In this document: one piece after another, positions 1 to 64,000 of the stretch | Layout: the number at the start of each line of letters is the position of its first letter | Numbering within the stretch: position 1 is the stretch's first letter | DNA from: an uncultured bacterium | GTDB taxonomy: Bacteria > Fidelibacterota > Marinisomatia > Marinisomatales > JAHJCW01 | Assembly (NCBI GenBank): GCA_964634215.1 | Contig: CAZWKR010000006.1 | Coordinates: forward strand, 79,607 to 143,606 | Length of the DNA stretch: 64,000 bases | Reading direction: 5' to 3' | Position numbers and translations under genes: made by a program | The notes under the pieces: model-generated | What the model was told of the DNA's origin: nothing | The model's input: the letters and a program-made list of their open reading frames with translations, nothing else | Databases searched by the model: none

Positions 1-332
1 CCTGCATTAACAATTAATTTGAAGCAGTTATAACATGGAGAAGCGGTAATAAATATTTCTGCACCTTCTACTCTAATTCCATGACGAGCGGCGTGAACAA
101 TAGCATTTGCTTCAGCATGAACAGTTCGCACACAATGTCCGTTTTCCATTTCATGTCCAATCTCATCACAATGGGATAACCCTCGTAAACTTCCGTTATA
201 ACCGGTAGAAAGAATTGTTTTGCCACGAACAATTACAGCACCGACCATTTTTCTATCGCAAGTTGCGCGAGTAGAAACTTCGCGTGCGATATTCATAAAA
301 TAATTTTCCCAAGATATACGTTCTTTAGACAT
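1..332 (-). CDS. dCMP (deoxycytidylate) deaminase, C-terminal end cut by window edge
   Basis: Not in the ORF track because it runs off the window. Minus-strand translation from the ATG at 330-332 gives MSKERISWENYFMNIAREVSTRATCDRKMVG...VHAEANAI...SPCYNCFKLIVNAG, carrying the HAE and PCxxC zinc-deaminase motifs. Confidence 0.8.
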   Translation of the reverse strand, partial: MSKERISWENYFMNIAREVSTRATCDRKMVGAVIVRGKTILSTGYNGSLRGLSHCDEIGHEMENGHCVRTVHAEANAIVHAARHGIRVEGAEIFITASPCYNCFKLIVNA

Positions 333-1552
333 TATAAATCCTTAAAAAAATTAGCAGTTTTCTTTAAGCTATCACAAAGTAAATCTATTTCTCTTTCGGT
401 ATTATAAAGATAAAAACTTGCACGGATAGTAGAACTAACTCCAAGTTTATCCATAATTGGTTGTGCGCAGTGATGACCAGCACGCACAGCGATTCCATCT
501 TGATCTAAAAATTGTGCTAAATCATGAGGATGAACACCTTCCAAATTAAAACTGATTACAGAACTGCTTTCGCCAACTTGATGACCATAAATTGTCAATC
601 CATCAATTGTTCGTAATTTTTCCAGAGCGATATTTAAAAGATATTTCACATAGTCATGTATGTATGTTAATCCAATTTCATTTATGTAATCAATCGCAGC
701 TCCTAGCCCAATTGCTTGAGCGATGTTTGGGGTCCCAGCTTCAAATTTATACGGGATATCATTCCAAGTAGACTCAGCCATTGTTACGGAATTGATCATA
801 TCACCTCCACCCATGAATGGTGTCATTGAATCTAATAATTTAGTTTTTCCATATAAAACACCGATACCGGTGGGTCCTAACATTTTGTGTCCGGAAAACG
901 CAAGAAAATCACAATCTAAATCATGTACATCAATTGAACTATGCGGAATACTTTGTGCTGCGTCAATAAATGTCAAGGCACCTACTTTTTTGGCATGATT
1001 GATTATTTCTTTAATAGGATTAATAGTTCCAAATACATTCGATTGATGAATGACACTAACAAGTTTTGTTTTATTTGTGATTAATTTATCTATATTGCTT
1101 AGACTTAAAGTCCCGTCTGTATTTATCGGAATATACTTTAAAACTATGCCTGTTTCTACTGCAACTAATTGCCAAGGAACTATATTGCTATGATGTTCCA
1201 TTTCAGTTATTAGTATTTCATCACCCTTTCTAAGATTTTTTCTTGCCCAACTATATGCAACTAAATTGATCGATTCAGTTGTACCTCCGGTAAAAACGAT
1301 TGACCGCCAATCTTTAGCATTGATATAAGTTGCAACTTTTTGTCTGGCAGATTCGAATGTTTCAGTAGCTTTCATACTTAATTCATAAATACCACGATGA
1401 ACGTTTGCATTATAATTGGAATAGAAATCTGATACTGCATCAATAACTTGTTTTGGTTTTTGAGTAGTTGCGGAACTGTCTAAATAAACTAATGATTGAT
1501 CTTTGAAAATAGGAAAATCAGAACGAATTTTATTTATATCAAATTTGTTCAT
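332..1552 (-). CDS. sufS: cysteine desulfurase SufS (class V aminotransferase)
   Basis: 406 aa. PLP-lysine region 'FSGHKMLGPTGIGVLYG' and active-site Cys loop 'RAGHHCAQP'. Last gene of the suf cluster. Confidence 0.9.
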   Translation of the reverse strand: MNKFDINKIRSDFPIFKDQSLVYLDSSATTQKPKQVIDAVSDFYSNYNANVHRGIYELSMKATETFESARQKVATYINAKDWRSIVFTGGTTESINLVAYSWARKNLRKGDEILITEMEHHSNIVPWQLVAVETGIVLKYIPINTDGTLSLSNIDKLITNKTKLVSVIHQSNVFGTINPIKEIINHAKKVGALTFIDAAQSIPHSSIDVHDLDCDFLAFSGHKMLGPTGIGVLYGKTKLLDSMTPFMGGGDMINSVTMAESTWNDIPYKFEAGTPNIAQAIGLGAAIDYINEIGLTYIHDYVKYLLNIALEKLRTIDGLTIYGHQVGESSSVISFNLEGVHPHDLAQFLDQDGIAVRAGHHCAQPIMDKLGVSSTIRASFYLYNTEREIDLLCDSLKKTANFFKDL

Positions 1553-2091
1553 AATATTCCAAGTTGTAATAAAGCAGTTTCTGACATCATTTCACGATTC
1601 CAAAGTGGTTCCCATACGAGCTCCACATTTACATTAGTGACACCTGGGATCCCTTGTACTTTTTGCTGTGCTTCAGCTGTGATGACGGGTCCCATACCGC
1701 ATCCCGGTGCAGTTAGTGTCATTTGTATATCTACTTTGGTTCCATCTTTTTGCTTTGTTAGTTTACAATCGTAGATTAAACCAAGGTCAACAATATTGAC
1801 CGGTATTTCAGGGTCATATACGGTTCTTAATTGATCCCAAACTTGTTGCTCGTTCACTTCTTTTTTCTCAGAATCGGAAGAGTTAATTATAGTTTGTATA
1901 ACTTTTTTGCCAATTGCATCAGCATCTTCACCATCTAACTTGAATAGATTTCCATTTAGCATAATTGTATAGCTGCCGCCCAATGCCTGCGTGATTGATA
2001 CAGGTTCACCCTTTTGTAAGGTTACTTTATCGCCGGATGGTATTAGAAATGCTTTCACATTTCTTTCTAATAGAATTTTTTCCATATCCAT
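1549..2091 (-). CDS. sufT: SufT-like Fe-S assembly protein (N-terminal extension + DUF59/MIP18 domain)
   Basis: 180 aa. DUF59 motifs 'VYDPEIPVNIVDLGLIYD' and 'TLTAPGCGMG'. Lies between sufU and sufS and overlaps sufS by 4 nt. Confidence 0.7.
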   Translation of the reverse strand: MDMEKILLERNVKAFLIPSGDKVTLQKGEPVSITQALGGSYTIMLNGNLFKLDGEDADAIGKKVIQTIINSSDSEKKEVNEQQVWDQLRTVYDPEIPVNIVDLGLIYDCKLTKQKDGTKVDIQMTLTAPGCGMGPVITAEAQQKVQGIPGVTNVNVELVWEPLWNREMMSETALLQLGIL

Positions 2092-2096
2092 AATAT

Positions 2097-2558
2097 TTAT
2101 TCTGTAATTGTCATTATTTTACTTTTTTCTAAAGCGTTTTTCATGGTATGCCATGGCAATATTGCACATTTTACACGTGCCGGGAATTTGTGTACGCCCG
2201 ATAATACCGCCAATTTGCCGATGCCTTTACCATCGGTTTTACCGCTAGTAATCATGTTATGTACTAAATCGAATAATTGTTGTGCCTCTTTTAATGTTTT
2301 ACCCAATAGTGCTTCGGTCATTAATGATGAAGATGCTTTTGATATCGCACAACCCGATCCCATAAAACTGACTTCAGTAATGATATCATCCTTAATGGTT
2401 AAGTAAATATCAATTTTGTCTCCACACAGGGGATTATGTCCCTTAGCCGAATGGGATGGATGCTCAATTTCGCGAAAGTTTCGCGGATTGTGATTGTGGT
2501 CAATAATTACTTGCTGATATAATTCTTGTAGCTCATTCATGTTTATTTTGCCAACCAC
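2097..2558 (-). CDS. sufU: SufU / NifU-like Fe-S (sulfur transfer) scaffold protein
   Basis: Motifs 'NPLCGDKIDIYL', 'GSGCAISKASSSLMTE' and 'RVKCAILPW'. The true start may be the internal Met of 'MNELQELY'. Confidence 0.85.
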   Translation of the reverse strand: MVGKINMNELQELYQQVIIDHNHNPRNFREIEHPSHSAKGHNPLCGDKIDIYLTIKDDIITEVSFMGSGCAISKASSSLMTEALLGKTLKEAQQLFDLVHNMITSGKTDGKGIGKLAVLSGVHKFPARVKCAILPWHTMKNALEKSKIMTITE

Positions 2559-3844
2559 TTTATAAGTTCGATATTCAATTTTTCTTTAACCGAATCAATT
2601 TTTATTTTATCAATTACTTCTTTCGCAAATCCTTCAATCAAAAGTGATTTTGCAGTTACAAAATCAATTCCGCGGGAACGCAGATAAAAGATTGCATCCT
2701 CATCTAATTCGCCAGTGGCTGAACCATGAGAACATTTTACATCGTCAGCATAAATCTCTAATTGTGGATTAGAGTTCATTAACGCTTTTTTTGAAAGTAG
2801 AATATTTTTGTTTGTCTGTTGCGAATCGGTTTTTTGTGCATCAGGTTTAACTGATACTAATCCGTTAAATACGCCTTCTGATGATTCGTCTAAAATATAT
2901 TTAAATAATTGATGGCTGTTTGAATTGGGTTTATTATGACTAATAGTAGTATAATTTTCGATATGATCTTTACCGGATAATAAACTTAAACCGGAAATAT
3001 CCGTGCTACAATTGTCTCCATCAATTTGGACATTAATATTATTTCGGATTAATTCACCGCCAATATTAATTAGCTGAGTTTTATATGTACTGTTATCTTG
3101 TTGTTCAACAAAAATATGATTCAGACCTTTAGATTTAGGATCATTTTGCTGTATTAAAATATGGGACAGGATTGAGTTGTTATCAACTTGAATATTATAA
3201 ACAGAATTATTGAATAATTCTGTTTTGTTAGTATGTACATTTTCTTCTATTATCGTAACCTGACTGCTTTTACCGATTTTTATAAGATTTTGTTGATGAT
3301 GCTGTACAAAGTCTTTTTCATCAGATATAATATTTAGAATATGTAAAGGTTTATCTTCAATATAGTTTGAATCTATTTCAATAACGTATCCGCCGGTCGC
3401 AAAAGCCTTATTTAACAAAATAAACGGATTTGTACCATTTTCGATATAATCATTAGTTAAATCGCTAAATGATTCGGACATGTTTTTTACTGAAAATTGT
3501 TTGGCAATACCGTCAAATGTTGAAAGCTCAGCATCAAATGATCCATTTACAAATACAATTCGAAAGCTATTTTCAAAAGAATGATTAGTAATAATTTCTT
3601 TATCAATTTTACCAATTTCTCCATTCGTGAATTGATATTCGGTTTTTACCAGTGTTGATAAATCAGTAAAACGCCAATTCTCATGTTTTTTTGTTGGGTA
3701 TCCAACTTTCACAAATTTATCAAAGGCATCTTTTCGTAATTCCTGAATAGTTTTCGATTCGGAATTATGAGTTTGTTGAAAAGTATTAAAATTTGATTTA
3801 GCTATTAACATCCCATTTCCTAAGAAACTTTCTCCTCCAACCAA
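2543..3844 (-). CDS. sufD: Fe-S cluster assembly protein SufD
   Basis: 433 aa. C-terminal SufB/D region 'DDVKCSHGSATGELDEDAIFYLRSRGI'. Follows sufC. The start is uncertain, with an alternative ATG at 3811. Confidence 0.85.
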   Translation of the reverse strand: MVGGESFLGNGMLIAKSNFNTFQQTHNSESKTIQELRKDAFDKFVKVGYPTKKHENWRFTDLSTLVKTEYQFTNGEIGKIDKEIITNHSFENSFRIVFVNGSFDAELSTFDGIAKQFSVKNMSESFSDLTNDYIENGTNPFILLNKAFATGGYVIEIDSNYIEDKPLHILNIISDEKDFVQHHQQNLIKIGKSSQVTIIEENVHTNKTELFNNSVYNIQVDNNSILSHILIQQNDPKSKGLNHIFVEQQDNSTYKTQLINIGGELIRNNINVQIDGDNCSTDISGLSLLSGKDHIENYTTISHNKPNSNSHQLFKYILDESSEGVFNGLVSVKPDAQKTDSQQTNKNILLSKKALMNSNPQLEIYADDVKCSHGSATGELDEDAIFYLRSRGIDFVTAKSLLIEGFAKEVIDKIKIDSVKEKLNIELIKWLAK

Positions 3845-4569
3845 CGATAACCTTTATCTTCCAAAGTCAGTGCTAATTCTTTTCCACCTGATTTTACAAT
3901 TTTACCATCAATCATAACGTGAATAATATCAGGTTGGATATAATTAAGCAATCTCTGATAATGTGTAATTACTAAAAATGAGTTTTCCTTACTACGGTAA
4001 TCGTTAACACCTTTGGCAATTATTTTCAGTGCGTCGATATCAAGTCCTGAATCTGTTTCGTCGAGAATAGCTAATTTGGGCTTCAGTGTTATCATTTGTA
4101 AAATTTCATTACGTTTCTTCTCACCACCTGAGAAACCGGCATTGACGGATCTCCTTAGATATGACTCATCCATTTCTAGTTTCTTTAGATTTTCTTTGAT
4201 CAAAGTCATGAAATCTATGGCGTCTAATTCAATTTTCCCCTGATACTTTCTTTTGGCATTTAGCGCAGCTTTTAAAAAGTAAGTATTGTTCACTCCGGCA
4301 ATGACAGCAGGATATTGAAACGACATAAAAATTCCCTTAAGAGCACGTTCTTCGGGAGATAAATCCAATAAGTTTTTACCATTATATTGGATTTTACCTT
4401 TGGTCACATCATAATTGTCACTGCCTGAGATAACATTTGCGAGCGTGCTTTTACCAGACCCATTTAGTCCCATAATAGCGTGTGTCTCGCCGGGCTTAAT
4501 TGTTATATCAATTCCTTTTAATATTTGATTGCCTTCAACAGAGGCGTTTAAATTTTTAATTTCTAACAT
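3820..4569 (-). CDS. sufC: Fe-S cluster assembly ATPase SufC
   Basis: Walker A 'GLNGSGKST', ABC signature 'FSGGEKKR', Walker B 'LAILDETDSGLD'. Confidence 0.95.
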   Translation of the reverse strand: MLEIKNLNASVEGNQILKGIDITIKPGETHAIMGLNGSGKSTLANVISGSDNYDVTKGKIQYNGKNLLDLSPEERALKGIFMSFQYPAVIAGVNNTYFLKAALNAKRKYQGKIELDAIDFMTLIKENLKKLEMDESYLRRSVNAGFSGGEKKRNEILQMITLKPKLAILDETDSGLDIDALKIIAKGVNDYRSKENSFLVITHYQRLLNYIQPDIIHVMIDGKIVKSGGKELALTLEDKGYRWLEEKVS

Positions 4570-4616
4570 ATTCTTATTTTTTATTTAAATTTTAACATTC
4601 AAAACTCAAAGTTGCT

Positions 4617-6095
4617 TTACCCAACCGATCCTTCTAAACTGATTTCCATTAATTTATGCGCTTCAACAGCAAATTCCATAGGTAGTTCGGCGAATACCTC
4701 TTTGCAAAATCCGTTAACAATCATAGAAACTGCATCCTCTGTGGATATACCACGTTGATTACAGTAAAATAATTGGTCCTCTCCGATATTTGATGTTGTT
4801 GCTTCGTGTTCCATTTGTGCTGACGGATTCCGTACATCAATATATGGGAAAGTATGAGCACCGCATTTATCACCGATTAATATAGAATCGCATTGTGAAA
4901 AATTGCGTGCATTTTCCGCACTTTTCATAATTTTTACGCCACCGCGATAGGTGTTTTGTGATTTACCGGCTGATATACCTTTGGAAATGATAGTACTTTT
5001 TGTATTTTTTCCGATATGGATCATTTTTGAACCGGTATCTGCTTGTTGATAATTATTAGTCATTGCTACGGAATAGAATTCACCTACTGAATTGTCACCT
5101 TTTAGAATTACGCTTGGATATTTCCAAGTAATTGCAGAGCCGGTTTCTATCTGTGTCCATGATATTTTTGAATTCTTTCCCTTACAAAGTCCACGTTTTG
5201 TTACAAAATTGTAAATACCACCTTTACCTTCTTTGTCGCCGGGATACCAATTTTGCACTGTGGAATACTTGATGTTAGCATTTTTATGTGCTATCAATTC
5301 TACAACCGCAGCATGGAGCTGATTCTCATCACGCATTGGTGCGGTACAACCTTCTAAATAACTTACATGACTACCCGCCTCTGCAACAATTAATGTCCGT
5401 TCAAACTGTCCGGTTTGTGATGCATTGATACGAAAATATGTTGATAACTCCATTGGACAGCGAGCACCTTTCGGAATGTAAACAAATGAGCCATCGCTGA
5501 ATACAGCAGAATTAAGTGCCGAATAAAAATTATCAGCAGGAGGGACCGCCATTCCTAAATATTTTTTTATTAGATCGGGATGTTTGTGAACAGCTTCGGA
5601 AAACGGCATAAAAATTACACCGTGCTTTGCCAATTCTTCTTTGAATGTTGTAGCTACGGAAACGCTATCAAAAACAGCATCAACTGCCACATTTGATAAC
5701 ATTTTTTGTTCATCTAAAGGTATGCCTAGCTTGTTGTAGGTGTCCAATAATTCAGGATCAACCTCCTCCAAACTGCTTAATTTTTTCTTTTCTTTTGGAG
5801 CGGCATAATAACTTATCGCCTGGAAGTCAATTGGAGGATAATTGATCTTTGCCCAAGTTGGCTCAACCATTTTTTTCCAATTTCTGTATGATTTTAAACG
5901 CCACTCTAACAACCAGTCGGGTTCATTCTTTTTAGACGAAATAAGTCGGATAACATCTTCATTTAAACCGGGTGGAATTATTTCCTGTTCAATATCAGAT
6001 ACAAATCCATATTTATAATCCTGATTGATTGCATCATCAATTATTTTCTCTTCGCGGTCTTTAAAAGAATCTGATTTTTGTGGAACTTGCGACAT
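4617..6095 (-). CDS. sufB: Fe-S cluster assembly scaffold SufB
   Basis: 492 aa. '[17 protein letters not shown]', '[16 protein letters not shown]', '[22 protein letters not shown]'. Confidence 0.95.
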
Positions 6096-6096
6096 A

Positions 6097-6411
6097 TTAG
6101 ATATTCAACTTATTCCTGGCTTCATCGCTCATCATGTTAGAATTCCATTTGGGATCAAAGGTTATGTCAATTGAAATATCATTTATTCCATCTAAAGATG
6201 ATAATTTTGATTGTACATCTTCTTTGATGTGCTTGACCATCGGACAACCGGGAACGGTTAATGTCATAATAATAGCAATATCTTGTTTATCACCAGTTTT
6301 ACTATCGTTTATTTGAATATCATAGATCAATCCCAAATTCCATATATCAACCGGTATTTCCGGATCCATACATTGTTTTAATTTTTCAAGTACTTGTTCT
6401 TCAGTTATCAT
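6097..6411 (-). CDS. stand-alone DUF59 (metal-sulfur cluster biosynthesis) protein
   Basis: 104 aa. '[18 protein letters not shown]' and 'TLTVPGCPM'. Sits 1 nt upstream of sufB. Confidence 0.75.
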
Positions 6412-6418
6412 AAAAGTC

Positions 6419-6817
6419 CTATTTAGTTAAATCAGCTAAAGTCATATTTGAAAATAAATCTTTAATCGTATTATTGATACGTTCAATGGGTACACGAATA
6501 TTACATGTTCCTATGTGTCCGCAATCCGGATCATGCAAACAGTCTACTAATCCAACCGGTCCTTCAATAATCTCAATAAAATCATTTAATTTAATTTTAT
6601 CCAATGATTTTCTAAGTTTATATCCCCCACTTGGCCCTTGGATTGGTTCAATAATTTCCTGCTTAGCCAATTGTTGTAAAACTTTCGCTAAAAGCGATGC
6701 CGGCAAGTCATAATTCTCGGCCACTTCCTTTGCACTTGTTATCTCATCTTGTGCTTTACTCTGCATATGTTGCAGAGCAATTAAGGCGTATTCAGTTTTT
6801 TTGTTTAGCTTTAACAT
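6419..6817 (-). CDS. Rrf2-family transcriptional regulator, IscR-like (Fe-S cluster ligating)
   Basis: N-terminal wHTH 'MLKLNKKTEYALIALQHM'. Cys triad 'CLHDPDCGHIGTC' (C-x5-C-x5-C) spaced as in IscR. First gene of the suf operon. Confidence 0.85.
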   Translation of the reverse strand: MLKLNKKTEYALIALQHMQSKAQDEITSAKEVAENYDLPASLLAKVLQQLAKQEIIEPIQGPSGGYKLRKSLDKIKLNDFIEIIEGPVGLVDCLHDPDCGHIGTCNIRVPIERINNTIKDLFSNMTLADLTK

Positions 6818-6820
6818 ATT

Positions 6821-6843
6821 AATACGACTAAAATAGTCGCATT
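6821..6843. promoter_or_regulatory. candidate IscR/Rrf2 operator (palindrome)
   Basis: AATACGACTAAAATAGTCGCATT. The core CGACTA-AAA-TAGTCG (6825-6839) is a perfect palindrome 8-22 nt upstream of the regulator's ATG. It matches the core GACTRwwwYAGTC of the E. coli IscR type-1 consensus, recalled from memory. Confidence 0.55.
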
Positions 6844-6897
6844 AAATTACAATTAGAATTTTGAAATAAAAAATACATTTATTCCCAATACACGAAT

Positions 6898-6983
6898 GTC
6901 ATTCTGATGAGCTTCGCAACGAAGAATCTAGTTTTTGTATAATACTTGGGAAATTATAGGGTCTTCGTTTTATTCAGAATGAC
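6898..6983. repeat. 86-bp imperfect palindromic intergenic element (REP-like)
   Basis: Outer arms GTCATTCTGA (6898-6907) / TCAGAATGAC (6974-6983). Inner arms ACGAAGA (6919-6925) / TCTTCGT (6962-6968). Local hairpin CTTCG-CAA-CGAAG (6912-6924). Confidence 0.5.
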
Positions 6984-6986
6984 CCA

Positions 6987-7026
6987 TTTTAAAAAGCCCT
7001 CAAAGTCTTAGAGACCTTGAGGGCTT
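6987..7026 (-). terminator. rho-independent terminator downstream of mdh
   Basis: Stem GCCCTCAA...TTGAGGGC (6996-7024). On the minus strand it is followed by a U-run (plus-strand AAAAA at 6991-6995). Confidence 0.6.
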
Positions 7027-7048
7027 CGAGAGATTTAACTTTTAACTC

Positions 7049-7984
7049 TTACAATCCTGTTTCTTCTACTACTGATGCAACATGATCCACCGTGTTTTTA
7101 AGTGCGGCTTTTTCATCATCGGTCAAATCAATTTCAAGGATCTTTTCGATACCGTCACTACCTATAACACACGGAACACCAATAAAGTATCCGTTAACAT
7201 CATATTCACCTTCACATAGTGCTGCGGAAGGAATTACGCGTTTTTTATCTTTAAGATAAGATTCTACCATTTCCATAATCGATGCAGCAGGGCTAAAGAA
7301 CGCACTGCCATTTCCAAGTAGTTTAACGATTTCAGTACCGGCTTCGCGTGTGCGTTTTTCAATAGCCTCGATCTTTTCTTTGGATAAGAGCTTATCGATA
7401 GGAACTCCACCAACTGTTGCCAATCTTGAAAGCGGAACCATAGTTGGTCCATGTCCACCAAGAACAACACAGGACACGTCTTGTGCTGATAGTCCGGTTT
7501 CCATCGCAATAAATGCGCGGAAGCGGCCTGAGTCTAAAGCACCTGCCATTCCAACAACTCTATTTTTTGGAAGTCCACTGATCTTGTGAAAAGCATATAC
7601 AATAGCATCAAGCGGATTGGAAACCACGATCACAAATGCATCGGGTGCATATTTTTTTACATTGTTGGCGACATCTGTAATGATTCCCAAATTAACAGAA
7701 AGTAGGTCATCACGGGTCATTCCGGGCTTTCTTGGAACACCGGCTGTAATAACTACAACATCAGAACCTTCAATATCTTTGTAATCACTGGTTCCTGTGA
7801 TATTTGCATCATATCCGTCATGTGGTCTCAGTTCCATAATATCCAATGCTTTACCTTTCACCATTCCTTCAACTTGCGGAATATCAAATACTACGATATC
7901 ACCTAGTTCCTTTTGAGTACCAATTAGTGCGAGTATTCCACCAATTTGCCCACCGCCAATTAAGGCGATTTTTTTTCTTGCCAT
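7049..7984 (-). CDS. mdh: malate dehydrogenase (LDH-like family)
   Basis: 311 aa. Rossmann 'KIALIGGGQIGG', substrate loop 'ITAGVPRKPGMTRDDL', 'VLGGHG'. Confidence 0.9.
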   Translation of the reverse strand: MARKKIALIGGGQIGGILALIGTQKELGDIVVFDIPQVEGMVKGKALDIMELRPHDGYDANITGTSDYKDIEGSDVVVITAGVPRKPGMTRDDLLSVNLGIITDVANNVKKYAPDAFVIVVSNPLDAIVYAFHKISGLPKNRVVGMAGALDSGRFRAFIAMETGLSAQDVSCVVLGGHGPTMVPLSRLATVGGVPIDKLLSKEKIEAIEKRTREAGTEIVKLLGNGSAFFSPAASIMEMVESYLKDKKRVIPSAALCEGEYDVNGYFIGVPCVIGSDGIEKILEIDLTDDEKAALKNTVDHVASVVEETGL

Positions 7985-8000
7985 AATAAATTCTCCTATT

Positions 8001-9272
8001 TTATGCGTTTTCTTTTATCCATTCGGCAGTGATTGATTTCGGTCGAGTTATCGGCATACCTAATGCACGGTTGATAACCATTTGTGAAACCATACCCATC
8101 GCACGTGAAATACTGAATAGTACAGTATAGAAACTGAATTCGGTCATACCAAAATGATATAATAATGAACCGGAAGCTGCATCAACATTTGGCCATGGAT
8201 TTTTTGCTTTACCTTGTTCTTTTAATACATTTGGTACAACATCGAATAGATCACTAACGATATCAAATACAGGGTCACCCTTGATATGTTCTCTACCAAA
8301 ATTAATGAATGCTGTAAATCTAGGATCAGGGCAACGCAATACCGCATGACCATATCCCGGAACAACACGACCACTATTTAGACGATCCCACACGAATTTA
8401 CTTAATTCCTCTTGTGATGGTGAACCACCAAAATGCTCTTCAATTTCTAATACAAATTTGAGGCATTCTTGATTTGCGAGCCCGTGTAGTGGTCCGGCAA
8501 GTCCGTTTAATCCAGCGGATACCGCATAATATGGATCTGACAATGCTGACGCAACCGTAAGTCCACTAAATGCACTAACGTTTCCACCTTCATGATCACA
8601 ATGCAGCATGAGATATAGGCGCATCAATTTTTTTAACAGTCCGTCAGGATCATCAATCCCAAGCATGTGAGCAAAATTCGCACCCCAATCCAAATTTTTA
8701 TCAGGTTCGATGAGAGCACCTTTATCGAAACGAATTCGATAAACTCCAGCTCCCAATGCTGGTAATTTTGCAACTAATCGGATAGCATCATCTAACGTAG
8801 CTTTCCAATAATCTTGTTTTTGTAATCCTTTATCATATTGTTTTCTAAACTCAGATTCTTTTTCCATAACTAATATAGCTGCATTAAACATCACCATTGG
8901 ATGTGAGTCTTTAGGCATAGCCTTTAATACATCCCACACATATTGTGGTACTTCTGCATGCTCGGATAAATGTAATTGTAGATCTTTAAGAGCATCTTTA
9001 TCCGGTAGATCACCGGTCAACAATAGATGGAATACCTCTTCGGGAAGAATATCAGTTATATCTAATAATGGTCTGCCTCTAATTATCAGACCGGAATCTG
9101 CTGAAACAGCTGATGTATCACAGACCAAGCCTTTTACACCACGCATTCCACCATAAGCTTGTGCGACTGTTACATTACTAATAACCTTGTCGCCCTTTTC
9201 TTCAAGGAGTTGTTTCGCTTCATATCTCCAATCGGGTATTTTTTTACTTAACGTTTCTAATATTTTTGACAT
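8001..9272 (-). CDS. gltA: citrate synthase, eukaryote-like type
   Basis: 423 aa. 'HCDHEGGNVSAF...ASALSDPYYAVSAGLNGLAGPLHGLANQE' and 'PGYGHAVLRCPDPR' closely resemble mitochondrial citrate synthase motifs as I recall them. 16 nt upstream of mdh. Confidence 0.9.
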   Translation of the reverse strand: MSKILETLSKKIPDWRYEAKQLLEEKGDKVISNVTVAQAYGGMRGVKGLVCDTSAVSADSGLIIRGRPLLDITDILPEEVFHLLLTGDLPDKDALKDLQLHLSEHAEVPQYVWDVLKAMPKDSHPMVMFNAAILVMEKESEFRKQYDKGLQKQDYWKATLDDAIRLVAKLPALGAGVYRIRFDKGALIEPDKNLDWGANFAHMLGIDDPDGLLKKLMRLYLMLHCDHEGGNVSAFSGLTVASALSDPYYAVSAGLNGLAGPLHGLANQECLKFVLEIEEHFGGSPSQEELSKFVWDRLNSGRVVPGYGHAVLRCPDPRFTAFINFGREHIKGDPVFDIVSDLFDVVPNVLKEQGKAKNPWPNVDAASGSLLYHFGMTEFSFYTVLFSISRAMGMVSQMVINRALGMPITRPKSITAEWIKENA

Positions 9273-9457
9273 ATTAACCTCTTATTATTAATTAGAAAAA
9301 GCAATTAGTGAATATTAAGAACCAGGTATGTGCAGTGCACAAAACGCAACTTCTTAATCAATAAAAATTCATTGGGCACAGTTAAAAATAAAAACGAAAA
9401 GAATTATTTGCTAATTAATTCATACAAAATTAATTATATCAAACAATCTATATATTG

Positions 9458-9601
9458 TTATTTTTTAATCGGTTTTTTTACTTTACGAACACTGTTACTC
9501 TTGCAAGCTGGACATGCACGTTCCATAGGAATTTTACGGTCATACGGGCCGGTAAATTCATGTCCACAGCGCAAGCATTTAAAATCAACTATTTCAGCCA
9601 T
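9458..9601 (-). CDS. FmdB-family zinc-ribbon protein (47 aa)
   Basis: Below the ORF-track cutoff. Hand translation: MAEIVDFKCLRCGHEFTGPYDRKIPMERACPACKSNSVRKVKKPIKK, with a CxxC...CxxC pattern. Starts 16 nt after the hdrA stop on the same strand. Confidence 0.65.
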   Translation of the reverse strand: MAEIVDFKCLRCGHEFTGPYDRKIPMERACPACKSNSVRKVKKPIKK

Positions 9602-9617
9602 TATTTATTCTCAAATT

Positions 9618-12110
9618 TTATGCAGGCACACCTATCGCCGAATTATCGGATTTGGGTGTGATTTTTTTATTTTGTTTTTTTGCTCGTTTAGCTTCGGCTT
9701 TTTCTCGATCTTCTTTTAGAACCTTGATTGTGTGTTTAACTTCATTATCTGTGACATTTTTACGCATTTCATCAATATCTTTCATAGTTCGAGCCCACCT
9801 TTGTCCTTCAGCGGCACTTATCCATTCCATTTGTAAACGTTCTGGACGAATACCAAGTCTCTCCATTTTATCCCATAATTTTTCAACACGTTTTTGCGTC
9901 CAACGATTAGCATCAATGTAATGACAATCTGCAAAGTGACAGCCTGAGACAAGCACAATTGGTGCACCTTTTTCAAAGGCATGCAGTACAAAATCAGAAT
10001 CAACTCTACCACTGCACATCGTTCGGATAACCCTTTGAGATGTAGGATATTGCAATCTCGATAATCCTGCTAAATCAGCACCGGCGTATGAACACCAATT
10101 GCATGCAAATACTGTGACTTTATCCATTGGATTTTCATCTAAGATAGCATCAATCATAGTTGTGATTTGTGCATCCTCAAAATGTTTCATGGATAGTGCG
10201 TCAAAATTGCATTCTGCTGCACAAGTTCCGCATCCTTTACATAGAGCTTCTATCACTTCAGCAGGACTTCCGGCTTTTGCATCAGCTCCTTGAATAGCAT
10301 TGAACGGACAAACATTGGTGCAAATTCCGCAAGATGTACATAATTCGGTAAAGCATTCCGAGGTGATAGCTTCAATGTTTATCATATCCGAATTAAGCAA
10401 TACTTCTGCTCTAGCAACTGCGGCACTCGCTTGAGTTACACTGTCTTTTACATCTTTTGGAAATTCTGCGCAACCTGCAAAAAATACTCCACCTGTTGGT
10501 GCATCTACGGGTTTTAACTTTGGATGAGACTCCATAAAGAATCCATCTTCAGTTTTAGATAGAGTTAGCAGTTTTTGCACAGCTTCGGCATCACGTCTTG
10601 GAATAACTCCAACTGATAGAACTACCATATCAAAATTGTAATCTTTTACAGTATTTGCAACCGTGTCCTCTACAATTAGAGTGAGATTTTTTGTCTTTGG
10701 ATCCTCGAAGATCTCACCCGGTAGTCCTCGTATATATTGTACACCGGTTTTCTTACTTCTAATATATAAATCTTCAAATCCTTTTCCAAAAGCGCGAATA
10801 TCCATATAGAATACTGCAATTTCGGTATCCGGATAATGATCTTTTAACAATAAACTGTCCTTAACTGTATTCATGCAGCAAATATTACTACAATACGGAT
10901 TGCCGGTTTCTGAATGTGATCGTGAACCAACGCATTGAATGAAGGCAATCTTCTTGGGTACTTCTCTATCTGTTGGTCGGAAAAAATGTCCTTCCGTTGG
11001 ACCACCGGCAGAAATTAATCTTTCGAACTCCATGCTTGTGATGACATTTTCGTATTTGGTATAACCATATTCATCCATCTCGGTTGGATCGTAAACATCC
11101 ATTCCGGTAGCAACTATTACAGCACCAACATTGACTTCTATTATTTCATCCTTCATATCGAAATCGATACATTCTTTTTCACAAACATCCGCACATTTGC
11201 CGCATGCAATGGGATTATGTCCTAAACAATCATCATTATCTAAAATATAAACAGATGGAACTGCTTGGGGAAACGGCATATATATCGCTTTGCGAGATGA
11301 AAAACCCTGTTGGAATTCATCAGCTACAGCGACAGGGCAAACCTTTTCACATTCACCACACGCGTTGCAAACTGTTTCATCTACAAATCGTGCTTTTTTG
11401 CGAATTTTTACATTAAAATTACCGATATAACCGCTTACTTCTTCTACTTCGCTATATGTGTATAAATTAACATTGGGATGTCGACCGACATCCATCATTT
11501 TTGGTCCGAGTATTCATATGGAACAATCCATAGTGGGATAGGTCTTGTCTAATGTTGCCATTAGCCCACCAATGGATGCCTCCTTCTCAACCAAATTTAC
11601 TTTATAACCTGCATCTGCCAAATCAAGGGCGGACTGAATACCCGCCACACCACCGCCAATAACAAGAACTTCTTTGGTCATTGGTACTTTCGATTCTGTT
11701 TGCTCTTCCAATAATCTCGCTCTAGCGACCGATGACTTGACAATGTCTTTAGCTTTTTCAGTTGCACCATCATAATCATCTAAATGTACCCAACTGCAAT
11801 GCTCACGTATATTGGCCATTTCCATTAGATATGGATTTAATCCCGCCTCTTCAACACAATTGCGAAAAGTAGGTTCATGCATCCGGGGAGAGCAAGAGGC
11901 CACAACTACACGATTTAAATTGTGCTCTTTGATATATTTTTTTATTTCTTGTTGGCCGGGTTCTGCGCATGTATACTTATTTACAATTGAGCACACAACA
12001 TTAGGAAGTGTTTCTGCATGTTTAGCGACCTCTTGACAATCAAGCGATCCTGCAATATTACTTCCGCATTCGCAAACAAATACTCCTACACGTAAATCGT
12101 TTTCACTCAT
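9618..12110 (-). CDS. hdrA: HdrA-like flavoprotein fused to MvhD domain; selenocysteine-containing (in-frame UGA at 11514-11516)
   Basis: ORFs 11514..12110 and 9618..11498 share one frame (2493 nt). Read-through gives 'LDKTYPTMDCSI-U-ILGPKMMDVGRHPNV'. Also present: FAD motif 'VIGGGVAGIQSALDLA', an inserted ferredoxin 'CNACGECEKVCP', a C-terminal ferredoxin 'CTSCGICTNVCP'/'CKGCGTCAAEC', and MvhD 'FACNWCSYAGADLAG...MCSGRV...VSGCHFADCHY'. Confidence 0.8.
11476..11493 (-). promoter_or_regulatory. candidate bacterial SECIS hairpin for hdrA UGA
   Basis: Minus-strand RNA GGAUGUC-GGUC-GACAUCC: a perfect 7-bp stem with a GGUC loop, starting 20 nt 3' of the UGA. Confidence 0.6.
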
Positions 12111-12154
12111 TCGGTTATCCTGTCTTATCGACTATTAATAATATTAGCATTTAA

Positions 12155-13294
12155 TTATTCCATTCTCTCTAACACAACAGTAGAGATATCGCGAATATCC
12201 ATTTCATAATTATCTCTCACAACTTTATCTTTCATTGTACAAGTGAGATGGATATGACATTTGGGACATGCTACCGTTAAAATATCCGCTCCTGTTTCTT
12301 TTGCTTGTTTTAATCTTTCTTTTTGTATCCCTTTAGATGTGATATCACAATTCATCCAAGCACTCACACCGCAACATAGCGATTTTTTATCATGCTGCAT
12401 CATTTCATGAAAATGTTCACCGTCATTATGTTGTAAAACCTTGCGTGGTTCATCGTAAATACCCATATGGCGTCCTAGCCTACATGGGTCTTGAAATGTA
12501 ATATCTGTATCGGATTCTTTTAAATTAAGTTCATCAGTTGAGACCATATCAGCTAAAAACTGACTCATATGCATCAATTTTGGTTTTACCTTAAATCCAT
12601 GCTCAGGATATAAATTCATAAAGGCACTCATGCATTCGGCACAGGAAAATAAAATTGTTTTCGCGCCTCTTTTTTCAACTGATTCTATATTCTTTTCCGC
12701 GAGCATTTTAAAATTTTCCACATCACCATTCCATAAAAGGTCATGTCCACAACATCTCTCATCTGACATCACTACAGGAGTAACGCCAAGTTTGTTTAAA
12801 ATTTTAATGCTACTTTTTGCAGCATCAATTGTTGAAATAGCTAGATCATCAAAGAATACATCAAAATACGGGGCGCATCCTACATAGTATAATATGTCAC
12901 CATGATCACTTATCTTTAGATCATCAGTAATCCAATCGAGGCGATTTTGTTTAATATCTTTGGCAGTCATAGTTGTTTGTAGAAGTTCCATAGCCCCAGC
13001 GTGTGAGCATTTACCGTGAAAGCCGGAATCTTGTGCAGACGAACGAACAATCTGAGTTAGAGTACTATAGTCAATATTTGCCGGACAAACTGCATCACAA
13101 CGGCGACAAGTCAGGCAACTCCATAAATCATAATCGATATATAGAGAATCAAATTCATTGCGGATTGTTTTCGTTAACATTGAGCGAGGAGAGTACCGTT
13201 GGCTAAAAAGTGAAACAGGACAAACGGCAGTGCATTTTCCACATTCTAGACAACCATAGGCATTAGTGGCTTTAATTTGATCTACTAAATCCAT
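12155..13294 (-). CDS. HdrC/HdrB-like fusion (2x[4Fe-4S] + two CCG domains), HdrD-like
   Basis: 379 aa. 'CLECGKCTAVCP' and 'CLTCRRCDAVCP'. CCG motifs 'ERCCGHDL...FSCAEC' and 'DPCRLGRH...LCCGVSAW...ACPKCH'. Confidence 0.8.
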   Translation of the reverse strand: MDLVDQIKATNAYGCLECGKCTAVCPVSLFSQRYSPRSMLTKTIRNEFDSLYIDYDLWSCLTCRRCDAVCPANIDYSTLTQIVRSSAQDSGFHGKCSHAGAMELLQTTMTAKDIKQNRLDWITDDLKISDHGDILYYVGCAPYFDVFFDDLAISTIDAAKSSIKILNKLGVTPVVMSDERCCGHDLLWNGDVENFKMLAEKNIESVEKRGAKTILFSCAECMSAFMNLYPEHGFKVKPKLMHMSQFLADMVSTDELNLKESDTDITFQDPCRLGRHMGIYDEPRKVLQHNDGEHFHEMMQHDKKSLCCGVSAWMNCDITSKGIQKERLKQAKETGADILTVACPKCHIHLTCTMKDKVVRDNYEMDIRDISTVVLERME

Positions 13295-15606
13295 TATTTG
13301 AATTTCCTCGCATAGTTGTTAACCACTTCAACAAACTTATCAGTGTTTTTATCAGACACCGTGTCATACTCGATACGATTTTTGTCATATCCGAGCATGT
13401 GTGCCAATTGTTGTACTTTAGCATACGTTTCAGCAAATCGCTTTGCCCCAAACTCATAATGACATTCATCAGCGCTACATCCAACAACTAATACACCATC
13501 TGCACCTTCTTCAAGAGCACGTAAAAGGAAAGTCGATTCAATTCGTCCGGTACACATCGTTTGGATAAATATAAAATTTGTATTTTTGTATTTAGAAGTA
13601 TTTATATTTTCGAAATCAGTACCATTCCAATTACAGGAATAAACAATAATGTTCCGTTTTTTTGAATCAATATTTTTAAATTTGTACGATAACCATTCGG
13701 ACGTATATCTACACGGTTGAATTGCGCTCGATGGGCAAAATGTTACACACGTTCCGCACCCACGACATAATTCCGGATCAATTTGTGATACATATACCTC
13801 ATCATTTTTCTGTACTAATTGGCAGGCATCATATTCGCAAACGGTTACGCAATCTCCGCACCCACGACATAACTCTTCTTTTACATTTGGAATGTAACTA
13901 TTTAATTCGATTTGTACATCTTTGCCGGTAGCTGCTTTTAATGTCCCCAGCAAACTTCCGTTTCTTAAATCCTCACTTTTGAAATCGGGCGGTAAGCGTA
14001 ATACATAATCGTTTTGTCCGTTTGTACCATGTATAACTGATAAACCCTTATCACAATCAGACACACAAATAAAACATTCTCCGCACGGACCGCAACGTAA
14101 GCAACGTTGAGCTTCTGCAATTGCAGTTGCCTCATCAAACCCGTATTCAACTTCCTTGAAGCTGTTTTTCCTTTTTGAAACTTCTTGCATCGGTGTAGGT
14201 GTGCGCTTTATTTTGGGCTGATGCTTTAAATCGACTTTAACTTCAGTTTCAATTGGATTGGTTTTGTTATCGGACTGTTCAAGTGCCTCGCCATTAATAA
14301 ATCTTTCGATTGATGTAGCGGTTATGTGTCCTTGAGCAATAGCATCAATAACAGTATTTGGTCCTGTTACTGCATCACCACCGGCAAAAACGCCGGGGAT
14401 ATTAGTTGCCATAGTATTTTCATCGGCTACAAATGTTTGCCAGCGGGAAATGTCAATATTATGATCTTTTGGTAAAAATGACAGATCGGGCTCTTGACTG
14501 ATAGCAGGTATAATTATATCCGCTTCAATAATAAATTCAGAATTTTTGATAGGGATTGGTCTCGCACGACCGCTTTCATCGGGTTTGCCAAGTTTCATTT
14601 TTGTACATTCCAAACCGACAATTCTACCATTTTTACCAACTATTTTTGCCGGTGCTGCAAGATAATGTATTTTAATACCTTCATTTTCCGCTTCATCGAT
14701 TTCTTCATCCTCTGCCGGCATTTCTTGCCGTGTGCGACGGTAAACGATATTTACTTCAGAACCCAAACGCAAGGCAGTCCTGGCAGCATCAATAGCAGAA
14801 TTACCACCACCAATTACAATTACTTTTTCTCCCGGTTTTTTTGGTTTACCAAGATTTACTTCGCGTAAAAATGTTACGGCATCTAAAAATTCTTTATATT
14901 TATCTTCACCGGGAATCCCCAGTTTTTTACCAATATGAGCACCAATTGCTAAATAAACCGCATCAAATTCCTTTAATAATTTGTTATAATCCTGTTTGCC
15001 GGATATCTTTTTATTGGTTTTTATTTTCACGCCTAAATTGCGAATATAATCAATTTCGGTTTTTAGAATATCGCGTGGCATTCTATATGAAGGGATTCCG
15101 GCAATCAGCATTCCGCCAGGTTCAGATAATTCCTCAAAAATTGTAACATTGAAACCGCTTTTAACGAGATCATGTGCAGCAGTTAATCCGGCTGGACCTG
15201 AACCAATAACGGCAATTTTTTCTTTTCGAGTTCCTGCAGTTTTTTGTGGTTTAGGTATGGGATGATCTAATTCGTAATCAGCAACAAATCTTTTTAAGGA
15301 GCGAATGGCAACAGGAGCATCTATTTGATTTCGATTACATAAGGATTCGCATGGATGAGTACAAACCCTTCCGCAAATACCCGGCAATGGATTTTTTTCT
15401 CTCACAACATGTAAAGCTTCATGAAATTTACCAGCCGCGATCAATGAGACATATGCTTTAACATTAACACCTGCAGGGCAGGCTTCCATACAGGGAGATG
15501 GGTCAACTTTTCCTATTGGATACTGGACATTTGGTTTGTCGGAAAACGTAATAGTATTTTCATGTTTCCTGATAAAATTTTTAAATGTGTTGTCTGAAGT
15601 TCCCAT
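13294..15606 (-). CDS. GltD/NfnB/SudA-like NAD(P)H:FAD oxidoreductase fused to ferredoxin and MvhD domains
   Basis: 770 aa. 'CMEACPAG...CGRVCTHPCE', 'IAVIGSGPAGLTAAHDL', 'VIVIGGGNSAIDAAR', 'VFAGGDAVTGP'. Then 'CRGCGDCVTVCE' and 'CRGCGTCVTFCP'. C-terminal MvhD 'YSCNWNG...MCTGRIE...VVGCSADECHY'. Confidence 0.8.
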   Translation of the reverse strand: MGTSDNTFKNFIRKHENTITFSDKPNVQYPIGKVDPSPCMEACPAGVNVKAYVSLIAAGKFHEALHVVREKNPLPGICGRVCTHPCESLCNRNQIDAPVAIRSLKRFVADYELDHPIPKPQKTAGTRKEKIAVIGSGPAGLTAAHDLVKSGFNVTIFEELSEPGGMLIAGIPSYRMPRDILKTEIDYIRNLGVKIKTNKKISGKQDYNKLLKEFDAVYLAIGAHIGKKLGIPGEDKYKEFLDAVTFLREVNLGKPKKPGEKVIVIGGGNSAIDAARTALRLGSEVNIVYRRTRQEMPAEDEEIDEAENEGIKIHYLAAPAKIVGKNGRIVGLECTKMKLGKPDESGRARPIPIKNSEFIIEADIIIPAISQEPDLSFLPKDHNIDISRWQTFVADENTMATNIPGVFAGGDAVTGPNTVIDAIAQGHITATSIERFINGEALEQSDNKTNPIETEVKVDLKHQPKIKRTPTPMQEVSKRKNSFKEVEYGFDEATAIAEAQRCLRCGPCGECFICVSDCDKGLSVIHGTNGQNDYVLRLPPDFKSEDLRNGSLLGTLKAATGKDVQIELNSYIPNVKEELCRGCGDCVTVCEYDACQLVQKNDEVYVSQIDPELCRGCGTCVTFCPSSAIQPCRYTSEWLSYKFKNIDSKKRNIIVYSCNWNGTDFENINTSKYKNTNFIFIQTMCTGRIESTFLLRALEEGADGVLVVGCSADECHYEFGAKRFAETYAKVQQLAHMLGYDKNRIEYDTVSDKNTDKFVEVVNNYARKFK

Positions 15607-15626
15607 AAAATGAATTTTGATTTATT

Positions 15627-16163
15627 TTAATTTTTCAGTGATTTTCCGAAGTTGTAACCTTTTTCTAGTGCTTCAATATTGGTATCTAAAAATCGGTCAG
15701 GAACTGACCCAGGTAATGCCTTTTTCATTGCGTCAAGACTAACAACATCTGTCATTGCGGTAAAGAATCCAACCATTACAACGTTCGCAAAAATGCGATT
15801 TCCCATTTCTTCAGCAATTCGGGTAGCGGGTACTGAGTACAGTTTAACATCCTTGCGAACCGTTTTGGGTTTTACTAGGTCAGAGTCTGTGAGAACTATG
15901 CTGCCTTTTACAGGGTCACCGATAAATTTTTCATAAGCTTCTTGTGACATCGACACTAAAATTTGCGGTGCAACAATATATGGATATAAAACCTTATCGT
16001 TATCAATTACAACCTGTGCAGAGCACGCTCCACCGCGAGCTTCTGGTCCAAAACTTTGTGTTAGTGTAGCAAATTTACTATCAAATATTGAGGCTGCTTT
16101 TCCAATCAGCATTCCTGATTTTATAATTCCCTGTCCTCCAAAACCTGAAAATCTAATATCCAT
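15627..16163 (-). CDS. 2-oxoacid:ferredoxin oxidoreductase gamma subunit
   Basis: 178 aa. 'IRFSGFGGQGIIKSG' and 'GPEARGGA', typical of OFOR gamma. Confidence 0.85.
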   Translation of the reverse strand: MDIRFSGFGGQGIIKSGMLIGKAASIFDSKFATLTQSFGPEARGGACSAQVVIDNDKVLYPYIVAPQILVSMSQEAYEKFIGDPVKGSIVLTDSDLVKPKTVRKDVKLYSVPATRIAEEMGNRIFANVVMVGFFTAMTDVVSLDAMKKALPGSVPDRFLDTNIEALEKGYNFGKSLKN

Positions 16164-17068
16164 TATTTGGTTCCTTTATATGGAATGTATTTGTCACCTA
16201 ACTTGTTTTTTAAGAATTTGTCTCGGCTTGTATAGAAATCGGGTTTGTCCTTATCAACAAATTTTCCAACAATGATCTCTTTTTGATAATCGATGTCAAT
16301 ATCTTTTGTATTTGCGCCATGCTGTATTTTTGCTGTATCATGATAAAATCGCATTAGATCAAGCCCCGATCCAAGACGGTTTCTCCTGGCATAAAGAGTT
16401 GGGCATGGAGCGATAACTTCAATAAATGAAAATCCTGGTTTCACGAGTGCCTCTGCAATCGATTTTGTCGCTCTGCGAATATGTAATGATGTCCAACGCG
16501 CTACATAAACAGCTCCACACGATTCTGCTAAATATGGTAAATTAAATGGAAATTCGTAAGCGCCAAAAGGTGCTGTGGAAGCGTTAGCTTCTTGAGGTGT
16601 CGTAGGACCTGCTTGGCCACCGGTCATTGCGTAATTAAAATTGTTTATACAAATAATAGTTAGATTCATATTTCTACGAGCTGCATGGATAAAATGATTT
16701 CCTCCAATTGCAGCTATATCACCATCTCCGCTTATTACCGCAACTGTCATCTCGGGATTTCCTAGAGATAATCCGGTTGCAAATGGTATTGCTCTACCAT
16801 GAGTAGAATGAAATGAATCTAGTCTTAAATATCCCGCTGCTCTACCCGAACAACCAATTCCAGAAACTACACCAACTTTATCACGATCGAGACCCGATTT
16901 TTGCAAACCGGCTATAAAAGCTGTTAAAACAGTTCCAATACCACAAGTTGAACACCAAATATGCGGCAGACGTTCCGTTCGCAAATAGTCTTGCATCGGA
17001 TGTTTCATTGGTTCAGGAGATTTTGGAATTTTTAAAGTACTTGTAGTTGGTGCTGTAATCTCGCTCAT
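16163..17068 (-). CDS. 2-oxoacid:ferredoxin oxidoreductase beta subunit (TPP-binding)
   Basis: 301 aa. Cys ligands 'WCSTCGIG' and 'GIGCSGR'. TPP motif 'SGDGDIAAIGGNH...NNFNYAMTGGQ'. Confidence 0.9.
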   Translation of the reverse strand: MSEITAPTTSTLKIPKSPEPMKHPMQDYLRTERLPHIWCSTCGIGTVLTAFIAGLQKSGLDRDKVGVVSGIGCSGRAAGYLRLDSFHSTHGRAIPFATGLSLGNPEMTVAVISGDGDIAAIGGNHFIHAARRNMNLTIICINNFNYAMTGGQAGPTTPQEANASTAPFGAYEFPFNLPYLAESCGAVYVARWTSLHIRRATKSIAEALVKPGFSFIEVIAPCPTLYARRNRLGSGLDLMRFYHDTAKIQHGANTKDIDIDYQKEIIVGKFVDKDKPDFYTSRDKFLKNKLGDKYIPYKGTK

Positions 17069-18225
17069 TTTACACCTTTCTTAATTGCTTTTAAAATATC
17101 GTTAGGATCGTGTACCCAACCACCTGCGTGTGGTACATGAATTGTTTTTGTCTTTCCAGCCACACATCTTTCGACTTCAAGAGAAATCTGACCAAGGTTG
17201 ATTTCAGGAACAACAAATGCTTTTATTTTGCTGGCAAGTTTGCTAATTAATTTTTCAGGAAATGGCCATACAACTATTAGGCGAATTGTACCAACTTTTA
17301 TTCCGGCTGCTCGAGCATCTTGTACGGCTTTTAACGCGACACGAGATGTTATTCCATACGAAATAACTATTACTTCAGCCCCATCAACTTGATCTTCTTC
17401 TAGTAGTCGTATTTTTTCTTCATTTTTAAGAATTTTATCAACTATATGTCTAACATTCTTATCTTGGGCCTCTGAATTGAGCGTTGGATATCCTCTTTCA
17501 TCATGTGTTAAGCCCGTTAGATGTATATTATAACCTTCACCAGCTTTTATCATCGGAGCGATTTCTCCTTTACCATTGAAATTAAATGGTCGATAATCTT
17601 CTTTTTTACCATTATAATATTTACGTGGTACAATTTCGATTTTGTCGGCATCAGGTATGACAACTTTTTCTGTCATATGTCCAACACATTCATCCATCAT
17701 GAACATAACTGGGACACGCCAAATCTCAGATAAGTTGAATGCTGTAATTGTGAGATCAAAACATTCTTGAGGAGAATTTGGGGACAGGGCAATGACTTCA
17801 TAGTCACCATGAGAACCCCAACGGGCTTGCATCATATCGGCTTGAGCGGTAAGTGTGGGTAGTCCGGTTGATGGACCTCCGCGTTGAACATTAACTATAA
17901 CACAGGGCGTTTCAAGCATTACCGCAAGTCCGATGTTTTCCATCATTAGTGAAAATCCAGGACCTGATGTAACTGTCATTACTTTTGGACCTCCCCATGC
18001 GGCTCCAATTATTGCAGCCATAGATGCAATCTCGTCTTCCATTTGAATAAACATTCCGCCGACTAATGGGAAACGTTCCGCAATTCTTTCTGCTACTTCT
18101 GTTGATGGCGTTATGGGATATCCTGCTAAAAATCTACATCCTGCCGCTATTGCACCTTCGCCACAAGCGTGATCACCATCAATATAGTGATTCCCCGTTG
18201 CTACTCCAACTGGATCTGCTTTCAT
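17065..18225 (-). CDS. 2-oxoacid:ferredoxin oxidoreductase alpha subunit
   Basis: 386 aa. 'AGYPITPSTE' and 'VNVQRGGPSTGLPT'. Confidence 0.9.
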   Translation of the reverse strand: MKADPVGVATGNHYIDGDHACGEGAIAAGCRFLAGYPITPSTEVAERIAERFPLVGGMFIQMEDEIASMAAIIGAAWGGPKVMTVTSGPGFSLMMENIGLAVMLETPCVIVNVQRGGPSTGLPTLTAQADMMQARWGSHGDYEVIALSPNSPQECFDLTITAFNLSEIWRVPVMFMMDECVGHMTEKVVIPDADKIEIVPRKYYNGKKEDYRPFNFNGKGEIAPMIKAGEGYNIHLTGLTHDERGYPTLNSEAQDKNVRHIVDKILKNEEKIRLLEEDQVDGAEVIVISYGITSRVALKAVQDARAAGIKVGTIRLIVVWPFPEKLISKLASKIKAFVVPEINLGQISLEVERCVAGKTKTIHVPHAGGWVHDPNDILKAIKKGVK

Positions 18226-18527
18226 GATTTTGCCTCTTTTTTTAGAACATCGTCAATGTCGGGATGGGTCGATTTTCCTGCAACTACAAATATCGAAAAA
18301 TCAGGACAAATCATTTCGCAAAGTGTGCAGTTAACGCAAGCTCCTTGTTTGATAACTACTGGGTAATGATATCCTTTCCGATTGAAATCTTTAGATAATG
18401 CTAAAACATCTTTTGGGCAATATTCGATGCAGAATTCACAACCCTTGCACTGTTCAATATCGATATGCACATCGCCGTGTGGTACTTCAATAGTATTTAT
18501 ATCTAATGGGGCGCGCCAGTAACTCAT
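18222..18527 (-). CDS. 2-oxoacid:ferredoxin oxidoreductase delta subunit (2x[4Fe-4S] ferredoxin)
   Basis: 101 aa. 'CKGCEFCIEYCP' and 'CVNCTLCEMICP'. The gene order D-A-B-C matches Helicobacter oorDABC (2-oxoglutarate-type). Confidence 0.85.
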   Translation of the reverse strand: MSYWRAPLDINTIEVPHGDVHIDIEQCKGCEFCIEYCPKDVLALSKDFNRKGYHYPVVIKQGACVNCTLCEMICPDFSIFVVAGKSTHPDIDDVLKKEAKS

Positions 18528-18548
18528 TTTAATTCCTTAATAAATTAA

Positions 18549-18818
18549 TTATTGGACGAAATTTTCGCCTTCTTCTTGTTTAACTTTTAAATAAAATTCA
18601 CAGACATCGCAACTTTCAACCATTTTCAGTTGGATGCATGTCGGTTCACCATCTTGATAAGTTCCTGAAACATGCCAACAATATCTTCCACCAAACATTC
18701 CACCATTAATACCATTAAAAGATTTATATTGTACAGAGTGACATTTTCCATATTTGTCGACATTTGCTCCACCGTGTTCTCTACCGCATTGGTTAAAATC
18801 CCAACAGTTCATTTTCAT
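18549..18818 (-). CDS. stand-alone Cys-rich two-CW-domain-like protein
   Basis: 89 aa. 'NCWDFNQCGRE...GGRYCWHVSGT...CDVCEF' resembles the two-CW domain pattern (NCW..CGR / GR.CW) as I recall it. 21 nt upstream of the OFOR delta gene. Confidence 0.6.
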   Translation of the reverse strand: MKMNCWDFNQCGREHGGANVDKYGKCHSVQYKSFNGINGGMFGGRYCWHVSGTYQDGEPTCIQLKMVESCDVCEFYLKVKQEEGENFVQ

Positions 18819-19082
18819 GATTTACTCCGTATTATATTTTTTAATGAATACAGATTTATATTATATCTATCATATTTAGATGTTAAGATTCGAAGTTTTG
18901 GGCAGGGTAATAGTGAATTATAATTTAGTAAAAGCACAGTGTATTCTTTAGATATTCTATAGTGTATCCTTGAACGTTGCAGTTTAAATTAATAATAATT
19001 TTTATTAATGGGTATAGTAGATTCTATTATCTTAAATATATTCAAATGAAATTAGTGAAAAATATTCTATATATTAAAAGTA

Positions 19083-20102
19083 TTATTTAAACAAAGAAGC
19101 TGTGGGATTCTCAAATCCGTAAGTGACATAGTAATTTGCTTTATCAAAGAAGTAATTGACTTGCCACATAAAATCCAGAACTTGATACATTGCTATTGAT
19201 TTTTTCCAGATACTACGATTTGCTAGTACATGTACAAATATATGTTTTCTTGTAAGACTTAAGGCACTTAGAACTTCAGATAATTTAAATCCTTGTTCGC
19301 ATCGCTGCTGTCCTACATTAGTATAATAATCCCAAATATGTTTTTTTTGTCCTTTAGGTGTAGTCATCCAATCACTGAATTGCGATATAACAGTGTGAGC
19401 TCTTTCATATAGAATGTCTCGTGAATATTTAGCATATTTAGTAGTACTTTTGTGGGAGCATACCTCGGTAACCCAGTTTTCAGTGATGATCTGTGAATCT
19501 TTGCTGATTATTTTATATAATGAATCTGTAGGTAAATCAAGTTTTGATTTTTCCCGCTTGCCATCAATATTTTTAAATGAATCTTCCATATTCCATAAGT
19601 CTTGATGACTTTTAATATAGCGTTTAACAGCTCGCCGATTAGCATGAAACGGTAGTTTTGGTAAATCAAAAATGGGAAAAAATTTTGCATCTCGCGCATC
19701 GTCACCAGCTAATACTTTACCCGACTTCCAATCGATTTCAAAAGTCACCCAAATTAGATCGCCATATACATCATTGTAGCGTGAATGTGTGTCTAGCAGA
19801 CGCAATACTTTACCTTTAATTCCCGTTTCTTCTTTTAACTCGCGCTTAACAGCTTTTTCTATTGATTCATTAAGCTCAACAAATCCCGAAGGTAAACACC
19901 ATTGTCCAGCATATGGATCGCGATCACGTAATACCAATAAAATTTCACGCTTCTTATTTGGTACAACAGCGGACACGACCGGTAATGGATTGTCATAAAA
20001 GATTGTATCACAATTGGGACAAAAATCGCGTGGACGATTCTCGATTTTTTTTCGGGTTATTTTAGATTTACACTTTGGACAATATTTTCGTTGAATTGTC
20101 AT
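19083..20102 (-). CDS. Zn-ribbon + Nudix hydrolase + C-terminal helical (RsbRD_N-like?) domain fusion
   Basis: 339 aa. 'CPKCKS...CPNCD'. Nudix box 'GQWCLPSGFVELNESIEKAVKRELKEETGI'. The C-terminal ~170 aa contains 'RCEQGFKLSEVLSALSLTRKHI'. Confidence 0.75.
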   Translation of the reverse strand: MTIQRKYCPKCKSKITRKKIENRPRDFCPNCDTIFYDNPLPVVSAVVPNKKREILLVLRDRDPYAGQWCLPSGFVELNESIEKAVKRELKEETGIKGKVLRLLDTHSRYNDVYGDLIWVTFEIDWKSGKVLAGDDARDAKFFPIFDLPKLPFHANRRAVKRYIKSHQDLWNMEDSFKNIDGKREKSKLDLPTDSLYKIISKDSQIITENWVTEVCSHKSTTKYAKYSRDILYERAHTVISQFSDWMTTPKGQKKHIWDYYTNVGQQRCEQGFKLSEVLSALSLTRKHIFVHVLANRSIWKKSIAMYQVLDFMWQVNYFFDKANYYVTYGFENPTASLFK

Positions 20103-20106
20103 TGTA

Positions 20107-20958
20107 CTACCCTATTTTATTACGACATCTAAAAATTGCATCATCTTTGTTTAAGACATATTTCCCGATCTTATTGATTTTTGTGCTGATAGTATCCCTT
20201 AATTTGTCATCAAATTTTTTAGTTTTTATAAAATCTACATAATCATTATGATGAATTAAGGAAGTCTTCTTGAACTCTAGTAAATTAAATAGGTTGTCAA
20301 TGTCATCACTATAAAATTCTAGGTTATTATGATATTCTATTTTTTCTATCTCTGTAAAATAGGGCTGCAATAATTCAAAACCATTTTCAGCGTTAAAATT
20401 ATCTAGAACTTGTTCTGATCCAAGTTCATCCCAAGTTGATTTATGATCAATGTTTAATACAATTTGTAAATCTTTAAGTAACTCTCTTAACGAATTTGTT
20501 GAGTGGGTGATGGTAATGAACAATCCGTCGGATTTTAATTTATTTATGATAATTGGTAAAGTGTCAATGAAAAAATATAATGAAAAATTACATAGGATCA
20601 GATCAAAATAATTATCAGGGAATTCATAAATCTTGTCAGCATTTCCGCATATATATTTACCGGAAAATCCTGCTGTATTTGTAGTATTAAGAAAAGGAAT
20701 GCGATTACTTTCTAATGGATCAATTCCAACATATTCAGAATCTTTTGGGACTATTTTATCTAAATAATTAATACACCTGCCATAACCACAACCAATATCC
20801 GCAACCGAAATTTTATCGGTGAAAGAAAGTCCCTTATATACAATTGAGCCAAGCGGAATTTGGTTAGTAGAATGTTCAAGAATAATATTGCCGATACGTT
20901 GGTGTAATCTTACTCGACCAAAGGTCTTGTCCAATTTATCTATCGGTATATTATTCAT
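20107..20958 (-). CDS. class I SAM-dependent methyltransferase
   Basis: 283 aa. Motif I 'VADIGCGYGR', post-I 'YVGIDP', 'FDLILCNFSL'. 4 nt upstream of the Nudix gene. Confidence 0.75.
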   Translation of the reverse strand: MNNIPIDKLDKTFGRVRLHQRIGNIILEHSTNQIPLGSIVYKGLSFTDKISVADIGCGYGRCINYLDKIVPKDSEYVGIDPLESNRIPFLNTTNTAGFSGKYICGNADKIYEFPDNYFDLILCNFSLYFFIDTLPIIINKLKSDGLFITITHSTNSLRELLKDLQIVLNIDHKSTWDELGSEQVLDNFNAENGFELLQPYFTEIEKIEYHNNLEFYSDDIDNLFNLLEFKKTSLIHHNDYVDFIKTKKFDDKLRDTISTKINKIGKYVLNKDDAIFRCRNKIG

Positions 20959-21201
20959 TAAACAATAGTTATTTTACTTGATGAATATTACTAACTAACC
21001 AAATAAAGTATCCTATAATTTCTGAATTCCTTTACAAGATGCTTGAGTAATTGAATAATACTAATTATTGTATATAAGATAAAAAGAGTGTTATATCTTG
21101 ATAAAAAACATCTGTTTCACTAATTTTTACTACTCTTGACTCACTTTTACTTATAACGCAGGCAAACTACTCCATTTTTTAACTAAGAAGGAGGTAAGGA
21201 A

Positions 21202-23499
21202 ATGAAAAGATCATTCCTGAAATACGCCGTTTTATTGTTTTCAATTCTTTTTATTATATCTAACTACACCTGTAAAAAATCTATTACAGAATCTACACTA
21301 GAAGGAACAAAAGTAATTGCTTCTGATGGCGCTATTCTTATAAGCGATGACGGACTACTCACACTGACAATAGCACCCAATGCCTTAGATGATGACACTT
21401 ACATTAATATTGAAGTAGTTGTGGAAGCAGATTATCCCGCTGGTATAGATAGTATGTACATCGTCGGTGAGGTATATGATTTTCAACCGGATGGTTTGGA
21501 ATTGAATATCCCTGCTATCGTTGAGATTGAGATGCCCGAAAATGAAGTAACAAGTATTGTCGAAGACGGAGAGTATCCATTTATTAGTGGTTTTTCACTT
21601 ACATCTGAGGGAGTTTACAGTCTTATCGATAGTTCAACCGTAATTTATAATATTTCAGATAGTACAGCTAAATATTCGGGTCAAATTGAACATTTCAGTT
21701 ACTATTGTAAGACAGATAGGGTATTTGATTATTTTTCAGGTAGTTTAGATAAACCTCCAACTGAACTTGGTATTATATCTATAGAAATTAACTTAGGTCC
21801 ATTTGAATCTTCTGTTGATATTCCGCAGCAGGTTACTGCTAAGGTCAAAAATTGGACAAGTGTTGCGATGCAATTTAATTTTCTAAATCACGTTGGTGTT
21901 TCACCTGTGCAATGGCAACCTTTGTTTGGTTCTGTGTCAGTGATAGCTTCAGGGGGGGCTGCACCATATACTCATCCTAGCAAATGGACATGTAAGGTCG
22001 CAGGTGGAGACATGATATTTATGCAGAGTGGGGCAACGTGGGAAAATCCATCACTAAATCCATCTGGAAATCGGAATTATCAAAAAGCGATGATGTTTTT
22101 CGAACATAAAGTCAAATGTATTGCAGATGATGGTGACGATGAAGATTCTGACGGAGATGGAGTACTTGACGGAGATGACAATTGTCCGTATATAGCAAAT
22201 CCTCCTCAACAAGATTTCGATGGTGATGGACATGGAGATGCCTGCGATAATTGTCCATTGGAAGAAAATCCTGATCAGCTAGATGGTGATTTTGATGAAT
22301 ATGGGGATACCTGCGATAATTGTCCCGAGGATTATAATCCTGACCAAGTAGATAGCGATAATGATGGTATAGGTGATGTTTGTGATGAAGATGATAGCGA
22401 AGATTCGGATGGTGATGGTATTTTGGATATTAATGACAATTGTCCTAATATAGCAAATCCCCCTCAACAAGATTTTGATGGTGATGGAGTTGGCGATGCC
22501 TGCGACAATTGTCCGTTAGAAGAGAATTCCCCTCAACAAGATTTCGATGGTGATGGACATGGCGATGCCTGCGATAATTGTTCATTGGAAGAGAATCCTG
22601 ATCAAACAGATGGTGATGATGATGGAATAGGTGATATTTGTGATAATTGCCCCGATGATTCCAATGCTGATCAAGCAGATGCAGATGGTAATGGAATCGG
22701 TGATGCATGTGATGGCGCTACTAACTGTGGTGATGATAATTTAATAGAATTAATGCAGCCCTATTATAACTTTTTTGGATTTGAACCATGCAGTGCAGTG
22801 GAACCCAGGATACCCTATGTTTCTATTCCAAATACCAAGACTTCCGGTGATCCATTTTATACGGCTAATGATCAAACAACTACATATGGTTGGGGATATG
22901 TGCCGCAAGTGATTGATCATACTCTATGGGGTCCTGGGGATCCGGCGGCTCTACCTTTTAATAATGGACCACCAGCTGAGATTGGTGTTTACTCGTGGGA
23001 TGGTACCCAGTATGCACAAAAGTTGTTGTCTACTCAGAATCCATATACTGAAGAAAATTGGGTGATATTCTTTAATGTAATGGAACAAGACATTCCACCT
23101 GCTGATTCTGATAATCAATATCAATATGGATTTGTTTTTGATAGGGACGGTGATACTAATAATAATTATCAACCGCACCCTGATTATGCTAATGATTTCT
23201 TCAAAGATACTGATTTTTGGATAGTAGGTTATTATCATCCCGATTATGGATGGGGTTTAACAGTTAATGATGCGACAAATGGAGTTATTACAACAGCGAC
23301 TTCAGCGGCAAAGATGCTTATTTCGGGCAATACGATCATAGTATTTATTCCTCGAAGTGAGTTCCCCGCACAAAATATTGGATATAGGGTAACAGCCTTT
23401 GGGCATGATGGTTCATGGGCGGATGACGCTAATGCCGGCGCTGATACCCAACCTTCCGTAGCTGATGGATTGAAATGGGTAGATATTGGACCTGAATAA
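21202..23499 (+). CDS. lipoprotein with thrombospondin type-3 (TSP3) Ca-binding repeats
   Basis: 765 aa. Signal and lipobox-like 'FIISNYTC'. Shine-Dalgarno AAGGAGG about 8 nt upstream. About 9 copies of 'DNCPxxxNxxQxDxDxDGxGDxCD'. Confidence 0.8.
22135..22720 (+). repeat. in-frame tandem TSP3 repeat DNA
   Basis: Repeated ~70-110 nt units, e.g. 'aatcctcctcaacaagatttcgatggtgatggacatggagatgcctgcgataattgtcc' recurring with few changes. Confidence 0.8.
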
Positions 23500-23512
23500 A
23501 TAATAGAGGGAA

Positions 23513-23549
23513 AAAGAAAGCCACCTCATATAAGGTGGCTTTCTTTTTT
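23513..23549. terminator. bidirectional rho-independent terminator between convergent genes
   Basis: Perfect 14-bp stem AAAGAAAGCCACCT / AGGTGGCTTTCTTT with loop CATATA. It is flanked by an A-run and a T-run. Confidence 0.75.
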
Positions 23550-23573
23550 ATATGAAACAGTTAGTGTCTATGT

Positions 23574-25085
23574 TTAAATAATACCGCCTAAAAAGAACCC
23601 AAGAACTAGTAATATGCCAACTGTTAGATGTGTACCAATATGTGTAACATTTACCGGCAATAGTTCATATGGTAATATTTGTCTGTTTGCATCTTTGCTT
23701 GACCATTTATCTAACCACTCTTCGCCTGATTTTATCCCTTTTCTAACTAGTAAAAATGGGATAAGAGCTAATAACACCCAAGGACTAGAAATTTGCGAGT
23801 AAAAGAAACCAGCAACTCCTAATACAATTATGTACAAAAAGGTAATGTAAATGGATATTTTATAAACTTTAAATGGTTTCGCAAAATTTGCAATGTCATC
23901 GCCTTCAGCAAGGCGTACAACCCATGTTCGTTTGCCAACTGCGCGATCTGCAACATAATCTTGAAATCCATTAATGAATAGGACTAATCCAATCAAAATT
24001 GCTACCGGAATAGATGCTATAATTGCCGGATGATATTGCCAAACTTCCATTGGTATTAATGCCTGTTTTTGAACATAATGTGTTCCTAATGCCATTACCG
24101 GACCAAAGCCAAGCATCACAGCAATATCACCAAGCCCATGATAGCTTAATCTAAATGGATTAGCAGTATAGAATATTCCTAAAGCAACTCCGGTAATACC
24201 TATCCATAATAGTGGACTTAATGCAAAATATGCTCCATGCAGATTTGTGTTAAGCGTGAGACCAATCCATACGACACCCGTAAATAATGCGATTGCATAT
24301 ACAAATGCTTGTGTGGGCGACATTAATCCTGCCTGAATTACTCGCGATCCACCGTTGAACGGACTGAATAATTTATTTACTTCATCATTACGAGTTATGT
24401 GATCGGAATAATCATTAGCAACATTTGTACCGGCATGAGCAAGTATCGCACCTAAGAGTGATAACCAAAAGTACGGCCAATGAAAGACTCCTGTTTGATA
24501 ATAAAATACAGAAGCACCAAGTGCAACAGGTACGATGGTTGCCGTAAAGAATGGTGCGCGCATTTCGCGGAAGTATAAGCCAACTTTTTTAAGGAATTTG
24601 CCGGCAATACTTGATAAGAGTGATTTTTGATTTTGCGGGAATTCTTTCCATTCAAATTGAGGGTCTGAATAAAAATCCACACACTTAATTACTGTGGGTA
24701 CAATTTTATAATATCCGGTAATTTTATTCTTTTGCAGGAATTCATCATCCATTTGATTTTGAAAAGCTTTTGTAACGGATAAGATATTTTGTTTTGCTTT
24801 TTCCGCTTCATCCGCATCTTTTATTTGATGTGCATAGCCCGTGATCTGCAATTCTTTAATTCCTTCCTCACCATCCGGACGGACTACACATTGTACTTCA
24901 GGATTAACGCGAATCTGTTCGGCTTTCCGCGTTGGATTGAATGTGAAAAAGTAAATATCAAATCCATCATTATAATAGTAGATATTGGCTGCTGATGGAT
25001 TGCCACCAACTGCTGTAGCAAGAGTAAGTACACTCCCTTTATTCAGCATATCCAATATCTTTTTATCTAAATTATCTTGTGCCAT
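23574..25085 (-). CDS. PNPOx-like FMN-binding domain fused to UbiA/MenA-family prenyltransferase
   Basis: 503 aa. N-terminal ~150 aa 'SVLTLATAVGGNPSAANIYYY...' (split-barrel flavoprotein-like). Then about 8 TM segments with the Asp-rich motif 'NVANDYSDHITRNDE'. Confidence 0.75.
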   Translation of the reverse strand: MAQDNLDKKILDMLNKGSVLTLATAVGGNPSAANIYYYNDGFDIYFFTFNPTRKAEQIRVNPEVQCVVRPDGEEGIKELQITGYAHQIKDADEAEKAKQNILSVTKAFQNQMDDEFLQKNKITGYYKIVPTVIKCVDFYSDPQFEWKEFPQNQKSLLSSIAGKFLKKVGLYFREMRAPFFTATIVPVALGASVFYYQTGVFHWPYFWLSLLGAILAHAGTNVANDYSDHITRNDEVNKLFSPFNGGSRVIQAGLMSPTQAFVYAIALFTGVVWIGLTLNTNLHGAYFALSPLLWIGITGVALGIFYTANPFRLSYHGLGDIAVMLGFGPVMALGTHYVQKQALIPMEVWQYHPAIIASIPVAILIGLVLFINGFQDYVADRAVGKRTWVVRLAEGDDIANFAKPFKVYKISIYITFLYIIVLGVAGFFYSQISSPWVLLALIPFLLVRKGIKSGEEWLDKWSSKDANRQILPYELLPVNVTHIGTHLTVGILLVLGFFLGGII

Positions 25086-25116
25086 TTTCTATCCTTTTAT
25101 TGATTGTCATTTTAAA

Positions 25117-25761
25117 TTATTTTATTGATAAACCTGTTTTGAGCGTTCCTACAATTTCATTTATCCAATTATTATTTTCTTTAGTAATGTGCGATTGTGG
25201 ATCAAATAGATCCAAATAATGAGTTTGTAAAATTCTGTTAAGAACACTTTCTAAGAGAAAGGCTGTAGTACTTGGATTAAGTTCATTGTTGAGTTCATTC
25301 CTGTCAATCCCTTCAATAACAAATTTTTCGAGATACCTAACAGCCTCAGTGTGCAATTCTCGAATTATCTTTTTACCCTGTGGTGAATCATCGCTGTTCA
25401 ACAAACGGAAATAGATTCGTGCTAAGCGCGGATGCTTATTTATAAATGCTACACCAGAATTGATGATCTTACTAAAACGAGTAAAAAAATCATTGTTCTC
25501 GGATTCATCACGTACTTTTGACAAATAAGATTTTACTTCACGTAGAGCAATTGCATAAATATGATCGAATAGCAGATTTTTTGATTTGAAATAATTGAAT
25601 AAAGAACCCTTAGAAATTCCGGCTTTTTCCACAATTTTATTGACACTGGCATTCTTAAATCCGTTATTGGCAAACTCATTAACGGATGCGTCAATTATGG
25701 ATTTCTGCTTGGAATCCGCTAACTGCTCAAACTTATTTGTGCTTGTATTTGCTGAATTCAT
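25117..25761 (-). CDS. TetR/AcrR-family transcriptional regulator
   Basis: 214 aa. HTH 'NASVNKIVEKAGISKGSLFNYFKSKNLLF'. 31 nt upstream of the PNPOx-UbiA gene. Confidence 0.85.
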   Translation of the reverse strand: MNSANTSTNKFEQLADSKQKSIIDASVNEFANNGFKNASVNKIVEKAGISKGSLFNYFKSKNLLFDHIYAIALREVKSYLSKVRDESENNDFFTRFSKIINSGVAFINKHPRLARIYFRLLNSDDSPQGKKIIRELHTEAVRYLEKFVIEGIDRNELNNELNPSTTAFLLESVLNRILQTHYLDLFDPQSHITKENNNWINEIVGTLKTGLSIK

Positions 25762-25776
25762 CAGCGGAATTTAAAC

Positions 25777-25800
25777 AATAATGACCGGGTGGTCATTATT
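25777..25800. promoter_or_regulatory. perfect 10-4-10 palindrome: HNH-gene terminator and/or TetR operator
   Basis: AATAATGACC-GGGT-GGTCATTATT. It lies 36 nt after the HNH stop and 16 nt upstream of the TetR start. Confidence 0.45.
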
Positions 25801-25835
25801 TAATTATAGAAGTTTGTAAAAGAGTTAAAATTATT

Positions 25836-26738
25836 TTAGATAGTTAGGAATTTATTATAACGTTTACTTAATCTATCTTTATCTGGCCAATCAGATTTGT
25901 TGTGTGGTAAAACCAACTTCTTATTATTCAGGGATTGTAATCCATATTTTAGCATTGGTCCATCAATTTCTTCTAAAATATCTTTTCTAACATTTATATT
26001 ATAATCTGGTGAAACACCAAGTATGTTTGTATCAAATGCAGCATGATGAATTTTACAAAGTGCTAATCCATTTAATACAATAGGTTGTCCGTCCTCTTCA
26101 TTGTCGGGAATGATATGAGCAGCATCAAGTAATTCACGGTGTTTTAAGGTACAAAATGTACATTGTTCATTATATGCACTTAGTACTCTTTCACGAAATG
26201 ATCTTTGATGAATTCTTTGTTTAATTTGTGCAGTGAGATATGATCTTCTATATTCAGCCTGAGCTTCCCTGATAGCATTTACATTTGTATCATTAGCTTG
26301 TATCATGTTATCGACAGCAACTAGAAATGAAAGATTATTTCTATCCTCATTTATCAAATATACAGGCCAAGTTACTAAGTATCTATTTATTTCTATTTGA
26401 TGGAAATATATCAATGGAATTTTTTGATTCATTAAATTACGCAAACCAACGTTTGCATAATGATATGGATCATTACCGCGGTATTTATAAATAAAAATTC
26501 CATTGTCCTCATCTGAATCATCATATGGACCATTTATTATTGTGGTAATTGAGATTGGTAATTCAAGTAACTTGGGTTTCCAAATTCCCTGTGGTCCAAT
26601 CAAAGTAACTCGCTGATTATTATGATAAAAACCATGTGATAGAATATCACGAGATAATACATCACCATACAAATTTGTTTGTTCTTTTAGCCAATCAAAT
26701 GCAGCTAATCTAATTGTGCTATCGGGTATATTAGCCAT
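25836..26738 (-). CDS. HNH endonuclease with N-terminal putative modified-DNA reader domain (type IV restriction-like)
   Basis: 300 aa. HNH region 'CTFCTLKHRELLDAAHIIPD...NGLALCKIHHAAFD'. N-terminal 'YKYRGNDPYHYANVGLRNLMNQKIPLIYFHQ' resembles COG3440-type nucleases (from memory). Confidence 0.7.
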   Translation of the reverse strand: MANIPDSTIRLAAFDWLKEQTNLYGDVLSRDILSHGFYHNNQRVTLIGPQGIWKPKLLELPISITTIINGPYDDSDEDNGIFIYKYRGNDPYHYANVGLRNLMNQKIPLIYFHQIEINRYLVTWPVYLINEDRNNLSFLVAVDNMIQANDTNVNAIREAQAEYRRSYLTAQIKQRIHQRSFRERVLSAYNEQCTFCTLKHRELLDAAHIIPDNEEDGQPIVLNGLALCKIHHAAFDTNILGVSPDYNINVRKDILEEIDGPMLKYGLQSLNNKKLVLPHNKSDWPDKDRLSKRYNKFLTI

Positions 26739-26856
26739 ACAATAAAATATAATTCAATTGTTAGACTTTACAATGAATTAATCAACATCTTTGTCTTGAA
26801 CAAGTCCCGTTGCGTCCACTGCTAAATATTTTCATTATACCGAAGATAAATCGACT

Positions 26857-27327
26857 TTACTTCTCTGCCCATTTCTTTAATTCGCGTTTAATTTTCTTTT
26901 CAATTTTTTCCCCAATTTCTTCCCAGTCTTTATCTTTATGTTCAGATTCATCAAGCCAACTCTTAATGCCTGTACGAACTTTCTCTTCAACTTTTACACC
27001 AATTTCTTCCCATTCTTTTTCTTTTGGACTTTTTTTCTTACAAACGGTCCCTTTGCAGCTACCGCTAAATATTGCCATTGCTCCGAATAGGAATCCAAAG
27101 TTGTACCAACCGCCATTATTATGAACTTCATAAATGGAAATAGTATCTTTGAATAATGATATTATGAAAGTGATAGGTGAGATTAGCCCATGCCATAGAC
27201 CTTGCCAAAATCCGGCGACTTCGCCTTCTTTGGCAACAGTATTTACTAATTCGTTTGCGCCCGCTGTACAAGCTGCTAAAATCAATAAACCAAATGATAA
27301 TAAAATTAATAGGGTCTTTTTATTCAT
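26857..27327 (-). CDS. lipoprotein / membrane protein with charged C-terminal repeat, unknown function
   Basis: 156 aa. Lipobox 'LLILAAC', hydrophobic 'GLWHGLISPITFIISLF', duplicated 'K-x-K-x-WEEIG-x-K-x-E-x-K' motif. Confidence 0.5.
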   Translation of the reverse strand: MNKKTLLILLSFGLLILAACTAGANELVNTVAKEGEVAGFWQGLWHGLISPITFIISLFKDTISIYEVHNNGGWYNFGFLFGAMAIFSGSCKGTVCKKKSPKEKEWEEIGVKVEEKVRTGIKSWLDESEHKDKDWEEIGEKIEKKIKRELKKWAEK

Positions 27328-27408
27328 GATATCCTCCTAGCTAATTAATAAATATTTTTAAACTAGATTACTTAATAATCTTTCCAATAATTCTTTGAAT
27401 TTAGTGAT

Positions 27409-28380
27409 TTATTTTCCTAATGGTCGTTTCTTTATCATTCCACCTTTTGTATCCTTTATACTATTCATTATGATAAATGCATCAGGGTCAATTTTGTCAA
27501 TTTCCGTGCGTAGTCTTGCAATTTCTAATCTTGTGATAACAATATAAATAATGTCAATTTTTTTTAAGTTATCTCCTCGTTTCCCAAATCCGCCTTTACC
27601 TGAATAAACGGTAACCCCTCTTCCTAACTTTTCAGTAATCATTAACCTTATTTCTTCGCTCTCATCAGATATAATTGTTATACCGGTGTATTCTTCAATA
27701 CCTTCAATAACAAAATCGACAGTTTTTGAAGCAGCCATATATGTTAGAATTGCATATAAAGCAATTTCAACTGATAGGATGTAACCTGCGAATAAGAATA
27801 TAATAATGTTAAATATTAATATTATATCACCAATGGTCAGCCCTGTCTTTTTGCTCAAATAAATTGCTAATACTTCAGTTCCATCTATTACAGCGCCACC
27901 GCGAATTGCCATTCCTATTCCCGCTCCTAAGAAGAAACCGCCAAAAACAGCGATAAGTAATTTGTCTGTAGTAACTACAGGATAAGGTATGAAGTGAACA
28001 ACTAATGCAAGTCCAATTATTGCTAAAATACTTTTAATGGCAAATTGCTTTCCTATTTGCGAAGATCCAAGAATGAGAAATGGTAAATTGATTATCACAA
28101 TAAGAATGGATAATGATACACCGGTTATTTCTGCTGTTAATAGAGAAACACCCATTGCACCGCCATCAATAAACGAATTAGGTATTAAAAATCCTTTTAG
28201 TCCAAAACCAGCTGAAACAATACCAATTAAGATAAAAATAGTATCTCTGACAATATGAGTAATGCTAACTTTTAGAATTTCAACTTCGCTTGATAAGTTT
28301 CTATCATCGGTCTGTTTATTCTGTTTTTTAAATCGATGTTTCACTGTATCCGAAATTATTTGTTGAAAAAATGGATTCAT
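27409..28380 (-). CDS. YitT-family membrane protein (DUF2179 C-terminal domain)
   Basis: 323 aa. Multiple TM segments plus C-terminal 'LGRGVTVYSGKGGFG...IVITRLE'. Confidence 0.8.
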   Translation of the reverse strand: MNPFFQQIISDTVKHRFKKQNKQTDDRNLSSEVEILKVSITHIVRDTIFILIGIVSAGFGLKGFLIPNSFIDGGAMGVSLLTAEITGVSLSILIVIINLPFLILGSSQIGKQFAIKSILAIIGLALVVHFIPYPVVTTDKLLIAVFGGFFLGAGIGMAIRGGAVIDGTEVLAIYLSKKTGLTIGDIILIFNIIIFLFAGYILSVEIALYAILTYMAASKTVDFVIEGIEEYTGITIISDESEEIRLMITEKLGRGVTVYSGKGGFGKRGDNLKKIDIIYIVITRLEIARLRTEIDKIDPDAFIIMNSIKDTKGGMIKKRPLGK

Positions 28381-28445
28381 ATTGCTTGTTTTAAAATATT
28401 TATATCAATAGTACACAACCCAATAAATTTTACTTTATCACTGTT

Positions 28446-29492
28446 TTATACATAAATCCCAAATTTATCTTTTTCTACAATCTCCCCAATAACTACCGCT
28501 TTTATTTCTGATAATTCATTGAATTTAGTGATATACTTTTCTGCTTTTTCGGTAGGAATGGAAATAAGCAATCCGCCGGAAGTCTGAGCATCTGCTAGTA
28601 ATAGTTTATCTATGTCAGTCGGGTGCTCACCAAACTGAACTTTGTCTTTAACAAATTTCAAATTCCGCTTAGTTCCGCCCGGTACAATACCCTTTTCCGC
28701 AAGTTCTTTTACCGAAGGCAAAAATGGTAGTGCATGGTAGTCAATTTTGGCGGAAACACAGCTTGCTTCACACATTTCCGATAAATGCCCTAGCAAACCA
28801 AAACCGGTTACATCGGTGGCGGAATTCACGCCGATTATTGTCATTATATCAGCAGCAAATTTGTTAAGCGTAGCCATAGATTCAGCCGATTTTGCCATTG
28901 CAATTTTATCAGCAATTCCGCGTTTTACGGCTGTAGCAATTATTCCTGTACCAAGCGGTTTTGTGAGTATTAATTTATCGCCAGCTTGAGCGTTGCTGTT
29001 GGTTATCAAATTATCTTCTTCAACTTCACCGGTTACAACTAATCCGTATTTTGGCTCGGGGTCGTCAATGCTATGCCCACCAACAATTGAAATACCGGCT
29101 TCATCAGCTTTGTCAATGCCACCCTGTAAAATCTTTGATAAGTCCGATTTCGGTAAAGTATTTATCGGAAAACCGATTATGTTTAATGCAAATAGTGGAG
29201 TAGCTCCCATCGCATAAATATCCGATAAAGAATTAGCAGCTGCAATTTGACCAAATGTATACGGATCATCATCGATTGGCGTGAAAAAATCAACAGTTTG
29301 AACGAGCAATCTACCATTGCTTAGGCGTACCACTGCTGCGTCATCTTTATCATCATATCCGACGAGGATGCGGTCATCTTTTTTCGATTTTAGCTTACCC
29401 AAAACTTGAGCAAGGTCCTCAGGACCTATTTTACAAGCTCAACCGGAGCCGTGGGTAAGTGTCGTTAGTCGTATTTTTTCTTTTTTGTCCAT
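28446..29492 (-). CDS. selD: selenide, water dikinase SelD, selenocysteine-containing (UGA at 29439-29441)
   Basis: The track ORF starts at an internal TTG (29402). Upstream and in frame: ATG(29490-29492) MDKKEKIRLTTLTHGSG-U-ACKIGPEDLAQVLGKLKS.... This matches the SelD 'RLT....G(C/U)GCK' N-terminus. Also 'DFFTPIDDDPYTFGQIAAANSLSDIYAMGA'. Confidence 0.85.
29413..29427 (-). promoter_or_regulatory. candidate SECIS hairpin for selD UGA
   Basis: Minus-strand RNA AGGUCC-UGA-GGACCU begins 11 nt 3' of the UGA. A possible lower stem CUUG...CAAG flanks it. Confidence 0.45.
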
Positions 29493-29546
29493 AATTGATT
29501 AAATAATTAATATTGAATTTGCCGGAAAAATATCTGAAATAGCAAA

Positions 29547-30350
29547 CTATACGTTTTTAACGAGCTGTTTTATATCATCAATACTCGTGATCTTTTTATC
29601 CGCTAAATATTCAAGATGAATAGATTTGAAGATTGAACTTATTTGAATATTCTCCACATAATCTTTTAACGATATAGGAATATGATTCGTTTTATATATT
29701 AATAGGTCAAATGGAAAACTGACTTCAGTAGGTTTCAATGTGGATAACGTATACTGATTTTCGTATAATTCATTGCGTCGTAACTGAATTTTTTTAATGT
29801 CAATATCATCGTCAAAGTACCATGGCGAAACTACATCTGCAATTGATTTTAGATAATCATAGCCTTCCTGAAAATGTTCTAAAAAATAATTAGTGTATTT
29901 ACCATGTCCAAGATCTGAGTATAATGTTTCCTTAATCGATTTATTCATTTTTTCTAGATATAATTTCCACATTGTAAAATGTGAACGATATAAAAAATAT
30001 CCAAATGATGTTCGAAATGAATTTGGTGCTGTAAAAAATGATTTTACTTCATATGATTTTTTCTTTAATTCGTTTCTAAAGTCATTGGGAAATAAATGAA
30101 TTGAAAATGGAATTACTGATATGTCATTTTTTATAAAATCAGATGGTATATCCAATTCTTGAATATTTAAAGTATATAATCTTTCCAATCCGCCAATCTT
30201 TAATTCTATAAAAGCTCCCATATCGCTTATTTTAATTAGATTATTAAGCGCTTTATCAAATGCCGGAAGGGTAGTAATTGATGGTATACTTGCGTGCTTG
30301 GAAAGCTCAGGGAATAGGGCAATTTGTCTAGGGTCTGTTTGCTCTTGCAT
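29547..30350 (-). CDS. hypothetical protein, no recognisable domain
   Basis: 267-aa ORF with no competing ORF of similar size. 54 nt upstream of selD on the same strand. No motif recognised. Confidence 0.5.
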   Translation of the reverse strand: MQEQTDPRQIALFPELSKHASIPSITTLPAFDKALNNLIKISDMGAFIELKIGGLERLYTLNIQELDIPSDFIKNDISVIPFSIHLFPNDFRNELKKKSYEVKSFFTAPNSFRTSFGYFLYRSHFTMWKLYLEKMNKSIKETLYSDLGHGKYTNYFLEHFQEGYDYLKSIADVVSPWYFDDDIDIKKIQLRRNELYENQYTLSTLKPTEVSFPFDLLIYKTNHIPISLKDYVENIQISSIFKSIHLEYLADKKITSIDDIKQLVKNV

Positions 30351-30639
30351 AACGTCCTCCTGTCAAATATTACGGAAAAAGTAAATAATCTAAAAGATTA
30401 AAACGAATACTGGAAAATGGAACAAAATGATTAAAATATATTTAAAATTTTAATGAACTTTATAAATATCAATTTAAATCATGTTCATTCATTGCTTTGC
30501 GCAAATTTTACTTAGTAACTTTCTGTTTATTATGGATACAAATAAGTGATACTTACTAATTACAATTTTACATTACAGCGATGTTCAAACCCGATAATTC
30601 GGAAATATTTTACTTAATAAATAATTACACGAGATTTAA

Positions 30640-32487
30640 GTGCCCAAAACAAAAATTAAACACGTAGACCATGTAGTAATTCGTTTTGCAGGAGATTCCG
30701 GTGATGGAATGCAATTAACCGGTTCACGCTTTACTGAATCTACAGCGATATTTGGAAATGATCTTAGCACCTTACCTGACTATCCTGCGGAAATACGTGC
30801 ACCAGCCGGTTCATTGGCGGGTGTAAGTGTTTTTCAATTACATTTTAGTTCAAAAGATATACATACTCCTGGTGATCAACCGGATGTATTAGTGGCAATG
30901 AATCCGGCAGCTCTTAAAGGTCATTTAGCCGATTTGGAACCCCATGGAATAATTATCGCAAATAAGGATGCGTTTAGCAAAAAAAACTTACATTTAGCTG
31001 GTTATGAATCAAATCCATTAGAAGATGGCTCGTTGGAAGATGAGTATGAAGTTCATTCCATTAGAATGACAAACTTAGTTACCAAAGCATGCAAAAATAT
31101 TGATCTCTCCTCAAAAGATGTTGAAAGAACTAAGAATATGTTTGCTCTAGGTCTCTTATTTTGGATGTACAACCGGAGCACCGATTCTACGATACAATGG
31201 TTGCAGAAAAAATTTAAAACTAAACCGGCGATTGCAGAGGCAAATATACGTGCTTTAAATGCCGGTTATAATTACGGTAATACAACTGAAATATTTACCG
31301 TACGTTATACTGTTGAAAAGGCAACTTTACCATCAGGTAAATATCGCAACATTAATGGTAATTATGCGATTAGTTTAGGATTGCTAGCTGCATCTGAGAA
31401 ATCGGGATTACCACTCTTTTTTGGTGGATATCCGATTACTCCTGCTACAGAAATATTACATTTTTTAGCTGGCTACAGAAATTTTGGTGTAAAAACATTC
31501 CAAGCAGAGGACGAGATTGCCGGTGTCTCCGCCGCAATTGGCGCTTCTTTTACCGGTAATTTAGCTTGCACAGCAACCTCAGGACCGGGAATGGCGCTAA
31601 AAACTGAAGCGATTGGTCTAGCTATAATGTCTGAATTACCGTTGGTTATAGTCAATGTTCAACGTGGTGGACCAAGTACCGGCCTGCCAACTAAGACAGA
31701 GCAATCCGATCTTTTCCAAGCAGTTATGGGAAGAAATGCTGATGCACCATTACCTGTTATTGCTCCATCTACGCCCGGAGATTGTTTCTATGCAGCATTT
31801 GAAGCAAGTCAGATTGCAATTAAATATATGACTCCTGTTATTGTTCTTTCGGATGGATATCTTGCCAATGGTTCTGAACCGTGGCCAATACCCAAAATAG
31901 ATGAGTTACCTAAAATTGATGTAAAATTCGAAACCATGTATAATGGAAAGGATAAATATCTACCGTATCAAAGGGATAAGCAAACTTTAGCTCGTCCATG
32001 GGCAATCCCGGGAACTCCCAATCTCGAACATCGCTTAGGCGGCTTAGAGAAAGAAGATGTTACAGGCGATGTTAATTATGAAGCCGACAATCATCATTTA
32101 ATGACGACACTTAGAGCACAAAAAATAAAAAATATTGCCAATGATTATCCTCCAACAAAAGTATTCGGAAAAGATAACGGAGATATGCTGATTCTAACTT
32201 GGGGAAGCACATTTGGTCCCGGTCGTGTTGCTACTGAGAGATTGCACAAAGAAAATCTTAAAGTAAGTCATGTCCATTTACGGTATATGAATCCGCTACC
32301 AATTGATTTGGGTGGAATTTTAAAAAAGTTTAAACATATTCTAATTCCAGAAATAAATACTGGCCAACTTAGTACTATAATTAGAGCTAAGTATTTAGTA
32401 GATGCCGAAGGTCTAAATATAGTAAGGGGTCGCCCGATTCGAGCAAGTGTGATCGTTAATCGTGTCAAGAAAACTTTAGGAATATAA
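30640..32487 (+). CDS. korA: 2-oxoglutarate:ferredoxin oxidoreductase alpha subunit (fused gamma-alpha, two-subunit type)
   Basis: 615 aa with a GTG start. 'VIRFAGDSGDGMQLTG', 'GGYPITPATE', 'VNVQRGGPSTGLPTKTEQSDL'. Confidence 0.9.
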   Translation: MPKTKIKHVDHVVIRFAGDSGDGMQLTGSRFTESTAIFGNDLSTLPDYPAEIRAPAGSLAGVSVFQLHFSSKDIHTPGDQPDVLVAMNPAALKGHLADLEPHGIIIANKDAFSKKNLHLAGYESNPLEDGSLEDEYEVHSIRMTNLVTKACKNIDLSSKDVERTKNMFALGLLFWMYNRSTDSTIQWLQKKFKTKPAIAEANIRALNAGYNYGNTTEIFTVRYTVEKATLPSGKYRNINGNYAISLGLLAASEKSGLPLFFGGYPITPATEILHFLAGYRNFGVKTFQAEDEIAGVSAAIGASFTGNLACTATSGPGMALKTEAIGLAIMSELPLVIVNVQRGGPSTGLPTKTEQSDLFQAVMGRNADAPLPVIAPSTPGDCFYAAFEASQIAIKYMTPVIVLSDGYLANGSEPWPIPKIDELPKIDVKFETMYNGKDKYLPYQRDKQTLARPWAIPGTPNLEHRLGGLEKEDVTGDVNYEADNHHLMTTLRAQKIKNIANDYPPTKVFGKDNGDMLILTWGSTFGPGRVATERLHKENLKVSHVHLRYMNPLPIDLGGILKKFKHILIPEINTGQLSTIIRAKYLVDAEGLNIVRGRPIRASVIVNRVKKTLGI

Positions 32488-33519
32488 ATGGCTGATATTA
32501 AAAATGTTAAATCTCTAGATTTAAATCGTATGGACTTTGTAACAGACCAAACTGTAAAATGGTGTCCGGGTTGTGGAGATTATTCAATCTTAAAACAAAC
32601 TCAGCGAATATTACCTGATCTGGGCATACCAAAGGAAAATTTTGTATTTATTAGTGGTATAGGTTGTTCAAGTAGATTTCCATATTATATGAATACTTAC
32701 GGTTTTCATACAATTCATGGTCGGGCAGCTGCAATTGCTTCAGGAGCGAAACTCGCTAATCCTGATTTATCCGTTTGGATAGTTACAGGTGATGGAGATG
32801 CCTTATCAATCGGTGGAAATCATACAATTCATTTAATGCGCAGGAATCTTGATATAAACATTTTATTGTTTAATAATAGAATTTATGGCTTAACAAAAGG
32901 TCAATATTCACCAACATCTGAATTAGGAAAAGTAACTAAATCAACACCAATGGGTTCTTTGGATAGACCGTTTAATCCAACGTCATTAGCGTTAGGTTCT
33001 CAAGCAACCTTTGTAGCGCGTACTATTGATCGTAATCCAAAACATATTCAATCAATTTTGAAAAGGGCTCATCAACATTATGGTACTTCCTTTGTCGAAA
33101 TTTATCAAAATTGCGTGATTTTTAATGATGGTGCATTTGATGACCTTACAAACAAGAAAATATTGTCAGACAATATTATACAGCTGGAGCATGGTCAACC
33201 AATGATGTTTGGTAAAAATCATAATCTTGGAATACACCTTGATTGTAACGTTCCAAAAATCATTGATCTGGATAAGGACAATAATGTAAGCATCGATGAT
33301 ATTCTTGTACATGATGAGAAAGATATTGTTATTGCATCACTGTTAAGTGCTTTTACTTATCATGAGTATTTTCCAACACCTGTTGGAATAATTTATGCTG
33401 TTGATGAACCTGTTTATGAAGATTTACTGCGAGATCAAATTAAATTAGCAATAGAGAAACAAGGAAAGGGTGATATTCAAGCACTTCTAGGTTCGGGAAA
33501 TACCTGGGAAGTAAAATAA
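32488..33519 (+). CDS. korB: 2-oxoglutarate:ferredoxin oxidoreductase beta subunit
   Basis: 343 aa. 'WCPGCGDYSIL', 'GIGCSSRFPYY', 'TGDGDALSIGGNH'. The start abuts the korA stop. Confidence 0.9.
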   Translation: MADIKNVKSLDLNRMDFVTDQTVKWCPGCGDYSILKQTQRILPDLGIPKENFVFISGIGCSSRFPYYMNTYGFHTIHGRAAAIASGAKLANPDLSVWIVTGDGDALSIGGNHTIHLMRRNLDINILLFNNRIYGLTKGQYSPTSELGKVTKSTPMGSLDRPFNPTSLALGSQATFVARTIDRNPKHIQSILKRAHQHYGTSFVEIYQNCVIFNDGAFDDLTNKKILSDNIIQLEHGQPMMFGKNHNLGIHLDCNVPKIIDLDKDNNVSIDDILVHDEKDIVIASLLSAFTYHEYFPTPVGIIYAVDEPVYEDLLRDQIKLAIEKQGKGDIQALLGSGNTWEVK

Positions 33520-33539
33520 TTATTATATTGGAGTAAATA

Positions 33540-34427
33540 ATGAGTTTCAAATTAGATGTAGATCGTTTTCGTGATTCAGTAGCTGAATTGATCCGCAAAG
33601 CATCCACACAACTACCTGCAGACGTAACGGAAGCTATGGAAGATGCAAGAGACAATGAAGAGAAGGGAAGTCCGGCAAAATCTGTATTGGACTACATGCT
33701 GAAAAATGCCGACGCTGCTAACGCAAATAGTACACCAATCTGTCAGGATACAGGAACAAATATATATTTTATCACGATTCCCGAAGGAGTATCGCTTAGA
33801 AAAATTGAGTCTGCAATTGTAGATGCAACTCGTATTGCCACCAGTAATGCTTACCTACGCCCAAATGCAGTTGATTCTATTACCGGAAAGAATTCAGGTG
33901 ATAATACAGGAGTAATGGCACCTTACTACCATTATGAAGAATGGGATGAACCAACTATCAAGGTTGAGTTAATGTTAAAAGGCGGTGGATGTGAAAATGT
34001 TTCTGATCAATATAAATTACCGGATAGTCGATTAAAAGCAGGTCGTGATATAGATGGTGTATATAAATGTATTATTGATGCAATTAACAATGCTCAGGGG
34101 TTAGGTTGTGCACCTGGAGTTGCGGGCATCGGCATCGGCGGAGATAGAGCCTCAGGAATGATCATCGCTAAAAAACAACTCTTCCGAAAATTAAATGACA
34201 CAAATTCTGATCTGAAATTGAAAGAATTGGAGAACAGGTTATATACTGACTTAAATAAATTAGGAATTGGTCCAATGGGATTCGGTGGATTAACTACTGT
34301 GTTGGGAGTCAAGGTCGGAACAGCGCATCGATTACCGGCATCATTTTTTGTATCTTTAGCCTATTCATGTTGGGCAGACCGGCGTTGTACAATGAAATAT
34401 ACAGAAAGCGAGGTAAGCTATGATTAA
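33540..34427 (+). CDS. class I (Fe-S) fumarate hydratase, alpha subunit
   Basis: 295 aa. 'PICQDTGTNIYF', 'KGGGCEN', 'GCAPGVAGIGIGGD'. Confidence 0.9.
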   Translation: MSFKLDVDRFRDSVAELIRKASTQLPADVTEAMEDARDNEEKGSPAKSVLDYMLKNADAANANSTPICQDTGTNIYFITIPEGVSLRKIESAIVDATRIATSNAYLRPNAVDSITGKNSGDNTGVMAPYYHYEEWDEPTIKVELMLKGGGCENVSDQYKLPDSRLKAGRDIDGVYKCIIDAINNAQGLGCAPGVAGIGIGGDRASGMIIAKKQLFRKLNDTNSDLKLKELENRLYTDLNKLGIGPMGFGGLTTVLGVKVGTAHRLPASFFVSLAYSCWADRRCTMKYTESEVSYD

Positions 34428-34998
34428 GATTAATTTACCTGTCAGTGAAGCTGATATCAGAAAATTAAAAATGGGCGATGAAGTTTCTTTAAATGGAATT
34501 ATGCTAACCGGACGGGATGCAGCTCATTCCTGGATGTTCAAAGATAAACCCAACGAAGTACGGGAATTATTGAAAGATACTGTGATCTATCATTGCGGAC
34601 CTGTTGTAAAAAAAGTAGATGATGAGTGGCATTTTGTAGCTGCGGGACCAACTACTTCTATTCGCGAAGAACCGTATGAAGGTCAGGTTATCAAAGAATA
34701 CGGAATACGCGGTGTGATGGGTAAAGGCGGCATGGGAGAAAAAACATTGCAAGCACTTGGCGAGAACGGATCAGTCTATTTCCATGCAGTTGGTGGTGCC
34801 GCTACTTTGCAAGGGCAAGCTGTTAAAAAAGTTCATGGTGTAATAAAATTGGAAGAATTTGGAGTACCGGAAGCATTGTGGATAATCGAAGTTGAAGATT
34901 TTCAAGCGGTTGTTACAATGGATTCACATGGAAATTCCTTACATAAAGAAATAAAAGCAGCCTCAGATAAAATAGCTGACAAATTGATTGGGATATAA
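34420..34998 (+). CDS. class I fumarate hydratase, beta subunit
   Basis: 192 aa. 'LNGIMLTGRDAAH', 'IYHCGPV', 'GPTTSIREE', 'GKGGMG'. Overlaps the alpha gene by 8 nt. Confidence 0.9.
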   Translation: MIKINLPVSEADIRKLKMGDEVSLNGIMLTGRDAAHSWMFKDKPNEVRELLKDTVIYHCGPVVKKVDDEWHFVAAGPTTSIREEPYEGQVIKEYGIRGVMGKGGMGEKTLQALGENGSVYFHAVGGAATLQGQAVKKVHGVIKLEEFGVPEALWIIEVEDFQAVVTMDSHGNSLHKEIKAASDKIADKLIGI

Positions 34999-35064
34999 AA
35001 TTTCTTAAATTGTTTTCTGTAGTTTTAGAGTGACAAGTATTCATTAATTGCACTCTATTAAGAA

Positions 35065-35280
35065 TTATTTGTTTGATTTCCATCTAGCGGCATCTATAAT
35101 TGACCACAAGTGGATGATCCATCCTAATAGAATTATCCATAGAACTGCTGCTAAACAGAAATGAATTATTGCCATTAGTAATCTTCCCTGCAACAATTGC
35201 CCTAACCCTGGTATGAAAAAGCTAGCCAATGCCGCTAAAACATTTCCTCCTGATCCTTGTCCAGTCATATTGAACTCCAA
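35065..35280 (-). CDS. small TM2-like membrane protein
   Basis: 71 aa with two TM segments; 'FFIPGLGQLLQGR' motif. Confidence 0.5.
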   Translation of the reverse strand: MEFNMTGQGSGGNVLAALASFFIPGLGQLLQGRLLMAIIHFCLAAVLWIILLGWIIHLWSIIDAARWKSNK

Positions 35281-35320
35281 TATATGTTTCTATTAGTGTA
35301 GTAAGTTATTATATAAAGTA

Positions 35321-35779
35321 CTATAATGTAGACAAAAATTCCCTTTGTTGCTCGTTTAAAATCTCGCGTGTGTTGTAGATACAATTAAGATGAATCTTAG
35401 TTGCCTCAGTTTTCAATTTGGATATGGCATGAATTAGTGGGTTTAGTTCATCTGGAGTCTTACCAATAAAAATACCATCCTTTATCTGTTCATGAAGTGT
35501 TGTAACCTGAGGACCAAGATTTTTAACACCGGCAATAGTCTCTTTTCTGACAACAAGTAGTTTAGTTTTTTGATCCTCTGTGAGATTTAATGTTGGATTG
35601 TCCCATTCTTGCTTAACTACTTTTGTTAAGTGTGGAAGTCCGGTTGTAATCAAAAATGTAGATTCTTGGGCTTGTTGGTCATCACCTGCCGAGTGATTTT
35701 GTTCCTGTGCTACCAGGTTGAAATTTGATAACAAAAATATTAATATTAAAACGCCAAGATGTGGATTCAATTTTATCAT
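35321..35779 (-). CDS. periplasmic Spy/CpxP-family (LTxxQ) protein
   Basis: 152 aa. Signal peptide, and motifs 'LTEDQKTKL' and 'LNEQQREFL'. Confidence 0.55.
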   Translation of the reverse strand: MIKLNPHLGVLILIFLLSNFNLVAQEQNHSAGDDQQAQESTFLITTGLPHLTKVVKQEWDNPTLNLTEDQKTKLLVVRKETIAGVKNLGPQVTTLHEQIKDGIFIGKTPDELNPLIHAISKLKTEATKIHLNCIYNTREILNEQQREFLSTL

Positions 35780-35999
35780 TTTAATGTCCTTGTGTTAATT
35801 TATGAAGTTACTGATTGAAAAATTCTAATACTTAACGTTTGAACTTGCAGAGAGTTTCCAAATATAAAAAGTCGAATACTGTTTCCACTTAAGTTGCGAA
35901 TGAATTATCGGCAATTTGTAGATTCAAAAACAATAAATTTGGAACTAAATTATCGGGATGTTATTTCACTATATATAACTGGTAGCACCCGAAAATTTT

Positions 36000-38156
36000 A
36001 TGACAAATATTATAAAAACATTAAAAAACCAAGATTCGATTGAATGGAAAGGAATATTCCAATTATCGCTAAAAATTGCCGGATTTGGATTCATTGCTGG
36101 AATGATACTTTTAATTATTCTTTCACGTGGATTACCATCAGTTGAACAATTGGAAAAATTTGATCCTGACCTTGTAACGCAAATATACTCAAGCGATGGT
36201 GTTCTTATTGATCAATTATTTCAAACTAAACGCGTTTTTGTCAATCCTGATAGTATTCCGGTATTTATGAAAAATGCTACAGTTGCATCAGAAGACAAGC
36301 GGTTTGAAAAGCATTGGGGGCTTGATTCACAAAGCTTTCTACGTGCGCTTACGATCAATATTTTATCGTTGAGTTATGAACAGGGTTTTAGTTCGATCAC
36401 TCAACAATTAGCAAGAAACTTATATGACACAATAGGTTTTGAAAATTCCATTTGGCGCAAAATAAAAGAGATCATTACTGCTATCCAAATTGAACGGACA
36501 TATACAAAAAATGAAATTTTGGGTATGTATTTGAATACTGTACATTTTGGGCATGGTACATATGGAGTTGAAGCAGCAGCTAAAAGGTTCTATGGTAAAA
36601 ATACTAGTAATTTATCGCTTGGTGAAAGTGCTATGTTAGTTGGTTTGCTTCCATCTCCTGCATCTTATTCGCCGATAAATCATTGGGAAAGAGCGGTAAT
36701 CCGAAGGAACATCGTGTTAAGTCTAATGATCGAGCAAGGTTATATATCCGAAGTTGAAAGAGATTCTGCACAAACAATGACCGAATTAGATGTTACTGAA
36801 ATTGCAAACACTGGACTGGCTCCATATTTTATCGAGAACGTTCGTCGTATTTTAGAAAAAGAGGATAATAAATTAGGTGTAAATATTTATCGTGACGGAT
36901 TAAAAATTTACACTACACTTGATTCACGACTTCAGATAATAGCAGAAGAAGTATCTCGAACACAAATTCAAATCAACCAACAAAGATTCAACAATCAACT
37001 GTTCAACGATGATGAATTATTTTCAAGTCTAGTAGATTTTGAGAAATATTCTGTTGATACTGTAAAAATGATGATGCGTGGCGAAATACCGCTATACGAA
37101 GAATTACGTAATAAATTGCTTGTTCAAACAGCATTTGTTGCTCTAGATCCAAAAACAGGAGCAATTCTTGCTATGGTTGGTGGTCGACCCGATTATCACG
37201 ATCAGTACAATCGTGCGGTTCAAGCACCAAGACAACCCGGATCTGTTTTTAAACCATTTATTTATACAACTGCAATTGATAATGGTTATCCTGTTACTGA
37301 ACAATTATTGAATCAACGGGTGGTTCTTAATAGACAAGATGGTTACGGAGAATGGATAAAATGGATGCCTCGTAACGACGATGAATCAACAGGTGGCTTA
37401 ACAACATTACGTGAAGGATTGCAAAGATCCCTAAATCTAATATCAATTAGAATGGTTCAGCAAAAATTGGCACCTGCTGACCAAATAAAGAATACTGCCG
37501 AACGTATGAAATTCACAACTCCCATTAAACCGGTTGATGCAATTGCACTAGGTGTGTCGGAAGTATATCCTATAGAAATTGTGGCAGCTTATGGAGCTTT
37601 CTCAAATAATGGAGTTTACTCTAAACCATTTGCGATTAAACGCATTGAAGATAGGTTTGGAAACGTAATAGCTGAATATTTCCCGGAACAAGAAGAAGTA
37701 TTAAATGAACGTACCGCTTATGTAGTTACAAGTCTAATGGAATCCGTGGTAAATAAAGGCACCGGTGCCCGATCTCGTTGGGCATACAATTTTTATCGCC
37801 CTGCAGCAGGAAAAACAGGGACATCTCAAGATTATCGCGATGCATGGTTTGTTGGTTTTACTCCGCAAATAGTAGCAGGTACTTGGTTTGGGATTGACGG
37901 TCCTCCAATTGTCAGTTTAGGAGATAGACAATTTGGAAATTTAGCAGCATTGCCGGTTTGGGCAAAATTTATGAAAGCCGCTCACGATAGTTTAGAATTG
38001 CCGGAAGAAGATTTTATTCGTCCTGAGGGAGTGCTGGAAGTAGAAATATGTTCGGAGTCCAAAAAAAATCCTACATCGGGTTGTCAGGTGGAAAAGGAAA
38101 TATTTATTAGTGGAACGGAACCAATAGATACTTGTGATTTACATCGCATATATTAA
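36000..38156 (+). CDS. mrcA: class A penicillin-binding protein (PBP1A; transglycosylase/transpeptidase)
   Basis: 718 aa. GT51 'EDKRFEKHWG' and 'RKIKEIITAIQIE'. Transpeptidase 'GSVFKP' (SxxK), 'SLN', 'KTGTS'. Confidence 0.9.
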   Translation: MTNIIKTLKNQDSIEWKGIFQLSLKIAGFGFIAGMILLIILSRGLPSVEQLEKFDPDLVTQIYSSDGVLIDQLFQTKRVFVNPDSIPVFMKNATVASEDKRFEKHWGLDSQSFLRALTINILSLSYEQGFSSITQQLARNLYDTIGFENSIWRKIKEIITAIQIERTYTKNEILGMYLNTVHFGHGTYGVEAAAKRFYGKNTSNLSLGESAMLVGLLPSPASYSPINHWERAVIRRNIVLSLMIEQGYISEVERDSAQTMTELDVTEIANTGLAPYFIENVRRILEKEDNKLGVNIYRDGLKIYTTLDSRLQIIAEEVSRTQIQINQQRFNNQLFNDDELFSSLVDFEKYSVDTVKMMMRGEIPLYEELRNKLLVQTAFVALDPKTGAILAMVGGRPDYHDQYNRAVQAPRQPGSVFKPFIYTTAIDNGYPVTEQLLNQRVVLNRQDGYGEWIKWMPRNDDESTGGLTTLREGLQRSLNLISIRMVQQKLAPADQIKNTAERMKFTTPIKPVDAIALGVSEVYPIEIVAAYGAFSNNGVYSKPFAIKRIEDRFGNVIAEYFPEQEEVLNERTAYVVTSLMESVVNKGTGARSRWAYNFYRPAAGKTGTSQDYRDAWFVGFTPQIVAGTWFGIDGPPIVSLGDRQFGNLAALPVWAKFMKAAHDSLELPEEDFIRPEGVLEVEICSESKKNPTSGCQVEKEIFISGTEPIDTCDLHRIY

Positions 38157-38349
38157 TTGTAACAATTAGTATTTAATATTCTCATATAATACAATTTATA
38201 CAATAAGAATATTAATTACCAATATCCACATGCCATCACTTATTGTATTGTAATACAATTCAAACAATAAATAAAAATAATATCTAACTAAGAAAATTGT
38301 ATAAATTACATTATTGCTATTTACTAATAATTTGTAAAAGGAGAGTGAT

Positions 38350-39099
38350 ATGTCCAATATATTAGTTAAAACTGTCTTTTATAGGAGTAGCCCCCAAATT
38401 CGATACTTCATAAAAACGACAAAATATTTAACATTCACTCTTTTACTAATAGTATTGTTAAATCTATTTAGTAGTTGTGACAAAGCTGAATCCAATCTTG
38501 GCCCAGGTAGTGTAACTCAAATTGAATGGACTGATGCCATCCACGGTAGAATTACTGATACACGTGACAATATCGAATATGCGGTGGTTTTGATTGGGGA
38601 TCAGGTTTGGTTAGCTGAAAATTTTGCTTATAATGCAGGAACTGGAAGTTGGGCTTATAATGATGATGAAAGTAACGTAACAACTTATGGTCGATTATAT
38701 GATTGGGCAACAGCAAACTCTATTTGCCCGATTGGTTGGCACCTGCCTAACGATGCAGAATGGAATCAACTAGCTGAATATATAAGTAATGATAATGGTG
38801 GGTACAATACGTATGGTGATTGGTGGCAAAAAGTTGGTGACCATTTAAAATCAACTTACGGATGGAACGAAGATGATTATAATGGAACTGATGATTATGA
38901 TTTTACTGGTCTTCCGGGTGGTTTTCGTTCTGTCTTCTATAGTTCTTTTGACGAAATTGGCAAATATGGTTTTTGGTGGTCCGCTACTGAGTGGGACAAT
39001 GTATCATCTAGATACTGGGTGCTAAGTGGGGCAAGTACATTTGGATGGCTATCTAGCGATAGGGGCGATGGATTCAGTGTTCGTTATATAAAAGATTAG
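38350..39099 (+). CDS. Fibrobacter succinogenes major paralogous domain (FISUMP) protein
   Basis: 249 aa. 'VWLAENF', 'YGRLYDWATANSICPIGWHLPNDAEWNQL', 'GFWWSAT', 'GFSVRYIKD'. Confidence 0.75.
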   Translation: MSNILVKTVFYRSSPQIRYFIKTTKYLTFTLLLIVLLNLFSSCDKAESNLGPGSVTQIEWTDAIHGRITDTRDNIEYAVVLIGDQVWLAENFAYNAGTGSWAYNDDESNVTTYGRLYDWATANSICPIGWHLPNDAEWNQLAEYISNDNGGYNTYGDWWQKVGDHLKSTYGWNEDDYNGTDDYDFTGLPGGFRSVFYSSFDEIGKYGFWWSATEWDNVSSRYWVLSGASTFGWLSSDRGDGFSVRYIKD

Positions 39100-39164
39100 T
39101 AAATTTAAAAATTATTCACTTTTTTTTATATACATCCAATAGAATAAGTTGTTACTGGAAATTC

Positions 39165-40457
39165 TTAGCCGAGAATTAGTTTGTGTTCAACCTTATTTTC
39201 ACCAATCTGAAAACAGCTCTTTAATAGAGTTTCAGCACCTGTCAGTTTGTTACTATCAGAATTATAAAATTTAAGCAATGTGTCGCCTTTGTTAATTTTG
39301 TCACCAAGTTTTTTGTCAAATTGAATGCCTGCAGTTGGATCCACAATATCTATAGTTTTTTTTCTACCACAGCCTAACTCAACTGTCGCTATACCAATTT
39401 TGTAAGTGTCAATGCTTTGTATATAACCAGATTCTTCTGATTTCAAACTACTAGAATATTTTGGTTGATGTAATTTGGTGTAATTTCCTATGTCTTTTGA
39501 ATTTCCGCCTTGATATTCGACCATTTCTATAAATTTTTTGAAAGCTTTTCCATTTGATATTAATTCGTTTTGTAATGAGAAAGCTTCAGACTTAGTCTGA
39601 GCTAATCCTGCTTGCAATAATATTTTAGCTCCAAGTTCAAAAGTAACAAGCATTGTATCATCCGGGCCGTTTCCCTGTAATCCATCAATGGATTCCTGCA
39701 CTTCGCACCAAAGTCCGGCAGTTTTTCCTAGTGGCTGATCCATGCTTGTATAAACCACATCTGTATTAATATTGAAAGATTTCCCAATTCTTATCAGCGA
39801 ATTACCAAGTTTGTGTGCATCATCAATATTTTTCATGAAAGCACCGTTACCTGTTTTAACATCCAATACCAATCCGCTAATTCCTTCAGCTATTTTTTTA
39901 CTCATAATGGAGCCACTAATTAATGGCACAGATTCAATAGTACCGGTAACATCGCGCAGAGCATACATCCTACGGTCAGCCGGACAAATTTCTTTTGTTT
40001 GACCAATCATTGCGATTCCAATTGAATCAACTTGTTTGCGAAAATCATCAAGATTTATATCAACTTTAAAGCCGGGAATTGTTTCTAGTTTATCAAGAGT
40101 TCCACCAGTGTGACCAAGGCTTCTACCGCTTAACATTGGAATTGCAATTCCGGCCGCTGCTAATAATGGCCCTAGTATAATTGATACTTTGTCACCAACA
40201 CCACCCGTACTGTGTTTGTCGGCAACATAGTTGCTGCTATGTGTAAAATCCATTCTTTCGCCGGAATTCAGCATTACATCAACTAAAGCTGATATTTCGG
40301 AATCCGTCATTCCATTAAAGAAAATTGCCATCAACAAAGCAGACATTTGATATTCCGGTATTTCTCCACTTAGGTAATCAAATATAAAATCTTTTATTTG
40401 TGAATGTGATATTTCACCACCGTTCCGTTTTTGCTTAATAATTTCCGAGGGTATCAT
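39165..40457 (-). CDS. deoA: thymidine / pyrimidine-nucleoside phosphorylase
   Basis: 430 aa. 'DKHSTGGVGDK', 'SGRSLGHTGGTLDKLE'. Confidence 0.9.
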   Translation of the reverse strand: MIPSEIIKQKRNGGEISHSQIKDFIFDYLSGEIPEYQMSALLMAIFFNGMTDSEISALVDVMLNSGERMDFTHSSNYVADKHSTGGVGDKVSIILGPLLAAAGIAIPMLSGRSLGHTGGTLDKLETIPGFKVDINLDDFRKQVDSIGIAMIGQTKEICPADRRMYALRDVTGTIESVPLISGSIMSKKIAEGISGLVLDVKTGNGAFMKNIDDAHKLGNSLIRIGKSFNINTDVVYTSMDQPLGKTAGLWCEVQESIDGLQGNGPDDTMLVTFELGAKILLQAGLAQTKSEAFSLQNELISNGKAFKKFIEMVEYQGGNSKDIGNYTKLHQPKYSSSLKSEESGYIQSIDTYKIGIATVELGCGRKKTIDIVDPTAGIQFDKKLGDKINKGDTLLKFYNSDSNKLTGAETLLKSCFQIGENKVEHKLILG

Positions 40458-40463
40458 ATATTC

Positions 40464-41828
40464 CTACTTCTTTCGATTTAAAAATGATGGCCACTTTATA
40501 CGCAGTGGTGTGCGTTCTCTTACTGTCCTAACTGTTAAATAAAATGCAATTATAAATAAAGCTACATTGGGAGCCCACATACCAACCACAGGTGAAACTA
40601 TATTCCGATCAGCCATTTCTTCACCACCAATTAATAATAAATAATAAATTAAGAAAAATCCGAAGCTTAAACTAATTCCTACTACAAAGCCACCTTTGCG
40701 AGCCAAGACCCCTAAAGGAGCTCCTAATAAAACAAACAAAATACATGCGACAGGTAAGGAGAATTTTTTATGAATTTCAACGCCATATTTATTAATACTT
40801 TTTTGATAACTATTCAATAAATTGAATTCGTTGGTCATTTGGCGTTCCAGTGTTTTTACCTTGCGTGTTATTGTGTTGATTTGCGGTTGAGATAATGAAG
40901 TATCCTGTTCTACATCTAATTGATAATCGGATAGATCCGATAATGTTCTTTTAAGTGTTTTGGGAACGACTGAATTTCCCATAGTTTTAAAATAGTTACT
41001 ACCCATACGTTTCCAAACACTGTTAACTCTTCCTTGGTAGCTTTGTTTCCTTTCAAACATCATTGGAATTGTCATTTCTCTATCTGTTCGGTTGGATGTA
41101 TCGCGTCTCATTAACAAGAGATCATCCATAGGGATATTTATTTTATGTTTTGAAAATTGGATTCGTCGATATTCGCCAAAGTCTTTGATATCCAACTCAT
41201 GTATCTCACCGTTATAAAGTGTAAGGATTAATTCATTGCCGATTGTGTTAAGTGCACCGGTTTTTGAATATATACTAGTCTGTTTGTTACGACTGTTTTT
41301 ACTGAAAATTCGCACATCTTCCATAACTTCGCCCGTTTTACCGCCGATAATCATACCGTAGTCCGGTAAATCGCCTATAAAATGTCCCGGATCAATACTC
41401 ATGATAGGTCTTTTTCGATAAATATCACCTGATAAAATTCTAGCTTTAAAATTCATTTCAGGTAAAATATAATTATTAAAATAGAGTAAGAATAAACATA
41501 CAATTGTTCCAAAAATTAATCCAGGTCTGATAATTTTAAGAAAACTAATTCCTGCTGCTCTCATAGCAGTAATTTCATTGTCTTCAGACAGTCTTCCAAA
41601 AGTCATTAGCGAGGCTATTAATACAGCCATCGGTATCGCTAAGGCGACGATCCAAGCTAAGTTTAGAAATAAATATTCGAGTATTGTAAAGGTATCAATA
41701 CCTTTTCCGAGAAATCGATCAATTGCACGTAGCAGGAATTGCACGAATAGGATAAATACTATTACCAATAATGAAAATATGAAGGGTGAAAGCAATTCTA
41801 TGATAATATATCGGCGTAGTAAGCGCAT
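40464..41828 (-). CDS. LptF/LptG-family (YjgP/YjgQ) permease
   Basis: 454 aa. 'MRLLRRYIIIELLSPF' N-terminus, 3+3 TM topology and a large central loop. Confidence 0.8.
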   Translation of the reverse strand: MRLLRRYIIIELLSPFIFSLLVIVFILFVQFLLRAIDRFLGKGIDTFTILEYLFLNLAWIVALAIPMAVLIASLMTFGRLSEDNEITAMRAAGISFLKIIRPGLIFGTIVCLFLLYFNNYILPEMNFKARILSGDIYRKRPIMSIDPGHFIGDLPDYGMIIGGKTGEVMEDVRIFSKNSRNKQTSIYSKTGALNTIGNELILTLYNGEIHELDIKDFGEYRRIQFSKHKINIPMDDLLLMRRDTSNRTDREMTIPMMFERKQSYQGRVNSVWKRMGSNYFKTMGNSVVPKTLKRTLSDLSDYQLDVEQDTSLSQPQINTITRKVKTLERQMTNEFNLLNSYQKSINKYGVEIHKKFSLPVACILFVLLGAPLGVLARKGGFVVGISLSFGFFLIYYLLLIGGEEMADRNIVSPVVGMWAPNVALFIIAFYLTVRTVRERTPLRIKWPSFLNRKK

Positions 41829-41964
41829 AGTGAAAGTTACAATTCGTGACCCGATTTGAAAAAGATATTTGATAGAGGTTTAGACATGTTTTTAATTATT
41901 ATAAGTTCAACTTGATTAGAAGAAAAATCACATTTAATTTTCGCCGCTCATTTTAGAGCCGAAT

Positions 41965-42039
41965 GGTGGGAGTAGCTCAGCTGGTTAGAGCTCCTGGTTG
42001 TGGTCCAGGTGGTCGTGGGTTCGAGTCCCATCTCTCACC
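41965..42039 (+). tRNA. tRNA-His (GUG)
   Basis: Hand-folded cloverleaf: encoded G-1 opposite C73, acceptor GUGGGAG/CUCUCAC, anticodon loop UUGUGGU, T-loop UUCGAGU. Confidence 0.9.
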
Positions 42040-42049
42040 CGCCATTTTT

Positions 42050-42124
42050 CGGGGTGTAGCGCAGCCCGGTTAGCGCACCTGCTTTGGGAGCAGGGGGTCG
42101 GAGGTTCGAATCCTCTCACCCCGA
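42050..42124 (+). tRNA. tRNA-Pro (UGG)
   Basis: Acceptor CGGGGUG/CACCCCG, D-arm GCGC/GCGC, anticodon loop UUUGGGA, T-arm GGAGG-UUCGAAU-CCUCU. Confidence 0.9.
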
Positions 42125-42130
42125 CATTAA

Positions 42131-42167
42131 AATCCCTCTCTATAAACACAGTTTGTTGAGAGGGATT
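42131..42167 (+). terminator. hairpin terminator after the tRNA pair
   Basis: AATCCCTCTC...GAGAGGGATT 10-bp stem with an inner AAAC-ACA-GTTT. Confidence 0.5.
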
Positions 42168-42350
42168 CGTTATTTATACATTACATAACTTATAGATTGG
42201 CTAAGTCAAACAATAGCACATTATGGACATACTTCAATTATTCAACCAATTTTAAAATTTCAACTTACTTTAACGGGAGTAGGGTATTGTGGTGAGATAT
42301 TCCTAAACATAATCTTAAATAATTTTTAAAAAAATATACTCTTGACAATA

Positions 42351-44252
42351 CTAATAATTTTCATACATCGTAACATATGTATTAAAATTGTCACCGCTAA
42401 CTAGATTTGGATCAGTAAATAATGCTGCAACATTATTTAGGGGAAATACCAAATTATCACAAGTCATAATTTGGTTATTATTTGGTCCAAAATTATTGTT
42501 GTATATTCTATATCCACCCCCACTCGACACCGTTGTAACAGGTACTCCACGGATTAGAACATGAACTTCATTATTTCCCAAGAATTGATTGTGATGTATT
42601 TTAATCCAACTTCCTGCTTGCCCGTTGTCCCATAAGAAACCAAAACCACACGCACCATAGGAATCGTTGCCATGCACGTCAAAGTGTGCGTCTTCATCAT
42701 CGGTATTTGCTAAAATTGTGTTATAAGAAGCTTCGTATCTAACCCCTAAATAATCTATATCGTCACTATTTTTAAGATCCCGACTGGCAACGTGGTGTCT
42801 ATTATTTTTAAATTTATTATTATTTATATAAACTTCGCTATTTCTGTTAATTACAATTCCATATCCGTTTGGAGATTGTTGATTGTCATGAATATAATTA
42901 GAACTTATATATCCTTTTTTATATGTAGAGGATGTGTCTCCATCAAAACCTATTGCATAATTGCTGAATCCGACTATCTCGCAATTTTTTATTTTTACAT
43001 TATTTTTGTTATATACGTTGATACCTTTTGAGTCGTAACTATTATCCCCAATTAATCTGATACCCCATATTTCGGAATTTTTCCCCATTTCAAAAAATGC
43101 GCCTGATGATATAGTCCCATTTGCGTAAAATATTTTTCCGCCATCTCCGTAACTCCTGCCATTACCATTAATAATCACACCTTCTTCTAATTTATAATTT
43201 GAAGATGTAGTTAAAGTTATATCGTTTTCTATAATAATATACGCATATTCAACTTGAACGGCTGCTCTCAGTTCTGGCTCAGTTTTAACAAGAATTATGC
43301 TAGTTATTGTAGCTGGTACAGTTGGGGAGTCTATAACAGTTAGATTTCCATAACGTGTATCTTGTCCTCCATAATTATCTGTAACTGTAATCATAACAGA
43401 ATACGAACCAGCATTAGTTGGTGCTATCCAGTTTACTAAAGAATCTGTTCCTGTAATTGTTCCACCATTTGGAACGTATGAATATGTCAAAGCATCGTTA
43501 TCGCCATCAATAGCACTTACAGTCACCGCAGCAACACCGCTTGGTGAAACTGAATTTGGAATTATCATAACTGAGTTTATTATTGGTTCATTATTTATGA
43601 CGCTAATACTTCTGGTAGTAAAAGCAGTTTTCTCTCCAGTATTTTTTACTTCAAGCTTTATAGTGTAAACACCATTAAAATTATATTGATGTGTAGTTAT
43701 TTTTGTTGACGAATAATCAGTGTCCCAACTGCCATCATTTGTCCAATCCCATCTTACTAATAATTCTTCAATGGCATCTTCCGAATCTATACTTTGTGAT
43801 GCATTAAAATTAAATATTGTACCTCTATCGCCTGAATCAGGACTAACAATAAAGTCAGCAACTGGCTCATTAAAATTATTAGATAAAATAATCCTAATTG
43901 GATCACTGTCTGATATATTATTATTTATGTCATATGCGCGAACAGTCACAATATATGAAACATTTTCGTAATTTGTTGTATTCCATTCTAATTTATATTG
44001 TTCTGTATTATCTGAGATACCTGAAAATTCTCCATCCAACCACAATTCCACTTTTTCAACTGCTTCATTATCAGTAGCAACACAAGATACAATAACAATT
44101 TCAAATACTACCTCATTATTCTGGGGGGTTAGGATACTAACGACGGGTGCCTCGTTATCTTCTTCAGATTTCGTGGATTGTTTACAGGAATGGACAATTA
44201 GAATGCAAAGACATATAAGTGAAATATATTTTAATCTCATGGTTACTCTCAA
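42351..44252 (-). CDS. secreted lipoprotein with Ig-like/PKD domains and a right-handed beta-helix domain
   Basis: 633 aa. Lipobox 'ILIVHSC'. PKD-like 'PVADFIVSPDSGDRGTIFNFNASQS...WDWTNDGSWD'. Beta-helix repeats 'VKIKNCEIVGFSNYAIGF'. Confidence 0.7.
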   Translation of the reverse strand: MRVTMRLKYISLICLCILIVHSCKQSTKSEEDNEAPVVSILTPQNNEVVFEIVIVSCVATDNEAVEKVELWLDGEFSGISDNTEQYKLEWNTTNYENVSYIVTVRAYDINNNISDSDPIRIILSNNFNEPVADFIVSPDSGDRGTIFNFNASQSIDSEDAIEELLVRWDWTNDGSWDTDYSSTKITTHQYNFNGVYTIKLEVKNTGEKTAFTTRSISVINNEPIINSVMIIPNSVSPSGVAAVTVSAIDGDNDALTYSYVPNGGTITGTDSLVNWIAPTNAGSYSVMITVTDNYGGQDTRYGNLTVIDSPTVPATITSIILVKTEPELRAAVQVEYAYIIIENDITLTTSSNYKLEEGVIINGNGRSYGDGGKIFYANGTISSGAFFEMGKNSEIWGIRLIGDNSYDSKGINVYNKNNVKIKNCEIVGFSNYAIGFDGDTSSTYKKGYISSNYIHDNQQSPNGYGIVINRNSEVYINNNKFKNNRHHVASRDLKNSDDIDYLGVRYEASYNTILANTDDEDAHFDVHGNDSYGACGFGFLWDNGQAGSWIKIHHNQFLGNNEVHVLIRGVPVTTVSSGGGYRIYNNNFGPNNNQIMTCDNLVFPLNNVAALFTDPNLVSGDNFNTYVTMYENY

Positions 44253-44659
44253 AGAAGCACTGAAAACTACAAATTATGGTAGAAAATGTAGTCTAATTTA
44301 TTTTGACACTATTAGTACTACTATTAAAAATAGGGCAAAACATGTAAAAAATGCTATTAGGGATACACTTCATTTTTTCAGCCATTCTCTAAATCTCAAC
44401 TTTGTTAGACTATATTGGAGTATTTTATTGAAAATTATTCTTAGATTTATAGTAATAAAATCTATGATAAAAAGTGATATATGGGTAAAAAATCAGTTCG
44501 TATTAATATAATACCTAAAACAATATTGCGCTGTTTATTAGGCTCAACATTTCTCCTGTTAATTGCAAATATAGCCGTGCTGACATTTTACACTATTACC
44601 AATTCTAATAGTATATTAAGATTACAAAGGTTCGTATCTTATCATCGCGACAAGGGAAC

Positions 44660-44702
44660 CCTTCTCAATAAAAATATTTTATTGAGAAGGATTTTGTATT
44701 TT
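44660..44702 (+). terminator. orphan strong hairpin + T-tract in an ORF-poor region
   Basis: Perfect 14-bp stem CCTTCTCAATAAAA-ATA-TTTTATTGAGAAGG followed by ATTTTGTATTTTG. No credible upstream plus-strand CDS. Confidence 0.5.
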
Positions 44703-44718
44703 GAATCAATTGCTTATA

Positions 44719-44829
44719 TTAAACCAAGCCAAGTATTAATACTATTAGCAATCCATCTACTATTACTCCAGCAATTATTACTTCAAATAAACTGAAGCCT
44801 CTACCGCGTTTTCTTCTTTTTGTCTTCAT
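44719..44829 (-). CDS. 36-aa prepilin-leader-like mini-ORF (speculative)
   Basis: Hand translation MKTKRRKRGRGFSLFEVIIAGVIVDGLLIVLILGLV, near the class III signal G/FxLxE plus a hydrophobic helix. AGAGG lies 6 nt upstream. Confidence 0.25.
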   Translation of the reverse strand: MKTKRRKRGRGFSLFEVIIAGVIVDGLLIVLILGLV

Positions 44830-44906
44830 TTGTAACCTCTTAACTAATGTTGCCTTGGTAAGACAATATGCTAGATTAAATCACACGATTGTTAATTATT
44901 CAATAT

Positions 44907-45287
44907 CTATGAATTATTGTTCTTAGGAATGGCATACCCATTTTTTGTAAACCACTCGGTGAATTTTCGTTGGAGTTCATTTGGACCCCATAACTTGGCA
45001 AAGGCGATATTTGCAGCAGATAAATCTGTTCGAGATAATTCCTCGACATAATTTTTATATTCTTTAAGCTCTTTTAAGAACCTTACAAATTCAGCCTCAT
45101 TAATATTAAATAATAAATTCTTAATACCGATATTATCTACAGCTGATAACACTTCTTGCTGATGTACTGTTTTTGTAAATGATTTTAAATCAACAGTATT
45201 TTCATCCATTTCGGCTGTAAAATAATAGAAATTTAACATTCCCTGTATTAATTCTTTTAAATCATAATATAATCTAGAATCAATCAT
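44907..45287 (-). CDS. hypothetical protein downstream of response regulator
   Basis: 126-aa ORF, 3 nt after the receiver gene. No motif recognised. Confidence 0.45.
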   Translation of the reverse strand: MIDSRLYYDLKELIQGMLNFYYFTAEMDENTVDLKSFTKTVHQQEVLSAVDNIGIKNLLFNINEAEFVRFLKELKEYKNYVEELSRTDLSAANIAFAKLWGPNELQRKFTEWFTKNGYAIPKNNNS

Positions 45288-45290
45288 TAA

Positions 45291-45659
45291 TTATCCAAGA
45301 GTCATGGCAATAGTTTGTTCAAAATCTTTACTTACAAATGGTTTTGCTATGCATCCCTTGGCTCCCATTTTAAGTACTTGGTTTTCAATGGCTAGTTTGG
45401 GGTAAGAAGCAGTCATAAAAATAACAGGTATACCTTTTGTAATATTTAATTGAATTAATTTTTCAAATGCCCCAATTCCTCCACCATGTGGCATTTTAAC
45501 ATCCATTAATATTAGATCCGGTACCTCTTTTATGGCGATTTCAACACCCTCCACTCCGTCATGAGCTACAAATACTTCGTAGCCTTTTGCCTTAAGCCGT
45601 ATTGACAAGAGCCTTACAATGCCCGGCTCATCATCAACTATTAATATTTTTTTCTTCAT
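45291..45659 (-). CDS. single-domain response regulator (CheY-like receiver)
   Basis: 122 aa. 'ILIVDDEPG', 'DLILMDVKMP', 'VIFMTAS', 'CIAKP'. Confidence 0.85.
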   Translation of the reverse strand: MKKKILIVDDEPGIVRLLSIRLKAKGYEVFVAHDGVEGVEIAIKEVPDLILMDVKMPHGGGIGAFEKLIQLNITKGIPVIFMTASYPKLAIENQVLKMGAKGCIAKPFVSKDFEQTIAMTLG

Positions 45660-46077
45660 TCCGTCTCCTATTCATTAAATTGTTTTTATTACTTCCACTG
45701 TAGATATATGTAACAATAACTGTGCCAACTGTATATACTGTTGTTTTAATTGTGTTTAATGGTTCTGAAATATCCAATATAATTATCAGTTTAATACAAA
45801 ATGTTCCAATTTGGTACACTTAATATTTGCATTAGTATCCACTCTGTACGACATAAAACCGATAGTTTTTGTTTATATGTCTACCTTTGGGGCAGGGGTT
45901 CGAATCTTCTTACCCTGAAAAATATATACTATTATCAATTTTGGTAGAGAAAAATCTCGTTAAATTTTTTTAACATATTATTAATTAACGCTATTTTATT
46001 TACTATTATTGATTAAATTCTTTAGTAAAAAAACATACAGATGTATCTAGACAATATTATATTGATTTGAGGCAAAC

Positions 46078-46266
46078 ATGAATATTAAGCAAATATCATT
46101 AATACTAATCGCTTTGGGAGCACTTATATTTATTCTCGGGTTTTTAGGTGAAATATTAAAATTCATCTTACAAAGCAATATTCTAACATTAGCATCTTTT
46201 GCCATATTGATTGGGTTGATTTTATTAGGTTATAGCATTTTTAAAGAAAGCAAAGATTCTGTCTAA
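46078..46266 (+). CDS. small two-TM membrane protein
   Basis: 62 aa with two hydrophobic helices. Confidence 0.4.
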   Translation: MNIKQISLILIALGALIFILGFLGEILKFILQSNILTLASFAILIGLILLGYSIFKESKDSV

Positions 46267-46385
46267 TTATTCACAAATTAGTATTTCTTCATAGAAGTAA
46301 ATCAATAAATATTTATCCAACCGGTTAACTGTCTGTTAACAAAAATTTAATTATATTATAATTATTAGATTATATAAAAATAAAA

Positions 46386-47204
46386 ATGAGGAAAATAATG
46401 ATAAAAAATATTACTGTAATAACAATGTTACTTTTAGTATTAGGATGTTCCAAGACACCAAATGTTCCTGAGAATGTTAAAATACAATCATTTCAGGATT
46501 CTGTGAGTTATAGTTTAGGTTCTGATGTTGGTACTACATTTAAAGCTCGGGGATTTCAGTATGAAACAGAATCCTTTTTTAAGGGTTTTTTCGAAACATA
46601 TAGTACTGATACAAGTTATGCGTTTGGTGCGAGTTTGGCCGCAAATTTCATTTTACAAGACATTAATGTAAATCCATCGATATTCTTAAGGGCGTTTGAA
46701 AATACCAATTCAGGTGATTCGTTAGTTTTAGCTATTAGTGAAATGAAAAGGATAGTCAGAGAATATGACCAACAGTTAAGAGATAAGGCATCTCAAAGAG
46801 CAGAATCAGAAGCAGAAAATAATCGTGTATCCGGTGAATTATATTTATCTGAATATAAAAACAATAACGCTAACGTTATAGAATTGGAAAGTGGTTTACT
46901 ATATAGAATTTTAACCGAGGGGTTTGGCGACATTCCAACTGATAAAGACCGTGCTATTGTGCATTATACTGGAAAATTAATTGATGGAACAGTATTTGAC
47001 AGTTCTGTTGATCGTGGAGAACCGTCCAAATTTATGATCGGAAGTGTAATTCAAGGATGGCAAGAAGCCTTGCAATTAATGAAAGTTGGATCAAAGTGGG
47101 AATTAGTTATTCCATCAAACTTAGCTTATGGAGACCGCGCAACGGGGGGTATTCCTGCAAGTTCAACATTAGTATTTGAAGTTGAATTACTTGGAATAGA
47201 GTAA
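46386..47204 (+). CDS. FKBP-type peptidyl-prolyl cis-trans isomerase (lipoprotein)
   Basis: 272 aa. Lipobox 'LVLGCS'. '[16 protein letters not shown]', 'VIQGWQEAL', '[11 protein letters not shown]'. Confidence 0.85.
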
Positions 47205-47306
47205 TTCAACTTAGTGTTATTCCTATAGTTAAATAGGGGTATATCTGATTGTATAAGTGATTTTATTCCCCTAAACTGACACAGTAAATAATTAGTATTA
47301 CAAAAT

Positions 47307-47334
47307 AGAGGGCGTTATATAGCCCTCTTTTCTT
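47307..47334 (+). terminator. rho-independent terminator after the FKBP gene
   Basis: AGAGGGC-GTTATATA-GCCCTCT followed by TTTCTT. Confidence 0.65.
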
Positions 47335-47512
47335 GCTCGGATTAATGTTAATAATTACTAAACTAATATTTGAAAGATTTTGTAATAATCAAATTGGTTT
47401 TTACGAGAATAAAAGTTAAACTTACAGTTAATAGAATGGGGTACTACGATTGTTTATAAATGTATTACTCAAGTTGGATATTTTAAAACTTTGAAAAAAT
47501 TGGTATAATATC

Positions 47513-48481
47513 GTGAAATTTATCTATTTAATGGAGAATGAGCGTTCAGTATCTCCACATATAAAACCTGTAATTAAAGAACGAATTAAACCATTCATTC
47601 CACCTCGTCCATCAAGGCCAATAAAGTATATTCCTCGGGTTGAAAAAGGTGTAAGGGATTATTGTAAACTATTGGGATTAACTCGAGAACCATTTTCTAT
47701 GGCTCCTGAACCTGATTTCTTTTATCAATCCAAACAGCATCGAGAGTGTCTTAATCGATTGGAAATTTCATTACGACTTAATCGTGGTTTGCATGTTGTA
47801 GCCGGTGGTATAGGTACCGGTAAAACTGCTATATCTAGATTATTGTTGGATCGATTTACTGACCATGAGGGCGATTATACATTCTTTTTAATTCTCAATC
47901 CTACTTGGCGCAACAATCAAGAATTCTTAATGCATCTTAAAAAGATGTTTGATATCCGCGATGAATCAAATCTAATTACTGACATGATGAATCAAATCGA
48001 ACATTTTTTAATTGATTATACTACAAAATACAGTAAGCGAATTGTGATGATTATTGACGAGGGACAAAAGATGGGACCAAATCAGCTTGAAATCGTTCGA
48101 TCTTTGCTAAATTTTGAAACAAATAGTATGAAGCTTATTCAATTTGGTATCTTTGCCCAGCCAGAATTTATTGATACCCTAAATGCTATGGAAAATTTTA
48201 AAGATCGAATTACATATATGTTTAATTTAAACAATATGGATGATGAAGATACAAGAGGTTTAATTGACCATCGACTAAGTATAGCAGGCTTGCCTAAAGA
48301 AAGAGAGCTATTTACTGAAAATGCAAAAAACCTAATTTATAAATATACAAGAGGATTCCCTCGAAAGATTATAGTCACTTGCCACAATTTACTCATCGAT
48401 ATGCTAATCACAGGTAAATCAAAAGTTGATGCTGATTTAGTTTTTAAATTTACTCAGCAAAATAATTTGATATATGAGTAA
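47513..48481 (+). CDS. ExeA/GspA/MshM-like AAA ATPase
   Basis: 322 aa. Walker A 'GGIGTGKTAISR', Walker B 'VMIIDEGQ'. The GTG start is uncertain (alternative ATG at 47531). Confidence 0.75.
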   Translation: MKFIYLMENERSVSPHIKPVIKERIKPFIPPRPSRPIKYIPRVEKGVRDYCKLLGLTREPFSMAPEPDFFYQSKQHRECLNRLEISLRLNRGLHVVAGGIGTGKTAISRLLLDRFTDHEGDYTFFLILNPTWRNNQEFLMHLKKMFDIRDESNLITDMMNQIEHFLIDYTTKYSKRIVMIIDEGQKMGPNQLEIVRSLLNFETNSMKLIQFGIFAQPEFIDTLNAMENFKDRITYMFNLNNMDDEDTRGLIDHRLSIAGLPKERELFTENAKNLIYKYTRGFPRKIIVTCHNLLIDMLITGKSKVDADLVFKFTQQNNLIYE

Positions 48482-50891
48482 GGAAGATAAACAGAGAATA
48501 TTAGCCACTAATAGACTTCTCGAGATCCTACGCACGGAACGTAGTTCCGACGATATAGCAAGCTCAGAAGAAGTACTAGTTGAATCCGATCTATTCATAG
48601 AAGAGAATGAGGAAGAGGATGTGCCTCAATACGTTGCTGCACCTGAGTCTGATCAAATAAGTGAAGATACACAACAAGACACAGTTGATACCGACCTTGT
48701 CACAGAAGAGAAAGATGAAAATTCTCAATATGCCTCCGAGCCTGAGCCCGTTAAAAAAAGTGAAGCCGCACCGCAAGAAAAGGATGATTTCTCATTATTG
48801 TTCACAGATGAGAATGGTGAAGATGATATTGAAGATGAATCTTTACAGGACACTGATGAAGAAACCGTTTTTGAACCTGAAGCACAAATCGAAAATGATG
48901 ATCAATTGTATGAAAACGAACAAGTACATGAACATAAAACCGATGATAGTTCTAGTGAAACTGAAGTAGACCCTGAAGTAGCAAAATTAGCTGCTAGCTT
49001 AACTACCCCAGAACGAGAAAGTGATGCTTCCTTGTATCATTCTGAAGATATAAAGAATGATTTATTGCTTAAAACTGAGATACCAAAAGATCTTGATGTT
49101 TCTGGAAGTACTAATATCATTTTACCACCTGAATTTAATGACAACCTACTCACCTTTTATGAAGAAAAGGTTGAGAAACCGAGTTTGAAAAAACGATTGC
49201 AATATTTGAAGAGATATTTCTCTGATAATAAAAGAAAGATTACTGTATATATTGATAGCAACACTATATACCTTTTACAGACTCTTTCAACATTACAGGA
49301 AACTGAAGTTGAAATGGTTAAATCATTTAGTCTGCCGTATGAATTTGGTAATCAAATGATTACCGGGATAAGCGATTTATTAACACATATATTTGAAAAT
49401 GAAGTTGATCCCAAAGATAAAAAACTTGCCTTTGGTGCTTACATTTCAATGAACACTCCATCGAAAACGATAATTATTAAAAGTCCTAAATTGAAGAAAA
49501 AAGAGTTTAAGGAACTTGTTGAATGGAATGCTAACAAAAACCTGCCATTCAGTACTGATAATAAAAATGTTAATTGGAGTATCGTCAAATCGAGGCCTGA
49601 AAGCAATACACAGGAAGTAATTATAGGTGTTACCGAAACCGATTCAGTCAACTCTATCGACAGTATTTTCAAAAGAAATAATATAAATCTAAGATTTACA
49701 TCCACATTATCTATTCTGTTGTGGAAATCCTTTGTTAAAAATTATCCTGATAAAGACATTGGTTCTTATGTGATTGTTCACATCGGAGAATCGAGAACAC
49801 TTGTAATTGTTGTAACTGATCATATATTGCAATTTTCCAGAAAGATAGCGTTAGGTGCTCAGGATTTTTATAAAGCAATTATTAAAAAAGTTGAAACGAA
49901 TGAATCGGGAGAGACAATTGACATTGCAATTGCAAAAGATATATTAATGCAATACGGTTATCCTCAAAATCAAACTGGTATAGCTGCTAATTCAAATATA
50001 GATCTTAATAAAATTACAATTGCAATTCGTCCTGTTGTAGAGAGAATTAATAGTGAATTAAATCGCACTTTGAATTATTTTAAAAATCAGAAATCTGATC
50101 TGGAATGGAAAGAGTTGTTATTTGATGGTGTCGCCGCATCATTCCCAGGATTACTTGAAGCTATTCAAGAGAACATCTATCAGAGTGTAGAATTGTTAAA
50201 TCCAATGCGAACTGGAGAATATTATATTCATAGCGATGTAGATATTCCTTCCCAACAATACCCAAATTATGTTTTAAATTTTGCCTTGGCTACGGACGAG
50301 GTTGAGGATTTCAATGTAGCTCCAATACATATTCGTGATAACTATAAATATTCATTTTATAGTAAGGTTACCGCGGCTTTATTAGCTCTATTTATTCCTA
50401 TATTTTTATTTACAGGGTTGTATAGTAGTTCAGCATTAAAAATTGGACAAAGGGAGATTGAAGCAAAAAAAGCGGAGTTACAACGATTATCGGTGGACAC
50501 AAAAGATTATGCTAGTTTTATGGGGGACATTCAGATTATCAATCTATCAAACCGTACTTTGCATAATGATCGTACCTATACTGAAAATCAAATAAAAATG
50601 CTTCAATTATTCTCATCAATAGTACCTGAGGAATTAAAATTAACATCTTTGAATTTTGTGAATGGTATGGATTTGCCCGATTCAGTTTTGATTGCAGATA
50701 ATTTTAAAGAACATTTGGAAGTAGCAGGTTTTGTTGATGAAGATAATTCTGTTTCAGATATTTATCTAACTGATTTTATTTTACAACTTGAGAAAATGAA
50801 ATATTTCACTGATGTTAAAATTATGCAAAAATCTGAAAATAAAATTAGTGATAATCAAGGGTTGTTTTTCAAATTACACCTTGATTTATGA
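48474..50891 (+). CDS. PilM-PilN (MshI-like) fusion with long acidic N-terminal extension
   Basis: 805 aa. Residues ~25-200 are D/E-rich. Actin-like region 'YVIVHIGESRTLVIVV...ALGAQDF'. TM 'VTAALLALFIPIFLFTGLY' followed by a coiled coil. Confidence 0.65.
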   Translation: MSKEDKQRILATNRLLEILRTERSSDDIASSEEVLVESDLFIEENEEEDVPQYVAAPESDQISEDTQQDTVDTDLVTEEKDENSQYASEPEPVKKSEAAPQEKDDFSLLFTDENGEDDIEDESLQDTDEETVFEPEAQIENDDQLYENEQVHEHKTDDSSSETEVDPEVAKLAASLTTPERESDASLYHSEDIKNDLLLKTEIPKDLDVSGSTNIILPPEFNDNLLTFYEEKVEKPSLKKRLQYLKRYFSDNKRKITVYIDSNTIYLLQTLSTLQETEVEMVKSFSLPYEFGNQMITGISDLLTHIFENEVDPKDKKLAFGAYISMNTPSKTIIIKSPKLKKKEFKELVEWNANKNLPFSTDNKNVNWSIVKSRPESNTQEVIIGVTETDSVNSIDSIFKRNNINLRFTSTLSILLWKSFVKNYPDKDIGSYVIVHIGESRTLVIVVTDHILQFSRKIALGAQDFYKAIIKKVETNESGETIDIAIAKDILMQYGYPQNQTGIAANSNIDLNKITIAIRPVVERINSELNRTLNYFKNQKSDLEWKELLFDGVAASFPGLLEAIQENIYQSVELLNPMRTGEYYIHSDVDIPSQQYPNYVLNFALATDEVEDFNVAPIHIRDNYKYSFYSKVTAALLALFIPIFLFTGLYSSSALKIGQREIEAKKAELQRLSVDTKDYASFMGDIQIINLSNRTLHNDRTYTENQIKMLQLFSSIVPEELKLTSLNFVNGMDLPDSVLIADNFKEHLEVAGFVDEDNSVSDIYLTDFILQLEKMKYFTDVKIMQKSENKISDNQGLFFKLHLDL

Positions 50892-51484
50892 GTATGAAAA
50901 ATTATAAAACCATTTTCACAGTATTAATCTCTTTACTAACTATAGTAATTTTTTATTGGTTTTTCTACGTACTAGTAATTAATAGAAATAATTATAGTAA
51001 AATCAAGGAAGATCTAATTGAAGCTGAAAATAATTTTAAGCGGTTAAGTAGTGAACGTGCAAATTTTACAACAATAAAAAATACTAGAGAAAAACAGATA
51101 CTTAATTATGATACATTAAGAGTCCATATACCATTAAAAGTGAATGTTAAAGGATCTGATTCTTATATAGAAACGTTAGATATTATTCATCAAGTTGCAG
51201 GAAGAAATAATGTTATCATAGATATCTTTAAACCAATTTTGGTAAATACTTTTCCACAAATTGAAGTTAGTAGCAGACTCCTAGAAAAGAAAATTGAAAG
51301 ATACTTGGTAGAAATGGAATGTAACGGCGATTATATATCGATCGGCAAATTTTTTCAAGAATTACAAAAACATGAAAGGTTCATCAATTTATTGAAATTT
51401 AATATTGAAACTGAATTTGGTATTGAAGGTGGATTGAATTGTAAAGTATTACTTTATACTTATATATTTTCGGAATATAACTAA
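50888..51484 (+). CDS. PilO-like pilus alignment protein
   Basis: 198 aa. N-terminal TM, coiled coil and C-terminal alpha/beta region. Position after pilMN. Confidence 0.5.
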   Translation: MSMKNYKTIFTVLISLLTIVIFYWFFYVLVINRNNYSKIKEDLIEAENNFKRLSSERANFTTIKNTREKQILNYDTLRVHIPLKVNVKGSDSYIETLDIIHQVAGRNNVIIDIFKPILVNTFPQIEVSSRLLEKKIERYLVEMECNGDYISIGKFFQELQKHERFINLLKFNIETEFGIEGGLNCKVLLYTYIFSEYN

Positions 51485-52029
51485 TGGCTCAGACCGATAA
51501 TAAGCGTTTGTATATATTGTTGGGCATACTTGGAGTATTATTTATTTATTTAATTTTAAATAATACTGTCTTTGCAAAAAAAGATAAAGTGCCTACACGT
51601 ACGAAAAATGCCAATAAAAACATTGCATACGCTACAACAGAAAAAGTACCTGATAAAAGGAAAAATACTAAAAAAGATGTGAAGAAAAAAGTCAAGTATC
51701 CCAGTCATAGTGTAAAAGGATTTAAATTTGATGGAGATTGGCAGAGTGATCCATTTTTTTACTTAGATGAAGACTCGCTTCGATCAATTCGGGATCGAGA
51801 ATTAGGTCAGTACACCGATTTGAGATTAAGTGGAATTTCCCTGTTACAAGATAAGGGTTATTCATTAATCAATTCGGTTGTTATGACTGATATAGATACA
51901 GTTATGACTGCAAGTATTTTGAAAGAGGGAGATGAATTTGAAGGATTTCGTGTCGTAAAAATTGGCTTTGATCATGTCATCTTACGTAGAGGAAGCCGCA
52001 ATATAAGGTTAGAATTAGATGAATCATAA
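51484..52029 (+). CDS. PilP-like membrane-anchored protein
   Basis: 181 aa. TM anchor, Lys-rich linker and C-terminal beta domain. Called by position, immediately before the secretin. Confidence 0.4.
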   Translation: MAQTDNKRLYILLGILGVLFIYLILNNTVFAKKDKVPTRTKNANKNIAYATTEKVPDKRKNTKKDVKKKVKYPSHSVKGFKFDGDWQSDPFFYLDEDSLRSIRDRELGQYTDLRLSGISLLQDKGYSLINSVVMTDIDTVMTASILKEGDEFEGFRVVKIGFDHVILRRGSRNIRLELDES

Positions 52030-53818
52030 AAAATATATTTCAATCATATTTTTAATAATGGTATCATATTCATTTATGTTTGCACAACAAATTGACCGGA
52101 TTCTTCCGTACAATAATTTTGATACAACTGGAGTGTATCTAATTTTTGATGGTGATATAAACTATGAAAAAGCAATACAGCAATCACCACCATCAATATC
52201 TCTCATATTCCCTAATACCAAGCTTACAGAGGGGAATTATCAAAAAGCAATTGACCTGCCACCATTATTTAGAATAGAAGCAAAAGAAACAATCAGTAAC
52301 AAGTATTTTAAACACGCAAGAGTGGATTTGTATTTTAGTGAGATTCCGGAATTCAGAATTGATCATATAGGTGAAAATATTTTACGTGTTATATGGTCAA
52401 CAAAATATATAAACGAAAAATATAAAATCCAAAAACCAGACACAACAAATTCAAATTTAGAAATATGGTCTAATTTTGAACATGTAGTTTCAATGAATTT
52501 AAAAGATGCTGTGCTGATTGACGTTTTGCGGCTGATCGCAATGCAAAGCGGAATGAATTTAATCGCAAATGATGACATTGAAGGTACTGTAACGCTAACA
52601 TTAAAAGATGTAAGCGTAGGCTCCGCATTAGATGCGATGTTAAAGATTAATGGTTATGATTGGTTTATCCAAGACAATTTGATTGTTGTTAAACCTATTG
52701 ACGATGACGCAGTGGTCGGATTAGTGACAAAACATTATAAATTGGAACATACGGATGCATATTCAATTGGAACAGCATTAACGTATGTTTTAACAGAGGA
52801 AGGCAATTTCCAGGCGTTCTCACCAGTAGCAAGTAGTAGTTATTTTGGTGGTTCCGGGGGACAGACCGGACAAATGGGAGCAGCTAGTGTCGGATTAGGT
52901 GGGGCTAGTGGGAGCAATACTAGTTCTGGTATGAATCTTGGAACGCAATCCAGTGCGTTGAGTGGAGGAATGAATACAGGATCGAGTGGTGGTGCTATGG
53001 GTGGTATGCAAGGTATGACTAGTATGATGACAGCTGATCATATTCTTGTCACTGACGTTTACTCAAATTTTGATAGAATAGATTATATTGTTAAAAGTTT
53101 AGATATACGTGTGCCGCAAATCAATATATCAGTAAAATTTGTTGAAACTAAATTAGATGTTAATGAACGGTTAGGTATTGATTGGACTCTGCGGTCAGAA
53201 ATGATAGGTCCTGTACCAGACGCCAAAGCTTCCCTAATTGATTTTGAAAATTTCAAAATATTTGATGCCAACAGTTTAAGTTTATATTCCTTCTCACTTC
53301 CTGTATTTGAAAGTGTCTTGGAACTATTGGCTTCAGACAGCGAAACTCGTTTGATCCAAGAGCCACAAATAACAACAAAAAATAATACGCTTGCTACATT
53401 TAAAGTCGGTACAACGTATCCTGTAATGGTTACTCAAACTACAAATATTGCTCAGACAACAAGCTTTGAGGATAAGGAAATCAATATAGTATTAAATGTT
53501 CAACCAAGGATTAATGAAGATCAATTTATTTCTATGGATATTTCAACTTCAGTTCAGGCTTTGGTTGGGTTTACTGGTCCCGACAATGATCAACCAATTA
53601 TCTCCGATCGTGCAACCACGAACCATGTCAGGGTAGAAAACCAAAAAACGCTTATGATTGGGGGGCTGATTTTTGATCAAATAATCGAAAACAATAAAAA
53701 GATACCATTTTTATCCAGTATCCCTCTACTTGGCAAATTATTTACACATACTACTTATACTACTGAACAACGTGAATTGTTGGTATTCATTACCCCTTCA
53801 ATAATTCGATATCAATAA
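52019..53818 (+). CDS. pilQ: type IV pilus secretin PilQ (AMIN + N0 + secretin domains)
   Basis: 599 aa. 'LKDAVLIDVLRLIAMQSGMNLI'. C-terminal 'LMIGGLI...IPFLSSIPLLGKLF...RELLVFITPSII'. Confidence 0.85.
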   Translation: MNHKKYISIIFLIMVSYSFMFAQQIDRILPYNNFDTTGVYLIFDGDINYEKAIQQSPPSISLIFPNTKLTEGNYQKAIDLPPLFRIEAKETISNKYFKHARVDLYFSEIPEFRIDHIGENILRVIWSTKYINEKYKIQKPDTTNSNLEIWSNFEHVVSMNLKDAVLIDVLRLIAMQSGMNLIANDDIEGTVTLTLKDVSVGSALDAMLKINGYDWFIQDNLIVVKPIDDDAVVGLVTKHYKLEHTDAYSIGTALTYVLTEEGNFQAFSPVASSSYFGGSGGQTGQMGAASVGLGGASGSNTSSGMNLGTQSSALSGGMNTGSSGGAMGGMQGMTSMMTADHILVTDVYSNFDRIDYIVKSLDIRVPQINISVKFVETKLDVNERLGIDWTLRSEMIGPVPDAKASLIDFENFKIFDANSLSLYSFSLPVFESVLELLASDSETRLIQEPQITTKNNTLATFKVGTTYPVMVTQTTNIAQTTSFEDKEINIVLNVQPRINEDQFISMDISTSVQALVGFTGPDNDQPIISDRATTNHVRVENQKTLMIGGLIFDQIIENNKKIPFLSSIPLLGKLFTHTTYTTEQRELLVFITPSIIRYQ

Positions 53819-53835
53819 AATAGTGGAGATAGACT

Positions 53836-54891
53836 GTGGAGATTTATGAATTATTATCGTATATGGGTGAGGTAAATGCTTCAGATCTTCATCTAAGTCC
53901 GAACTCTCCTCCGATTTATAGGATTGATGGTGAATTAATTAAAACTAAGCAAGAACCTCTAAGATCCGATGATGTTCATTTATTAGTTTTTGATATTATG
54001 AGTGAAGACAATCGGAAACGATATGAAGAAGAATTAGAGATCGATTTTTCTGTAGAGTTCCGAGGTATTGGACGTTTTAGAGTCAATGTATTTCGTAGTT
54101 ATTTTGGAGATGCCGTTGTTTTTCGCGCCATAAATGAAGATACATATACATTCGAAGAATTAGGATTACCTCAAGTTTTAAAAAAATTATCCTTACAAGA
54201 TCAAGGACTTATTTTAATTACTGGACCAACGGGGTGTGGCAAGACCACAACATTAAATACTGTAATTGAATATATAAACGCAAAAAAACAAAAACATATT
54301 ATTACGATTGAAGATCCTGTGGAATTTATACATAAAAGTAAAAAGTCCTTAGTCACTCATCGCGAGGTTGGTATAAATACGCACTCGTTTGCCAATGCCT
54401 TACGCAATGCGTTAAGAGAAGATCCTGATGTTATAGTTGTTGGTGAGATGCGTGATATGGAAACTACAGCACTTGCTATTAGTGCCGCAGAAACAGGTCA
54501 TCTCGTATTTGGAACTTTGCACACAATGGATGCTCCACACACGATTGATAGAATTATCGATCAATTTCCACCAATTCAGCAAAACCAAATACGATTGATG
54601 GCAAGTGAATCTATTTTGGGAGTAATAACCCAACGATTATTAAAGCGTAAAACTGGTGGTAGGGTTGCTGCTTTTGAAATATTAGTTGGTATTCCAGCTG
54701 TTGCAAATTTAATCCGAGAGGGAAAAACGTATCAACTGCCGTCAGTTATTCAGACCCACGGTAAAATTGGGATGTTATCAATGGAACAATCAATTCAGGC
54801 ACTATATAAACAATCTCTTATTACAAAAGAAGAAATGATGCGCGTTGAGAAAGAAAGTGACAAACTTATAGAAAGCATTAGTGGGAGTTAG
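53836..54891 (+). CDS. pilT: twitching-motility retraction ATPase PilT
   Basis: 351 aa. 'ASDLHLSPNSPPIYRIDG', Walker A 'GPTGCGKTTT', 'IITIEDPVEF', 'GTLHT'. Confidence 0.9.
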   Translation: MEIYELLSYMGEVNASDLHLSPNSPPIYRIDGELIKTKQEPLRSDDVHLLVFDIMSEDNRKRYEEELEIDFSVEFRGIGRFRVNVFRSYFGDAVVFRAINEDTYTFEELGLPQVLKKLSLQDQGLILITGPTGCGKTTTLNTVIEYINAKKQKHIITIEDPVEFIHKSKKSLVTHREVGINTHSFANALRNALREDPDVIVVGEMRDMETTALAISAAETGHLVFGTLHTMDAPHTIDRIIDQFPPIQQNQIRLMASESILGVITQRLLKRKTGGRVAAFEILVGIPAVANLIREGKTYQLPSVIQTHGKIGMLSMEQSIQALYKQSLITKEEMMRVEKESDKLIESISGS

Positions 54892-54896
54892 ATTCG

Positions 54897-56003
54897 GTGT
54901 ATAATATTGACACATTACTAAAATTAATGATTGAATCCAAAGCAGATGATTTATTTATCAGTTTAGGTGCCTACCCCGCATTAAAAATTGGAAAAGATAT
55001 TGTTAGATTGGAAGAGGAGGTAATTTCAATCGACATGCTCCAAGAATTTAGAAAGAATTTATTATCTACTGAACAGGGACAAATATTTACACGTGAAAAA
55101 GAGTTAGATTTTACATATAGTTTCCCAGGAGTCGGTCGATTTCGGGTGAACTACTTCGTTCAGCGCGGATCAGATGCGATGGTAATCCATAATATTCCAT
55201 CAGTCATTAAAACACCGGAGGAACTTGGACTACCGAAGAGTTTAAGTAAAATTGCATTGGGAGATCGAGGGTTGGTTCTGATAGTTGGATCTGCAGGCTC
55301 TGGTAAATCCACTACATTAGCCGCATTAATTGATTATCGTAACCGGAATAAAACTGGACATATTTTGACATTGGAAGACCCTATAGAATTTTTGCATCAA
55401 CATAAAAAATCTATTGTAAACCAAAGGGAAATTGGTCAAGATTCGTTTTCTTTTAAGAGAGCCCTAAAAAGTGCTCTTAGAGAATATCCTTCAGCCTTAC
55501 TGATGGGAGAAATTCGTGATATGGATTCTATCGCTACAGCAGTTAATTTTGCAGAAACGGGTCATTTAGTGCTAAGTACTATGCATGCAACCAACACTCA
55601 ACTTGCGGTAGAAAGAATTTTTAATATCTACGGTCCGGATCTTCAGAAAACAGCAAGACATCAATTAAGTGAAAATATAAATGCAATAATTGCACAACGA
55701 TTAGTGCCAACAAAAGATGGAAAACAAATTCCTGCACTGGAAATATTATTTTCTTCTGCCCGAATAAAAGATTTAATTAAAAAAGGTGAAATACATTTTC
55801 TACCTCGTGCTCTGGAGTTCTCTCGAGCTGAGGGAATGCAATCATTTGATCAGTGTTTATTTGATTTTTATAAACGTGGTATTATAACACCAGAAACAGC
55901 AATAGAAAATTCTGATCATAAAACTGATTTAACAATGAAAATTAAAGCTGAAGGATGGGTCGGTAAAGAACATGAGATACAATTAGATATTGAGGATCAA
56001 TAA
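54897..56003 (+). CDS. second PilT/PilU-family ATPase
   Basis: 368 aa. 'GSAGSGKSTT', 'ILTLEDPIEF', 'STMHA'. Confidence 0.85.
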   Translation: MYNIDTLLKLMIESKADDLFISLGAYPALKIGKDIVRLEEEVISIDMLQEFRKNLLSTEQGQIFTREKELDFTYSFPGVGRFRVNYFVQRGSDAMVIHNIPSVIKTPEELGLPKSLSKIALGDRGLVLIVGSAGSGKSTTLAALIDYRNRNKTGHILTLEDPIEFLHQHKKSIVNQREIGQDSFSFKRALKSALREYPSALLMGEIRDMDSIATAVNFAETGHLVLSTMHATNTQLAVERIFNIYGPDLQKTARHQLSENINAIIAQRLVPTKDGKQIPALEILFSSARIKDLIKKGEIHFLPRALEFSRAEGMQSFDQCLFDFYKRGIITPETAIENSDHKTDLTMKIKAEGWVGKEHEIQLDIEDQ

Positions 56004-56012
56004 ATAAGAAGT

Positions 56013-56390
56013 ATGACTAGTAAAATAATTATAATTACTGATGGAAAAAAGTCGGATATAAACTCAATATATCAATATCTAATCGATCATGGATATGAAG
56101 TTCTTGTTGCACATGATGGTGTTGGTGGTTTTAATCTCGTTAGAAAAGAGAAACCGGATCTTGTGCTAATAGATGCGGTGTTATCAGGTTTTAACGGTTA
56201 TCAAATTTGTAGTTTGCTAAAATTTGATATAAAGTATGAAGATATAGTAGTGGTGATACTATCTGATGGTGATGGACAAAAATATCAGCAATTAGCACAA
56301 AATAGTGGAGCTGACGGCATATTATTAAAACCAATAGATTTAAATGAACTTATAGGAATAGTGAAATCACTTAATTTTATTGAATCATGA
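56013..56390 (+). CDS. single-domain response regulator in the pilus cluster
   Basis: 125 aa. 'DLVLIDAVL', 'ILSD', 'ILLKP'. The N-terminal acidic pair is reduced ('ITDGK'). Confidence 0.7.
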   Translation: MTSKIIIITDGKKSDINSIYQYLIDHGYEVLVAHDGVGGFNLVRKEKPDLVLIDAVLSGFNGYQICSLLKFDIKYEDIVVVILSDGDGQKYQQLAQNSGADGILLKPIDLNELIGIVKSLNFIES

Positions 56391-57148
56391 CTGAAATATT
56401 AATAATAGTACTGGGACTATCAATTGGAAGTTTTTTAAACGTATGTATTTTTCGTATACCGAATAATGAATCTATTTCAAAACCTCGTTCTAGATGCCCT
56501 AAATGTAAGCATCAATTAAAATTCTGGGAAAATATCCCTGTGCTGAGTTATTTATTTTTAAGAGGTAAATGCTCTAGTTGCCACACTCGTATCTCACTAA
56601 GATATCCCCTAATTGAAATCTTAACTTCACTAGTATTTTTACTATTATATTACTATTATGGCTATACAATTAAAACGTTACTGCTGTGTGTTTTATTTAG
56701 TATCGTAATAATAATTACCTTTATTGACATTGATGTACAATTAATTCCGAATAAATTGTTACTATTAGGATTAATACCTGTCTCTATTTATATAATACTA
56801 TTTGCGTTAGATAATATATGGAGGTATTTATTAGGTGCCATTGGTTTAAGTGCTTTATTCTATTTAATTGGGTATCTCGGTAGAATTTTTTACAAAGAAG
56901 ATAGTATGGGCATGGGAGATGTTAAATACGCATTTTTAATCGGATTATTATTAGGATGGAAGAGTGGTCTATTGGCTCTAGGATTTTCATTTATATTTGC
57001 TTCTATAATTATTGTTCTTCTTTTTGTACAAAAAAAATTGAAATCGAAACAGAAAATTCCATTTGGTCCATTTATGAGTCTTGGTTTGCTGGCGAGTCTT
57101 ATTTGGGGTGAAAAAATAATTGAGTGGTACTTACACTTTTATAAATAG
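56387..57148 (+). CDS. pilD: prepilin peptidase / N-methyltransferase PilD (A24 family)
   Basis: 253 aa. 'CPKCKHQL...CSSCH' Zn motif, 'GMGDVKY', 'IPFGPF'. Confidence 0.9.
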   Translation: MTEILIIVLGLSIGSFLNVCIFRIPNNESISKPRSRCPKCKHQLKFWENIPVLSYLFLRGKCSSCHTRISLRYPLIEILTSLVFLLLYYYYGYTIKTLLLCVLFSIVIIITFIDIDVQLIPNKLLLLGLIPVSIYIILFALDNIWRYLLGAIGLSALFYLIGYLGRIFYKEDSMGMGDVKYAFLIGLLLGWKSGLLALGFSFIFASIIIVLLFVQKKLKSKQKIPFGPFMSLGLLASLIWGEKIIEWYLHFYK

Positions 57149-57164
57149 TAATTAATTGTGAGAT

Positions 57165-58832
57165 ATGATAACTGACAGGAAAAAAATTGGACAGCTCTTT
57201 GTTGAAGCTGGAATAATTGATGATACCAAGCTTGAAGAAGCGTTATTATATAAAAAACAACATAACGTTTATTTAGGAACAGCATTGATATCATTAAAGA
57301 TGGTAACTGAAAATGATGTTATTAAAATGGTAAGTCATCAACTTAGGATACCGTGGGTAGATCCATTAACATATAAAATTAAGAAAGAAACACTAAATTT
57401 AATTAGTGAGGCAACTGCAAAACGTCTAAATGTAATTCCATTATTTCACTTAGAAAATGAACTAACAGTGGCGTGCTTTGATCAAAACAATGTACAAATT
57501 ATAGATGAGCTTTCTGAAGAGACCGTAATGGAGATCAATGTAGTTTTAGCATCGGACCGGAATATACATCAAGCTATTGAGTTGCATCATAGAATTGAAA
57601 GTGTAGATGAATTGTCTGCATCTATATCAGAAAAACAATATTCCGGAGAAGGTGTAACTTCCCAAGAAATTGCTGTAGATGTTGAAATTATTGAAGCAGT
57701 AAATATGTTGATGGAGTCATCTATTAACATGGGTGCTAGTGATATTCATATTGATCCACGAGAAAACGATGTACGCGTAAGATTTAGGGTTGACGGTGTA
57801 TTAAATGAATACTATACTTTACCAATTGAATCACTCTCACCAATGATTTCCCGGATAAAAATTTTATCAGGAATGGATATAGCAGAAACACGTCGTACTC
57901 AAGATGGACGTTTTCGATACAAATTTGAAGATAAAGCTGCCGACATAAGGGCTGCTTCTTTTCCAACTCCGACAGGTGAAAAAATGGTCATGCGTATTTT
58001 GGATATTTCCAAAGGTCAAATTACCTTAGAAAAATTGGGATTGTCTGATAATATGTATAAACAATGGAACAAAGTCGCCAAGTTGCCGCATGGTTTAGTA
58101 CTAGTTACTGGACCTACGGGATCTGGTAAATCAACAACATTATATGCTTCACTAAATGTTATAAATTCAGTAGAAATCAATGTTTTAACTGTCGAAGATC
58201 CAATCGAATATCAAATAAATAATATTAATCAAAGTCAAATTAACGAAAAGGCCGGTGTTACGTTCTCATCTGCTTTACGAGCAATGCTTCGTTTAGATCC
58301 TGATGTCATAATGGTTGGTGAGATGAGAGATCGTGAGACAATAGAATTAGCAATACGAGCGGCATTAACAGGCCATATAGTATTTAGTACACTTCATACT
58401 AATGATTCCTCCTCAACCTATACAAGAATCTTAAATATGGGAGTTGATGCATTTTTAGTAAGTTCAACGGTTAGAGCAATATTAGCACAAAGATTAATTC
58501 GGCGATTATGTCCGAAATGCAAAAAAGCAGTAAAACCAACGGCGTCATTTAGGAAGAAATTAAATATACAGGATGATTACAATGGTGAATTGTTTAAACC
58601 TGTAGGTTGTACTGCCTGCCGTGATACTGGATACGCTGGTCGAGCCGGTGTATATGAATTATTAATTCCAGACGAAGAAATATCTGACCTAGTAAATAAA
58701 CATGCTACGGCAAGGGAAGTTGAGAAAGTAGCTATAAAAAATGGAATGGTTACTTTAAGTGAATCAGCCCGACAATATGTTTTGGATGGTGTTACTTCAA
58801 TAGAAGAAATGATGAGAATTTCATTAATTTAA
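57165..58832 (+). CDS. pilB: type IV pilus assembly ATPase PilB/GspE
   Basis: 555 aa. N-terminal T2SSE_N-like domain, 'VTGPTGSGKSTT', 'TVEDPIEY', tetracysteine 'CPKCKK...CTACRDTGY'. Confidence 0.9.
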   Translation: MITDRKKIGQLFVEAGIIDDTKLEEALLYKKQHNVYLGTALISLKMVTENDVIKMVSHQLRIPWVDPLTYKIKKETLNLISEATAKRLNVIPLFHLENELTVACFDQNNVQIIDELSEETVMEINVVLASDRNIHQAIELHHRIESVDELSASISEKQYSGEGVTSQEIAVDVEIIEAVNMLMESSINMGASDIHIDPRENDVRVRFRVDGVLNEYYTLPIESLSPMISRIKILSGMDIAETRRTQDGRFRYKFEDKAADIRAASFPTPTGEKMVMRILDISKGQITLEKLGLSDNMYKQWNKVAKLPHGLVLVTGPTGSGKSTTLYASLNVINSVEINVLTVEDPIEYQINNINQSQINEKAGVTFSSALRAMLRLDPDVIMVGEMRDRETIELAIRAALTGHIVFSTLHTNDSSSTYTRILNMGVDAFLVSSTVRAILAQRLIRRLCPKCKKAVKPTASFRKKLNIQDDYNGELFKPVGCTACRDTGYAGRAGVYELLIPDEEISDLVNKHATAREVEKVAIKNGMVTLSESARQYVLDGVTSIEEMMRISLI

Positions 58833-58842
58833 GTATAATAAT

Positions 58843-60228
58843 ATGAATTACATTTTTGGCATATCAACTGATCGTTCAAATGAGTATAAAGTTTTTGTAT
58901 CAGATATTTATAAATTGTTGTCTAACCACTCAAAAAAAATTAAGCAGGCATTTTCTCCGAATTCAATTTTATCCTACTTAGCTATTGATAACTATGATGC
59001 TATTGTTATTGATTGGAAAATATTGGTAGGAGAATATGAAACATTTCAGAGACAATTAAGGAAGTTAAATAATAGAATACCAATTATTATTATTAGTAAT
59101 GATGTCGAAATAGATCGTGAAATATTTACTGCAAGTTCATCGTTATTTAGAGTAATTCCACAATCAAAAGCAATCGAAAAAATTCCGATAATTCTAAATG
59201 ATATTCAACAATACTATAAGTTGATAAAAGAGTTTTCACCTGCTGCCAATGAATGTCTAAGACCAAATGGTTTCAATACAATTATAGGTAATTCCAATGT
59301 AATGTTACAAGTGTATCGACAGTTAGCAAGAGTAGCACAAACTGATTTTACTACTCTTGTTCTTGGTAATAGCGGTAGTGGTAAAGAATTGATGGCTAAA
59401 ACAATTCATGAGTTAAGTCTAAGAAGTAACCAGAATTTGGTATCGCTCAATTGTGCAGCAATTCCATCTACTTTACAAGAAAGTGAATTGTTCGGATTTG
59501 AAAAAGGTGCATTTACCGGTGCAGACAGTGTTAAAGAGGGAAAGTTTGAATTATCCAATAACAGTACATTGTTCTTAGATGAAATTGGCGATATGCCGCT
59601 TGATCTACAGGCAAAATTGTTAAGAGTATTGGAAGATGGAACATTCACGCGCTTGGGAAGCATTAAAGAAAAGAAGGTGGATGTACGCTATATTGCAGCA
59701 ACAAATCGTAACCTACGAAGTATGATAAAAGAAAAAAGTTTCAGATCTGATTTGTTTTATAGGCTAAATGTAATTCCAATCGAATTACCACAATTAGTGG
59801 ACAGAGGTGATGATATAGTTTTGTTATGTTTTAAGCTAATAGGTGAAATGTTAGAAAAAAGCTCACTTCCTATTAAATCCATATCGTGGGAATTAATAGA
59901 TGCTATAAAAGTATTGCCTTTCTATGGAAATATTAGACAATTAGAAAATGTATTAACTAGAATATTATTTTATTCTACAGGAACAACTCTTGATAAAAAA
60001 GTCTTAGTTGAAGTTGATGTTGATGTTGTAACGGATCCAGTAGATACTACAATTAATTTCAATGATGAGGTAGAGGGTAATATCTTACCAATGTGGAAAA
60101 TAGAGAAAATTGTAATCGAGAATGCCCTTAAGGTATATCATAGAAATTTATCTAAAATAGCAACAGCATTAGAGATCTCACGATCAGCTTTATACAGAAA
60201 ATTAAAAAAATATGATTTAGAGGATTAA
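58843..60228 (+). CDS. sigma-54-dependent transcriptional activator (PilR-like, atypical receiver)
   Basis: 461 aa. 'GNSGSGKELMAK', 'ESELFGFEKGAFTGA', C-terminal HTH 'IATALEISRSALYRKLKKY'. Confidence 0.85.
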   Translation: MNYIFGISTDRSNEYKVFVSDIYKLLSNHSKKIKQAFSPNSILSYLAIDNYDAIVIDWKILVGEYETFQRQLRKLNNRIPIIIISNDVEIDREIFTASSSLFRVIPQSKAIEKIPIILNDIQQYYKLIKEFSPAANECLRPNGFNTIIGNSNVMLQVYRQLARVAQTDFTTLVLGNSGSGKELMAKTIHELSLRSNQNLVSLNCAAIPSTLQESELFGFEKGAFTGADSVKEGKFELSNNSTLFLDEIGDMPLDLQAKLLRVLEDGTFTRLGSIKEKKVDVRYIAATNRNLRSMIKEKSFRSDLFYRLNVIPIELPQLVDRGDDIVLLCFKLIGEMLEKSSLPIKSISWELIDAIKVLPFYGNIRQLENVLTRILFYSTGTTLDKKVLVEVDVDVVTDPVDTTINFNDEVEGNILPMWKIEKIVIENALKVYHRNLSKIATALEISRSALYRKLKKYDLED

Positions 60229-60285
60229 ATTATATAAAATTGTTTTATAATTGAATGTTCAAAATAACTACATAAATATATAAAA

Positions 60286-61497
60286 ATGCCTCAGTATAAT
60301 TGCAAATTAATTACTGCAAATGGAGATGTAGTGGAAGATGTTTATGAAGCAAATTCCGCTGCTGAATTAAAACACACAGTAATTAAACGTGATGAATGTC
60401 CAATTTCTATTAAAAGAATTCGACAGCCATTGTTTAAAGCAAATTTTAAAGACAGATTTTACAGAATTAAACCCCAAGATCTTGAAAACTTTACTTCCCA
60501 ATTAGTTGTTATGTTGAAGGCAGGTGTTCCATTAGTAAAAAGTTTAGAAACTGTCGTACAACAATTTGAATCGGACAATTTCAGAAATATCATTTTAGAT
60601 ATTATTGAAAAAGTAAATCAGGGTGTCGAGTTTTCCAAAGCGCTGAATAATTATCCAAAAGTATTTAACGCTCTATATGTGAATATGGTGAGAGTGGGTG
60701 AAACCACTGGATCAATGGATGAAATTCTAGATCATATACGTAGTTTCTTACATCATGATATTGCTGTTAAACGCAAGATTAAATCAGCCATGCGTTATCC
60801 AATTATAGTACTATCAATATTAGTATTAGCTTTTGTAGCTGCCATTGGTTTTATTATGCCAAGATTTGCTGAAATGTTTACAAATGCAGGGGTAGCGTTA
60901 CCATTACCAACAAGAGCATTAATCTTTCTAAGTATAATGATTACAAAATATTGGTTCGTTACCTTTTGGGTTGTATTAATTGTTATCATTTCTATACGTT
61001 TTTATACCCAGCGGCCTGCTGGGGCATATCGTTTTGATGCAATAAAATTAGCTATGCCGGTATTCAAAGATATCGTTTTGCAATCAACATTAGCGCGGTT
61101 TGCACATATTTTAGAAACATTAAGTCGAAGTGGTATAAAAATTGTACGGGCTCTTGAGATCGTGGAGCAGACTCTTGGTAATCGTGTTATTGCTAAAGAC
61201 ATAGCTTATGCACGTGAAGAGGTTATTAAAGGAGTTCCCATTGCTGATGCTCTATCAAAAAGTAAGCATATACCCGCAATGACAATCATGATGATTGGTA
61301 CTGGCGAACAATCAGGAGCGTTGGATGATATGTTGCTTAACATTGCCGAACAATATGATGTGTCTGTAAAAACAAAAATTGATGGTCTTGCATCAGCTAT
61401 TGAGCCGTTATTAACAATAGTTATAGGAGTTTTCTTGTTAATATTTGCATTGTCTATATTCTTACCAATGTGGAAGATGATTGATATTGTAAAATAA
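60286..61497 (+). CDS. pilC: type IV pilus platform protein PilC/GspF
   Basis: 403 aa. Duplicated T2SSF domains, 3 TM segments, 'MIGTGEQSGALDDML'. Confidence 0.9.
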   Translation: MPQYNCKLITANGDVVEDVYEANSAAELKHTVIKRDECPISIKRIRQPLFKANFKDRFYRIKPQDLENFTSQLVVMLKAGVPLVKSLETVVQQFESDNFRNIILDIIEKVNQGVEFSKALNNYPKVFNALYVNMVRVGETTGSMDEILDHIRSFLHHDIAVKRKIKSAMRYPIIVLSILVLAFVAAIGFIMPRFAEMFTNAGVALPLPTRALIFLSIMITKYWFVTFWVVLIVIISIRFYTQRPAGAYRFDAIKLAMPVFKDIVLQSTLARFAHILETLSRSGIKIVRALEIVEQTLGNRVIAKDIAYAREEVIKGVPIADALSKSKHIPAMTIMMIGTGEQSGALDDMLLNIAEQYDVSVKTKIDGLASAIEPLLTIVIGVFLLIFALSIFLPMWKMIDIVK

Positions 61498-61507
61498 TAT
61501 ATTTTAA

Positions 61508-62002
61508 ATGCTTGCTATAAATAAAAATATTAAAAATATGTGGAATGATGGATTTGCTTTAATTGAGTTAGTAATAGTGATAATGATTATAAGCATTATT
61601 TCTATTATTTCATATCCAAGGTTCGCAAATACTGTACAGAGTATGAATTTGAGAGTTGCTACCGACAAATTAGCAGATGATTTACGGTATGTTAATAACT
61701 ATGCAGTGACTAATCACGTAAATACTTGGTTTGCGATTGATTTAGGCAATAATAGTTACAGTTATGGTGTTTATAATACGCCACCAAATTCTGATCCGGT
61801 GGTTCTGACTGATCCAGCAACAAATCAATCGGCTATAATAAATTTGGATGATTACAATGGTGTTACAATTACTGCTGAGTCATTAGGAGGTGGATTTGAT
61901 TACGATTGGTGGGGTACGCCTTCTTCCGGTGGGCAAATAACCTTAAATGGTACACGGATCATTGTTATAGAAGAAGAAACTGGATATGTTTATGAATTAT
62001 AA
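61508..62002 (+). CDS. minor pilin, GspH/FimT-like
   Basis: 164 aa. Prepilin signal 'NDG/FALIELVIVIMIIS'. Confidence 0.7.
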   Translation: MLAINKNIKNMWNDGFALIELVIVIMIISIISIISYPRFANTVQSMNLRVATDKLADDLRYVNNYAVTNHVNTWFAIDLGNNSYSYGVYNTPPNSDPVVLTDPATNQSAIINLDDYNGVTITAESLGGGFDYDWWGTPSSGGQITLNGTRIIVIEEETGYVYEL

Positions 62003-62477
62003 AAAAAACCAATCCGGTTTCACACTAATTGACACAATAATTGGAATTGTAATAATTAGTTTTGTTTTAACAGGTATACTTTTTGTGATAATTGATTTAA
62101 ATGTTAAAAGTGTAAGAAATGAAACCATTGCAAAAGGTACAGCCTATGCAAATTCTGTAATGAATTATATCCGTGCTCACAGATTTGATGAGAATTATAA
62201 TACATCAGGTATGCCATGGACGTATCCACTAGGGCAAGATAGTGGTGATTATGATGATATAGATGATTATATTGGAGCAGATTGGTCAATTATACCGGGT
62301 TATGCTGATGTTGGTTACCAAGCAACATCAAATGTATTTTATGTTGATCATCTTGTAAATTTATTGGATGCGTGTGTGTATGCTACTCATTATAAACGAA
62401 TAATTGTTACTGTTAGCCATGAAAATTTGCCTAATACTATAGTATTAACTTCAATTATGACAGCTCATGGAAATTAG
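61986..62477 (+). CDS. minor pilin, PilV/GspI-like
   Basis: 163 aa. 'QSG/FTLIDTIIGIVIIS' (Asp in place of Glu5). Confidence 0.6.
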   Translation: MFMNYKKNQSGFTLIDTIIGIVIISFVLTGILFVIIDLNVKSVRNETIAKGTAYANSVMNYIRAHRFDENYNTSGMPWTYPLGQDSGDYDDIDDYIGADWSIIPGYADVGYQATSNVFYVDHLVNLLDACVYATHYKRIIVTVSHENLPNTIVLTSIMTAHGN

Positions 62478-62997
62478 GGAAATAAAAAAACATTTTACGT
62501 ACAAACATGACAGATCAAACGGTTTTACATTGATTGAGTTAGTTGTTGCAATGGTTATTGTTGGAATAATAGCTAGTTTATTGGTTATTTATATAATGGG
62601 TAGTACAGAAGCATTTGGTAGAGTTCAATCTAGAAAATCATTAATCATTGATGCTACTTCTTGTCTTAAAAAATTTAATCGGGAAGCCGGATCGACGTAT
62701 AATATTTTTACGGCTACCGCCACAAATATCCAGTTTACGACTACACTGGATACAAATGTAGTTATTGATTATGAAATAAATAATGATGGAACCTTTACCA
62801 GGAGATTAGGATCAGGTAATAAGGAATTATTAGCAAGAAACGTCGACTTTAATAATAGTTATTTTAATTATTATGATGTTAACGATAATGTCGCGACGCC
62901 TATTAGGCGTATCAGATTATCGCTATTATTCAGTAGGAATAATGAATCTACCCGTTTTACAGCAGATGTATCTCCCGAAACATTGAGAGATCAATAA
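62467..62997 (+). CDS. minor pilin, PilW/GspJ-like
   Basis: 176 aa. 'SNG/FTLIELVVAMVIVGII'. Confidence 0.6.
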   Translation: MEIREIKKHFTYKHDRSNGFTLIELVVAMVIVGIIASLLVIYIMGSTEAFGRVQSRKSLIIDATSCLKKFNREAGSTYNIFTATATNIQFTTTLDTNVVIDYEINNDGTFTRRLGSGNKELLARNVDFNNSYFNYYDVNDNVATPIRRIRLSLLFSRNNESTRFTADVSPETLRDQ

Positions 62998-63017
62998 TTA
63001 ATTATTTGGAGTGAACG

Positions 63018-63968
63018 ATGAGAGTGATAAGAAACGAAAGAGGATTTGTTGTCTCAGTTACTGCAATTATTATTGCTGTAATTCTTGGGTTATTGGTGTT
63101 ATACTTTTCAAATTCAATTTCGTTGAATGTTACAAGTTCGGCAAATAATTATTCGAGTTCACAGGCTCGCTGGACAGCAGTTTCTGGTATCGAATATATT
63201 ATAATGCAACTTTCGGATGGTTTGGACGATATAGCAGGTACTTATCCTTTCTATAACAGTGATATTATAATTGACACAACAACAATAGATCCTGTTAATC
63301 AGGTTATACTGATTACTTCTAAGGGCACACACTCTAGCAGTAATAGAATTTTGTCCTTAAATGTTATGCCAACTCCTTCTGATACACTGCTAGAAGAGGG
63401 ATTTGAAGATGATGATGGTTTTGAATATAGTCCAGATGGAGTTGGACCGGGAGCACGCTATTGGGGGTTTACATGTGATGGTGAAGTACCAAATGGTATT
63501 ATTCCACATTTTGTATTGACTGGAGCAGATAGCTGTTTTTTCTTTGGTACAAAAGTTCAAAACAATAGCAATTTAGTTTTTGAACCTGTAGCAACAGAAG
63601 AGGATCAAGATTTTATGTTAACATTATCCTTAGCTGCAGGTGTTGATATATTCAATGAGAGCAAACAAAGTGATTTTCAAACAGGAGATTATTTAGAATT
63701 TTTTATTAATGGTATCTTAGTTGAGCGTTGGCAAGGTGTGAGCATTGGTCCAATGACCCCTACTGTTGGTAATGCCACTGAGGATTTGACGCCAAACTTT
63801 GAAGATTTCACTTTCAATTTAACCCAAATTATTGGAGCAGTAGATACAATGCAGCTTAGAATCGAGGGTAAAACAAATAAATCAACTAAATATCTTGGAA
63901 TTGAAGGTATAAGCTTATTGGGCTTAGGTGGTTTTACCGTTCTAACAGCTGGTTATACAGAAATTTAA
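63018..63968 (+). CDS. PilX/GspK-like minor pilin with extended C-terminal domain
   Basis: 316 aa. 'ERG/FVVSVTAIIIAVILGLLVL' (no Glu5). The C-terminal ~200 aa are unassigned. Confidence 0.5.
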   Translation: MRVIRNERGFVVSVTAIIIAVILGLLVLYFSNSISLNVTSSANNYSSSQARWTAVSGIEYIIMQLSDGLDDIAGTYPFYNSDIIIDTTTIDPVNQVILITSKGTHSSSNRILSLNVMPTPSDTLLEEGFEDDDGFEYSPDGVGPGARYWGFTCDGEVPNGIIPHFVLTGADSCFFFGTKVQNNSNLVFEPVATEEDQDFMLTLSLAAGVDIFNESKQSDFQTGDYLEFFINGILVERWQGVSIGPMTPTVGNATEDLTPNFEDFTFNLTQIIGAVDTMQLRIEGKTNKSTKYLGIEGISLLGLGGFTVLTAGYTEI

Positions 63969-64000
63969 AAGGAAAATATTATGCAATTAATTATTACAAT

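Follow-up and report, generated by a model that had tools for sequence, protein, structure and literature searches.

Here we describe a cluster of nine genes in an uncultured marine Marinimicrobia-type bacterium that probably serves, by an uncharacterized route, to keep NADPH, ferredoxin, and a third acceptor in balance around the TCA cycle. We lean toward an explanation in which the cluster encodes a soluble, NADPH-fed Hdr-like complex and an OGOR-type 2-oxoacid:ferredoxin oxidoreductase (OFOR) that share ferredoxin, with HdrA as the bifurcating subunit of a reversible system.

The nine open reading frames lie on the minus strand between positions 9458 and 18818 of the window, the 64,000-nucleotide stretch of DNA analyzed here (Table 1). 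Sizes and positions were taken from the ORF list and its translations, and domains were called with Pfam and NCBIfam. In transcription order, the junctions calculated from the coordinates are a 21-nt gap, two overlaps of 4 nt, an overlap of 1 nt, a 20-nt gap, a further 1-nt overlap, and gaps of 44 and 16 nt. The genes, sizes, and eight junctions given in the initial annotation were all reproduced exactly, and its gene identities were borne out by Pfam and NCBIfam. It had seen no terminator hairpin between the genes, which matches the outcome of a G+C-requiring scan of 8.8–21.3 kb: no terminator-like site was found in any intergenic gap of the cluster. The scan gave 7 matches compared with 7.7 expected from shuffles, and those on the minus strand in the cluster all fall within coding sequence. 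An AT-rich stem-loop plus U-run sits ∼10–75 nt past the stop codon of the zinc-ribbon gene, suggesting that the transcription unit ends there, ahead of the citrate synthase gene; this element was missed by the G+C-requiring scan, and the fold z-score of the whole gap is only −0.96.

Table 1. Features of the cluster and its downstream context, in transcription order
Feature	Position	Strand	Basis or remark
Two-CW domain protein, 89 aa	18549..18818	-	NCBIfam NF045718; first gene of packed run
OFOR delta, 2x[4Fe-4S] ferredoxin-like, 101 aa	18222..18527	-	Pfam Fer4_7/Fer4_21
OFOR alpha, 386 aa	17065..18225	-	POR_N+PFOR_II
OFOR beta, TPP-binding, 301 aa	16163..17068	-	TPP_enzyme_C
OFOR gamma, 178 aa	15627..16163	-	Pfam POR
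GltD/NfnB-like NADPH flavoprotein (GltD-MvhD), 770 aa	13294..15606	-	Pfam; NF009410
Fused HdrC/HdrB-like (HdrD-like) protein (HdrCB), 379 aa	12155..13294	-	Pfam CCG x2 + Fer4_8
HdrA-MvhD fusion selenoprotein, 830 aa, U199	9618..12110	-	HdrA+FlpD; NCBIfam HdrA2
In-frame UGA read as selenocysteine, codon 199	11514..11516	-	Aligns with Cys197 of solved HdrA
bSECIS-like hairpin GGAUGUC-GGUC-GACAUCC	11476..11493	-	Begins 20 nt past UGA
Zinc-ribbon protein, FmdB family, CxxC...CxxC, 47 aa	9458..9601	-	Zn_ribbon_8
AT-rich stem-loop then UUUUCGUUUUUAUUUUU	9383..9448	-	Possible intrinsic terminator, weak evidence
Citrate (Si)-synthase	9272-8001	-	Context; same strand, 185 nt past zinc ribbon
Malate dehydrogenase (MDH)	7984-7049	-	Context; downstream of citrate synthase, pair spans 7049..9272

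The core of the cluster runs from OFOR through GltD-MvhD, the fused HdrCB, and the selenoprotein HdrA-MvhD to the zinc ribbon. Linkage in relatives had been set beforehand as a test, and it held: OFOR gamma directly upstream of GltD-MvhD, with HdrCB and HdrA downstream, recurs in 16 of the 25 metagenome loci with enough flanking sequence and at 5 of 7 assembly places. Across the metagenome loci, GltD-MvhD identity ranges from 39 to 89% and locus GC from 35 to 71%. Because the arrangement is conserved across many unrelated contigs, it is not due to chance. We nevertheless weighed whether OFOR and the hdr-like genes are mere neighbors in a ferredoxin/TCA island, with no shared function or complex. 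OGOR, POR, Nfn, and Mvh-Hdr are co-located in Zixibacteria RBG-1, a cluster of several ferredoxin-dependent complexes for which no joint assembly was claimed (PMC3903129). Moreover, GltD-MvhD stands as an orphan in WOR-3/Stahlbacteria-type contigs, and OFOR gamma is missing upstream of it in 20 of 49 loci. However, gene order and orientation persist, mostly with very little spacing, even at the lowest identity and over the whole GC range; the gap between OFOR gamma and GltD-MvhD is below 200 nt in most loci (834–923 nt in L114, L115, and L118), and the window itself has spacings of −4 to 44 nt with no terminator-like site. We regard mere neighborhood as very improbable.

The two ends of the run differ in their conservation. 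The two-CW protein clearly exceeds its model threshold (78.3 bits; cut-off, 35), and its gene was found by tblastn upstream of OFOR only in L093, L097, L101, L102, and L109, being absent from L081–L087. In a correction to the initial annotation, it belongs to the packed run but not to the conserved core; its presence only in these five nearer relatives makes it peripheral. The zinc ribbon, which scores slightly below the cut-offs of both Zn_ribbon_8 and TIGR02605, is the conserved final gene of the unit. Where the sequence extends far enough, a homologue mostly lies downstream of HdrA; in L165, which lacks HdrA, it lies downstream of HdrCB.

The cluster OFOR is probably, as judged from its sequence, an OGOR-type four-subunit enzyme acting on 2-oxoglutarate/succinyl-CoA. 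Its alpha subunit passed NF006412, “2-oxoacid:acceptor oxidoreductase subunit alpha” (569.6 bits; cut-off, 411), with 1yd7, 8ys5 (2-oxoglutarate synthase), and 6n2n (OGOR) as top PDB matches. For the beta subunit, the top NCBIfam model (under cut-off) and the top PDB match (8ys5_C) are both 2-oxoglutarate:ferredoxin oxidoreductase beta. The delta subunit matched OGOR_delta and OorD best, both under cut-off, and gamma reached 196 bits with NF006323 (cut-off, 235). The 2-oxoglutarate assignment stays tentative, as every OGOR-specific NCBIfam model is under its cut-off and a second OFOR, adjoining fumarase, is encoded in the window. As in the window, citrate synthase (and MDH where the sequence allows) follows the zinc ribbon in L090, L092, L093, L095, L099, and L101. 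Other TCA neighbors are IDH together with NfnAB (L083), sucCD (L086 and L165), and malic enzyme (L081); no dsr genes were found near the cluster.

HdrA-MvhD passed the NCBIfam HdrA2 model (1187.5 bits; cut-off, 1100). It aligned end to end with the solved HdrA (5odc_A; 825 bits, residues 6–656) and further along with MvhD (5odc_D; 138 bits, residues 664–779). The three-armed HdrA architecture is complete, and the inserted-ferredoxin cysteine motifs of the structurally defined bifurcating HdrA are kept, the Cys-197 position as selenocysteine. That HdrA is a selenoprotein had been proposed in the initial annotation, and the in-frame UGA was confirmed: TGA occupies the codon in 36 of 36 homologous genes examined. 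In the hairpin that follows, 97.8% of cells are paired (26 distinct sequences) compared with 25–57% in slid controls. Compensatory changes exchange UA and CG in 10 sequences and GC and CG in 2, and the observed covariation score was reached in 0 of 500 shuffles. Together with SelB adjoining the cluster in L086 and L169, the invariant TGA and the covarying GGUC-loop hairpin make selenocysteine a well supported prediction.

GltD-MvhD passed NF009410 (547.9 bits; cut-off, 516) and combines Fer4_20 and Pyr_redox_2 (FAD/NAD(P)H) domains with an extra cysteine cluster, a 2×[4Fe-4S] ferredoxin, and a C-terminal FlpD (MvhD) [2Fe-2S] domain matching 5odc_D. Structurally, the GltD part is matched best by NADPH-binding NfnB (5jca_L/4ylf_B; about 350 bits) and by the GltD-like domains of Stn/NfnABC. 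It is 42% identical to a genuine NfnB whose gene adjoins NfnA, and the two have in common the motif GGGNxA...IVYRR (also given as GGGNSA...IVYRR), which points to NADPH rather than NADH as the nucleotide. These matches fit the earlier proposal of a GltD-like NAD(P)H module in place of hydrogenase or Flx.

HdrCB carries 2×[4Fe-4S] and two complete CCG motifs, all ten cysteines of which are invariant or nearly so among 20 homologues. Its AlphaFold2 model (pLDDT 83) has an HdrC+HdrB-like predicted fold, with Foldseek matches to EtfD, LutA, HdrB, and HdrC. By sequence, the top NCBIfam match is to TfrB residues 132–479, and the HdrB model gave just 25 bits. The protein is thus nearer to HdrD/TfrB/EtfD/GlpC-type CCG proteins than to HdrB, which counts against our explanation; some proteins of this type give electrons to quinone or a flavoprotein, not to a disulfide.

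GltD-MvhD and HdrCB behave as a portable pair. HdrCB is directly downstream of GltD-MvhD in 48 of 52 loci; the pair occurs without HdrA or OFOR, in a proline-dehydrogenase-like context, in 5 of 25 loci, and without HdrA but with OFOR and the zinc ribbon in L165. HdrA may therefore not be the sole or obligatory coupling site. This constancy, like the similarity to NfnB, would suit an alternative with bifurcation at the NfnB-like FAD of GltD-MvhD. NADPH electrons would be split there as in NfnAB, one passing through the two Fer4_20 clusters to ferredoxin/OFOR, and the other through the C-terminal Fe-S chain and the MvhD [2Fe-2S] (replacing NfnA) to HdrCB and the acceptor; in one clade, HdrA-MvhD would supplement this system, as either a second coupling site or a ferredoxin-side wire. 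However, the top structural matches (9bov, 9n5u, and 8oh5) are GltD-like domains of Stn/NfnABC-type enzymes, in which this domain takes in NADPH and electrons are bifurcated at another site. HdrA of the OFOR-linked clade is also highly conserved and has selenocysteine in every case, which argues for a central role of HdrA. We consider bifurcation at the NfnB-like flavin quite unlikely.

With HdrA as the bifurcating subunit, NADPH would be oxidized at the FAD of GltD-MvhD, whose Fe-S chain and then MvhD [2Fe-2S] domain would carry single electrons to the HdrA-MvhD FAD. In Mvh-Hdr structures, the MvhD domain is the adaptor feeding HdrA; here HdrA has its own, which leaves no obvious docking place for the second one, that of the GltD protein, and counts against this explanation. 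At the HdrA FAD, the pair would be split. From the inserted ferredoxin domain, one electron would reach either ferredoxin or, without an intermediary, the OFOR delta subunit; the other would cross the HdrC-like clusters and arrive at both non-cubane CCG clusters, which would reduce a high-potential acceptor (disulfide or persulfide). Apart from the small four-cysteine zinc-ribbon protein, no candidate for a thiol or disulfide carrier is evident, which also counts against the scheme. These steps would sum to the reversible reaction 2 NADPH + Fd(ox) + acceptor ↔ 2 NADP+ + Fd(red) + reduced acceptor. Forward, it would supply low-potential ferredoxin for reductive carboxylation by OFOR; in reverse, ferredoxin reduced by 2-oxoacid oxidation would be disposed of as NADPH. 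We count in favor of this scheme the HdrA match, the selenocysteine, the NfnB-like GltD with MvhD, the CCG motifs, the linkage, and the TCA neighbors, as well as precedent: HdrA2B2C2 bifurcates, and its authors suggest NADH and a different disulfide as the substrates of bacterial homologues (PMC5296606), and redox potentials for such steps have been given (PMC5861303).

The oxidative-TCA neighbors (citrate synthase, MDH, IDH, and sucCD) would also suit a plain electron-transfer chain that re-oxidizes OFOR-reduced ferredoxin in an oxidative TCA cycle, with no bifurcation and with NADP+ (as ferredoxin:NADP+ oxidoreductase) and/or a thiol-disulfide pool for redox homeostasis as outlet. HdrA2 also catalyzes simple ferredoxin-dependent reductions (PMC5296606), and many CCG proteins work outside bifurcating systems. 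Yet a three-protein, ∼2000-residue, selenocysteine-containing machine would be costly for the job of a small FNR or NfnAB, the latter being encoded directly beside the cluster in L083, and the three-armed architecture and both CCG clusters are retained. We hold such a chain to be unlikely.

A full-text literature search found no published account of this gene composition. The system had been called undescribed, which stands for the exact composition but not for the building blocks, each of which has a described precedent. NADH-linked Flx-Hdr is one further precedent. Described ones also include the HdrA-MvhD fusion of HdrA2B2C2 (PMC5296606), the GltD-HdrA fusions HdrL and type III HdrA (PMC2702500, PMC12054007), and the co-location in Zixibacteria RBG-1 mentioned above (PMC3903129).

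The N-terminal 440 residues of GltD-MvhD correspond to the NfnB/GltD-type FAD + 2×[4Fe-4S] NADPH module of NfnAB (NfnSL) and Stn/NfnABC transhydrogenases. Unlike in these enzymes, no NfnA/PyrK-like or NuoF-like partner is present here, and the module has a C-terminal ferredoxin and MvhD extension, with the first cysteine motif relocated to residues 465–518. HdrCB resembles the HdrCB-like half of TfrB in the thiol:fumarate reductase TfrAB of Methanothermobacter, whereas the TfrA/TfrB models are far under cut-off and no TfrA-like flavoprotein was found in the window's cluster or in other loci examined, apart from L169, where the corresponding gene string begins with such a protein and an Fe-S protein resembling the TfrB N terminus.

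The closest characterized relatives are HdrA2B2C2, FlxABCD-HdrABC/HdrL, and the methanogen Hdr-formylmethanofuran dehydrogenase assemblies. HdrA2B2C2 of Methanosarcina acetivorans, a ferredoxin- and F420H2-dependent bifurcating heterodisulfide reductase (PMC5296606), likewise is soluble, has no hydrogenase, fuses HdrA to MvhD, and has HdrB/C-type CCG-cluster partners encoded adjacently. In the window, however, HdrB and HdrC form one HdrD-like polypeptide under the HdrB model threshold, HdrA has selenocysteine, and the unit is operon-linked to OFOR. F420H2 reacts with HdrA2 itself, whereas in the window the GltD/NfnB-like NADPH module is a distinct protein that bears an MvhD domain of its own. 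Because the host is a bacterium, CoM-S-S-CoB is unlikely as substrate.

FlxABCD-HdrABC of Desulfovibrio vulgaris also leads from a pyridine-nucleotide dehydrogenase module through an MvhD-like protein to an HdrABC-type complex, and HdrL/type III HdrA associates a GltD-like NAD(P)H domain with HdrA (PMC2702500, PMC12054007). Both share the idea of a non-methanogen disulfide acceptor (DsrC has been proposed). In contrast, the window cluster has no FlxA/B/C-type proteins, its GltD lies outside HdrA, in a separate protein with ferredoxin and MvhD domains, its motif points to NADPH and not NADH, and OFOR and TCA genes, not dsr, are nearby.

Finally, the methanogen Fdh/Vhu-Hdr-Fmd/Fwd assemblies (PDB entry 7bkb; PMC13518236) combine an HdrA-based core with a low-potential, CO2-handling, ferredoxin-level enzyme, as does the window, physically in the methanogens and genetically here. 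In the window, a TPP-dependent 2-oxoacid oxidoreductase takes the place of the Mo/W formylmethanofuran dehydrogenase, a polyferredoxin wire is lacking, and the donor would be NADPH rather than H2 or formate. Such an association would make low-potential electrons usable on the spot.

The ORF table and translations yielded nine minus-strand genes running from 18818 to 9458, whose sizes were exactly those reported in the initial annotation. The eight junctions described there were also recovered (in transcription order, a 21-nt gap, two 4-nt overlaps, a 1-nt overlap, a 20-nt gap, a 1-nt overlap, a 44-nt gap, and a 16-nt gap), and Pfam and NCBIfam confirmed every domain assignment. The genes had been described as uninterrupted by terminators, in agreement with our consensus scan, in which the intergenic gaps were free of terminator-like sites and the total count equaled the shuffle expectation. 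Just 3' of the zinc-ribbon gene, an AT-rich stem-loop is followed by a U-run, UUUUCGUUUUUAUUUUU, weakly indicating the end of the unit at a possible intrinsic terminator; the scan requires G+C, so such a stem-loop is undetectable by it in this genome (window GC ~35%). Directly downstream of the malate dehydrogenase gene, and sharing its strand with the Fe-S-rich cluster, lie an Rrf2-family regulator and then a SUF operon for Fe-S assembly (SufB, SufC, SufD, NifU-like, FeS_assembly_P, and cysteine desulfurase).

Features of the cluster, its surroundings in the window, and homologous loci on other contigs
Feature	Sequence	Positions	Strand	Size (aa)	Remarks
Two-CW domain protein	window		-	89	Pfam/NCBIfam
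OFOR (2-oxoacid:ferredoxin oxidoreductase) delta, alpha, beta, gamma	window		-	101, 386, 301, 178	Pfam/NCBIfam
GltD-MvhD	window	13294-15606	-	770	Fer4_20 + FAD/NAD(P)H + 2x[4Fe-4S] domain + MvhD (FlpD); passes NF009410
HdrCB	window	12155-13294	-	379	ferredoxin + double CCG; Pfam/NCBIfam
HdrA(Sec)	window	12110-9618	-	830	HdrA + MvhD; passes NCBIfam HdrA2
In-frame TGA of HdrA	window	11516-11514	-		codon 199
Zinc ribbon	window	9458-9601	-	47	FmdB-type; Pfam/NCBIfam
AT-rich stem-loop and U-run	window	9383-9448	-		just 3' of zinc-ribbon gene
Citrate synthase, malate dehydrogenase	window		-		downstream of zinc ribbon after 185-nt gap
Rrf2-family regulator, SUF operon	window	332-6817	-		
Second OFOR, KorAB type	window	30640-33519	+	615, 343	gamma-alpha fusion passing TIGR03710; beta
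Class I (Fe-S) fumarate hydratase alpha, beta	window		+		directly after KorAB-type OFOR; whole block 30640-34998
OFOR alpha, C-terminal fragment	L082 (CP070656)	5940-6476		178	
GltD-MvhD + HdrCB pair locus	L127	1946-10806			
GltD-MvhD + HdrCB pair locus	L139	3489-13234			
HdrA-less variant	L165	1451-10350			sucC, sucD, OFOR delta/alpha/beta/gamma, GltD-MvhD, HdrCB, zinc ribbon
Same-strand string	L169	1-16077			TfrB-N-terminal-like Fe-S protein, TfrA-like flavoprotein, glyoxalase-fold protein, sucC, sucD, six-subunit OFOR, GltD-MvhD, HdrCB, HdrA(Sec), zinc ribbon

We considered an archaeal origin, since the HdrA closely resembles that of methanogens. This was ruled out by homologs of the 770-aa and 379-aa proteins, which are named Candidatus Marinimicrobia/Neomarinimicrobiota, Fidelibacterota, FCB group, and KSB1, and by the LptF/G, PBP1, type IV pilus, sigma-54 activator, and Fib_succ_major genes of the window (outer membrane, peptidoglycan), which together indicate a Marinimicrobia-type bacterium.

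Conservation of the gene order in relatives, which the initial annotation had put forward as a test, was established by contig look-ups and a metagenome scan. The order OFOR, GltD-MvhD, HdrCB, HdrA (split at Sec), zinc ribbon was found in the homologous loci L081 (64% identity), L082 (55%; a 3-Mb complete Fidelibacterota genome, CP070656), L087 (52%), and L083/L084 and L086 (48%), and the GltD-MvhD gene occurred alone in two WOR-3/Stahlbacteria-type contigs. In L082, OFOR alpha is called as a C-terminal fragment and OFOR delta was not detected by tblastn; its OFOR may be degraded, or the assembly in error. A genome-contig scan with the full-length GltD-MvhD alignment chose generic GltD motifs and returned 80 mostly unrelated GltD/NfnB loci, Marinimicrobia being absent. 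A metagenome-contig scan seeded by the ferredoxin and MvhD tail of GltD-MvhD only returned 80 loci, 25 of them informative (at least 700 nt upstream and at least 2200 nt downstream). OFOR gamma lay directly upstream, and HdrCB with an at least 50%-identical HdrA downstream, in 16 of the 25, at GltD-MvhD identities of 39-89%. Five loci had HdrCB only, one (L165) had OFOR, HdrCB, and the zinc ribbon without HdrA, one had HdrCB and HdrA without OFOR, and two had none of these arrangements. HdrCB followed GltD-MvhD in 48/52 loci with enough downstream sequence. The full-set loci range from 35 to 71% GC, implying that several distant lineages carry the full set. The two-CW gene was present only in five nearer relatives, and we therefore rejected its product as a core member. 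Citrate synthase, with or without malate dehydrogenase, follows the zinc ribbon in six loci, and other neighbors related to the TCA cycle are isocitrate dehydrogenase with NfnAB (L083), sucCD (L086 and L165), and malic enzyme (L081).

HdrA matched the HdrA chain of the solved Mvh-Hdr structure (5odc_A) with 825 bits (query 6-656 on chain 4-649), an alignment in which the inserted ferredoxin domain shows its Cys motifs. The similarity to characterized HdrA is full-length, spanning the N-terminal domain, the thioredoxin-reductase-like FAD domain, and both ferredoxin domains (inserted and C-terminal). A FlpD domain at residues 665-781 constitutes the fused MvhD (138 bits to the MvhD chain, 5odc_D), and the score on NCBIfam NF040770 (HdrA2), 1187.5 bits, exceeded the cut-off of 1100. 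As judged by these matches, the protein is a near-canonical HdrA with a fused MvhD, and bifurcation is predicted. The NCBIfam name "CoB-CoM heterodisulfide reductase HdrA2" probably denotes the wrong substrate for a bacterium.

The 830-codon HdrA frame contains a single in-frame TGA, at which a mechanical ORF finder cuts it into 198-aa and 626-aa pieces; most gene calls that we saw break HdrA into two ORFs at this codon. In L082, HdrA is called as one 828-aa ORF despite the TGA codon. U199 aligned with Cys197 of 5odc_A in a conserved motif, DCS(I/M)C/U-IL, that has Sec in some organisms, and TGA occupied the equivalent codon in 36/36 homologous HdrA genes from the fetched loci. At the gathering threshold, Rfam reported two tRNAs only in the window and no SECIS or riboswitch family, and we therefore assessed by covariation a hairpin that begins 20 nt after the UGA (GGAUGYC-GGUC-GRCAUCC, a GGUC loop closed by a 7-bp stem). 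In 26 distinct sequences, standard pairs filled 97.8% of the pair cells, a share that fell to 25-57% when the partner columns were slid as a control. Compensatory changes occurred at two pairs (UA to CG or the reverse in ten sequences, GC to CG or the reverse in two), and none of 500 shuffles reached the covariation score. The UA/CG switch couples a Val/Ala codon change to a synonymous Arg codon change, for which protein conservation alone is insufficient. The element thus has the attributes of a bacterial SECIS: a stem-loop with a conserved loop G/U and covariation, shortly 3' of the UGA. SelB adjoins the cluster in one relative, the contig shared by L086 and L169, where it lies divergent and just downstream of the L169 gene string. 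Together, the Cys197 alignment, the invariant TGA, the covarying hairpin, and the SelB neighbor make selenocysteine a well supported reading of the UGA. Between the UGA and the conserved hairpin, an extra hairpin, CCUCGG-UC-CGAGG, takes up the initial ~15 nt in L083, L084, L086, L111, L114-L116, and L118 and is absent from the window.

The N-terminal 440 residues of GltD-MvhD matched NADPH-binding NfnB (~350 bits), and the GltD-like domains of Stn/NfnABC-type enzymes matched them even better. Like an NfnB-type subunit, the protein combines Fer4_20 with FAD/NADPH domains. Its identity to an NfnB whose gene neighbors NfnA is 42%, and the two proteins share the nucleotide motif GGGNxA...IVYRR. 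GXGXXA together with basic residues following the second strand usually marks an NADPH site, and the shared motif points to NADPH as the nucleotide of GltD-MvhD. The Fer4_20 cluster region is rearranged in a manner resembling circular permutation, with the Cys-motif segment after the flavoprotein domain and not N-terminal. The first NfnB Cys motif (FKEV..G....A..EA.RCxxC) is located at residues 465-518 in GltD-MvhD versus 37-114 in NfnB.

HdrCB has an HdrC-like 2x[4Fe-4S] N terminus and two complete CXnCCGXmCXXC motifs, C140-X40-C181-C182-G183-X34-C218-XX-C221 and C271-X35-C307-C308-G309-X33-C343-XX-C346 (Pfam CCG x2, 94.6 bits), whose ten cysteines were invariant in 20 homologs (C221 nearly so). 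Its scores on HdrC models (40-59 bits) and on the HdrB model TIGR03288 (25 bits) were all far under cut-off; by sequence it is nearer TfrB, LdhH, GlpC, and DsrK than HdrB, the best family match being the HdrCB-like half of TfrB. We therefore call the protein HdrD-like. Its AlphaFold monomer (pLDDT 83) matched Mycobacterium smegmatis EtfD, LutA, HdrB, and HdrC, with TM scores to HdrB of 0.64-0.68 when normalized by target length. A 57%-identical homolog (P0199, 521 aa) carries a fused MvhD (FlpD) domain, a hint that HdrCB may be a docking site or direct partner for MvhD.

The cluster OFOR comprises all four subunits, including the TPP-binding beta and the ferredoxin-like delta. Its alpha subunit passes the generic 2-oxoacid:acceptor oxidoreductase model NF006412, and the models specific for 2-oxoglutarate oxidoreductase (OGOR) were the best specific matches, yet below cut-off (alpha 377 versus 579, beta 224 versus 364, delta 76 versus 125). 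Among solved structures, 2-oxoglutarate enzymes come closest, PFOR and oxalate oxidoreductase being far weaker, and genes of the TCA cycle neighbor the cluster. These comparisons place the OFOR, by sequence, in an OGOR-related branch. The KorAB-type OFOR and fumarase elsewhere in the window indicate a genome with two OFORs near TCA genes, and the KorAB-type enzyme could equally be the one acting on 2-oxoglutarate. Given this second OFOR and the sub-cut-off OGOR scores, 2-oxoglutarate is a probable, not an established, substrate of the cluster OFOR.

The reading best supported by these data is an NADPH-fed HdrA-type complex that would share ferredoxin with the OFOR. NADPH would be oxidized at the GltD-type FAD, from which electrons would pass along the Fe-S chain to the MvhD domain and on to the HdrA FAD. 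There they would split, one arm leading through the inserted ferredoxin domain of HdrA to ferredoxin or OFOR delta and the other reaching a high-potential acceptor by way of the HdrC-like and CCG clusters. The complex could run in either direction, charging ferredoxin for 2-oxoacid synthesis or passing electrons from OFOR-reduced ferredoxin to NADPH by confurcation. NADPH lies near -320 mV. With ferredoxin at ~-420 mV or lower and heterodisulfide at ~-140 mV (values quoted in PMC5861303), the thermodynamics fit NADPH-fed bifurcation. The cost and conservation of the machinery, together with the conserved adjacency, lead us to rate lower both a plain non-bifurcating ferredoxin:NADP+/thiol reductase and a mere co-location of OFOR and hdr-like genes.

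The variant loci leave room for another coupling site. A GltD-MvhD and HdrCB pair (33-41% identical) occurs without OFOR or HdrA in L120, L127, L138, L139, and L145. Its downstream neighbors are a Fer2_4-Pyr_redox_2-Fer4-BFD protein of ~700 aa and a DAO-family dehydrogenase (389 aa), joined in L127 by P5C reductase and aldehyde dehydrogenases. By its gene content, this context is proline-dehydrogenase-like, and the pair resembles a portable module for electron transfer. Upstream of the pair in L139 are NuoF-like and HydC-like proteins. Both this pair and L165, a natural variant with OFOR in which the 6.5 kb after the zinc ribbon contain no HdrA, allow, at lower probability, a model in which the NfnB-like flavin of GltD-MvhD itself would be the coupling site, with MvhD and HdrCB in the place of NfnA. 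Different fusions and insertions were seen among the generic GltD matches of the genome-contig scan. The N-terminal part of HdrA runs straight into a GltD domain, as in HdrL/type III HdrA, in L002, L004, L007, L008, and L015 (Bathyarchaeia, Desulfobacteraceae), and a GltD-like gene is embedded between OFOR subunit genes in L017, L031, L044, and L071 (Desulfomonilaceae, Omnitrophota, Phycisphaerae).

Returning to the NADPH-fed HdrA-type complex, its high-potential acceptor might be fumarate. In L169, which lies on the same contig as L086, the string includes a flavoprotein whose best NCBIfam match is TfrA (302 bits against a cut-off of 718). The six-subunit OFOR of L169 includes two alpha-beta pairs, a type also present in L083 with isocitrate dehydrogenase and NfnAB upstream. 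This string and the match of HdrCB to TfrB suggest that fumarate reduction could act as an exergonic electron sink that drives the reduction of ferredoxin and, through it, the synthesis of 2-oxoglutarate. We keep this at low probability because the flavoprotein was found in L169 only, which also rules it out as a general companion of the cluster. In its fullest form, which we regard as improbable, the unit would be a dedicated "ferredoxin charger" for reductive carboxylation: the Hdr-like complex would bifurcate NADPH electrons, passing the uphill electron directly to the OFOR (succinyl-CoA + CO2 to 2-oxoglutarate) and the downhill electron, via a TfrA-like flavoprotein docked on HdrCB or a small thiol/disulfide shuttle, into fumarate-to-succinate reduction. 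Such a charger, a bacterial analog of methanogen Hdr-Fwd coupling, would need only NADPH to run the branch from fumarate through succinate and succinyl-CoA to 2-oxoglutarate.

Oxygen-minimum zones, sulfidic basins, and the deep ocean harbor large numbers of Marinimicrobia (SAR406)/Fidelibacterota and allied groups, for whose energy metabolism there are, to our knowledge, almost only gene lists to go by. If the unit is a coupled machine for NADPH, ferredoxin, and a third substrate, the HdrA family would gain a new module for electron input, a GltD/NfnB-like NADPH dehydrogenase with its own MvhD adaptor. The unit would also offer a testable explanation of how low-potential ferredoxin is generated or consumed in bacteria that have ferredoxin-dependent 2-oxoacid enzymes but are neither phototrophic nor hydrogenotrophic, and extend HdrA-based coupling to a CO2-handling enzyme beyond methanogens. 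The probably inaccurate HdrA2 family name and the splitting of HdrA at the Sec codon are also of practical relevance.

A full-text literature search found no published description of this cluster composition, an earlier mention in Nobu 2015 or Pereira 2011 being possible. The nearest precedent is provided by Zixibacteria RBG-1 clusters of NfnAB, Mvh/Hdr, POR, and OGOR (PMC3903129); Marinimicrobia papers usually either give "hdrABC" a passing mention or treat it as Mvh-Hdr (e.g. PMC8359207). Among characterized systems, HdrA2B2C2 (PMC5296606) shares the HdrA-MvhD fusion. The window system is only partly a member, since its HdrA qualifies and the HdrB/HdrC counterpart is one fused 379-aa protein with both CCG motifs and fold matches to HdrB and HdrC but sub-cut-off model scores. 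HdrA2B2C2 uses F420H2 as donor and CoM-S-S-CoB as acceptor, whereas the GltD-type NADPH module argues for another donor; no F420- or CoM/CoB-related genes were seen in the 64-kb window, and the HdrA2B2C2 authors suggested NADH-type donors and other disulfides for bacterial homologs (PMC5296606). Pyridine-nucleotide input is common to the window system, FlxABCD-HdrABC, and HdrL/type III HdrA, but Pfam found only MvhD-like and no FlxA/B/C-type domains among the nine cluster proteins; in Flx-Hdr, FlxA is an FNR-like NAD(P)H flavoprotein, FlxB and FlxC are Fe-S proteins, and FlxD is the MvhD-like subunit. The NADPH module is likewise shared with NfnAB/Stn, but the window cluster contains no PyrK-like NfnA partner with FAD and [2Fe-2S] (no DHODB_Fe-S_bind/FNR-like gene); in L083, a separate NfnAB pair adjoins the cluster. 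With these defining partners absent, the window system falls outside both Flx-Hdr and NfnAB. We classify it as real, conserved, and uncharacterized, with a mechanism that we infer, and it resembles the methanogen Hdr-formylmethanofuran dehydrogenase assemblies, which couple HdrA to a low-potential CO2-handling enzyme; in the window the association is genetic.

Follow-up and report, generated by a model that had tools for sequence, protein, structure and literature searches.

HdrA is an established selenoprotein family with members in archaea, Deltaproteobacteria and Clostridia (PMC1794560, PMC13188914); the original prediction for the locus described here had named Methanococcales and some Deltaproteobacteria. 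A recent selenoproteome review assigns the motif CxxU to selenoprotein HdrA and cites the NCBIfam model NF040770 (HdrA2) for it (PMC13188914). The archaeal version is known from structures of Methanococcus maripaludis HdrA (PDB 9SFI/9T1S), a four-domain protein with Sec197, the residue X of 9SFI, in the C-x-x-U column; MvhD/VhuD is a separate subunit, and the substrate is CoM-S-S-CoB (PMC13518236). HdrA of Methanothermococcus thermolithotrophicus, solved in the HdrABC–MvhAGD complex (PDB 5ODC), has Cys rather than Sec at this position, lacks a fused MvhD and is partnered by a [NiFe]-hydrogenase; its Cys197 serves as a ligand for the N-terminal [4Fe-4S] cluster of the other protomer (PMC9012536). 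In Deltaproteobacteria and Clostridia, selenoprotein hdrA genes contain a UGA in frame, with a SECIS of the bacterial type, and are found in glpC-hdrA-frhD-frhG-frhA hydrogenase operons, with some copies duplicated or split; these organisms often have a selenoprotein SelD as well (Zhang et al. 2006, PMC1794560).

We analysed a 64-kb stretch of DNA (the window) from an uncultured Marinimicrobia (Neomarinimicrobiota/Fidelibacterota) bacterium, a member of a phylum different from those just named. All features annotated below are on its minus strand. Two neighbouring ORFs in the window are a single HdrA–MvhD gene (9618-12110). Public gene calls report them as separate proteins: an N-terminal one of 198 aa (11514-12110) and a C-terminal one of 626 aa (9618-11498), the latter named “heterodisulfide reductase subunit A” by JGI/IMG. 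They had been predicted to share a reading frame of 2493 nt and to form one gene, and both predictions hold: the span comprises 831 codons (830 residues and a TAA stop), and its only internal stop is the TGA at 11514-11516. The translation around this codon is LDKTYPTMDCSI*ILGPKMMDVGRHPNV.

The read-through product aligns with HdrA of M. thermolithotrophicus (5odc_A, its best solved match) over residues 6-656 with E = 5e-247 and no gap across the TGA; no gaps occur against 5ODC chains A and D, and all domains are covered. Solved HdrA homologues are ~60% identical to it. Pfam finds Pyr_redox_2/FAD, Fer4 families and FlpD (E = 1.7e-45), and the HdrA domain set is complete, with an N-terminal cluster domain, an FAD domain, inserted and C-terminal ferredoxin domains, and a fused MvhD. 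This last MvhD/FlpD domain, an all-Cys version, spans residues 665-781 (9768-10118; PF02662, E = 1.7e-45; PDB MvhD chains, E = 2e-39). The match to NF040770 is full-length (profile positions 1-775 of 777) and scores 1187.5 bits, above the curated cut-off of 1100 bits, whereas the N-terminal and C-terminal halves alone score 311 and 846 bits, both below it.

Could the UGA nonetheless be a genuine stop, in a naturally split gene that yields polypeptides of 198 and 626 aa? In favour of this, each half is an ORF in its own right and is called as its own protein, the second would start at an ATG (11498) 15 nt past the TGA, and both split and fused hdrA arrangements are described in Deltaproteobacteria (Zhang et al., PMC1794560). 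However, neither half reaches the NF040770 cut-off, and the break would fall inside the FAD-binding, thioredoxin-reductase-like domain, on a conserved Cys/Sec residue, at a place where the alignment with solved HdrA has no gap.

The position of the UGA in the HdrA alignment is precise. Codon 199 (11514-11516) falls on Cys197 of 5ODC and Sec197 of 9SFI (the original prediction had placed it at the Cys position of this conserved segment): DCSI-UGA-IL in the window aligns with DCSIC197IL in 5ODC and with DCAM-X-IL in 9SFI, where X is a non-standard residue of chain A. Read as Sec, the codon would complete a CxxU motif, Cys196-Ser-Ile-Sec199 (11514-11525). The same column has TGA in 78 of 80 related genomic loci (the primary matches) and in 5 additional flanking paralogues. 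These 83 copies and that of the window make up the set of 84 TGA copies of hdrA used below. They are from Marinimicrobia, Zixibacteria, KSB1, Calditrichota, Ignavibacteria, WOR-3, Eisenbacteria, Krumholzibacteriota and Anaerolineae. The two remaining orthologues (L072 and L073) have TGC, for Cys, and are uninterrupted. The 83 further copies keep TGA rather than TAA or TAG, and the Cys versions show an undivided gene; both observations speak against a natural split.

Downstream of the UGA is a hairpin, GGAUGUC-GGUC-GACAUCC (11476-11493), with a 7-bp stem and a GGUC tetraloop. It had been described as a perfect hairpin 20 nt past the UGA. It is indeed exactly that, spans +24 to +41, and is the minimum free energy (MFE) structure of the segment. 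It had also been called fdhF-like, and this holds for the loop only. The SECIS of Escherichia coli fdhF, whose sequence we verified in 5419 E. coli genomes, is likewise a coding-region hairpin downstream of a UGA, and GGUC is its apical loop in the MFE structure, as the original prediction had stated. In fdhF, a U is bulged from the stem and a long lower helix extends back to the UGA, whereas the stem in the window is a perfect 7 bp with no bulge and no conserved lower helix. The stem starts 20 nt past the UGA in the window and at ~11 nt in fdhF; counted from the U of the UGA, the loop starts at nucleotide 31 and nucleotide 22, respectively. In M. maripaludis hdrA, the SECIS lies outside the coding sequence, in the untranslated region.

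In the related genes, synonymous sites stay fixed within the hairpin and vary next to it. The spacing between hairpin and UGA is identical, without indels, in all 84 copies. Across these, the hairpin codons GAT GTC GGT CGR CAT have third-position entropies of 0, 0, 0, 0.62 and 0 bits, as compared with 1.06-1.97 bits for the flanking codons. The stem is 99.7% paired, versus 21-57% when the 3ʹ partner is slid. Its one variable pair is U-A in 69 copies, U-G in 8 and C-G in 5; C-A never occurs, and the pair is never unpaired. None of 500 shuffles reached the observed covariation score, a result that reflects changes on both sides of a single pair among related sequences. In the two Cys orthologues, the corresponding codons are GAC GTG GGA CGS CAY and the hairpin is gone (n = 2 only). 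The hairpin is thus constrained at the RNA level. Together with the conserved TGA and the homology that continues through it, this makes strong comparative evidence against chance. With a constrained hairpin accompanying the additional TGA codons, a natural split of the gene at a true stop appears highly improbable. Instead, the UGA of the window gene is very probably read as selenocysteine, directed by the conserved downstream hairpin. We estimate a probability of about 90% that this is one HdrA2-type HdrA–MvhD gene in which UGA codon 199 is decoded as Sec via an 18-nt SECIS hairpin.

Two generic approaches were uninformative. The folding energy of the hairpin was inseparable from that of shuffled sequences (z = -0.05 and -0.54), and the same was true of the fdhF SECIS used as a positive control (z = -0.94). 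This test has little power because the control also fails, and we dropped the z-score as a criterion. No SECIS family emerged from Rfam searches of the whole window at the gathering score or of 11380-11580 at E ≤ 10, which says little given that Rfam lacks a general model of such hairpins. The only Rfam match, to AniS on the opposite strand, we regard as chance.

A second gene in the window has an in-frame UGA. It had been noted that selD (selenophosphate synthetase; 28446-29492) is UGA-encoded, and an in-frame TGA is indeed present at 29439-29441 (Sec18), in the local sequence HGSG-U-ACKIGP. The part of the protein past the TGA matches TIGR00476 with E = 1.4e-111, the first 54 residues fit the beginning of the same model, and the UGA is at the position equivalent to Cys17. 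Sec-SelD is common among metagenomic relatives, with TGA in 66 of 70 matches to the motif. When we scanned the window for an in-frame TGA followed by a hairpin, hdrA and selD were the only credible cases; each of the other candidates fell on the strand opposite a real gene, in a different frame from one, or in a gap just upstream of a gene start.

The remaining Sec machinery was sought in the sequence at hand. ARAGORN and Rfam found no tRNA-Sec in the 64-kb window, tblastn found no match to E. coli SelA or SelB in the window or in 934 kb of related loci, which likewise lack tRNA-Sec, and NCBIfam models detected neither selA nor selB among 23 ORFs of the window. A metagenome scan of selD relatives, which yielded three close relatives only, too few to delineate a SECIS in selD, found no adjoining selA or selB. 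Furthermore, single-cell genomes of SAR406 (three) and KSB1 (two), all incomplete, appear in a 2016 survey as “orphan SelD”, that is, without other selenium-trait genes (PMC5029168). These observations would fit read-through of the UGA as Cys, Trp or Gly, either by near-cognate suppression or under a reassigned genetic code. TGA is not reassigned in this genome, however, because it ends 5 of 56 long ORFs. Moreover, the only credible in-frame TGAs are those at the classical Sec positions of hdrA and selD; a conserved hairpin at a fixed distance of 20 nt has no role in simple suppression; and the window contains selD, the gene for the enzyme that makes the selenium donor, with a UGA of its own. 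A genome survey of KSB1 reported selA, selB and selD in that phylum (PMC9012183), which has a TGA-type hdrA like that of the window. We therefore consider insertion of a standard amino acid very unlikely. The UGA-containing hdrA and the UGA-encoded selD together indicate that Marinimicrobia and related candidate phyla use selenocysteine, which bears on the “orphan” SelD listing of SAR406 and KSB1.

The least tenable explanation is that an error in sequencing or assembly created the TGA, or that the gene was recently inactivated and is now a pseudogene. It draws on the observation that short-read Logan contigs of the population break within ~30 nt of the TGA. It is already effectively refuted by the comparative data: independent assemblies of 78 other genomes have the same TGA, and purifying selection acts on both halves. 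Public gene calls of the same sequence have the TGA too.

How would selenocysteine be inserted? We propose that UGA codon 199 is decoded by the standard bacterial mechanism. The hairpin, inside the coding sequence, would act as a SECIS element and recruit SelB·GTP·Sec-tRNA(Sec) to the ribosome while it pauses on this codon; with Sec inserted, translation would continue past the UGA instead of ending there. Sec199 would be the U of CxxU. Judging from homologues, the equivalent Cys197 or Sec197 lies between the bifurcating FAD and the N-terminal [4Fe-4S] cluster, on the ferredoxin-reducing branch. Two roles have been proposed for this residue in homologues, and either may apply to Sec199: it may be a ligand of the cluster of the partner protomer, or it may form half of a Cys–Sec redox relay.

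The HdrA–MvhD of the window resembles M. maripaludis HdrA in its Sec column and four-domain architecture, and differs in that MvhD is fused to it. No [NiFe]-hydrogenase partners like those of the 5ODC complex are encoded near the gene. The name of NF040770 implies CoB-CoM chemistry, whereas the neighbours in the window are HdrD-like, GltD/NfnB-like and 2-oxoacid:ferredoxin oxidoreductase proteins, and not HdrB2C2. A Marinimicrobia bacterium would not be expected to make CoM-S-S-CoB.

Upstream of hdrA is a gene for an HdrD/GlpC-like Fe-S protein (12155-13294) with two 4Fe-4S motifs and two CCG domains (PF02754, E = 3.8e-27). The protein scores below the cut-off of every named family in NCBIfam. 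It accompanies hdrA in 64 of the 80 loci, is the sole CCG-domain partner near hdrA, and is probably a partner subunit of HdrA–MvhD. The next gene (13294-15606) encodes a GltD/NfnB-like NAD(P)-binding flavoprotein fused to ferredoxin and MvhD domains, as identified with Pfam and NF009410 (547.9 bits, cut-off 516). It is syntenic in 29 of the loci, and its product is a probable electron-input subunit. Directly upstream of it are the genes for a four-subunit 2-oxoacid:ferredoxin oxidoreductase (15627-18527; Pfam POR, TPP_enzyme_C, POR_N and Fer4), which are syntenic in 22-31 of the 80 loci. In this non-methanogen, HdrA–MvhD most likely works together with the GltD/NfnB-like–MvhD flavoprotein and the HdrD-like CCG protein, and the three would make up a flavin-based electron-bifurcating or confurcating complex. 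Its electron exchange would be with ferredoxin, also used by the 2-oxoacid:ferredoxin oxidoreductase from the upstream genes.

What is the significance of this gene? Sec-HdrA–MvhD is an ordinary case of a well-known selenoprotein family, and recognizing it is an annotation correction that leaves knowledge of the HdrA family and of the recoding mechanism unchanged. The correction has practical value. The gene in the window and many orthologues in uncultured phyla appear as two truncated proteins in public gene calls. These split calls hide a complete HdrA2-type bifurcating flavoprotein, and selenoproteins are correspondingly undercounted in Marinimicrobia and related candidate phyla. The near-invariant 18-nt hairpin provides a DNA signature for the re-annotation of hdrA in metagenomes: TGA, then 20 nt, then GGATGYCGGTCGRCATCC.

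The conserved cluster around Sec-HdrA is a more open question than Sec-HdrA itself. The four-subunit 2-oxoacid:ferredoxin oxidoreductase, GltD/NfnB-like–MvhD, the HdrD-like CCG protein, Sec-HdrA–MvhD and a zinc-ribbon protein make up a cluster common to Marinimicrobia, WOR-3, Krumholzibacteriota, Chloroflexi and others, and we found no biochemical characterization of it in the literature searched. A tentative reading, which we regard as possible though on balance doubtful, is that the cluster encodes a new flavin-based bifurcating or confurcating enzyme that links TCA-cycle ferredoxin, NAD(P)H and a thiol/disulfide or other high-potential acceptor. If this reading is true, the SAR406 and KSB1 lineages once listed as “orphan SelD” would be ordinary selenoprotein users.

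The zinc-ribbon protein, of 47 aa, is encoded directly downstream of hdrA (9458-9601). Its match to PF09723 (E = 1.7e-7, 31.6 bits) falls under the Pfam gathering score of 34.4, and its gene is next to hdrA in 61 of the 80 loci.

The two ORFs returned by an ORF scan at 11514..12110 (198 aa) and 9618..11498 (626 aa), both on the minus strand, lie in one shared frame of 2493 nt (831 codons). The sole internal stop is the TGA at 11514-11516, where the local translation is LDKTYPTMDCSI*ILGPKMMDVGRHPNV. The original prediction had described this ORF pair, stop and translation, and every coordinate proved correct. With Cys in place of the stop for searches, the read-through product (830 aa) combines a Rossmann signature for FAD/NAD with several 4Fe-4S ferredoxin domains and, at its C-terminus, FlpD/MvhD (PF02662, residues 665-781, E = 1.7e-45). 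HdrA of the Methanothermococcus thermolithotrophicus HdrABC–MvhAGD complex (5odc_A) aligns without a break to residues 6-656 (E = 5e-247), and MvhD of that complex (5odc_D) aligns to residues 664-779 (E = 2e-39). The NCBIfam profile NF040770, “HdrA2”, has a curated cut-off of 1100 bits; the fused protein scores 1187.5 bits over profile positions 1-775 of 777, and the separate halves score 311 and 846 bits. Given the domain content, the unbroken structure alignment and a cut-off passed by the fusion only, the two ORFs are, judged by sequence, halves of one HdrA–MvhD gene of the HdrA2 type, as had been proposed. By exact-sequence look-up, public gene calls keep both halves as separate proteins; other members of the cluster of the 626-aa protein are labelled “heterodisulfide reductase subunit A” by JGI/IMG.

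The UGA, codon 199, aligns with Cys197 of 5ODC (…DCSIC197ILAPKM…). In chain A of 9SFI, the HdrA structure from Methanococcus maripaludis, that column contains an X, standing for a non-standard residue (…DCAM-X-ILAPKM…) identified as selenocysteine Sec197/U197 (PMC13518236). Hence, the UGA does occupy the conserved HdrA Cys position. HdrA appears in a recent review among the selenoprotein families, with the motif CxxU and the model NF040770 (PMC13188914); the corresponding motif here is Cys196-Ser-Ile-Sec199, with Sec predicted.

What might Sec199 do? The homologues offer two alternatives. In one description, Cys197 supplies the fourth ligand to the N-terminal [4Fe-4S] cluster in the partner HdrA protomer, in the ferredoxin-reducing branch (PMC9012536). 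By contrast, a 2026 cryo-EM study found density joining a Cys and Sec197, between cluster A3 and FAD, and proposed a selenylsulfide relay, although its authors leave the role undecided (PMC13518236).

A scan of one genome per species yielded 80 loci with close relatives (66-92% amino-acid identity). The best are in Marinimicrobia/Neomarinimicrobiota/Fidelibacterota genomes, so the window derives from that lineage, and the remainder are in Zixibacteria, KSB1, Calditrichota, Ignavibacteria, WOR-3, Eisenbacteria, Krumholzibacteriota and Anaerolineae. At the aligned codon, 78 of the 80 loci have TGA and two have TGC (L072 and L073, Chloroflexi/Dehalococcoidia). A flanking second hdrA paralogue, present in five loci, has TGA in all five, with the same hairpin (L052:190-534, L064:~1296, L075:~630, L076:~297 and L080:~1058). 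These second copies sit a few kb upstream, resembling tandem hdrA arrangements reported in Deltaproteobacteria.

The predicted hairpin, GGATGTC-GGTC-GACATCC (11476-11493, minus strand), starts exactly 20 nt past the TGA, in agreement with the original prediction, and folding of the 60 nt that follow the stop gives it as the minimum-free-energy structure. Its energy relative to shuffled sequence (z = -0.05) is uninformative at such size, since the E. coli fdhF SECIS, used as a control, also fails (z = -0.94). Synonymous sites were compared over 84 TGA copies (the window and 83 others). The codons GAT GTC GGT CGR CAT (+25 to +39), which span most of the hairpin, show entropies of 0, 0, 0, 0.62 and 0 bits at their third positions, versus 1.06-1.97 bits for flanking codons whose amino acids are equally conserved (Ile, Leu, Gly, Pro and Lys before; Pro and later residues after). 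The one variable third position is the 3ʹ partner in the one variable stem pair, which is U-A in 69, U-G in 8, C-G in 5 and C-A in none of 82 distinct rows (70, 8 and 5 in the raw tally over 83 locus copies). In the 84-sequence alignment the stem is 99.7% paired, versus 21-57% with the 3ʹ arm slid by 1-3 columns. The observed covariation score was never reached in 500 column shuffles; it reflects a single pair altered on both sides in phylogenetically related sequences. The spacing between UGA and hairpin never changes, and no copy has a gap there. Both TGC loci, the only two Cys controls, keep the peptide MMDVGRHP but spell it with other synonymous codons (GAC GTG GGA CGG/CGC CAC/CAT); they fold differently and the hairpin is gone. 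At the level of sequence, conservation of this kind is what a functional RNA element linked to the UGA would produce. If the UGA were instead a true stop in a split gene, the break would fall inside a domain; moreover, wherever this column is a stop codon it is TGA and never TAA or TAG, the hairpin is under constraint, and the Cys orthologues run on uninterrupted.

How closely does this hairpin resemble the fdhF SECIS? Of 5426 complete E. coli genomes, 5419 carry the comparison segment (TGACACGGCCCATCGGTTGCAGGTCTGCACC…) at 100% identity within their annotated fdhF gene. GGUC is the apical loop of the segment's minimum-free-energy structure, so the shared loop stands, but the description “fdhF-like” otherwise goes too far. 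In the fdhF element a U is bulged, the lower helix is long and the loop starts at nucleotide 22, counted from the U of UGA, whereas the hdrA hairpin has a perfect 7-bp stem, no conserved lower helix and a loop starting at nucleotide 31. Surveys of bacterial SECIS elements allow roughly 16-37 nt from UGA to loop, which would fit the hdrA spacing. An Rfam search of the window returned no family matching the hdrA hairpin.

All six frames of the window contain five in-frame TGAs with long open flanks, and only two lie in recognisable genes, hdrA and selD. The latter (28446-29492, minus strand; TIGR00476, E = 1.4e-111 for the part after the TGA) has its TGA at 29439-29441, predicted to encode Sec18 in HGSG-U-ACKIGP. 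The 54 N-terminal residues, this motif included, match the start of TIGR00476; with the profile on both sides, selD is UGA-encoded, as had been claimed. We take Sec18 to be the equivalent of Cys17 in E. coli SelD. Among metagenomic relatives, 66 of 70 motif matches, three close ones included, have TGA at the Sec column. Two candidate hairpins follow the selD UGA, AGGUCC-UGA-GGACCU (+15 to +29) and one with a GUU loop (+30 to +46); more distant Sec-selD relatives often have GCGCAG-GUC-CUGCGC at the second position.

TGA terminates 5 of the 56 long ORFs in the window, so the genome is not UGA-recoded. This use as a stop, the restriction of in-frame TGAs to two classical Sec sites and the presence of selD all argue against a UGA read as another residue or a recoded genome. 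A sequencing error or pseudogene is contradicted by the same TGA in 78 independent genomes. We regard these two explanations and the true stop, even taken together, as very unlikely. By the established bacterial mechanism, SelD would make selenophosphate and SelA would convert Ser-tRNA(Sec) to Sec-tRNA(Sec). SelB·GTP·Sec-tRNA(Sec) would bind the GGUC-loop hairpin as the ribosome arrives at the UGA, 20 nt upstream, and Sec would be inserted at position 199.

Neither the 64-kb window nor 934 kb of hdrA loci contains tRNA-Sec, selA or selB. The only tRNA-Sec among all loci examined (L094:891-989, anticodon TCA) lies ~100 nt upstream of a Cys-type selD on an unrelated metagenomic contig. A 2016 survey listed three SAR406 (Marinimicrobia) and two KSB1 single-cell genomes as “orphan SelD” organisms (its Table 1), in which neither further selenium-trait genes nor selenoprotein genes had been detected (PMC5029168); a later study reported selA, selB and selD in the KSB1 phylum (PMC9012183). 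UGA-type hdrA is present in Marinimicrobia and KSB1 loci, and UGA-type selD also in the window. Since two UGA genes have downstream hairpins, the listing may reflect incomplete genomes and split gene calls. A 765-aa repeat protein (21202-23499, plus strand) matches both MtsC and the “Omp28-related selenoprotein” domain model (100 bits versus a cut-off of 200) below threshold, via short repeated segments. It has no in-frame TGA, so these are probably only shared repeats.

By 2006 at the latest, HdrA was a recognised selenoprotein family of archaea, Deltaproteobacteria and Clostridia (PMC1794560), which confirms the status assumed for it. With family, motif, Sec column and recoding mechanism already known, the gene is a correct annotation fix rather than a surprise to a specialist. 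Literature found by full-text search mentions hdrABC in Marinimicrobia but not selenocysteine in hdrA. Of modest interest are how widely Sec-form HdrA is spread, with a near-invariant 18-nt candidate SECIS in many candidate phyla, what this may mean for the “orphan SelD” listing, and the conserved gene cluster around hdrA.

In that cluster, three units precede hdrA on the same strand (minus): a four-subunit 2-oxoacid:ferredoxin oxidoreductase (15627-18527, from the domain search), a GltD/NfnB-like NAD(P)-binding flavoprotein with ferredoxin and MvhD domains (13294-15606; NF009410, 547.9 bits versus a cut-off of 516) and an HdrD/GlpC-like protein with two CCG domains (12155-13294). Downstream is a zinc-ribbon protein (47 aa) followed, here and in the closest relatives, by citrate synthase and malate dehydrogenase. 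The order from oxidoreductase to zinc ribbon (9458-18527, minus strand) is shared by ~29 of the 80 loci, some of them from WOR-3, Krumholzibacteriota and Chloroflexi (synteny across L001-L033, L051, L057, L071-L073 and L078). The literature searched contained neither a description of this order nor a biochemical characterisation of the cluster. We infer a putative NAD(P)H/ferredoxin-linked bifurcating or confurcating complex with an unspecified high-potential acceptor.

Within Chloroflexi, the Dehalococcoidia-type loci L072 and L073 have TGC without the hairpin, and the Anaerolineae loci L063, L069 and L079 have TGA with it; this looks like a Sec/Cys switch inside one phylum. The Ile codon before the UGA (11517-11519, minus strand) is ATA in 82 of 84 copies (third-position entropy 0.16), though Ile has three codons, which hints at a constraint on the context immediately 5ʹ of the Sec codon. 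Two short-read Logan contigs from the same population (L081 and L083, run SRR8146440) end and begin within ~30 nt of the UGA/SECIS and overlap there (window ~11502-11531), suggesting an assembly-graph branch at this extremely conserved stretch.

Follow-up and report, generated by a model that had tools for sequence, protein, structure and literature searches.

Gene organization of the locus

In the window (the whole stretch of DNA that was analysed, 64,000 nucleotides from an uncultured bacterium), a seven-gene operon consisting of korDABG, a gene for a three-module fusion protein, hdrCB and hdrA(Sec)-mvhD is encoded on the minus strand. The relevant features are:

15627..18527, minus strand: korD-korA-korB-korG, four-subunit 2-oxoglutarate/2-oxoacid:ferredoxin oxidoreductase (KOR), directly upstream of the fusion gene, with overlapping or near-abutting genes
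13294..15606, minus strand: 770-aa fusion of a predicted NADPH head, FeS linker, ferredoxin domain and MvhD domain (open reading frame, Pfam)
12155..13294, minus strand: HdrC/HdrB fusion (HdrCB), 379 aa, with a Fer4 dicluster and two complete CCG domains
9618..12110, minus strand: HdrA-MvhD selenoprotein of the HdrA2 type, 830 aa (type assignment tentative), by in-frame translation through the UGA at 11514-11516
11476..11493, minus strand: SECIS-like hairpin GGAUGUC-GGUC-GACAUCC, beginning 23 nt past the UGA (folding)
7049..9272, minus strand: genes for citrate synthase and malate dehydrogenase (Pfam), immediately following hdrA

The kor genes matched the Pfam families POR_N, TPP_enzyme_C, POR and Fer4 as well as the NCBIfam models OGOR_delta and 2-oxoacid:acceptor oxidoreductase alpha (569.6 bits, cut-off 411). 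In the window, korG is separated from the fusion gene by about 20 nt, and the stop codon of the latter overlaps the start of hdrCB in the junction sequence TAATG. HdrCB matched Pfam CCG in two stretches (3.8e-27) and Fer4_8, with NCBIfam matches to TfrB/HdrC/DsrK-like proteins and also to GlpC, LdhH and GlcF. CCG proteins can serve quinone-linked enzymes, too.

The order korDABG-fusion-hdrCB-hdrA(Sec)-mvhD was found in 20 loci from Marinimicrobia, Zixibacteria, Krumholzibacteriota, Acidobacteriota, Planctomycetota and one deltaproteobacterium, and the operon is known from at least seven named bacterial groups. The sole neighbours conserved across all 20 loci are korDABG, hdrCB and hdrA; a conserved thiol-carrier gene was not found among the neighbours in these loci. 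The hdrA gene lies two genes downstream of the fusion gene in the window and in 16 or more loci, and the synteny of hdrCB and hdrA with the fusion gene is retained across phyla at 38-86% identity. The citrate synthase and malate dehydrogenase genes occur in this context only in close relatives (L007 and L008, partly L015, L020 and L023).

The adjacent HdrA selenoprotein

The neighbouring hdrA encodes a single 830-aa selenoprotein rather than two separate open reading frames; its UGA falls at the position of Cys197 in solved HdrA, with the SECIS-like hairpin after it. The protein matched the solved bifurcating HdrA (5odc_A) over its whole length with 825 bits, Sec199 standing opposite Cys197. 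HdrA2 was the best NCBIfam model for both HdrA pieces, which, scored separately, reached 311.4 and 846.5 bits (cut-off 1100 bits). The hairpin is kept in 15 loci with a compensatory change from U-A to C-G and an invariant GGUC loop; as a single-sequence fold it had no statistical significance (z = 0.01). More can be learned about the locus from two features that the sequence-only reading had missed, namely the selenocysteine of HdrA and the strict association with korDABG.

Architecture of the fusion protein

The 770-aa protein is encoded by one ATG-to-stop open reading frame at 13294-15606 on the minus strand. Its extent and its composition of a GltD/NfnB-like part, a 2x[4Fe-4S] ferredoxin and MvhD had been proposed by the sequence-only reading, without the strand; Pfam domain search and PDB matches detected all modules, and the motifs quoted at that time (IAVIGSGPAGL, VIVIGGGNSAID, CLRCGPCGECFICVSDC, CRGCGDCVTVCE, CRGCGTCVTFCP, YSCNWNG, MCTGRIE and VVGCSADECHY) all occur in the translation. 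From the N- to the C-terminus, the following modules were distinguished:

15265..15498, minus strand: N-terminal Fe-S domain, aa 37-114 (Fer4_20; residues mapped onto Thermotoga maritima NfnB, 4ylf_B)
14329..15219, minus strand: FAD domain with embedded NADP(H) domain, aa 130-426 (Pyr_redox_2; alignment to NfnB, NfnL and StnC)
14053..14208, minus strand: permuted segment homologous to the NfnB N-terminus, aa 467-518 (alignment)
13717..13884, minus strand: 2x[4Fe-4S] ferredoxin domain of the type of the HdrA C-terminal ferredoxin domain, aa 575-630 (Fer4 families)
13303..13650, minus strand: MvhD/FlpD domain, aa 653-768 (PF02662, 1.7e-26; chains 9sw2_D and 5odc_D)

The Pfam matches to the first two modules had E-values of 1.2e-23 (Fer4_20) and 1.3e-35 (Pyr_redox_2), and the Fer4 dicluster scored about 1e-7 to 2e-9. 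The NCBIfam model NF009410 ('NAD(P)-binding protein') was matched with 547.9 bits (cut-off 516), covering aa 19-520 only. An AF2 model of the protein reached a pLDDT of 88.5 and a pTM of 0.88. All 28 putative cluster-ligand cysteines are invariant or nearly so among 69 homologues with 46-89% identity, and the full architecture recurs in about 30 of the best 150 representatives (50% identity clustering); in one relative (P0127) the entire architecture is joined to a CCG/HdrB domain. The fusion is genuine, and its domain composition is not due to chance.

The head features two dinucleotide folds (GSGPAG and GGGNSA) and the motif Y289-R290-R291, a YRR motif taken as a marker of NADP(H) in PMC7596348. 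By mapping onto 4ylf_B, a proximal [4Fe-4S] site is predicted at C43, C82, C86 and K105, and a distal one at C39 and C90 of the N-terminal domain together with C502 and C505, which follow the flavin domains. K105, C39, C43, C82, C86 and C90 are invariant in the alignment of 69 homologues. The two Fe-S cysteine clusters placed earlier in the N-terminal 450 or so residues are not complete there, as C502 and C505 lie beyond this part. Residues 467-502 align with residues 4-39 of NfnB and 8-42 of NfnL, and the permuted segment continues from C502xxC505 to C508xxC511xxC514xxxC518. All six cysteines are invariant in the 69 sequences, and the C508-C518 motif may bind one further [4Fe-4S] cluster.

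In sequence and fold, the best matches of aa 37-520 were NfnA of the Bfu-type NfnABC (9bov_A, 9n5u_A) and StnC (8oh5_C), with 1e-107 to 1e-127, while NfnB and NfnL appeared in the PDB sequence search at about 1e-104. The bifurcating NfnL and NfnB (5jca_L, 4ylf_B) share 41-43% identity with the head at a TM-score of about 0.8. K105 aligns with Glu117 of T. maritima NfnB (RSLKRFVAD versus GRLERFVAD) and with Lys170 of StnC and is invariant in both homologue alignments; the Glu ligand of NfnB is thus not present. Judged by these homologies, the head stands closer to StnC and Bfu-type NfnA, which do not bifurcate, than to the bifurcating NfnB. In complexes of StnC and Bfu-type NfnA, the FAD oxidises NADPH and supplies a separate bifurcating core (PMC10482914; PMC11829005). 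By analogy, because of the Lys ligand and the best homology, the flavin of the fusion head is probably not the bifurcating one. The head has the Fer4_20 domain and the FAD/NADP(H) fold of NfnB; a gene for an NfnA/NfnS partner (PyrK-like, [2Fe-2S] and FAD) was found neither in the operon nor among the neighbours conserved in the 20 loci.

The ferredoxin domain had residues 555-638 of HdrA (5odc_A) as its top PDB match. The MvhD domain scored 93 bits against PF02662 (gathering cut-off 22.3), covering profile positions 1-118 of 123, and MvhD chains were retrieved in the PDB search with the fusion at 1e-14 to 1e-19. C658, C685, C710 and C715 are invariant in the 69 sequences, are matched by cysteines of the HdrA-fused MvhD and presumably ligate a [2Fe-2S] cluster. 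The whole tail aligns colinearly (E 2e-27) with the ferredoxin and MvhD domains at the end of the adjacent HdrA and also matches positions 564-767 of the HdrA2 NCBIfam profile; it is, by this homology, a paralogue of that HdrA's C-terminal ferredoxin domain and MvhD. As HdrA carries its own C-terminal FlpD/MvhD (1.7e-45), two MvhD modules are encoded at the locus, just as the sequence-only reading had stated. Still, the MvhD tail is not solely an HdrA adaptor, because two full-length family members (L025, L051) have no HdrA within 10 kb and the divergent members L039 and L073 feature NuoE/NuoF-like neighbours instead of HdrA.

Comparison with known systems

FlxABCD-HdrABC is an established NAD(P)H-fed Hdr complex using the MvhD homologue FlxD, according to the passages of PMC5861303 and PMC6315080 that cite it. 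As in this complex, electrons at the present locus would pass from a pyridine-nucleotide module via Fe-S carriers and an MvhD homologue (FlxD in the former) to HdrA, with HdrBC as high-potential exit, and the marks of FlxD, an MvhD domain and adjoining hdrCB/hdrA, are found in the fusion. However, Flx consists of four separate proteins, whereas the fusion is one polypeptide, Flx-like in its proposed working without being a member of Flx. FlxA belongs to a flavoprotein family other than the GltD/NfnL fold. Genes for a separate Flx-like flavoprotein or Fe-S subunit were not found in the operon, whose Pfam domains are of the GltD-type, ferredoxin, MvhD, CCG and OFOR kinds only. Unlike in Flx-Hdr, HdrA features a second MvhD and selenocysteine, HdrB and HdrC are fused, and the gene order differs. 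A linkage to kor is known from kor-embedded flx-hdr clusters with korABCD inside flxABCD-hdrABC; their genes are expressed together, and it was proposed that OGOR is supplied by bifurcation (PMC6315080; PMC11636981). Their hosts, which carry them within rTCA gene clusters, are the tubeworm symbionts Endoriftia and Escarpia symbiont as well as Thioflavicoccus mobilis (PMC6315080; PMC11636981); in contrast to these, neither tfrAB nor aclAB adjoins the present operon.

With StnC of Sporomusa StnABC (8oh5_C) and Bfu-type NfnA, the head shares the Lys of the proximal cluster, the permutation of the first two distal Cys to a position after the flavin domains and the probable NADPH-oxidising, non-bifurcating role. 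The StnC/NfnA module, however, is built into a scaffold resembling NuoG/Fdh and delivers electrons to an FMN bifurcating core of the HydBC type, while the fusion features an HdrA-type ferredoxin domain and MvhD next to HdrA; Pfam detected no NuoG/Fdh domain in the fusion, and NuoE/F genes were not found in its operon. NfnB and NfnL (4ylf_B, 5jca_L) agree with the head in fold, in the sites for FAD and NADP(H), in the predicted pair of [4Fe-4S] clusters and in the YRR motif. Compared with NfnB, Glu117 is replaced by Lys105, the N-terminal CxxC has moved to aa 502-505, the NfnA/NfnS partner is missing and about 330 further C-terminal residues are present. DsrL has the same layout: a 2x[4Fe-4S] part at the N-terminus is followed by FAD/NAD(P) domains and, after a linker of some 100 aa, by a 2x[4Fe-4S] ferredoxin domain at the C-terminus. 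The YRR motif of the fusion is that of DsrL-2 (PMC7596348). The fusion differs by its additional MvhD domain, the six-Cys linker motif and the OFOR linkage, an exclusion criterion for DsrL (PMC7596348); dsr genes were not found in the 64-kb window.

Further NAD(P)H-linked Hdr proteins are HdrL of Desulfobacterium autotrophicum (PMC2702500) and HdrA9-11 of ANME-1 (HdrA-NfnB; PMC9012536), which unite an NfnB/GltD-like NAD(P)H module and HdrA with an adjacent MvhD. Loci of the HdrL/HdrA9-11 type from Desulfobacterales and Dehalococcoidia were retrieved with the same fusion query, yet there the NAD(P)H module lies within or beside HdrA itself, whereas here it is a separate subunit with a copy of the HdrA tail. 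For HdrA2B2C2 of Methanosarcina acetivorans, bifurcation was shown experimentally, and NADH as well as other disulfides were predicted as substrates of its bacterial homologues (PMC5296606). The partner HdrA is fused to MvhD in both cases, but in HdrA2B2C2 F420H2 donates directly to HdrA2, the substrate is CoM-S-S-CoB and neither a separate NADPH subunit nor a KOR linkage exists.

Proposed function

The fusion is probably the subunit that couples NADP(H) to a soluble Hdr complex of the HdrA2 type, a complex with a genetic and probably also physical tie to the four-subunit KOR, and the best reading of this KOR-linked complex is an electron-bifurcating or confurcating one. Synteny points to complex formation. 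The wiring of an NAD(P)H module to Hdr via an MvhD-type adaptor, suggested previously, is accordingly the reading best supported by gene order; its description as an unusual way to feed HdrA was overstated, given the established FlxABCD-HdrABC, the described HdrL and HdrA9-11, the wide occurrence of the fusion and a head nearer to StnC/NfnA. Rather than a new kind of enzyme, the fusion is a variant, in one polypeptide, of the NAD(P)H-fed Flx-Hdr bifurcating systems already known.

In the proposed mechanism, a hydride from NADPH would be transferred to the FAD of the GltD/NfnL-like head, from which single electrons would pass to the proximal and the distal [4Fe-4S] cluster, further to the probable third cluster (C508-C518), the two ferredoxin-domain clusters and the [2Fe-2S] of MvhD. 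HdrA-MvhD would be the docking site of this MvhD domain, which may contact the MvhD fused to HdrA itself, and the FAD of HdrA would split the electron pairs. The uphill branch would lead through the inserted ferredoxin domain of HdrA to ferredoxin/KorD and KOR, while the downhill branch would run via HdrCB and end at a high-potential acceptor such as a disulfide. The putative net reaction, 2 NADPH + Fd(ox) + RSSR' <-> 2 NADP+ + Fd(red) + 2 RSH, would be reversible. By this path, the fusion would do the job of FlxABCD in Flx-Hdr in a single polypeptide. In the window, the operon runs on into the citrate synthase and malate dehydrogenase genes, which suggests an oxidative TCA cycle; KOR would then make, not use, reduced ferredoxin.

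Alternative explanations

The proximity to KOR permits a shorter route, which is considered unlikely: the ferredoxin domain could take electrons from KorD/KOR directly and the head could reduce NADP+, so that KOR and the fusion would form a 2-oxoglutarate:NADP+ oxidoreductase comparable to OFORs with an extra flavoprotein subunit that gives pyridine-nucleotide dependence, MvhD being a mere side branch to Hdr for redox balancing. The position of the fusion gene just after korG, with the same order in all 20 loci, is in line with this, as is the observation that DsrL-like genes 'immediately linked with' OFOR genes were so frequent that PMC7596348 excluded them by an explicit criterion. In addition, NADH-dependent phenylglyoxylate dehydrogenase is an OFOR relative in NCBIfam, whose Pad subunits are weakly matched by KorA/B/G/D, and an oxidative TCA cycle would need a sink for reduced ferredoxin. 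Nevertheless, MvhD with its four invariant Cys, HdrCB and the full-length Sec-containing HdrA are kept in every kor-linked locus and would be left unexplained. Direct transfer from ferredoxin to NADP+ would moreover lose about 200 mV, an energy gap that appears to be used because a complete bifurcating-type HdrA is present.

Improbable to a higher degree is a second bifurcation site, with the FAD of the fusion bifurcating like that of NfnB in NfnAB and two bifurcating flavins (head and HdrA) in series, comparable to the ANME-1 HdrA-NfnB fusions, for which a two-site idea was raised (HdrA9-11; PMC9012536). The identity and fold similarity to NfnL/NfnB and the same cluster topology as in NfnB would fit, but Lys105 invariably replaces the Glu ligand as in StnC, whose homologous flavin was shown to be non-bifurcating, the top homologues are StnC/NfnA, the NfnA/NfnS partner gene is missing from the operon and a single exit wire from the flavin is evident. 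Least credible is a generic or stand-alone oxidoreductase unrelated to Hdr and located beside hdr by coincidence, for instance DsrL, the small subunit of glutamate synthase or a 'formate dehydrogenase beta subunit', the name given by some pipelines. Orthologues do bear generic or divergent database names ('NAD(P)-binding protein', 'FAD-dependent oxidoreductase', JGI 'formate dehydrogenase beta subunit'), and some relatives have no HdrA nearby. Against this stand the conserved hdrCB/hdrA synteny across phyla and the paralogy of the tail with that of HdrA; every equivalog-level NCBIfam model stayed far under its cut-off, and no GltB, DsrAB or FdhA gene is adjacent.

Implications

Beyond the NADP(H)-coupling subunit favoured here, a bolder and rather doubtful extension is that the products of the seven genes assemble physically into a single KOR-Hdr-NADPH supercomplex, which would correspond in bacteria to the Hdr-formylmethanofuran-dehydrogenase assemblies of methanogens. 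Bifurcation from NADPH by a Sec-HdrA dimer would then pass low-potential electrons directly to or from 2-oxoglutarate synthase without free ferredoxin, and the two MvhD domains, paired head-to-head, would link two copies of the same ferredoxin-MvhD tail by a symmetric bridge, [2Fe-2S]...[2Fe-2S]. If such a supercomplex exists in the abundant pelagic Marinimicrobia, selenium-dependent electron bifurcation would be part of the TCA cycle in a major ocean heterotroph.

Architecture of the Fusion and Its Operon

Open reading frame analysis revealed 770 codons without interruption at 13294-15606 on the minus strand; the plus-strand frame of this region is riddled with stops and was ruled out. All motifs cited in the sequence-only reading are present in the translation, and the three-module composition proposed there (GltD/NfnB-like oxidoreductase, 2x[4Fe-4S] ferredoxin, MvhD) agrees with both Pfam and PDB matches. 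The Pfam search, which had been suggested as a check, detected four domains, including the MvhD and NAD(P)H-head homology:

Domains of the fusion protein (Pfam)
aa 37-114, Fer4_20 (1.2e-23)
aa 130-426, Pyr_redox_2 (1.3e-35)
aa 575-630, 2x[4Fe-4S] ferredoxin domain
aa 653-768, FlpD/MvhD (1.7e-26)

Sequence searches of the PDB returned NfnB/NfnL (about 1e-104) as well as MvhD chains (1e-14 to 1e-19), and the AF2 model shows one compact body with confident scores (pLDDT 88.5, pTM 0.88). The genes of the operon are all located on the minus strand, overlapping or tightly spaced, in the order korD, korA, korB, korG, fusion, hdrCB, hdrA:

Genes of the operon
15627-18527 (-), korD-korA-korB-korG, four-subunit 2-oxoglutarate/2-oxoacid:ferredoxin oxidoreductase (KOR)
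13294-15606 (-), fusion
12155-13294 (-), HdrC/HdrB fusion with two complete CCG domains, its ATG overlapping the TAA of the fusion gene
9618-12110 (-), HdrA, 830 aa by read-through of a UGA at 11514-11516
after hdrA (-), citrate synthase and malate dehydrogenase

As had been noticed from the sequence, the locus encodes two MvhD modules, since the neighboring HdrA features its own FlpD/MvhD domain (1.7e-45). Promoter and terminator scans gave the same counts as shuffled sequence and are therefore uninformative on the operon limits. Directly upstream of korD lies an 89-aa Cys-rich ORF (18549-18818, minus strand) with an NCBIfam "two-CW domain" match (4e-22) and none in Pfam; as it is confined to the five closest loci, it is placed outside the conserved module. 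Four plus-strand ORFs of 85-129 aa (14494-14868, 14841-15146, 12630-12887, and 9330-9921) are shadow ORFs antisense to fusion, hdrCB and hdrA and not genes, which look conserved across loci because the sense genes are.

The NADPH Head and the HdrA-Like Tail

Over aa 37-520, the closest matches in sequence and fold are NfnA of Bfu-type NfnABC (9bov_A, 9n5u_A) and StnC (8oh5_C) rather than canonical NfnB. Alignment to the residues of Thermotoga maritima NfnB assigns C43, C82, and C86 to the proximal and C39 and C90 to the distal cluster, with Lys105, invariant in 69 homologues, replacing the fourth proximal ligand, Glu117 of NfnB. A lysine at this position is shared with StnC (K170), the flavin of which was experimentally shown not to bifurcate (PMC10482914). 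The N-terminal stretch of NfnB, ending in the first two distal-cluster cysteines, aligns to aa 467-505 of the fusion, after the flavin domains, and this circular permutation is likewise common to the fusion, StnC, and NfnA. Four further invariant cysteines (C508, C511, C514, C518) remain after this assignment, from which we infer that they would ligate one more cluster. The alignment also identifies Y289-R290-R291 as the counterpart of the YRR motif by which NfnB and DsrL-2 bind the 2'-phosphate of NADP(H) (PMC7596348).

Among solved structures, the ferredoxin domain is most closely related to residues 555-638 of HdrA (5odc_A), which form the C-terminal ferredoxin domain there. Residues 560-770 align colinearly to the tail of the HdrA next door, ferredoxin and MvhD domains included (28% identity, E 2e-27), and positions 564-767 of the NCBIfam HdrA2 profile match aa 565-768. 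The fusion is thus a chimera, in which a StnC/NfnL-type NADPH head is followed by a copied HdrA2 tail. The homologous protein P0127 (1146 aa) carries Fer4_20, Pyr_redox_2, Fer4, and FlpD together with a C-terminal CCG (HdrB-type) domain in one chain, which gives Rosetta-stone-type support for a putative contact between fusion and HdrCB.

In databases, the family is only termed "NAD(P)-binding protein" or "FAD-dependent oxidoreductase" by NCBI, or, for the orthologues P0002, P0010, P0021, P0037, and P0119, "formate dehydrogenase (NADP+) beta subunit" by JGI. The latter is probably a mis-transfer, because the window encodes no formate dehydrogenase catalytic subunit next to the fusion.

A Selenocysteine in HdrA

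The UGA of hdrA is part of the motif DCSI-U-ILGPK. In the alignment to the solved HdrA (5odc_A), in which the whole read-through product scores 825 bits, it falls on Cys197. This cysteine is described as ligating the N-terminal cluster of the partner subunit in the obligate dimer (PMC9012536). HdrA homologues of other lineages feature TGT or TGC at this position, the five codons 3' of the UGA are conserved in frame, and a SECIS-like hairpin (GGAUGUC-GGUC-GACAUCC, 11476-11493, minus strand) begins 23 nt after the UGA. The hairpin is kept in 15 loci, with a compensatory change from U-A to C-G and an invariant GGUC loop. Its single-sequence minimum free energy is no better than that of shuffles (z = 0.01), and the support for this candidate element comes only from conservation and covariation. 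Taken together, the Cys197 alignment, the Cys codons elsewhere, the in-frame conservation, and the hairpin rule out a reading of hdrA as two genes (198 and 626 aa), although gene callers routinely cut it into two ORFs at the UGA. HdrA is accordingly considered a selenoprotein, given that the TGA aligns with Cys197 and is followed by a conserved SECIS-like hairpin.

A TGA occupies the Cys197 position in every kor-linked HdrA examined. Two of these loci (L002, ~12172-12200; L005, ~12045-12075) feature a second TGA three codons upstream, so that both cysteines of the DCSxC motif are replaced (MD-U-AI-U-ILGPR), 9 nt apart and before a single hairpin. Neither tRNA-Sec nor sel genes were found within the 64-kb window, for which the Pfam survey was partial, which says nothing on the whole genome. 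In L005, a gene for SelB, the elongation factor specific to selenocysteine (14159-16117, minus strand; Pfam Beta-barrel_SelB, WHD_3rd_SelB), directly follows hdrA.

Distribution and Synteny

The fusion itself and its close relatives belong to Marinimicrobia/Fidelibacterota. Among the best 150 representatives at 50% clustering, about 30 span the query from residue ~30 to beyond 745 with 38-57% identity, some of them being longer than the fusion. In a set of 86 loci, compiled from a one-genome-per-species scan and contig look-ups, tblastn with the window proteins as queries recovered the order korDABG-fusion-hdrCB-hdrA in 20. Their hosts comprise Marinimicrobia, Fidelibacterota, Zixibacteria, Krumholzibacteriota, Acidobacteriota/Thermoanaerobaculia, Phycisphaerae/Planctomycetota, a deltaproteobacterium, and others, with identities of 61-93% for HdrA and 38-86% for the fusion. 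All-against-all ORF clustering of these 20 loci revealed neither a thiol carrier nor an extra partner conserved beyond the seven core genes; further apparently conserved clusters turned out to be antisense shadow ORFs.

Other arrangements occur as well. In Desulfobacterales and Dehalococcoidia, the head module (query residues 29-518) adjoins HdrA or sits within it, corresponding to HdrL (PMC2702500) and the HdrA-NfnB of ANME-1 (PMC9012536). A few divergent full-length members have no HdrA nearby and instead neighbor NuoE/NuoF-like genes, HdrCB, and an oxaloacetate-decarboxylase-type subunit. In two such loci (L039, 4714-15663; L073, 1480-10275; 32-34% identity to the fusion), the neighbors are NuoE-like, NuoF-like, and NuoG-N-terminal-like proteins, HdrCB, an oxaloacetate-decarboxylase/pyruvate-carboxylase biotin subunit, and a Fer2_4 and Pyr_redox_2 flavoprotein, which suggests that the MvhD-tailed NADPH module also serves Bfu-type partners. 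The kor-linked locus L002 additionally harbors a canonical NfnAB pair (537-2824, minus strand; Fer4_20/Pyr_redox_2 and DHODB_Fe-S_bind) with a monomeric isocitrate dehydrogenase upstream of duplicated korAB; thus, the fusion coexists with ordinary Nfn and does not replace it.

Proposed Function and Comparison With Known Systems

The most economical interpretation is an HdrA2-type complex with the fusion as its port to NADP(H). Electrons would pass from NADPH via the head FAD, the proximal, the distal, and possibly a third cluster to the two clusters of the ferredoxin domain, and from there via the MvhD [2Fe-2S] cluster to HdrA. Both MvhD domains follow a ferredoxin domain of one and the same type, which makes an MvhD-MvhD bridge, head to head, between fusion and HdrA an attractive hypothesis. 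HdrA, in which every domain of the solved bifurcating enzyme is present, would divide the electrons between ferredoxin/KorD-KOR and HdrCB in a reversible reaction. As the operon also contains citrate synthase and malate dehydrogenase, KOR may run oxidatively in the organism studied here, and the complex may drain electrons from reduced ferredoxin to form NADPH and to feed a thiol/disulfide couple. Where organisms run a reductive branch, it could drive 2-oxoglutarate synthesis from NADPH.

The label "unusual", given to the fusion from sequence, is deserved only in part: the underlying domain parsing holds, but a NAD(P)H dehydrogenase joined by an MvhD-type adaptor to HdrABC is already known from Flx-Hdr. 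In tubeworm symbionts and Thioflavicoccus, a flxABCD-hdrABC cluster with kor embedded in it is expressed together with rTCA genes, and delivery of bifurcated electrons to the 2-oxoglutarate:ferredoxin oxidoreductase (OGOR) was proposed (PMC6315080; PMC11636981). For Zixibacteria RBG-1, one cluster with Hdr, OGOR, POR, and Nfn genes was noted (PMC3903129), and DsrL-like genes linked to 2-oxoacid:ferredoxin oxidoreductase genes were left out of the DsrL study (PMC7596348). Compared to Flx-Hdr, the fusion combines a StnC/NfnA-type NADPH module with an HdrA tail in a single polypeptide, and the system further differs by a second MvhD on HdrA, an obligatory selenocysteine, fused HdrCB, and its own seven-gene order kept across many phyla. 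No description of the exact fusion or of a Marinimicrobia Hdr-KOR module was found in the literature; the main review of HdrA modules (Appel et al. 2021) may mention them. The more interesting content is the conserved KOR-Hdr-NADPH operon with its selenoprotein HdrA rather than the fusion itself.

Elsewhere in the window, a second, two-subunit 2-oxoacid:ferredoxin oxidoreductase is encoded (30640-33519, plus strand; a 615-aa ORF of fused POR-gamma and POR_N, followed by a 343-aa ORF). The genome thus has two different enzymes of this type, as was noted for the tubeworm symbionts. A type IV pilus/type II secretion cluster (47513-63968, plus strand; PilM-like protein, secretin, three T2SSE ATPases, T2SSF, and a sigma-54 activator) is unrelated to the fusion.

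As the fusion is generically or wrongly named and HdrA is split at the UGA, metabolic reconstructions probably miss this module. If the interpretation is true, a large and phylogenetically diverse set of bacteria, including SAR406/Marinimicrobia, Zixibacteria, Acidobacteriota, and Planctomycetota, would have their TCA cycle coupled to NADP(H) at the 2-oxoglutarate step via a selenium-dependent, electron-bifurcating Hdr complex. This would change their redox and energy bookkeeping, either by recycling of KOR-reduced ferredoxin or by NADPH-driven KOR in the CO2-fixing direction, and HdrA, HdrCB, and the fusion would offer a compact three-protein model for the docking of donor modules on HdrA. 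Moreover, a selenium requirement would be added to the central metabolism of the carriers.

Follow-up and report, generated by a model that had tools for sequence, protein, structure and literature searches.

A probable Sec-type selD gene, truncated at an internal TTG by gene callers, in a 64-kb stretch of bacterial DNA

Description

Here, we describe a full-length selD gene on the minus strand of a 64-kb stretch of bacterial DNA (the window), which very probably encodes a 348-residue SelD with the catalytic loop HGSG-U-ACK, in which the equivalent of E. coli Cys17 is Sec, specified by an in-frame UGA that is followed by candidate SelB-recruiting stem-loops (coordinates of all features in Table 1). 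In the proposed mechanism, a stem-loop just 3' of the UGA would recruit SelB with Sec-tRNA(Sec) during translation, and SelB would insert Sec at the UGA in place of termination; the candidate stem-loops for SelB lie at nt 15-29 and nt 30-46, numbered here and below from the U of UGA. ORF finders read the UGA as a terminator and begin the gene anew at an internal TTG, giving a 318-residue product. Among the selenoprotein families of prokaryotes, SelD is the second most widespread and carries Sec in its N-terminal loop (PMC1794560, PMC13188914), and FdhA and SelD have been called the most widespread bacterial selenoproteins (Zhang et al. 2006, PMC1794560).

Table 1. Positions of the selD and hdrA features in the window
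Feature	Position	Strand	Basis or remark
Full selD coding sequence	28446..29492	(-)	348 residues including Sec18, plus stop codon; translation, TIGR00476, 3u0o
True ATG start	29490..29492	(-)	ATG shared by clade loci; coding-type conservation starts at the ATG
UGA codon, residue 18, equivalent of E. coli Cys17	29439..29441	(-)	alignment, clade invariance, cross-phylum TGA
Internal TTG (Leu31), false start of ORF and gene callers	29400..29402	(-)	ORF list, P0001
Hairpin 1, AGGUCC-UGA-GGACCU, nt 15-29	29413..29427	(-)	fits bSECIS model
Extended stem-loop, lower stem enclosing hairpin 1	29402..29440	(-)	takes in the G and A of UGA
Hairpin 2, UGCUCAA-GUU-UUGGGUA, nt 30-46	29396..29412	(-)	phylum-wide conserved SECIS candidate
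hdrA-mvhD fusion gene, in-frame TGA at 11514-11516	9618..12110	(-)	candidate selenoprotein; 5odc_A alignment
SECIS-like hairpin of hdrA, GGAUGUC-GGUC-GACAUCC	11476..11493	(-)	fits bSECIS model

Results

The selD reading frame runs from the ATG through 17 codons, the TGA and 330 codons to a TAA (28448-28446), in total 1047 nt or 349 codons counting the stop, and its translation around the TGA is MDKKEKIRLTTLTHGSG*ACKIGPEDLAQVLGKLKS..., where MDKKEKIRLTTLTHGSG represents the 17 codons before the TGA. The first 30 codons are lost in the ORF track, in which the gene begins at TTG 29402 and the 318-residue product is without the catalytic loop. An earlier sequence-only reading of this DNA had placed the true N-terminus upstream of that TTG, at an in-frame ATG that gives 1047 nt in total, and its coordinates are all correct on the minus strand. 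Its naming of the gene as selD also holds. Against the NCBIfam SelD equivalog TIGR00476, whose cut-off is 125, the 348-residue product reaches 408.6 bits; residues 8-316 map to profile positions 1-310 of 311, and since the match starts at profile position 1, the piece upstream of the TGA is part of the SelD family model. The best solved-structure match is E. coli SelD 3u0o (E = 4e-88, residues 5-339), where IRLTTLTHGSG-U-ACKIGP aligns with IRLTQYSHGAG-C-GCKISP and U18, C20 and K21 correspond to Cys17, Cys19 and Lys20. This alignment puts the UGA at the catalytic Cys17 position of the glycine-rich N-terminal loop, as had been claimed, and the loop has both the catalytic Cys/Sec17 and the Lys20 positions that mark SelD (HGSG-U-ACK, against HGAG-C-GCK in E. 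coli). Homologues of the window's SelD carry PF00586 and PF02769 (AIRS, AIRS_C). The Aquifex aeolicus SelD structures 2yye and 2zod also align across the catalytic loop, with Cys at the UGA position, an engineered substitute for the native Sec of A. aeolicus SelD.

Twelve related loci were retrieved as DNA, making with the window 13 clade loci and 11 distinct sequences that are 76-97% identical. The clade is probably Marinimicrobia; one of the roughly 100 nearest database homologues is labelled Candidatus Marinimicrobia. All 13 loci have the ATG, the 17 codons and the TGA, and the TGA is without variation among the 11 distinct sequences. Codons 7-17 upstream of the TGA all vary (11/11), synonymously in every case, with 2, 0 and 11 variable sites at the first, second and third codon positions, while in the intergenic stretch before the ATG variation affects 39 of 45 columns. 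The pattern of conservation around the TGA indicates purifying selection on a protein that is read through it.

A reading in which the 318-residue protein from TTG 29402 is the real product, and the upstream frame is non-coding, would agree with the start used by the ORF track and by about 100 database entries, but the codons upstream of the TGA change synonymously only, with no variable second position in 17 codons, and the TTG itself falls within the conserved hairpin 2 described below. We regard this reading as very improbable. A SelD product without the Cys17/Lys20 loop would be inactive, to judge by E. coli SelD mutants.

Conservation of the codon extends well beyond the clade. Of 159 informative SelD loci, drawn from many phyla, the Cys17 codon is TGA in 137 and TGT or TGC in 21, and the TGA-bearing loci share the context HG[AS]G-U-[AG]CK. 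Such an alignment with SelD orthologues had been proposed as a check, and it bears out the earlier statement that the Cys17 position is Sec in many of them. The TGA is likewise invariant across independent assemblies. What is found at selD is what is expected of a Sec-containing SelD gene: an in-frame UGA at the Cys17 codon, its conservation in orthologues and coding conservation on both sides.

Many public records of this clade miss the catalytic N-terminus. The approximately 100 nearest database homologues are 316-320 aa long (76-100% identity, 91% query coverage) and truncated at the same point; one of them, P0001, starts MGKLKSKK at the internal TTG codon. The next tier of homologues (59-65% identity) appears to be "full-length", with HGSG-W-ACK at the Sec site. 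These proteins (P0102-P0110) were considered as Cys-type relatives and rejected, since the W is a TGA translated under another code. In the HGSGWACK entries, metagenome gene callers had applied a code with UGA as Trp, a quiet artefact.

An alternative code in which UGA is sense (Trp or Gly), or a TGA that is an assembly error or pseudogene lesion, would be in line with the W to which the homologous TGA is rendered in some ENA gene calls. Against these explanations, four genes of the window end at TGA, each in an ATGA overlap; the 64 kb contain just two credible in-frame TGAs, both aligned to Cys; and the selD TGA is unchanged across independent assemblies. We therefore find them scarcely credible, and retain Sec as the meaning of the selD UGA. 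Stop codons in the window are TAA (38), TAG (13) and, rarely, genuine TGA (4); the TGA stops are at gene ends 1549, 17065, 50891 and 56390, all overlapping the start of the next gene.

A scan of the 64 kb for reading frames split by TGA returned two credible cases, selD and hdrA, both with the TGA at a Cys of their homologues. A third split ORF, at 47450-48481(+) and encoding an AAA_22 ATPase, was rejected as a chance case: the 14 upstream codons look non-coding, the AAA_22 domain begins well downstream of the TGA, and no hairpin follows the TGA.

The ORF track splits hdrA into ORFs of 198 aa (11514-12110) and 626 aa (9618-11498) in one frame. The sequence around the TGA reads ...TMDCSI*ILGPKM..., and in the alignment with the HdrA structure 5odc_A (E = 5e-247) the TGA falls on the second Cys of DCSICIL. 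Downstream, a hairpin of 7 bp with loop GGUC (-10.2 kcal/mol) stands at a spacing of 27 nt; a hairpin as good as this one follows only 0.23% of the TGAs in the window. HdrA is among the listed selenoprotein families (PMC1794560, PMC13188914), and the window's gene has the two features expected of its Sec-containing members, a UGA at the conserved Cys of DCSxCIL and a SECIS-like hairpin after it. It shares with known Sec-containing HdrA the TGA at the second Cys of that motif and the fusion to an MvhD-like domain, and differs in its setting, a non-methanogen in which it lies beside NfnB/GltD-like, CCG-domain and oxidoreductase genes.

Because hdrA, a second gene of the window, carries TGA where Sec or Cys is known to occur, the genome very likely decodes Sec. 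Neither the 64-kb window, where the only tRNAs are tRNA-His and tRNA-Pro, nor 11 clade loci contain a tRNA-Sec. SelA, SelB and SelU had no match among the approximately 40 larger window ORFs that were screened against NCBIfam or Pfam, and selA and selB are not in the retrieved clade loci; selA, selB and selC presumably lie elsewhere in the genome.

For the RNA downstream of the UGA, we used the published bSECIS constraints: a loop of 3-9 nt, an upper stem of 4-16 bp, a G in the first two loop positions, 16-37 nt from UGA to loop, and an energy of at most -7.5 kcal/mol (PMC13188914). A SECIS prediction of this kind had been suggested for selD, and two hairpins of selD satisfy the model, as does the hdrA hairpin. 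The base rate is low: 1.1% of the 2,560 TGA triplets in this window of 34.7% GC have a hairpin within the constraints, and therefore a hairpin after the selD UGA is more than chance. Overall folding energy was tried as evidence for a SECIS and set aside as uninformative, with a post-UGA segment that folds just slightly more stably than its shuffles (z = -1.05 over 56 nt and -1.95 over 60 nt). Rfam at gathering thresholds finds two tRNAs alone in the window and no SECIS family, and a permissive local Rfam scan gives chance snoRNA-like matches and no SECIS family; the lack of an Rfam SECIS match is unsurprising, since bacterial SECIS elements are short and lineage-specific.

Hairpin 1 is present exactly where the sequence-only reading had described it, beginning 11 nt after the UGA. 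It has 6 bp, a 3-nt loop UGA with G at position 2, a spacing of 17 nt and an energy of -7.9 kcal/mol. The possible CUUG/CAAG lower stem of that reading (29437-29434 with 29408-29405) was also found, as part of a 7-bp stem that pairs nt 2-8 with nt 34-40 and encloses hairpin 1; the resulting extended stem-loop is the minimum-energy fold of nt 1-50 (-14.2 kcal/mol). This lower stem is wholly paired in most clade loci, with a single compensatory swap of U6-A36 to A6-U36 in L163/L165, and across phyla it is 78% paired with little variation.

Hairpin 2 has 7 bp around a GUU loop, a spacing of 33 nt and an energy of -7.9 kcal/mol, and is extendable to 9 bp (29394-29414); its offset is given as 9 nt further downstream than hairpin 1, and G-U accounts for two of the seven pairs in the window. 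In an in-register alignment (A1) of 127 distinct Sec-type SelD post-UGA segments, 90% of its cells are paired, compensatory changes occur at five of the seven pairs, and the loop is a near-invariant G-U-N. RNAalifold gives hairpin 2 as the only helix in the consensus of these segments. The pair of nt 33 with nt 43 is GC in 77 genes, CG in 18, UA in 8 and AU in 4; nt 33, at the silent wobble position of an Ala codon, and nt 43, which opens codon 15 (Arg, Gly, Ser or Cys), covary, to an extent that, on this comparison, goes beyond what protein coding can explain. Two controls were made. In 18 Cys-type genes, the pairing of hairpin 2 amounts to 39%, and synonymous resampling from each gene's own codon usage leaves it 65 +/- 1.3% paired, with a maximum of 69% in 200 trials. 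The cross-phylum consensus of the hairpin, GGCGCAG-GUC-CUGCGCC, lies over the peptide LAQVLR, and the peptide there is variable in Cys-type selD. At this site, RNA structure seems to constrain the SelD protein sequence.

The clade-level conservation signals of the two hairpins are in conflict. The LAQVLG/LSQVLG subgroup, to which the window belongs, has an intact hairpin 2; in the LNHVLS subgroup (L083, L163, L165, L166) the hairpin is destroyed. This second subgroup keeps both the TGA and hairpin 1, and may represent SECIS turnover inside one clade.

One candidate for the functional SECIS is hairpin 1 enclosed by the lower stem, an element like that of E. coli fdhF which starts at the UGA and has its loop at nt 21-23. 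Besides fitting the bSECIS model, hairpin 1 retains its core in 12 of 13 clade loci, even in the subgroup that has lost hairpin 2, and the lower stem around it shows the compensatory swap; its position, starting at nt 15, matches that of the minimal fdhF SECIS. The hairpin described earlier is thus present and retained in most of the clade, but it is poorly conserved more widely: in the 127 Sec-type SelD genes, only 55% of cells in the hairpin 1 register are paired, and there is no covariation beyond shuffles. Moreover, its loop (UGA or GGA) is without the common G[G|U] pattern, and a GGUC loop is found in the hdrA hairpin, which the same SelB would read. That hairpin 1 is the functional element is a real possibility, to which we give a little less than even weight.

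With hairpin 2 as the element bound by SelB, hairpin 1 would be accessory or lineage-specific, and we hold this to be about evenly poised between true and false. The pairing, compensatory changes, loop and consensus fold across Sec-type genes argue for it, as do the absence of hairpin 2 from Cys-type genes, the excess of pairing over the expectation from codon usage, and the G-U that its loop has in common with the loop of the hdrA hairpin. Its loss in the LNHVLS subgroup, where the TGA is kept, argues against it, as do a spacing close to the upper limit of the model and the G-U pairs in the window. On these comparisons, hairpin 2 rates slightly ahead of hairpin 1 as the candidate SelB-binding element.

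The lower stem and hairpin 2 both need nt 34-40 and are mutually exclusive. The post-UGA region could accordingly be a conserved two-state RNA in place of a single SECIS, with the lower stem plus hairpin 1 competing for nt 34-40 with hairpins 1 and 2 in tandem, although we consider this unlikely. If it were true, a switch of this kind could adjust readthrough of the UGA and let SelD synthesis answer to selenium supply in many phyla, and the LNHVLS subgroup would have recently exchanged one SECIS hairpin for the other.

Discussion

Sec-containing SelD occurs in Haemophilus influenzae, Aquifex aeolicus and many Deltaproteobacteria and Clostridia. The window's selD has the same AIRS/AIRS_C fold, the same UGA at the Cys17 equivalent followed by x-C-K, and a hairpin inside the coding sequence; there is no structural difference from these genes, and the architecture is common to the 137 of 159 compared loci that carry TGA. 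The lineage is AT-rich, and the hairpins of the gene are therefore weaker (-7.9 kcal/mol, G-U pairs included). With E. coli SelD (3u0o), the window's SelD shares a full-length alignment and the pattern IRLT..HG.G.xCKI, whereas the E. coli gene has a Cys codon (TGC) at the catalytic position and requires no SECIS. Compared with the bSECIS model and the E. coli fdhF SECIS, the region here offers two adjacent candidates and a mutually exclusive lower stem, not one clear element.

A Sec-type selD of this sort is already known in kind and mechanism, and its correction is an ordinary annotation fix. What is particular to this case is the database artefact, in which clade entries are truncated or carry a false Trp. 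Neither the ORF track nor about 100 public entries of the clade contain the catalytic SelD N-terminus, and the truncated gene could lead pipelines to misjudge selenium use in a marine lineage, while the corrected selD and the UGA-containing hdrA together mark the organism as a Sec decoder.

No selenium-related gene adjoins selD in the surrounding gene order. On the same strand, 54 nt upstream of selD, is an ORF of 267 residues at 29547-30350(-) without a family match in Pfam or NCBIfam, and a gene of 266-267 aa is found at the same position in every retrieved clade locus. Gene order around selD is conserved in relatives, with korAB-like oxidoreductase and fumarase genes beyond the 267-residue gene. 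The segment downstream of selD (about 25800-28400) varies among the relatives L161, L163, L165, L166 and L168: several have restriction-modification genes there, for an N6/N4 methyltransferase and an MjaI-like endonuclease, and one has an MmeI-like enzyme. In the window, the segment encodes a YitT-family membrane protein together with one similar to a phosphorothioate-DNA-binding restriction endonuclease. This segment looks like a small variable defence islet.
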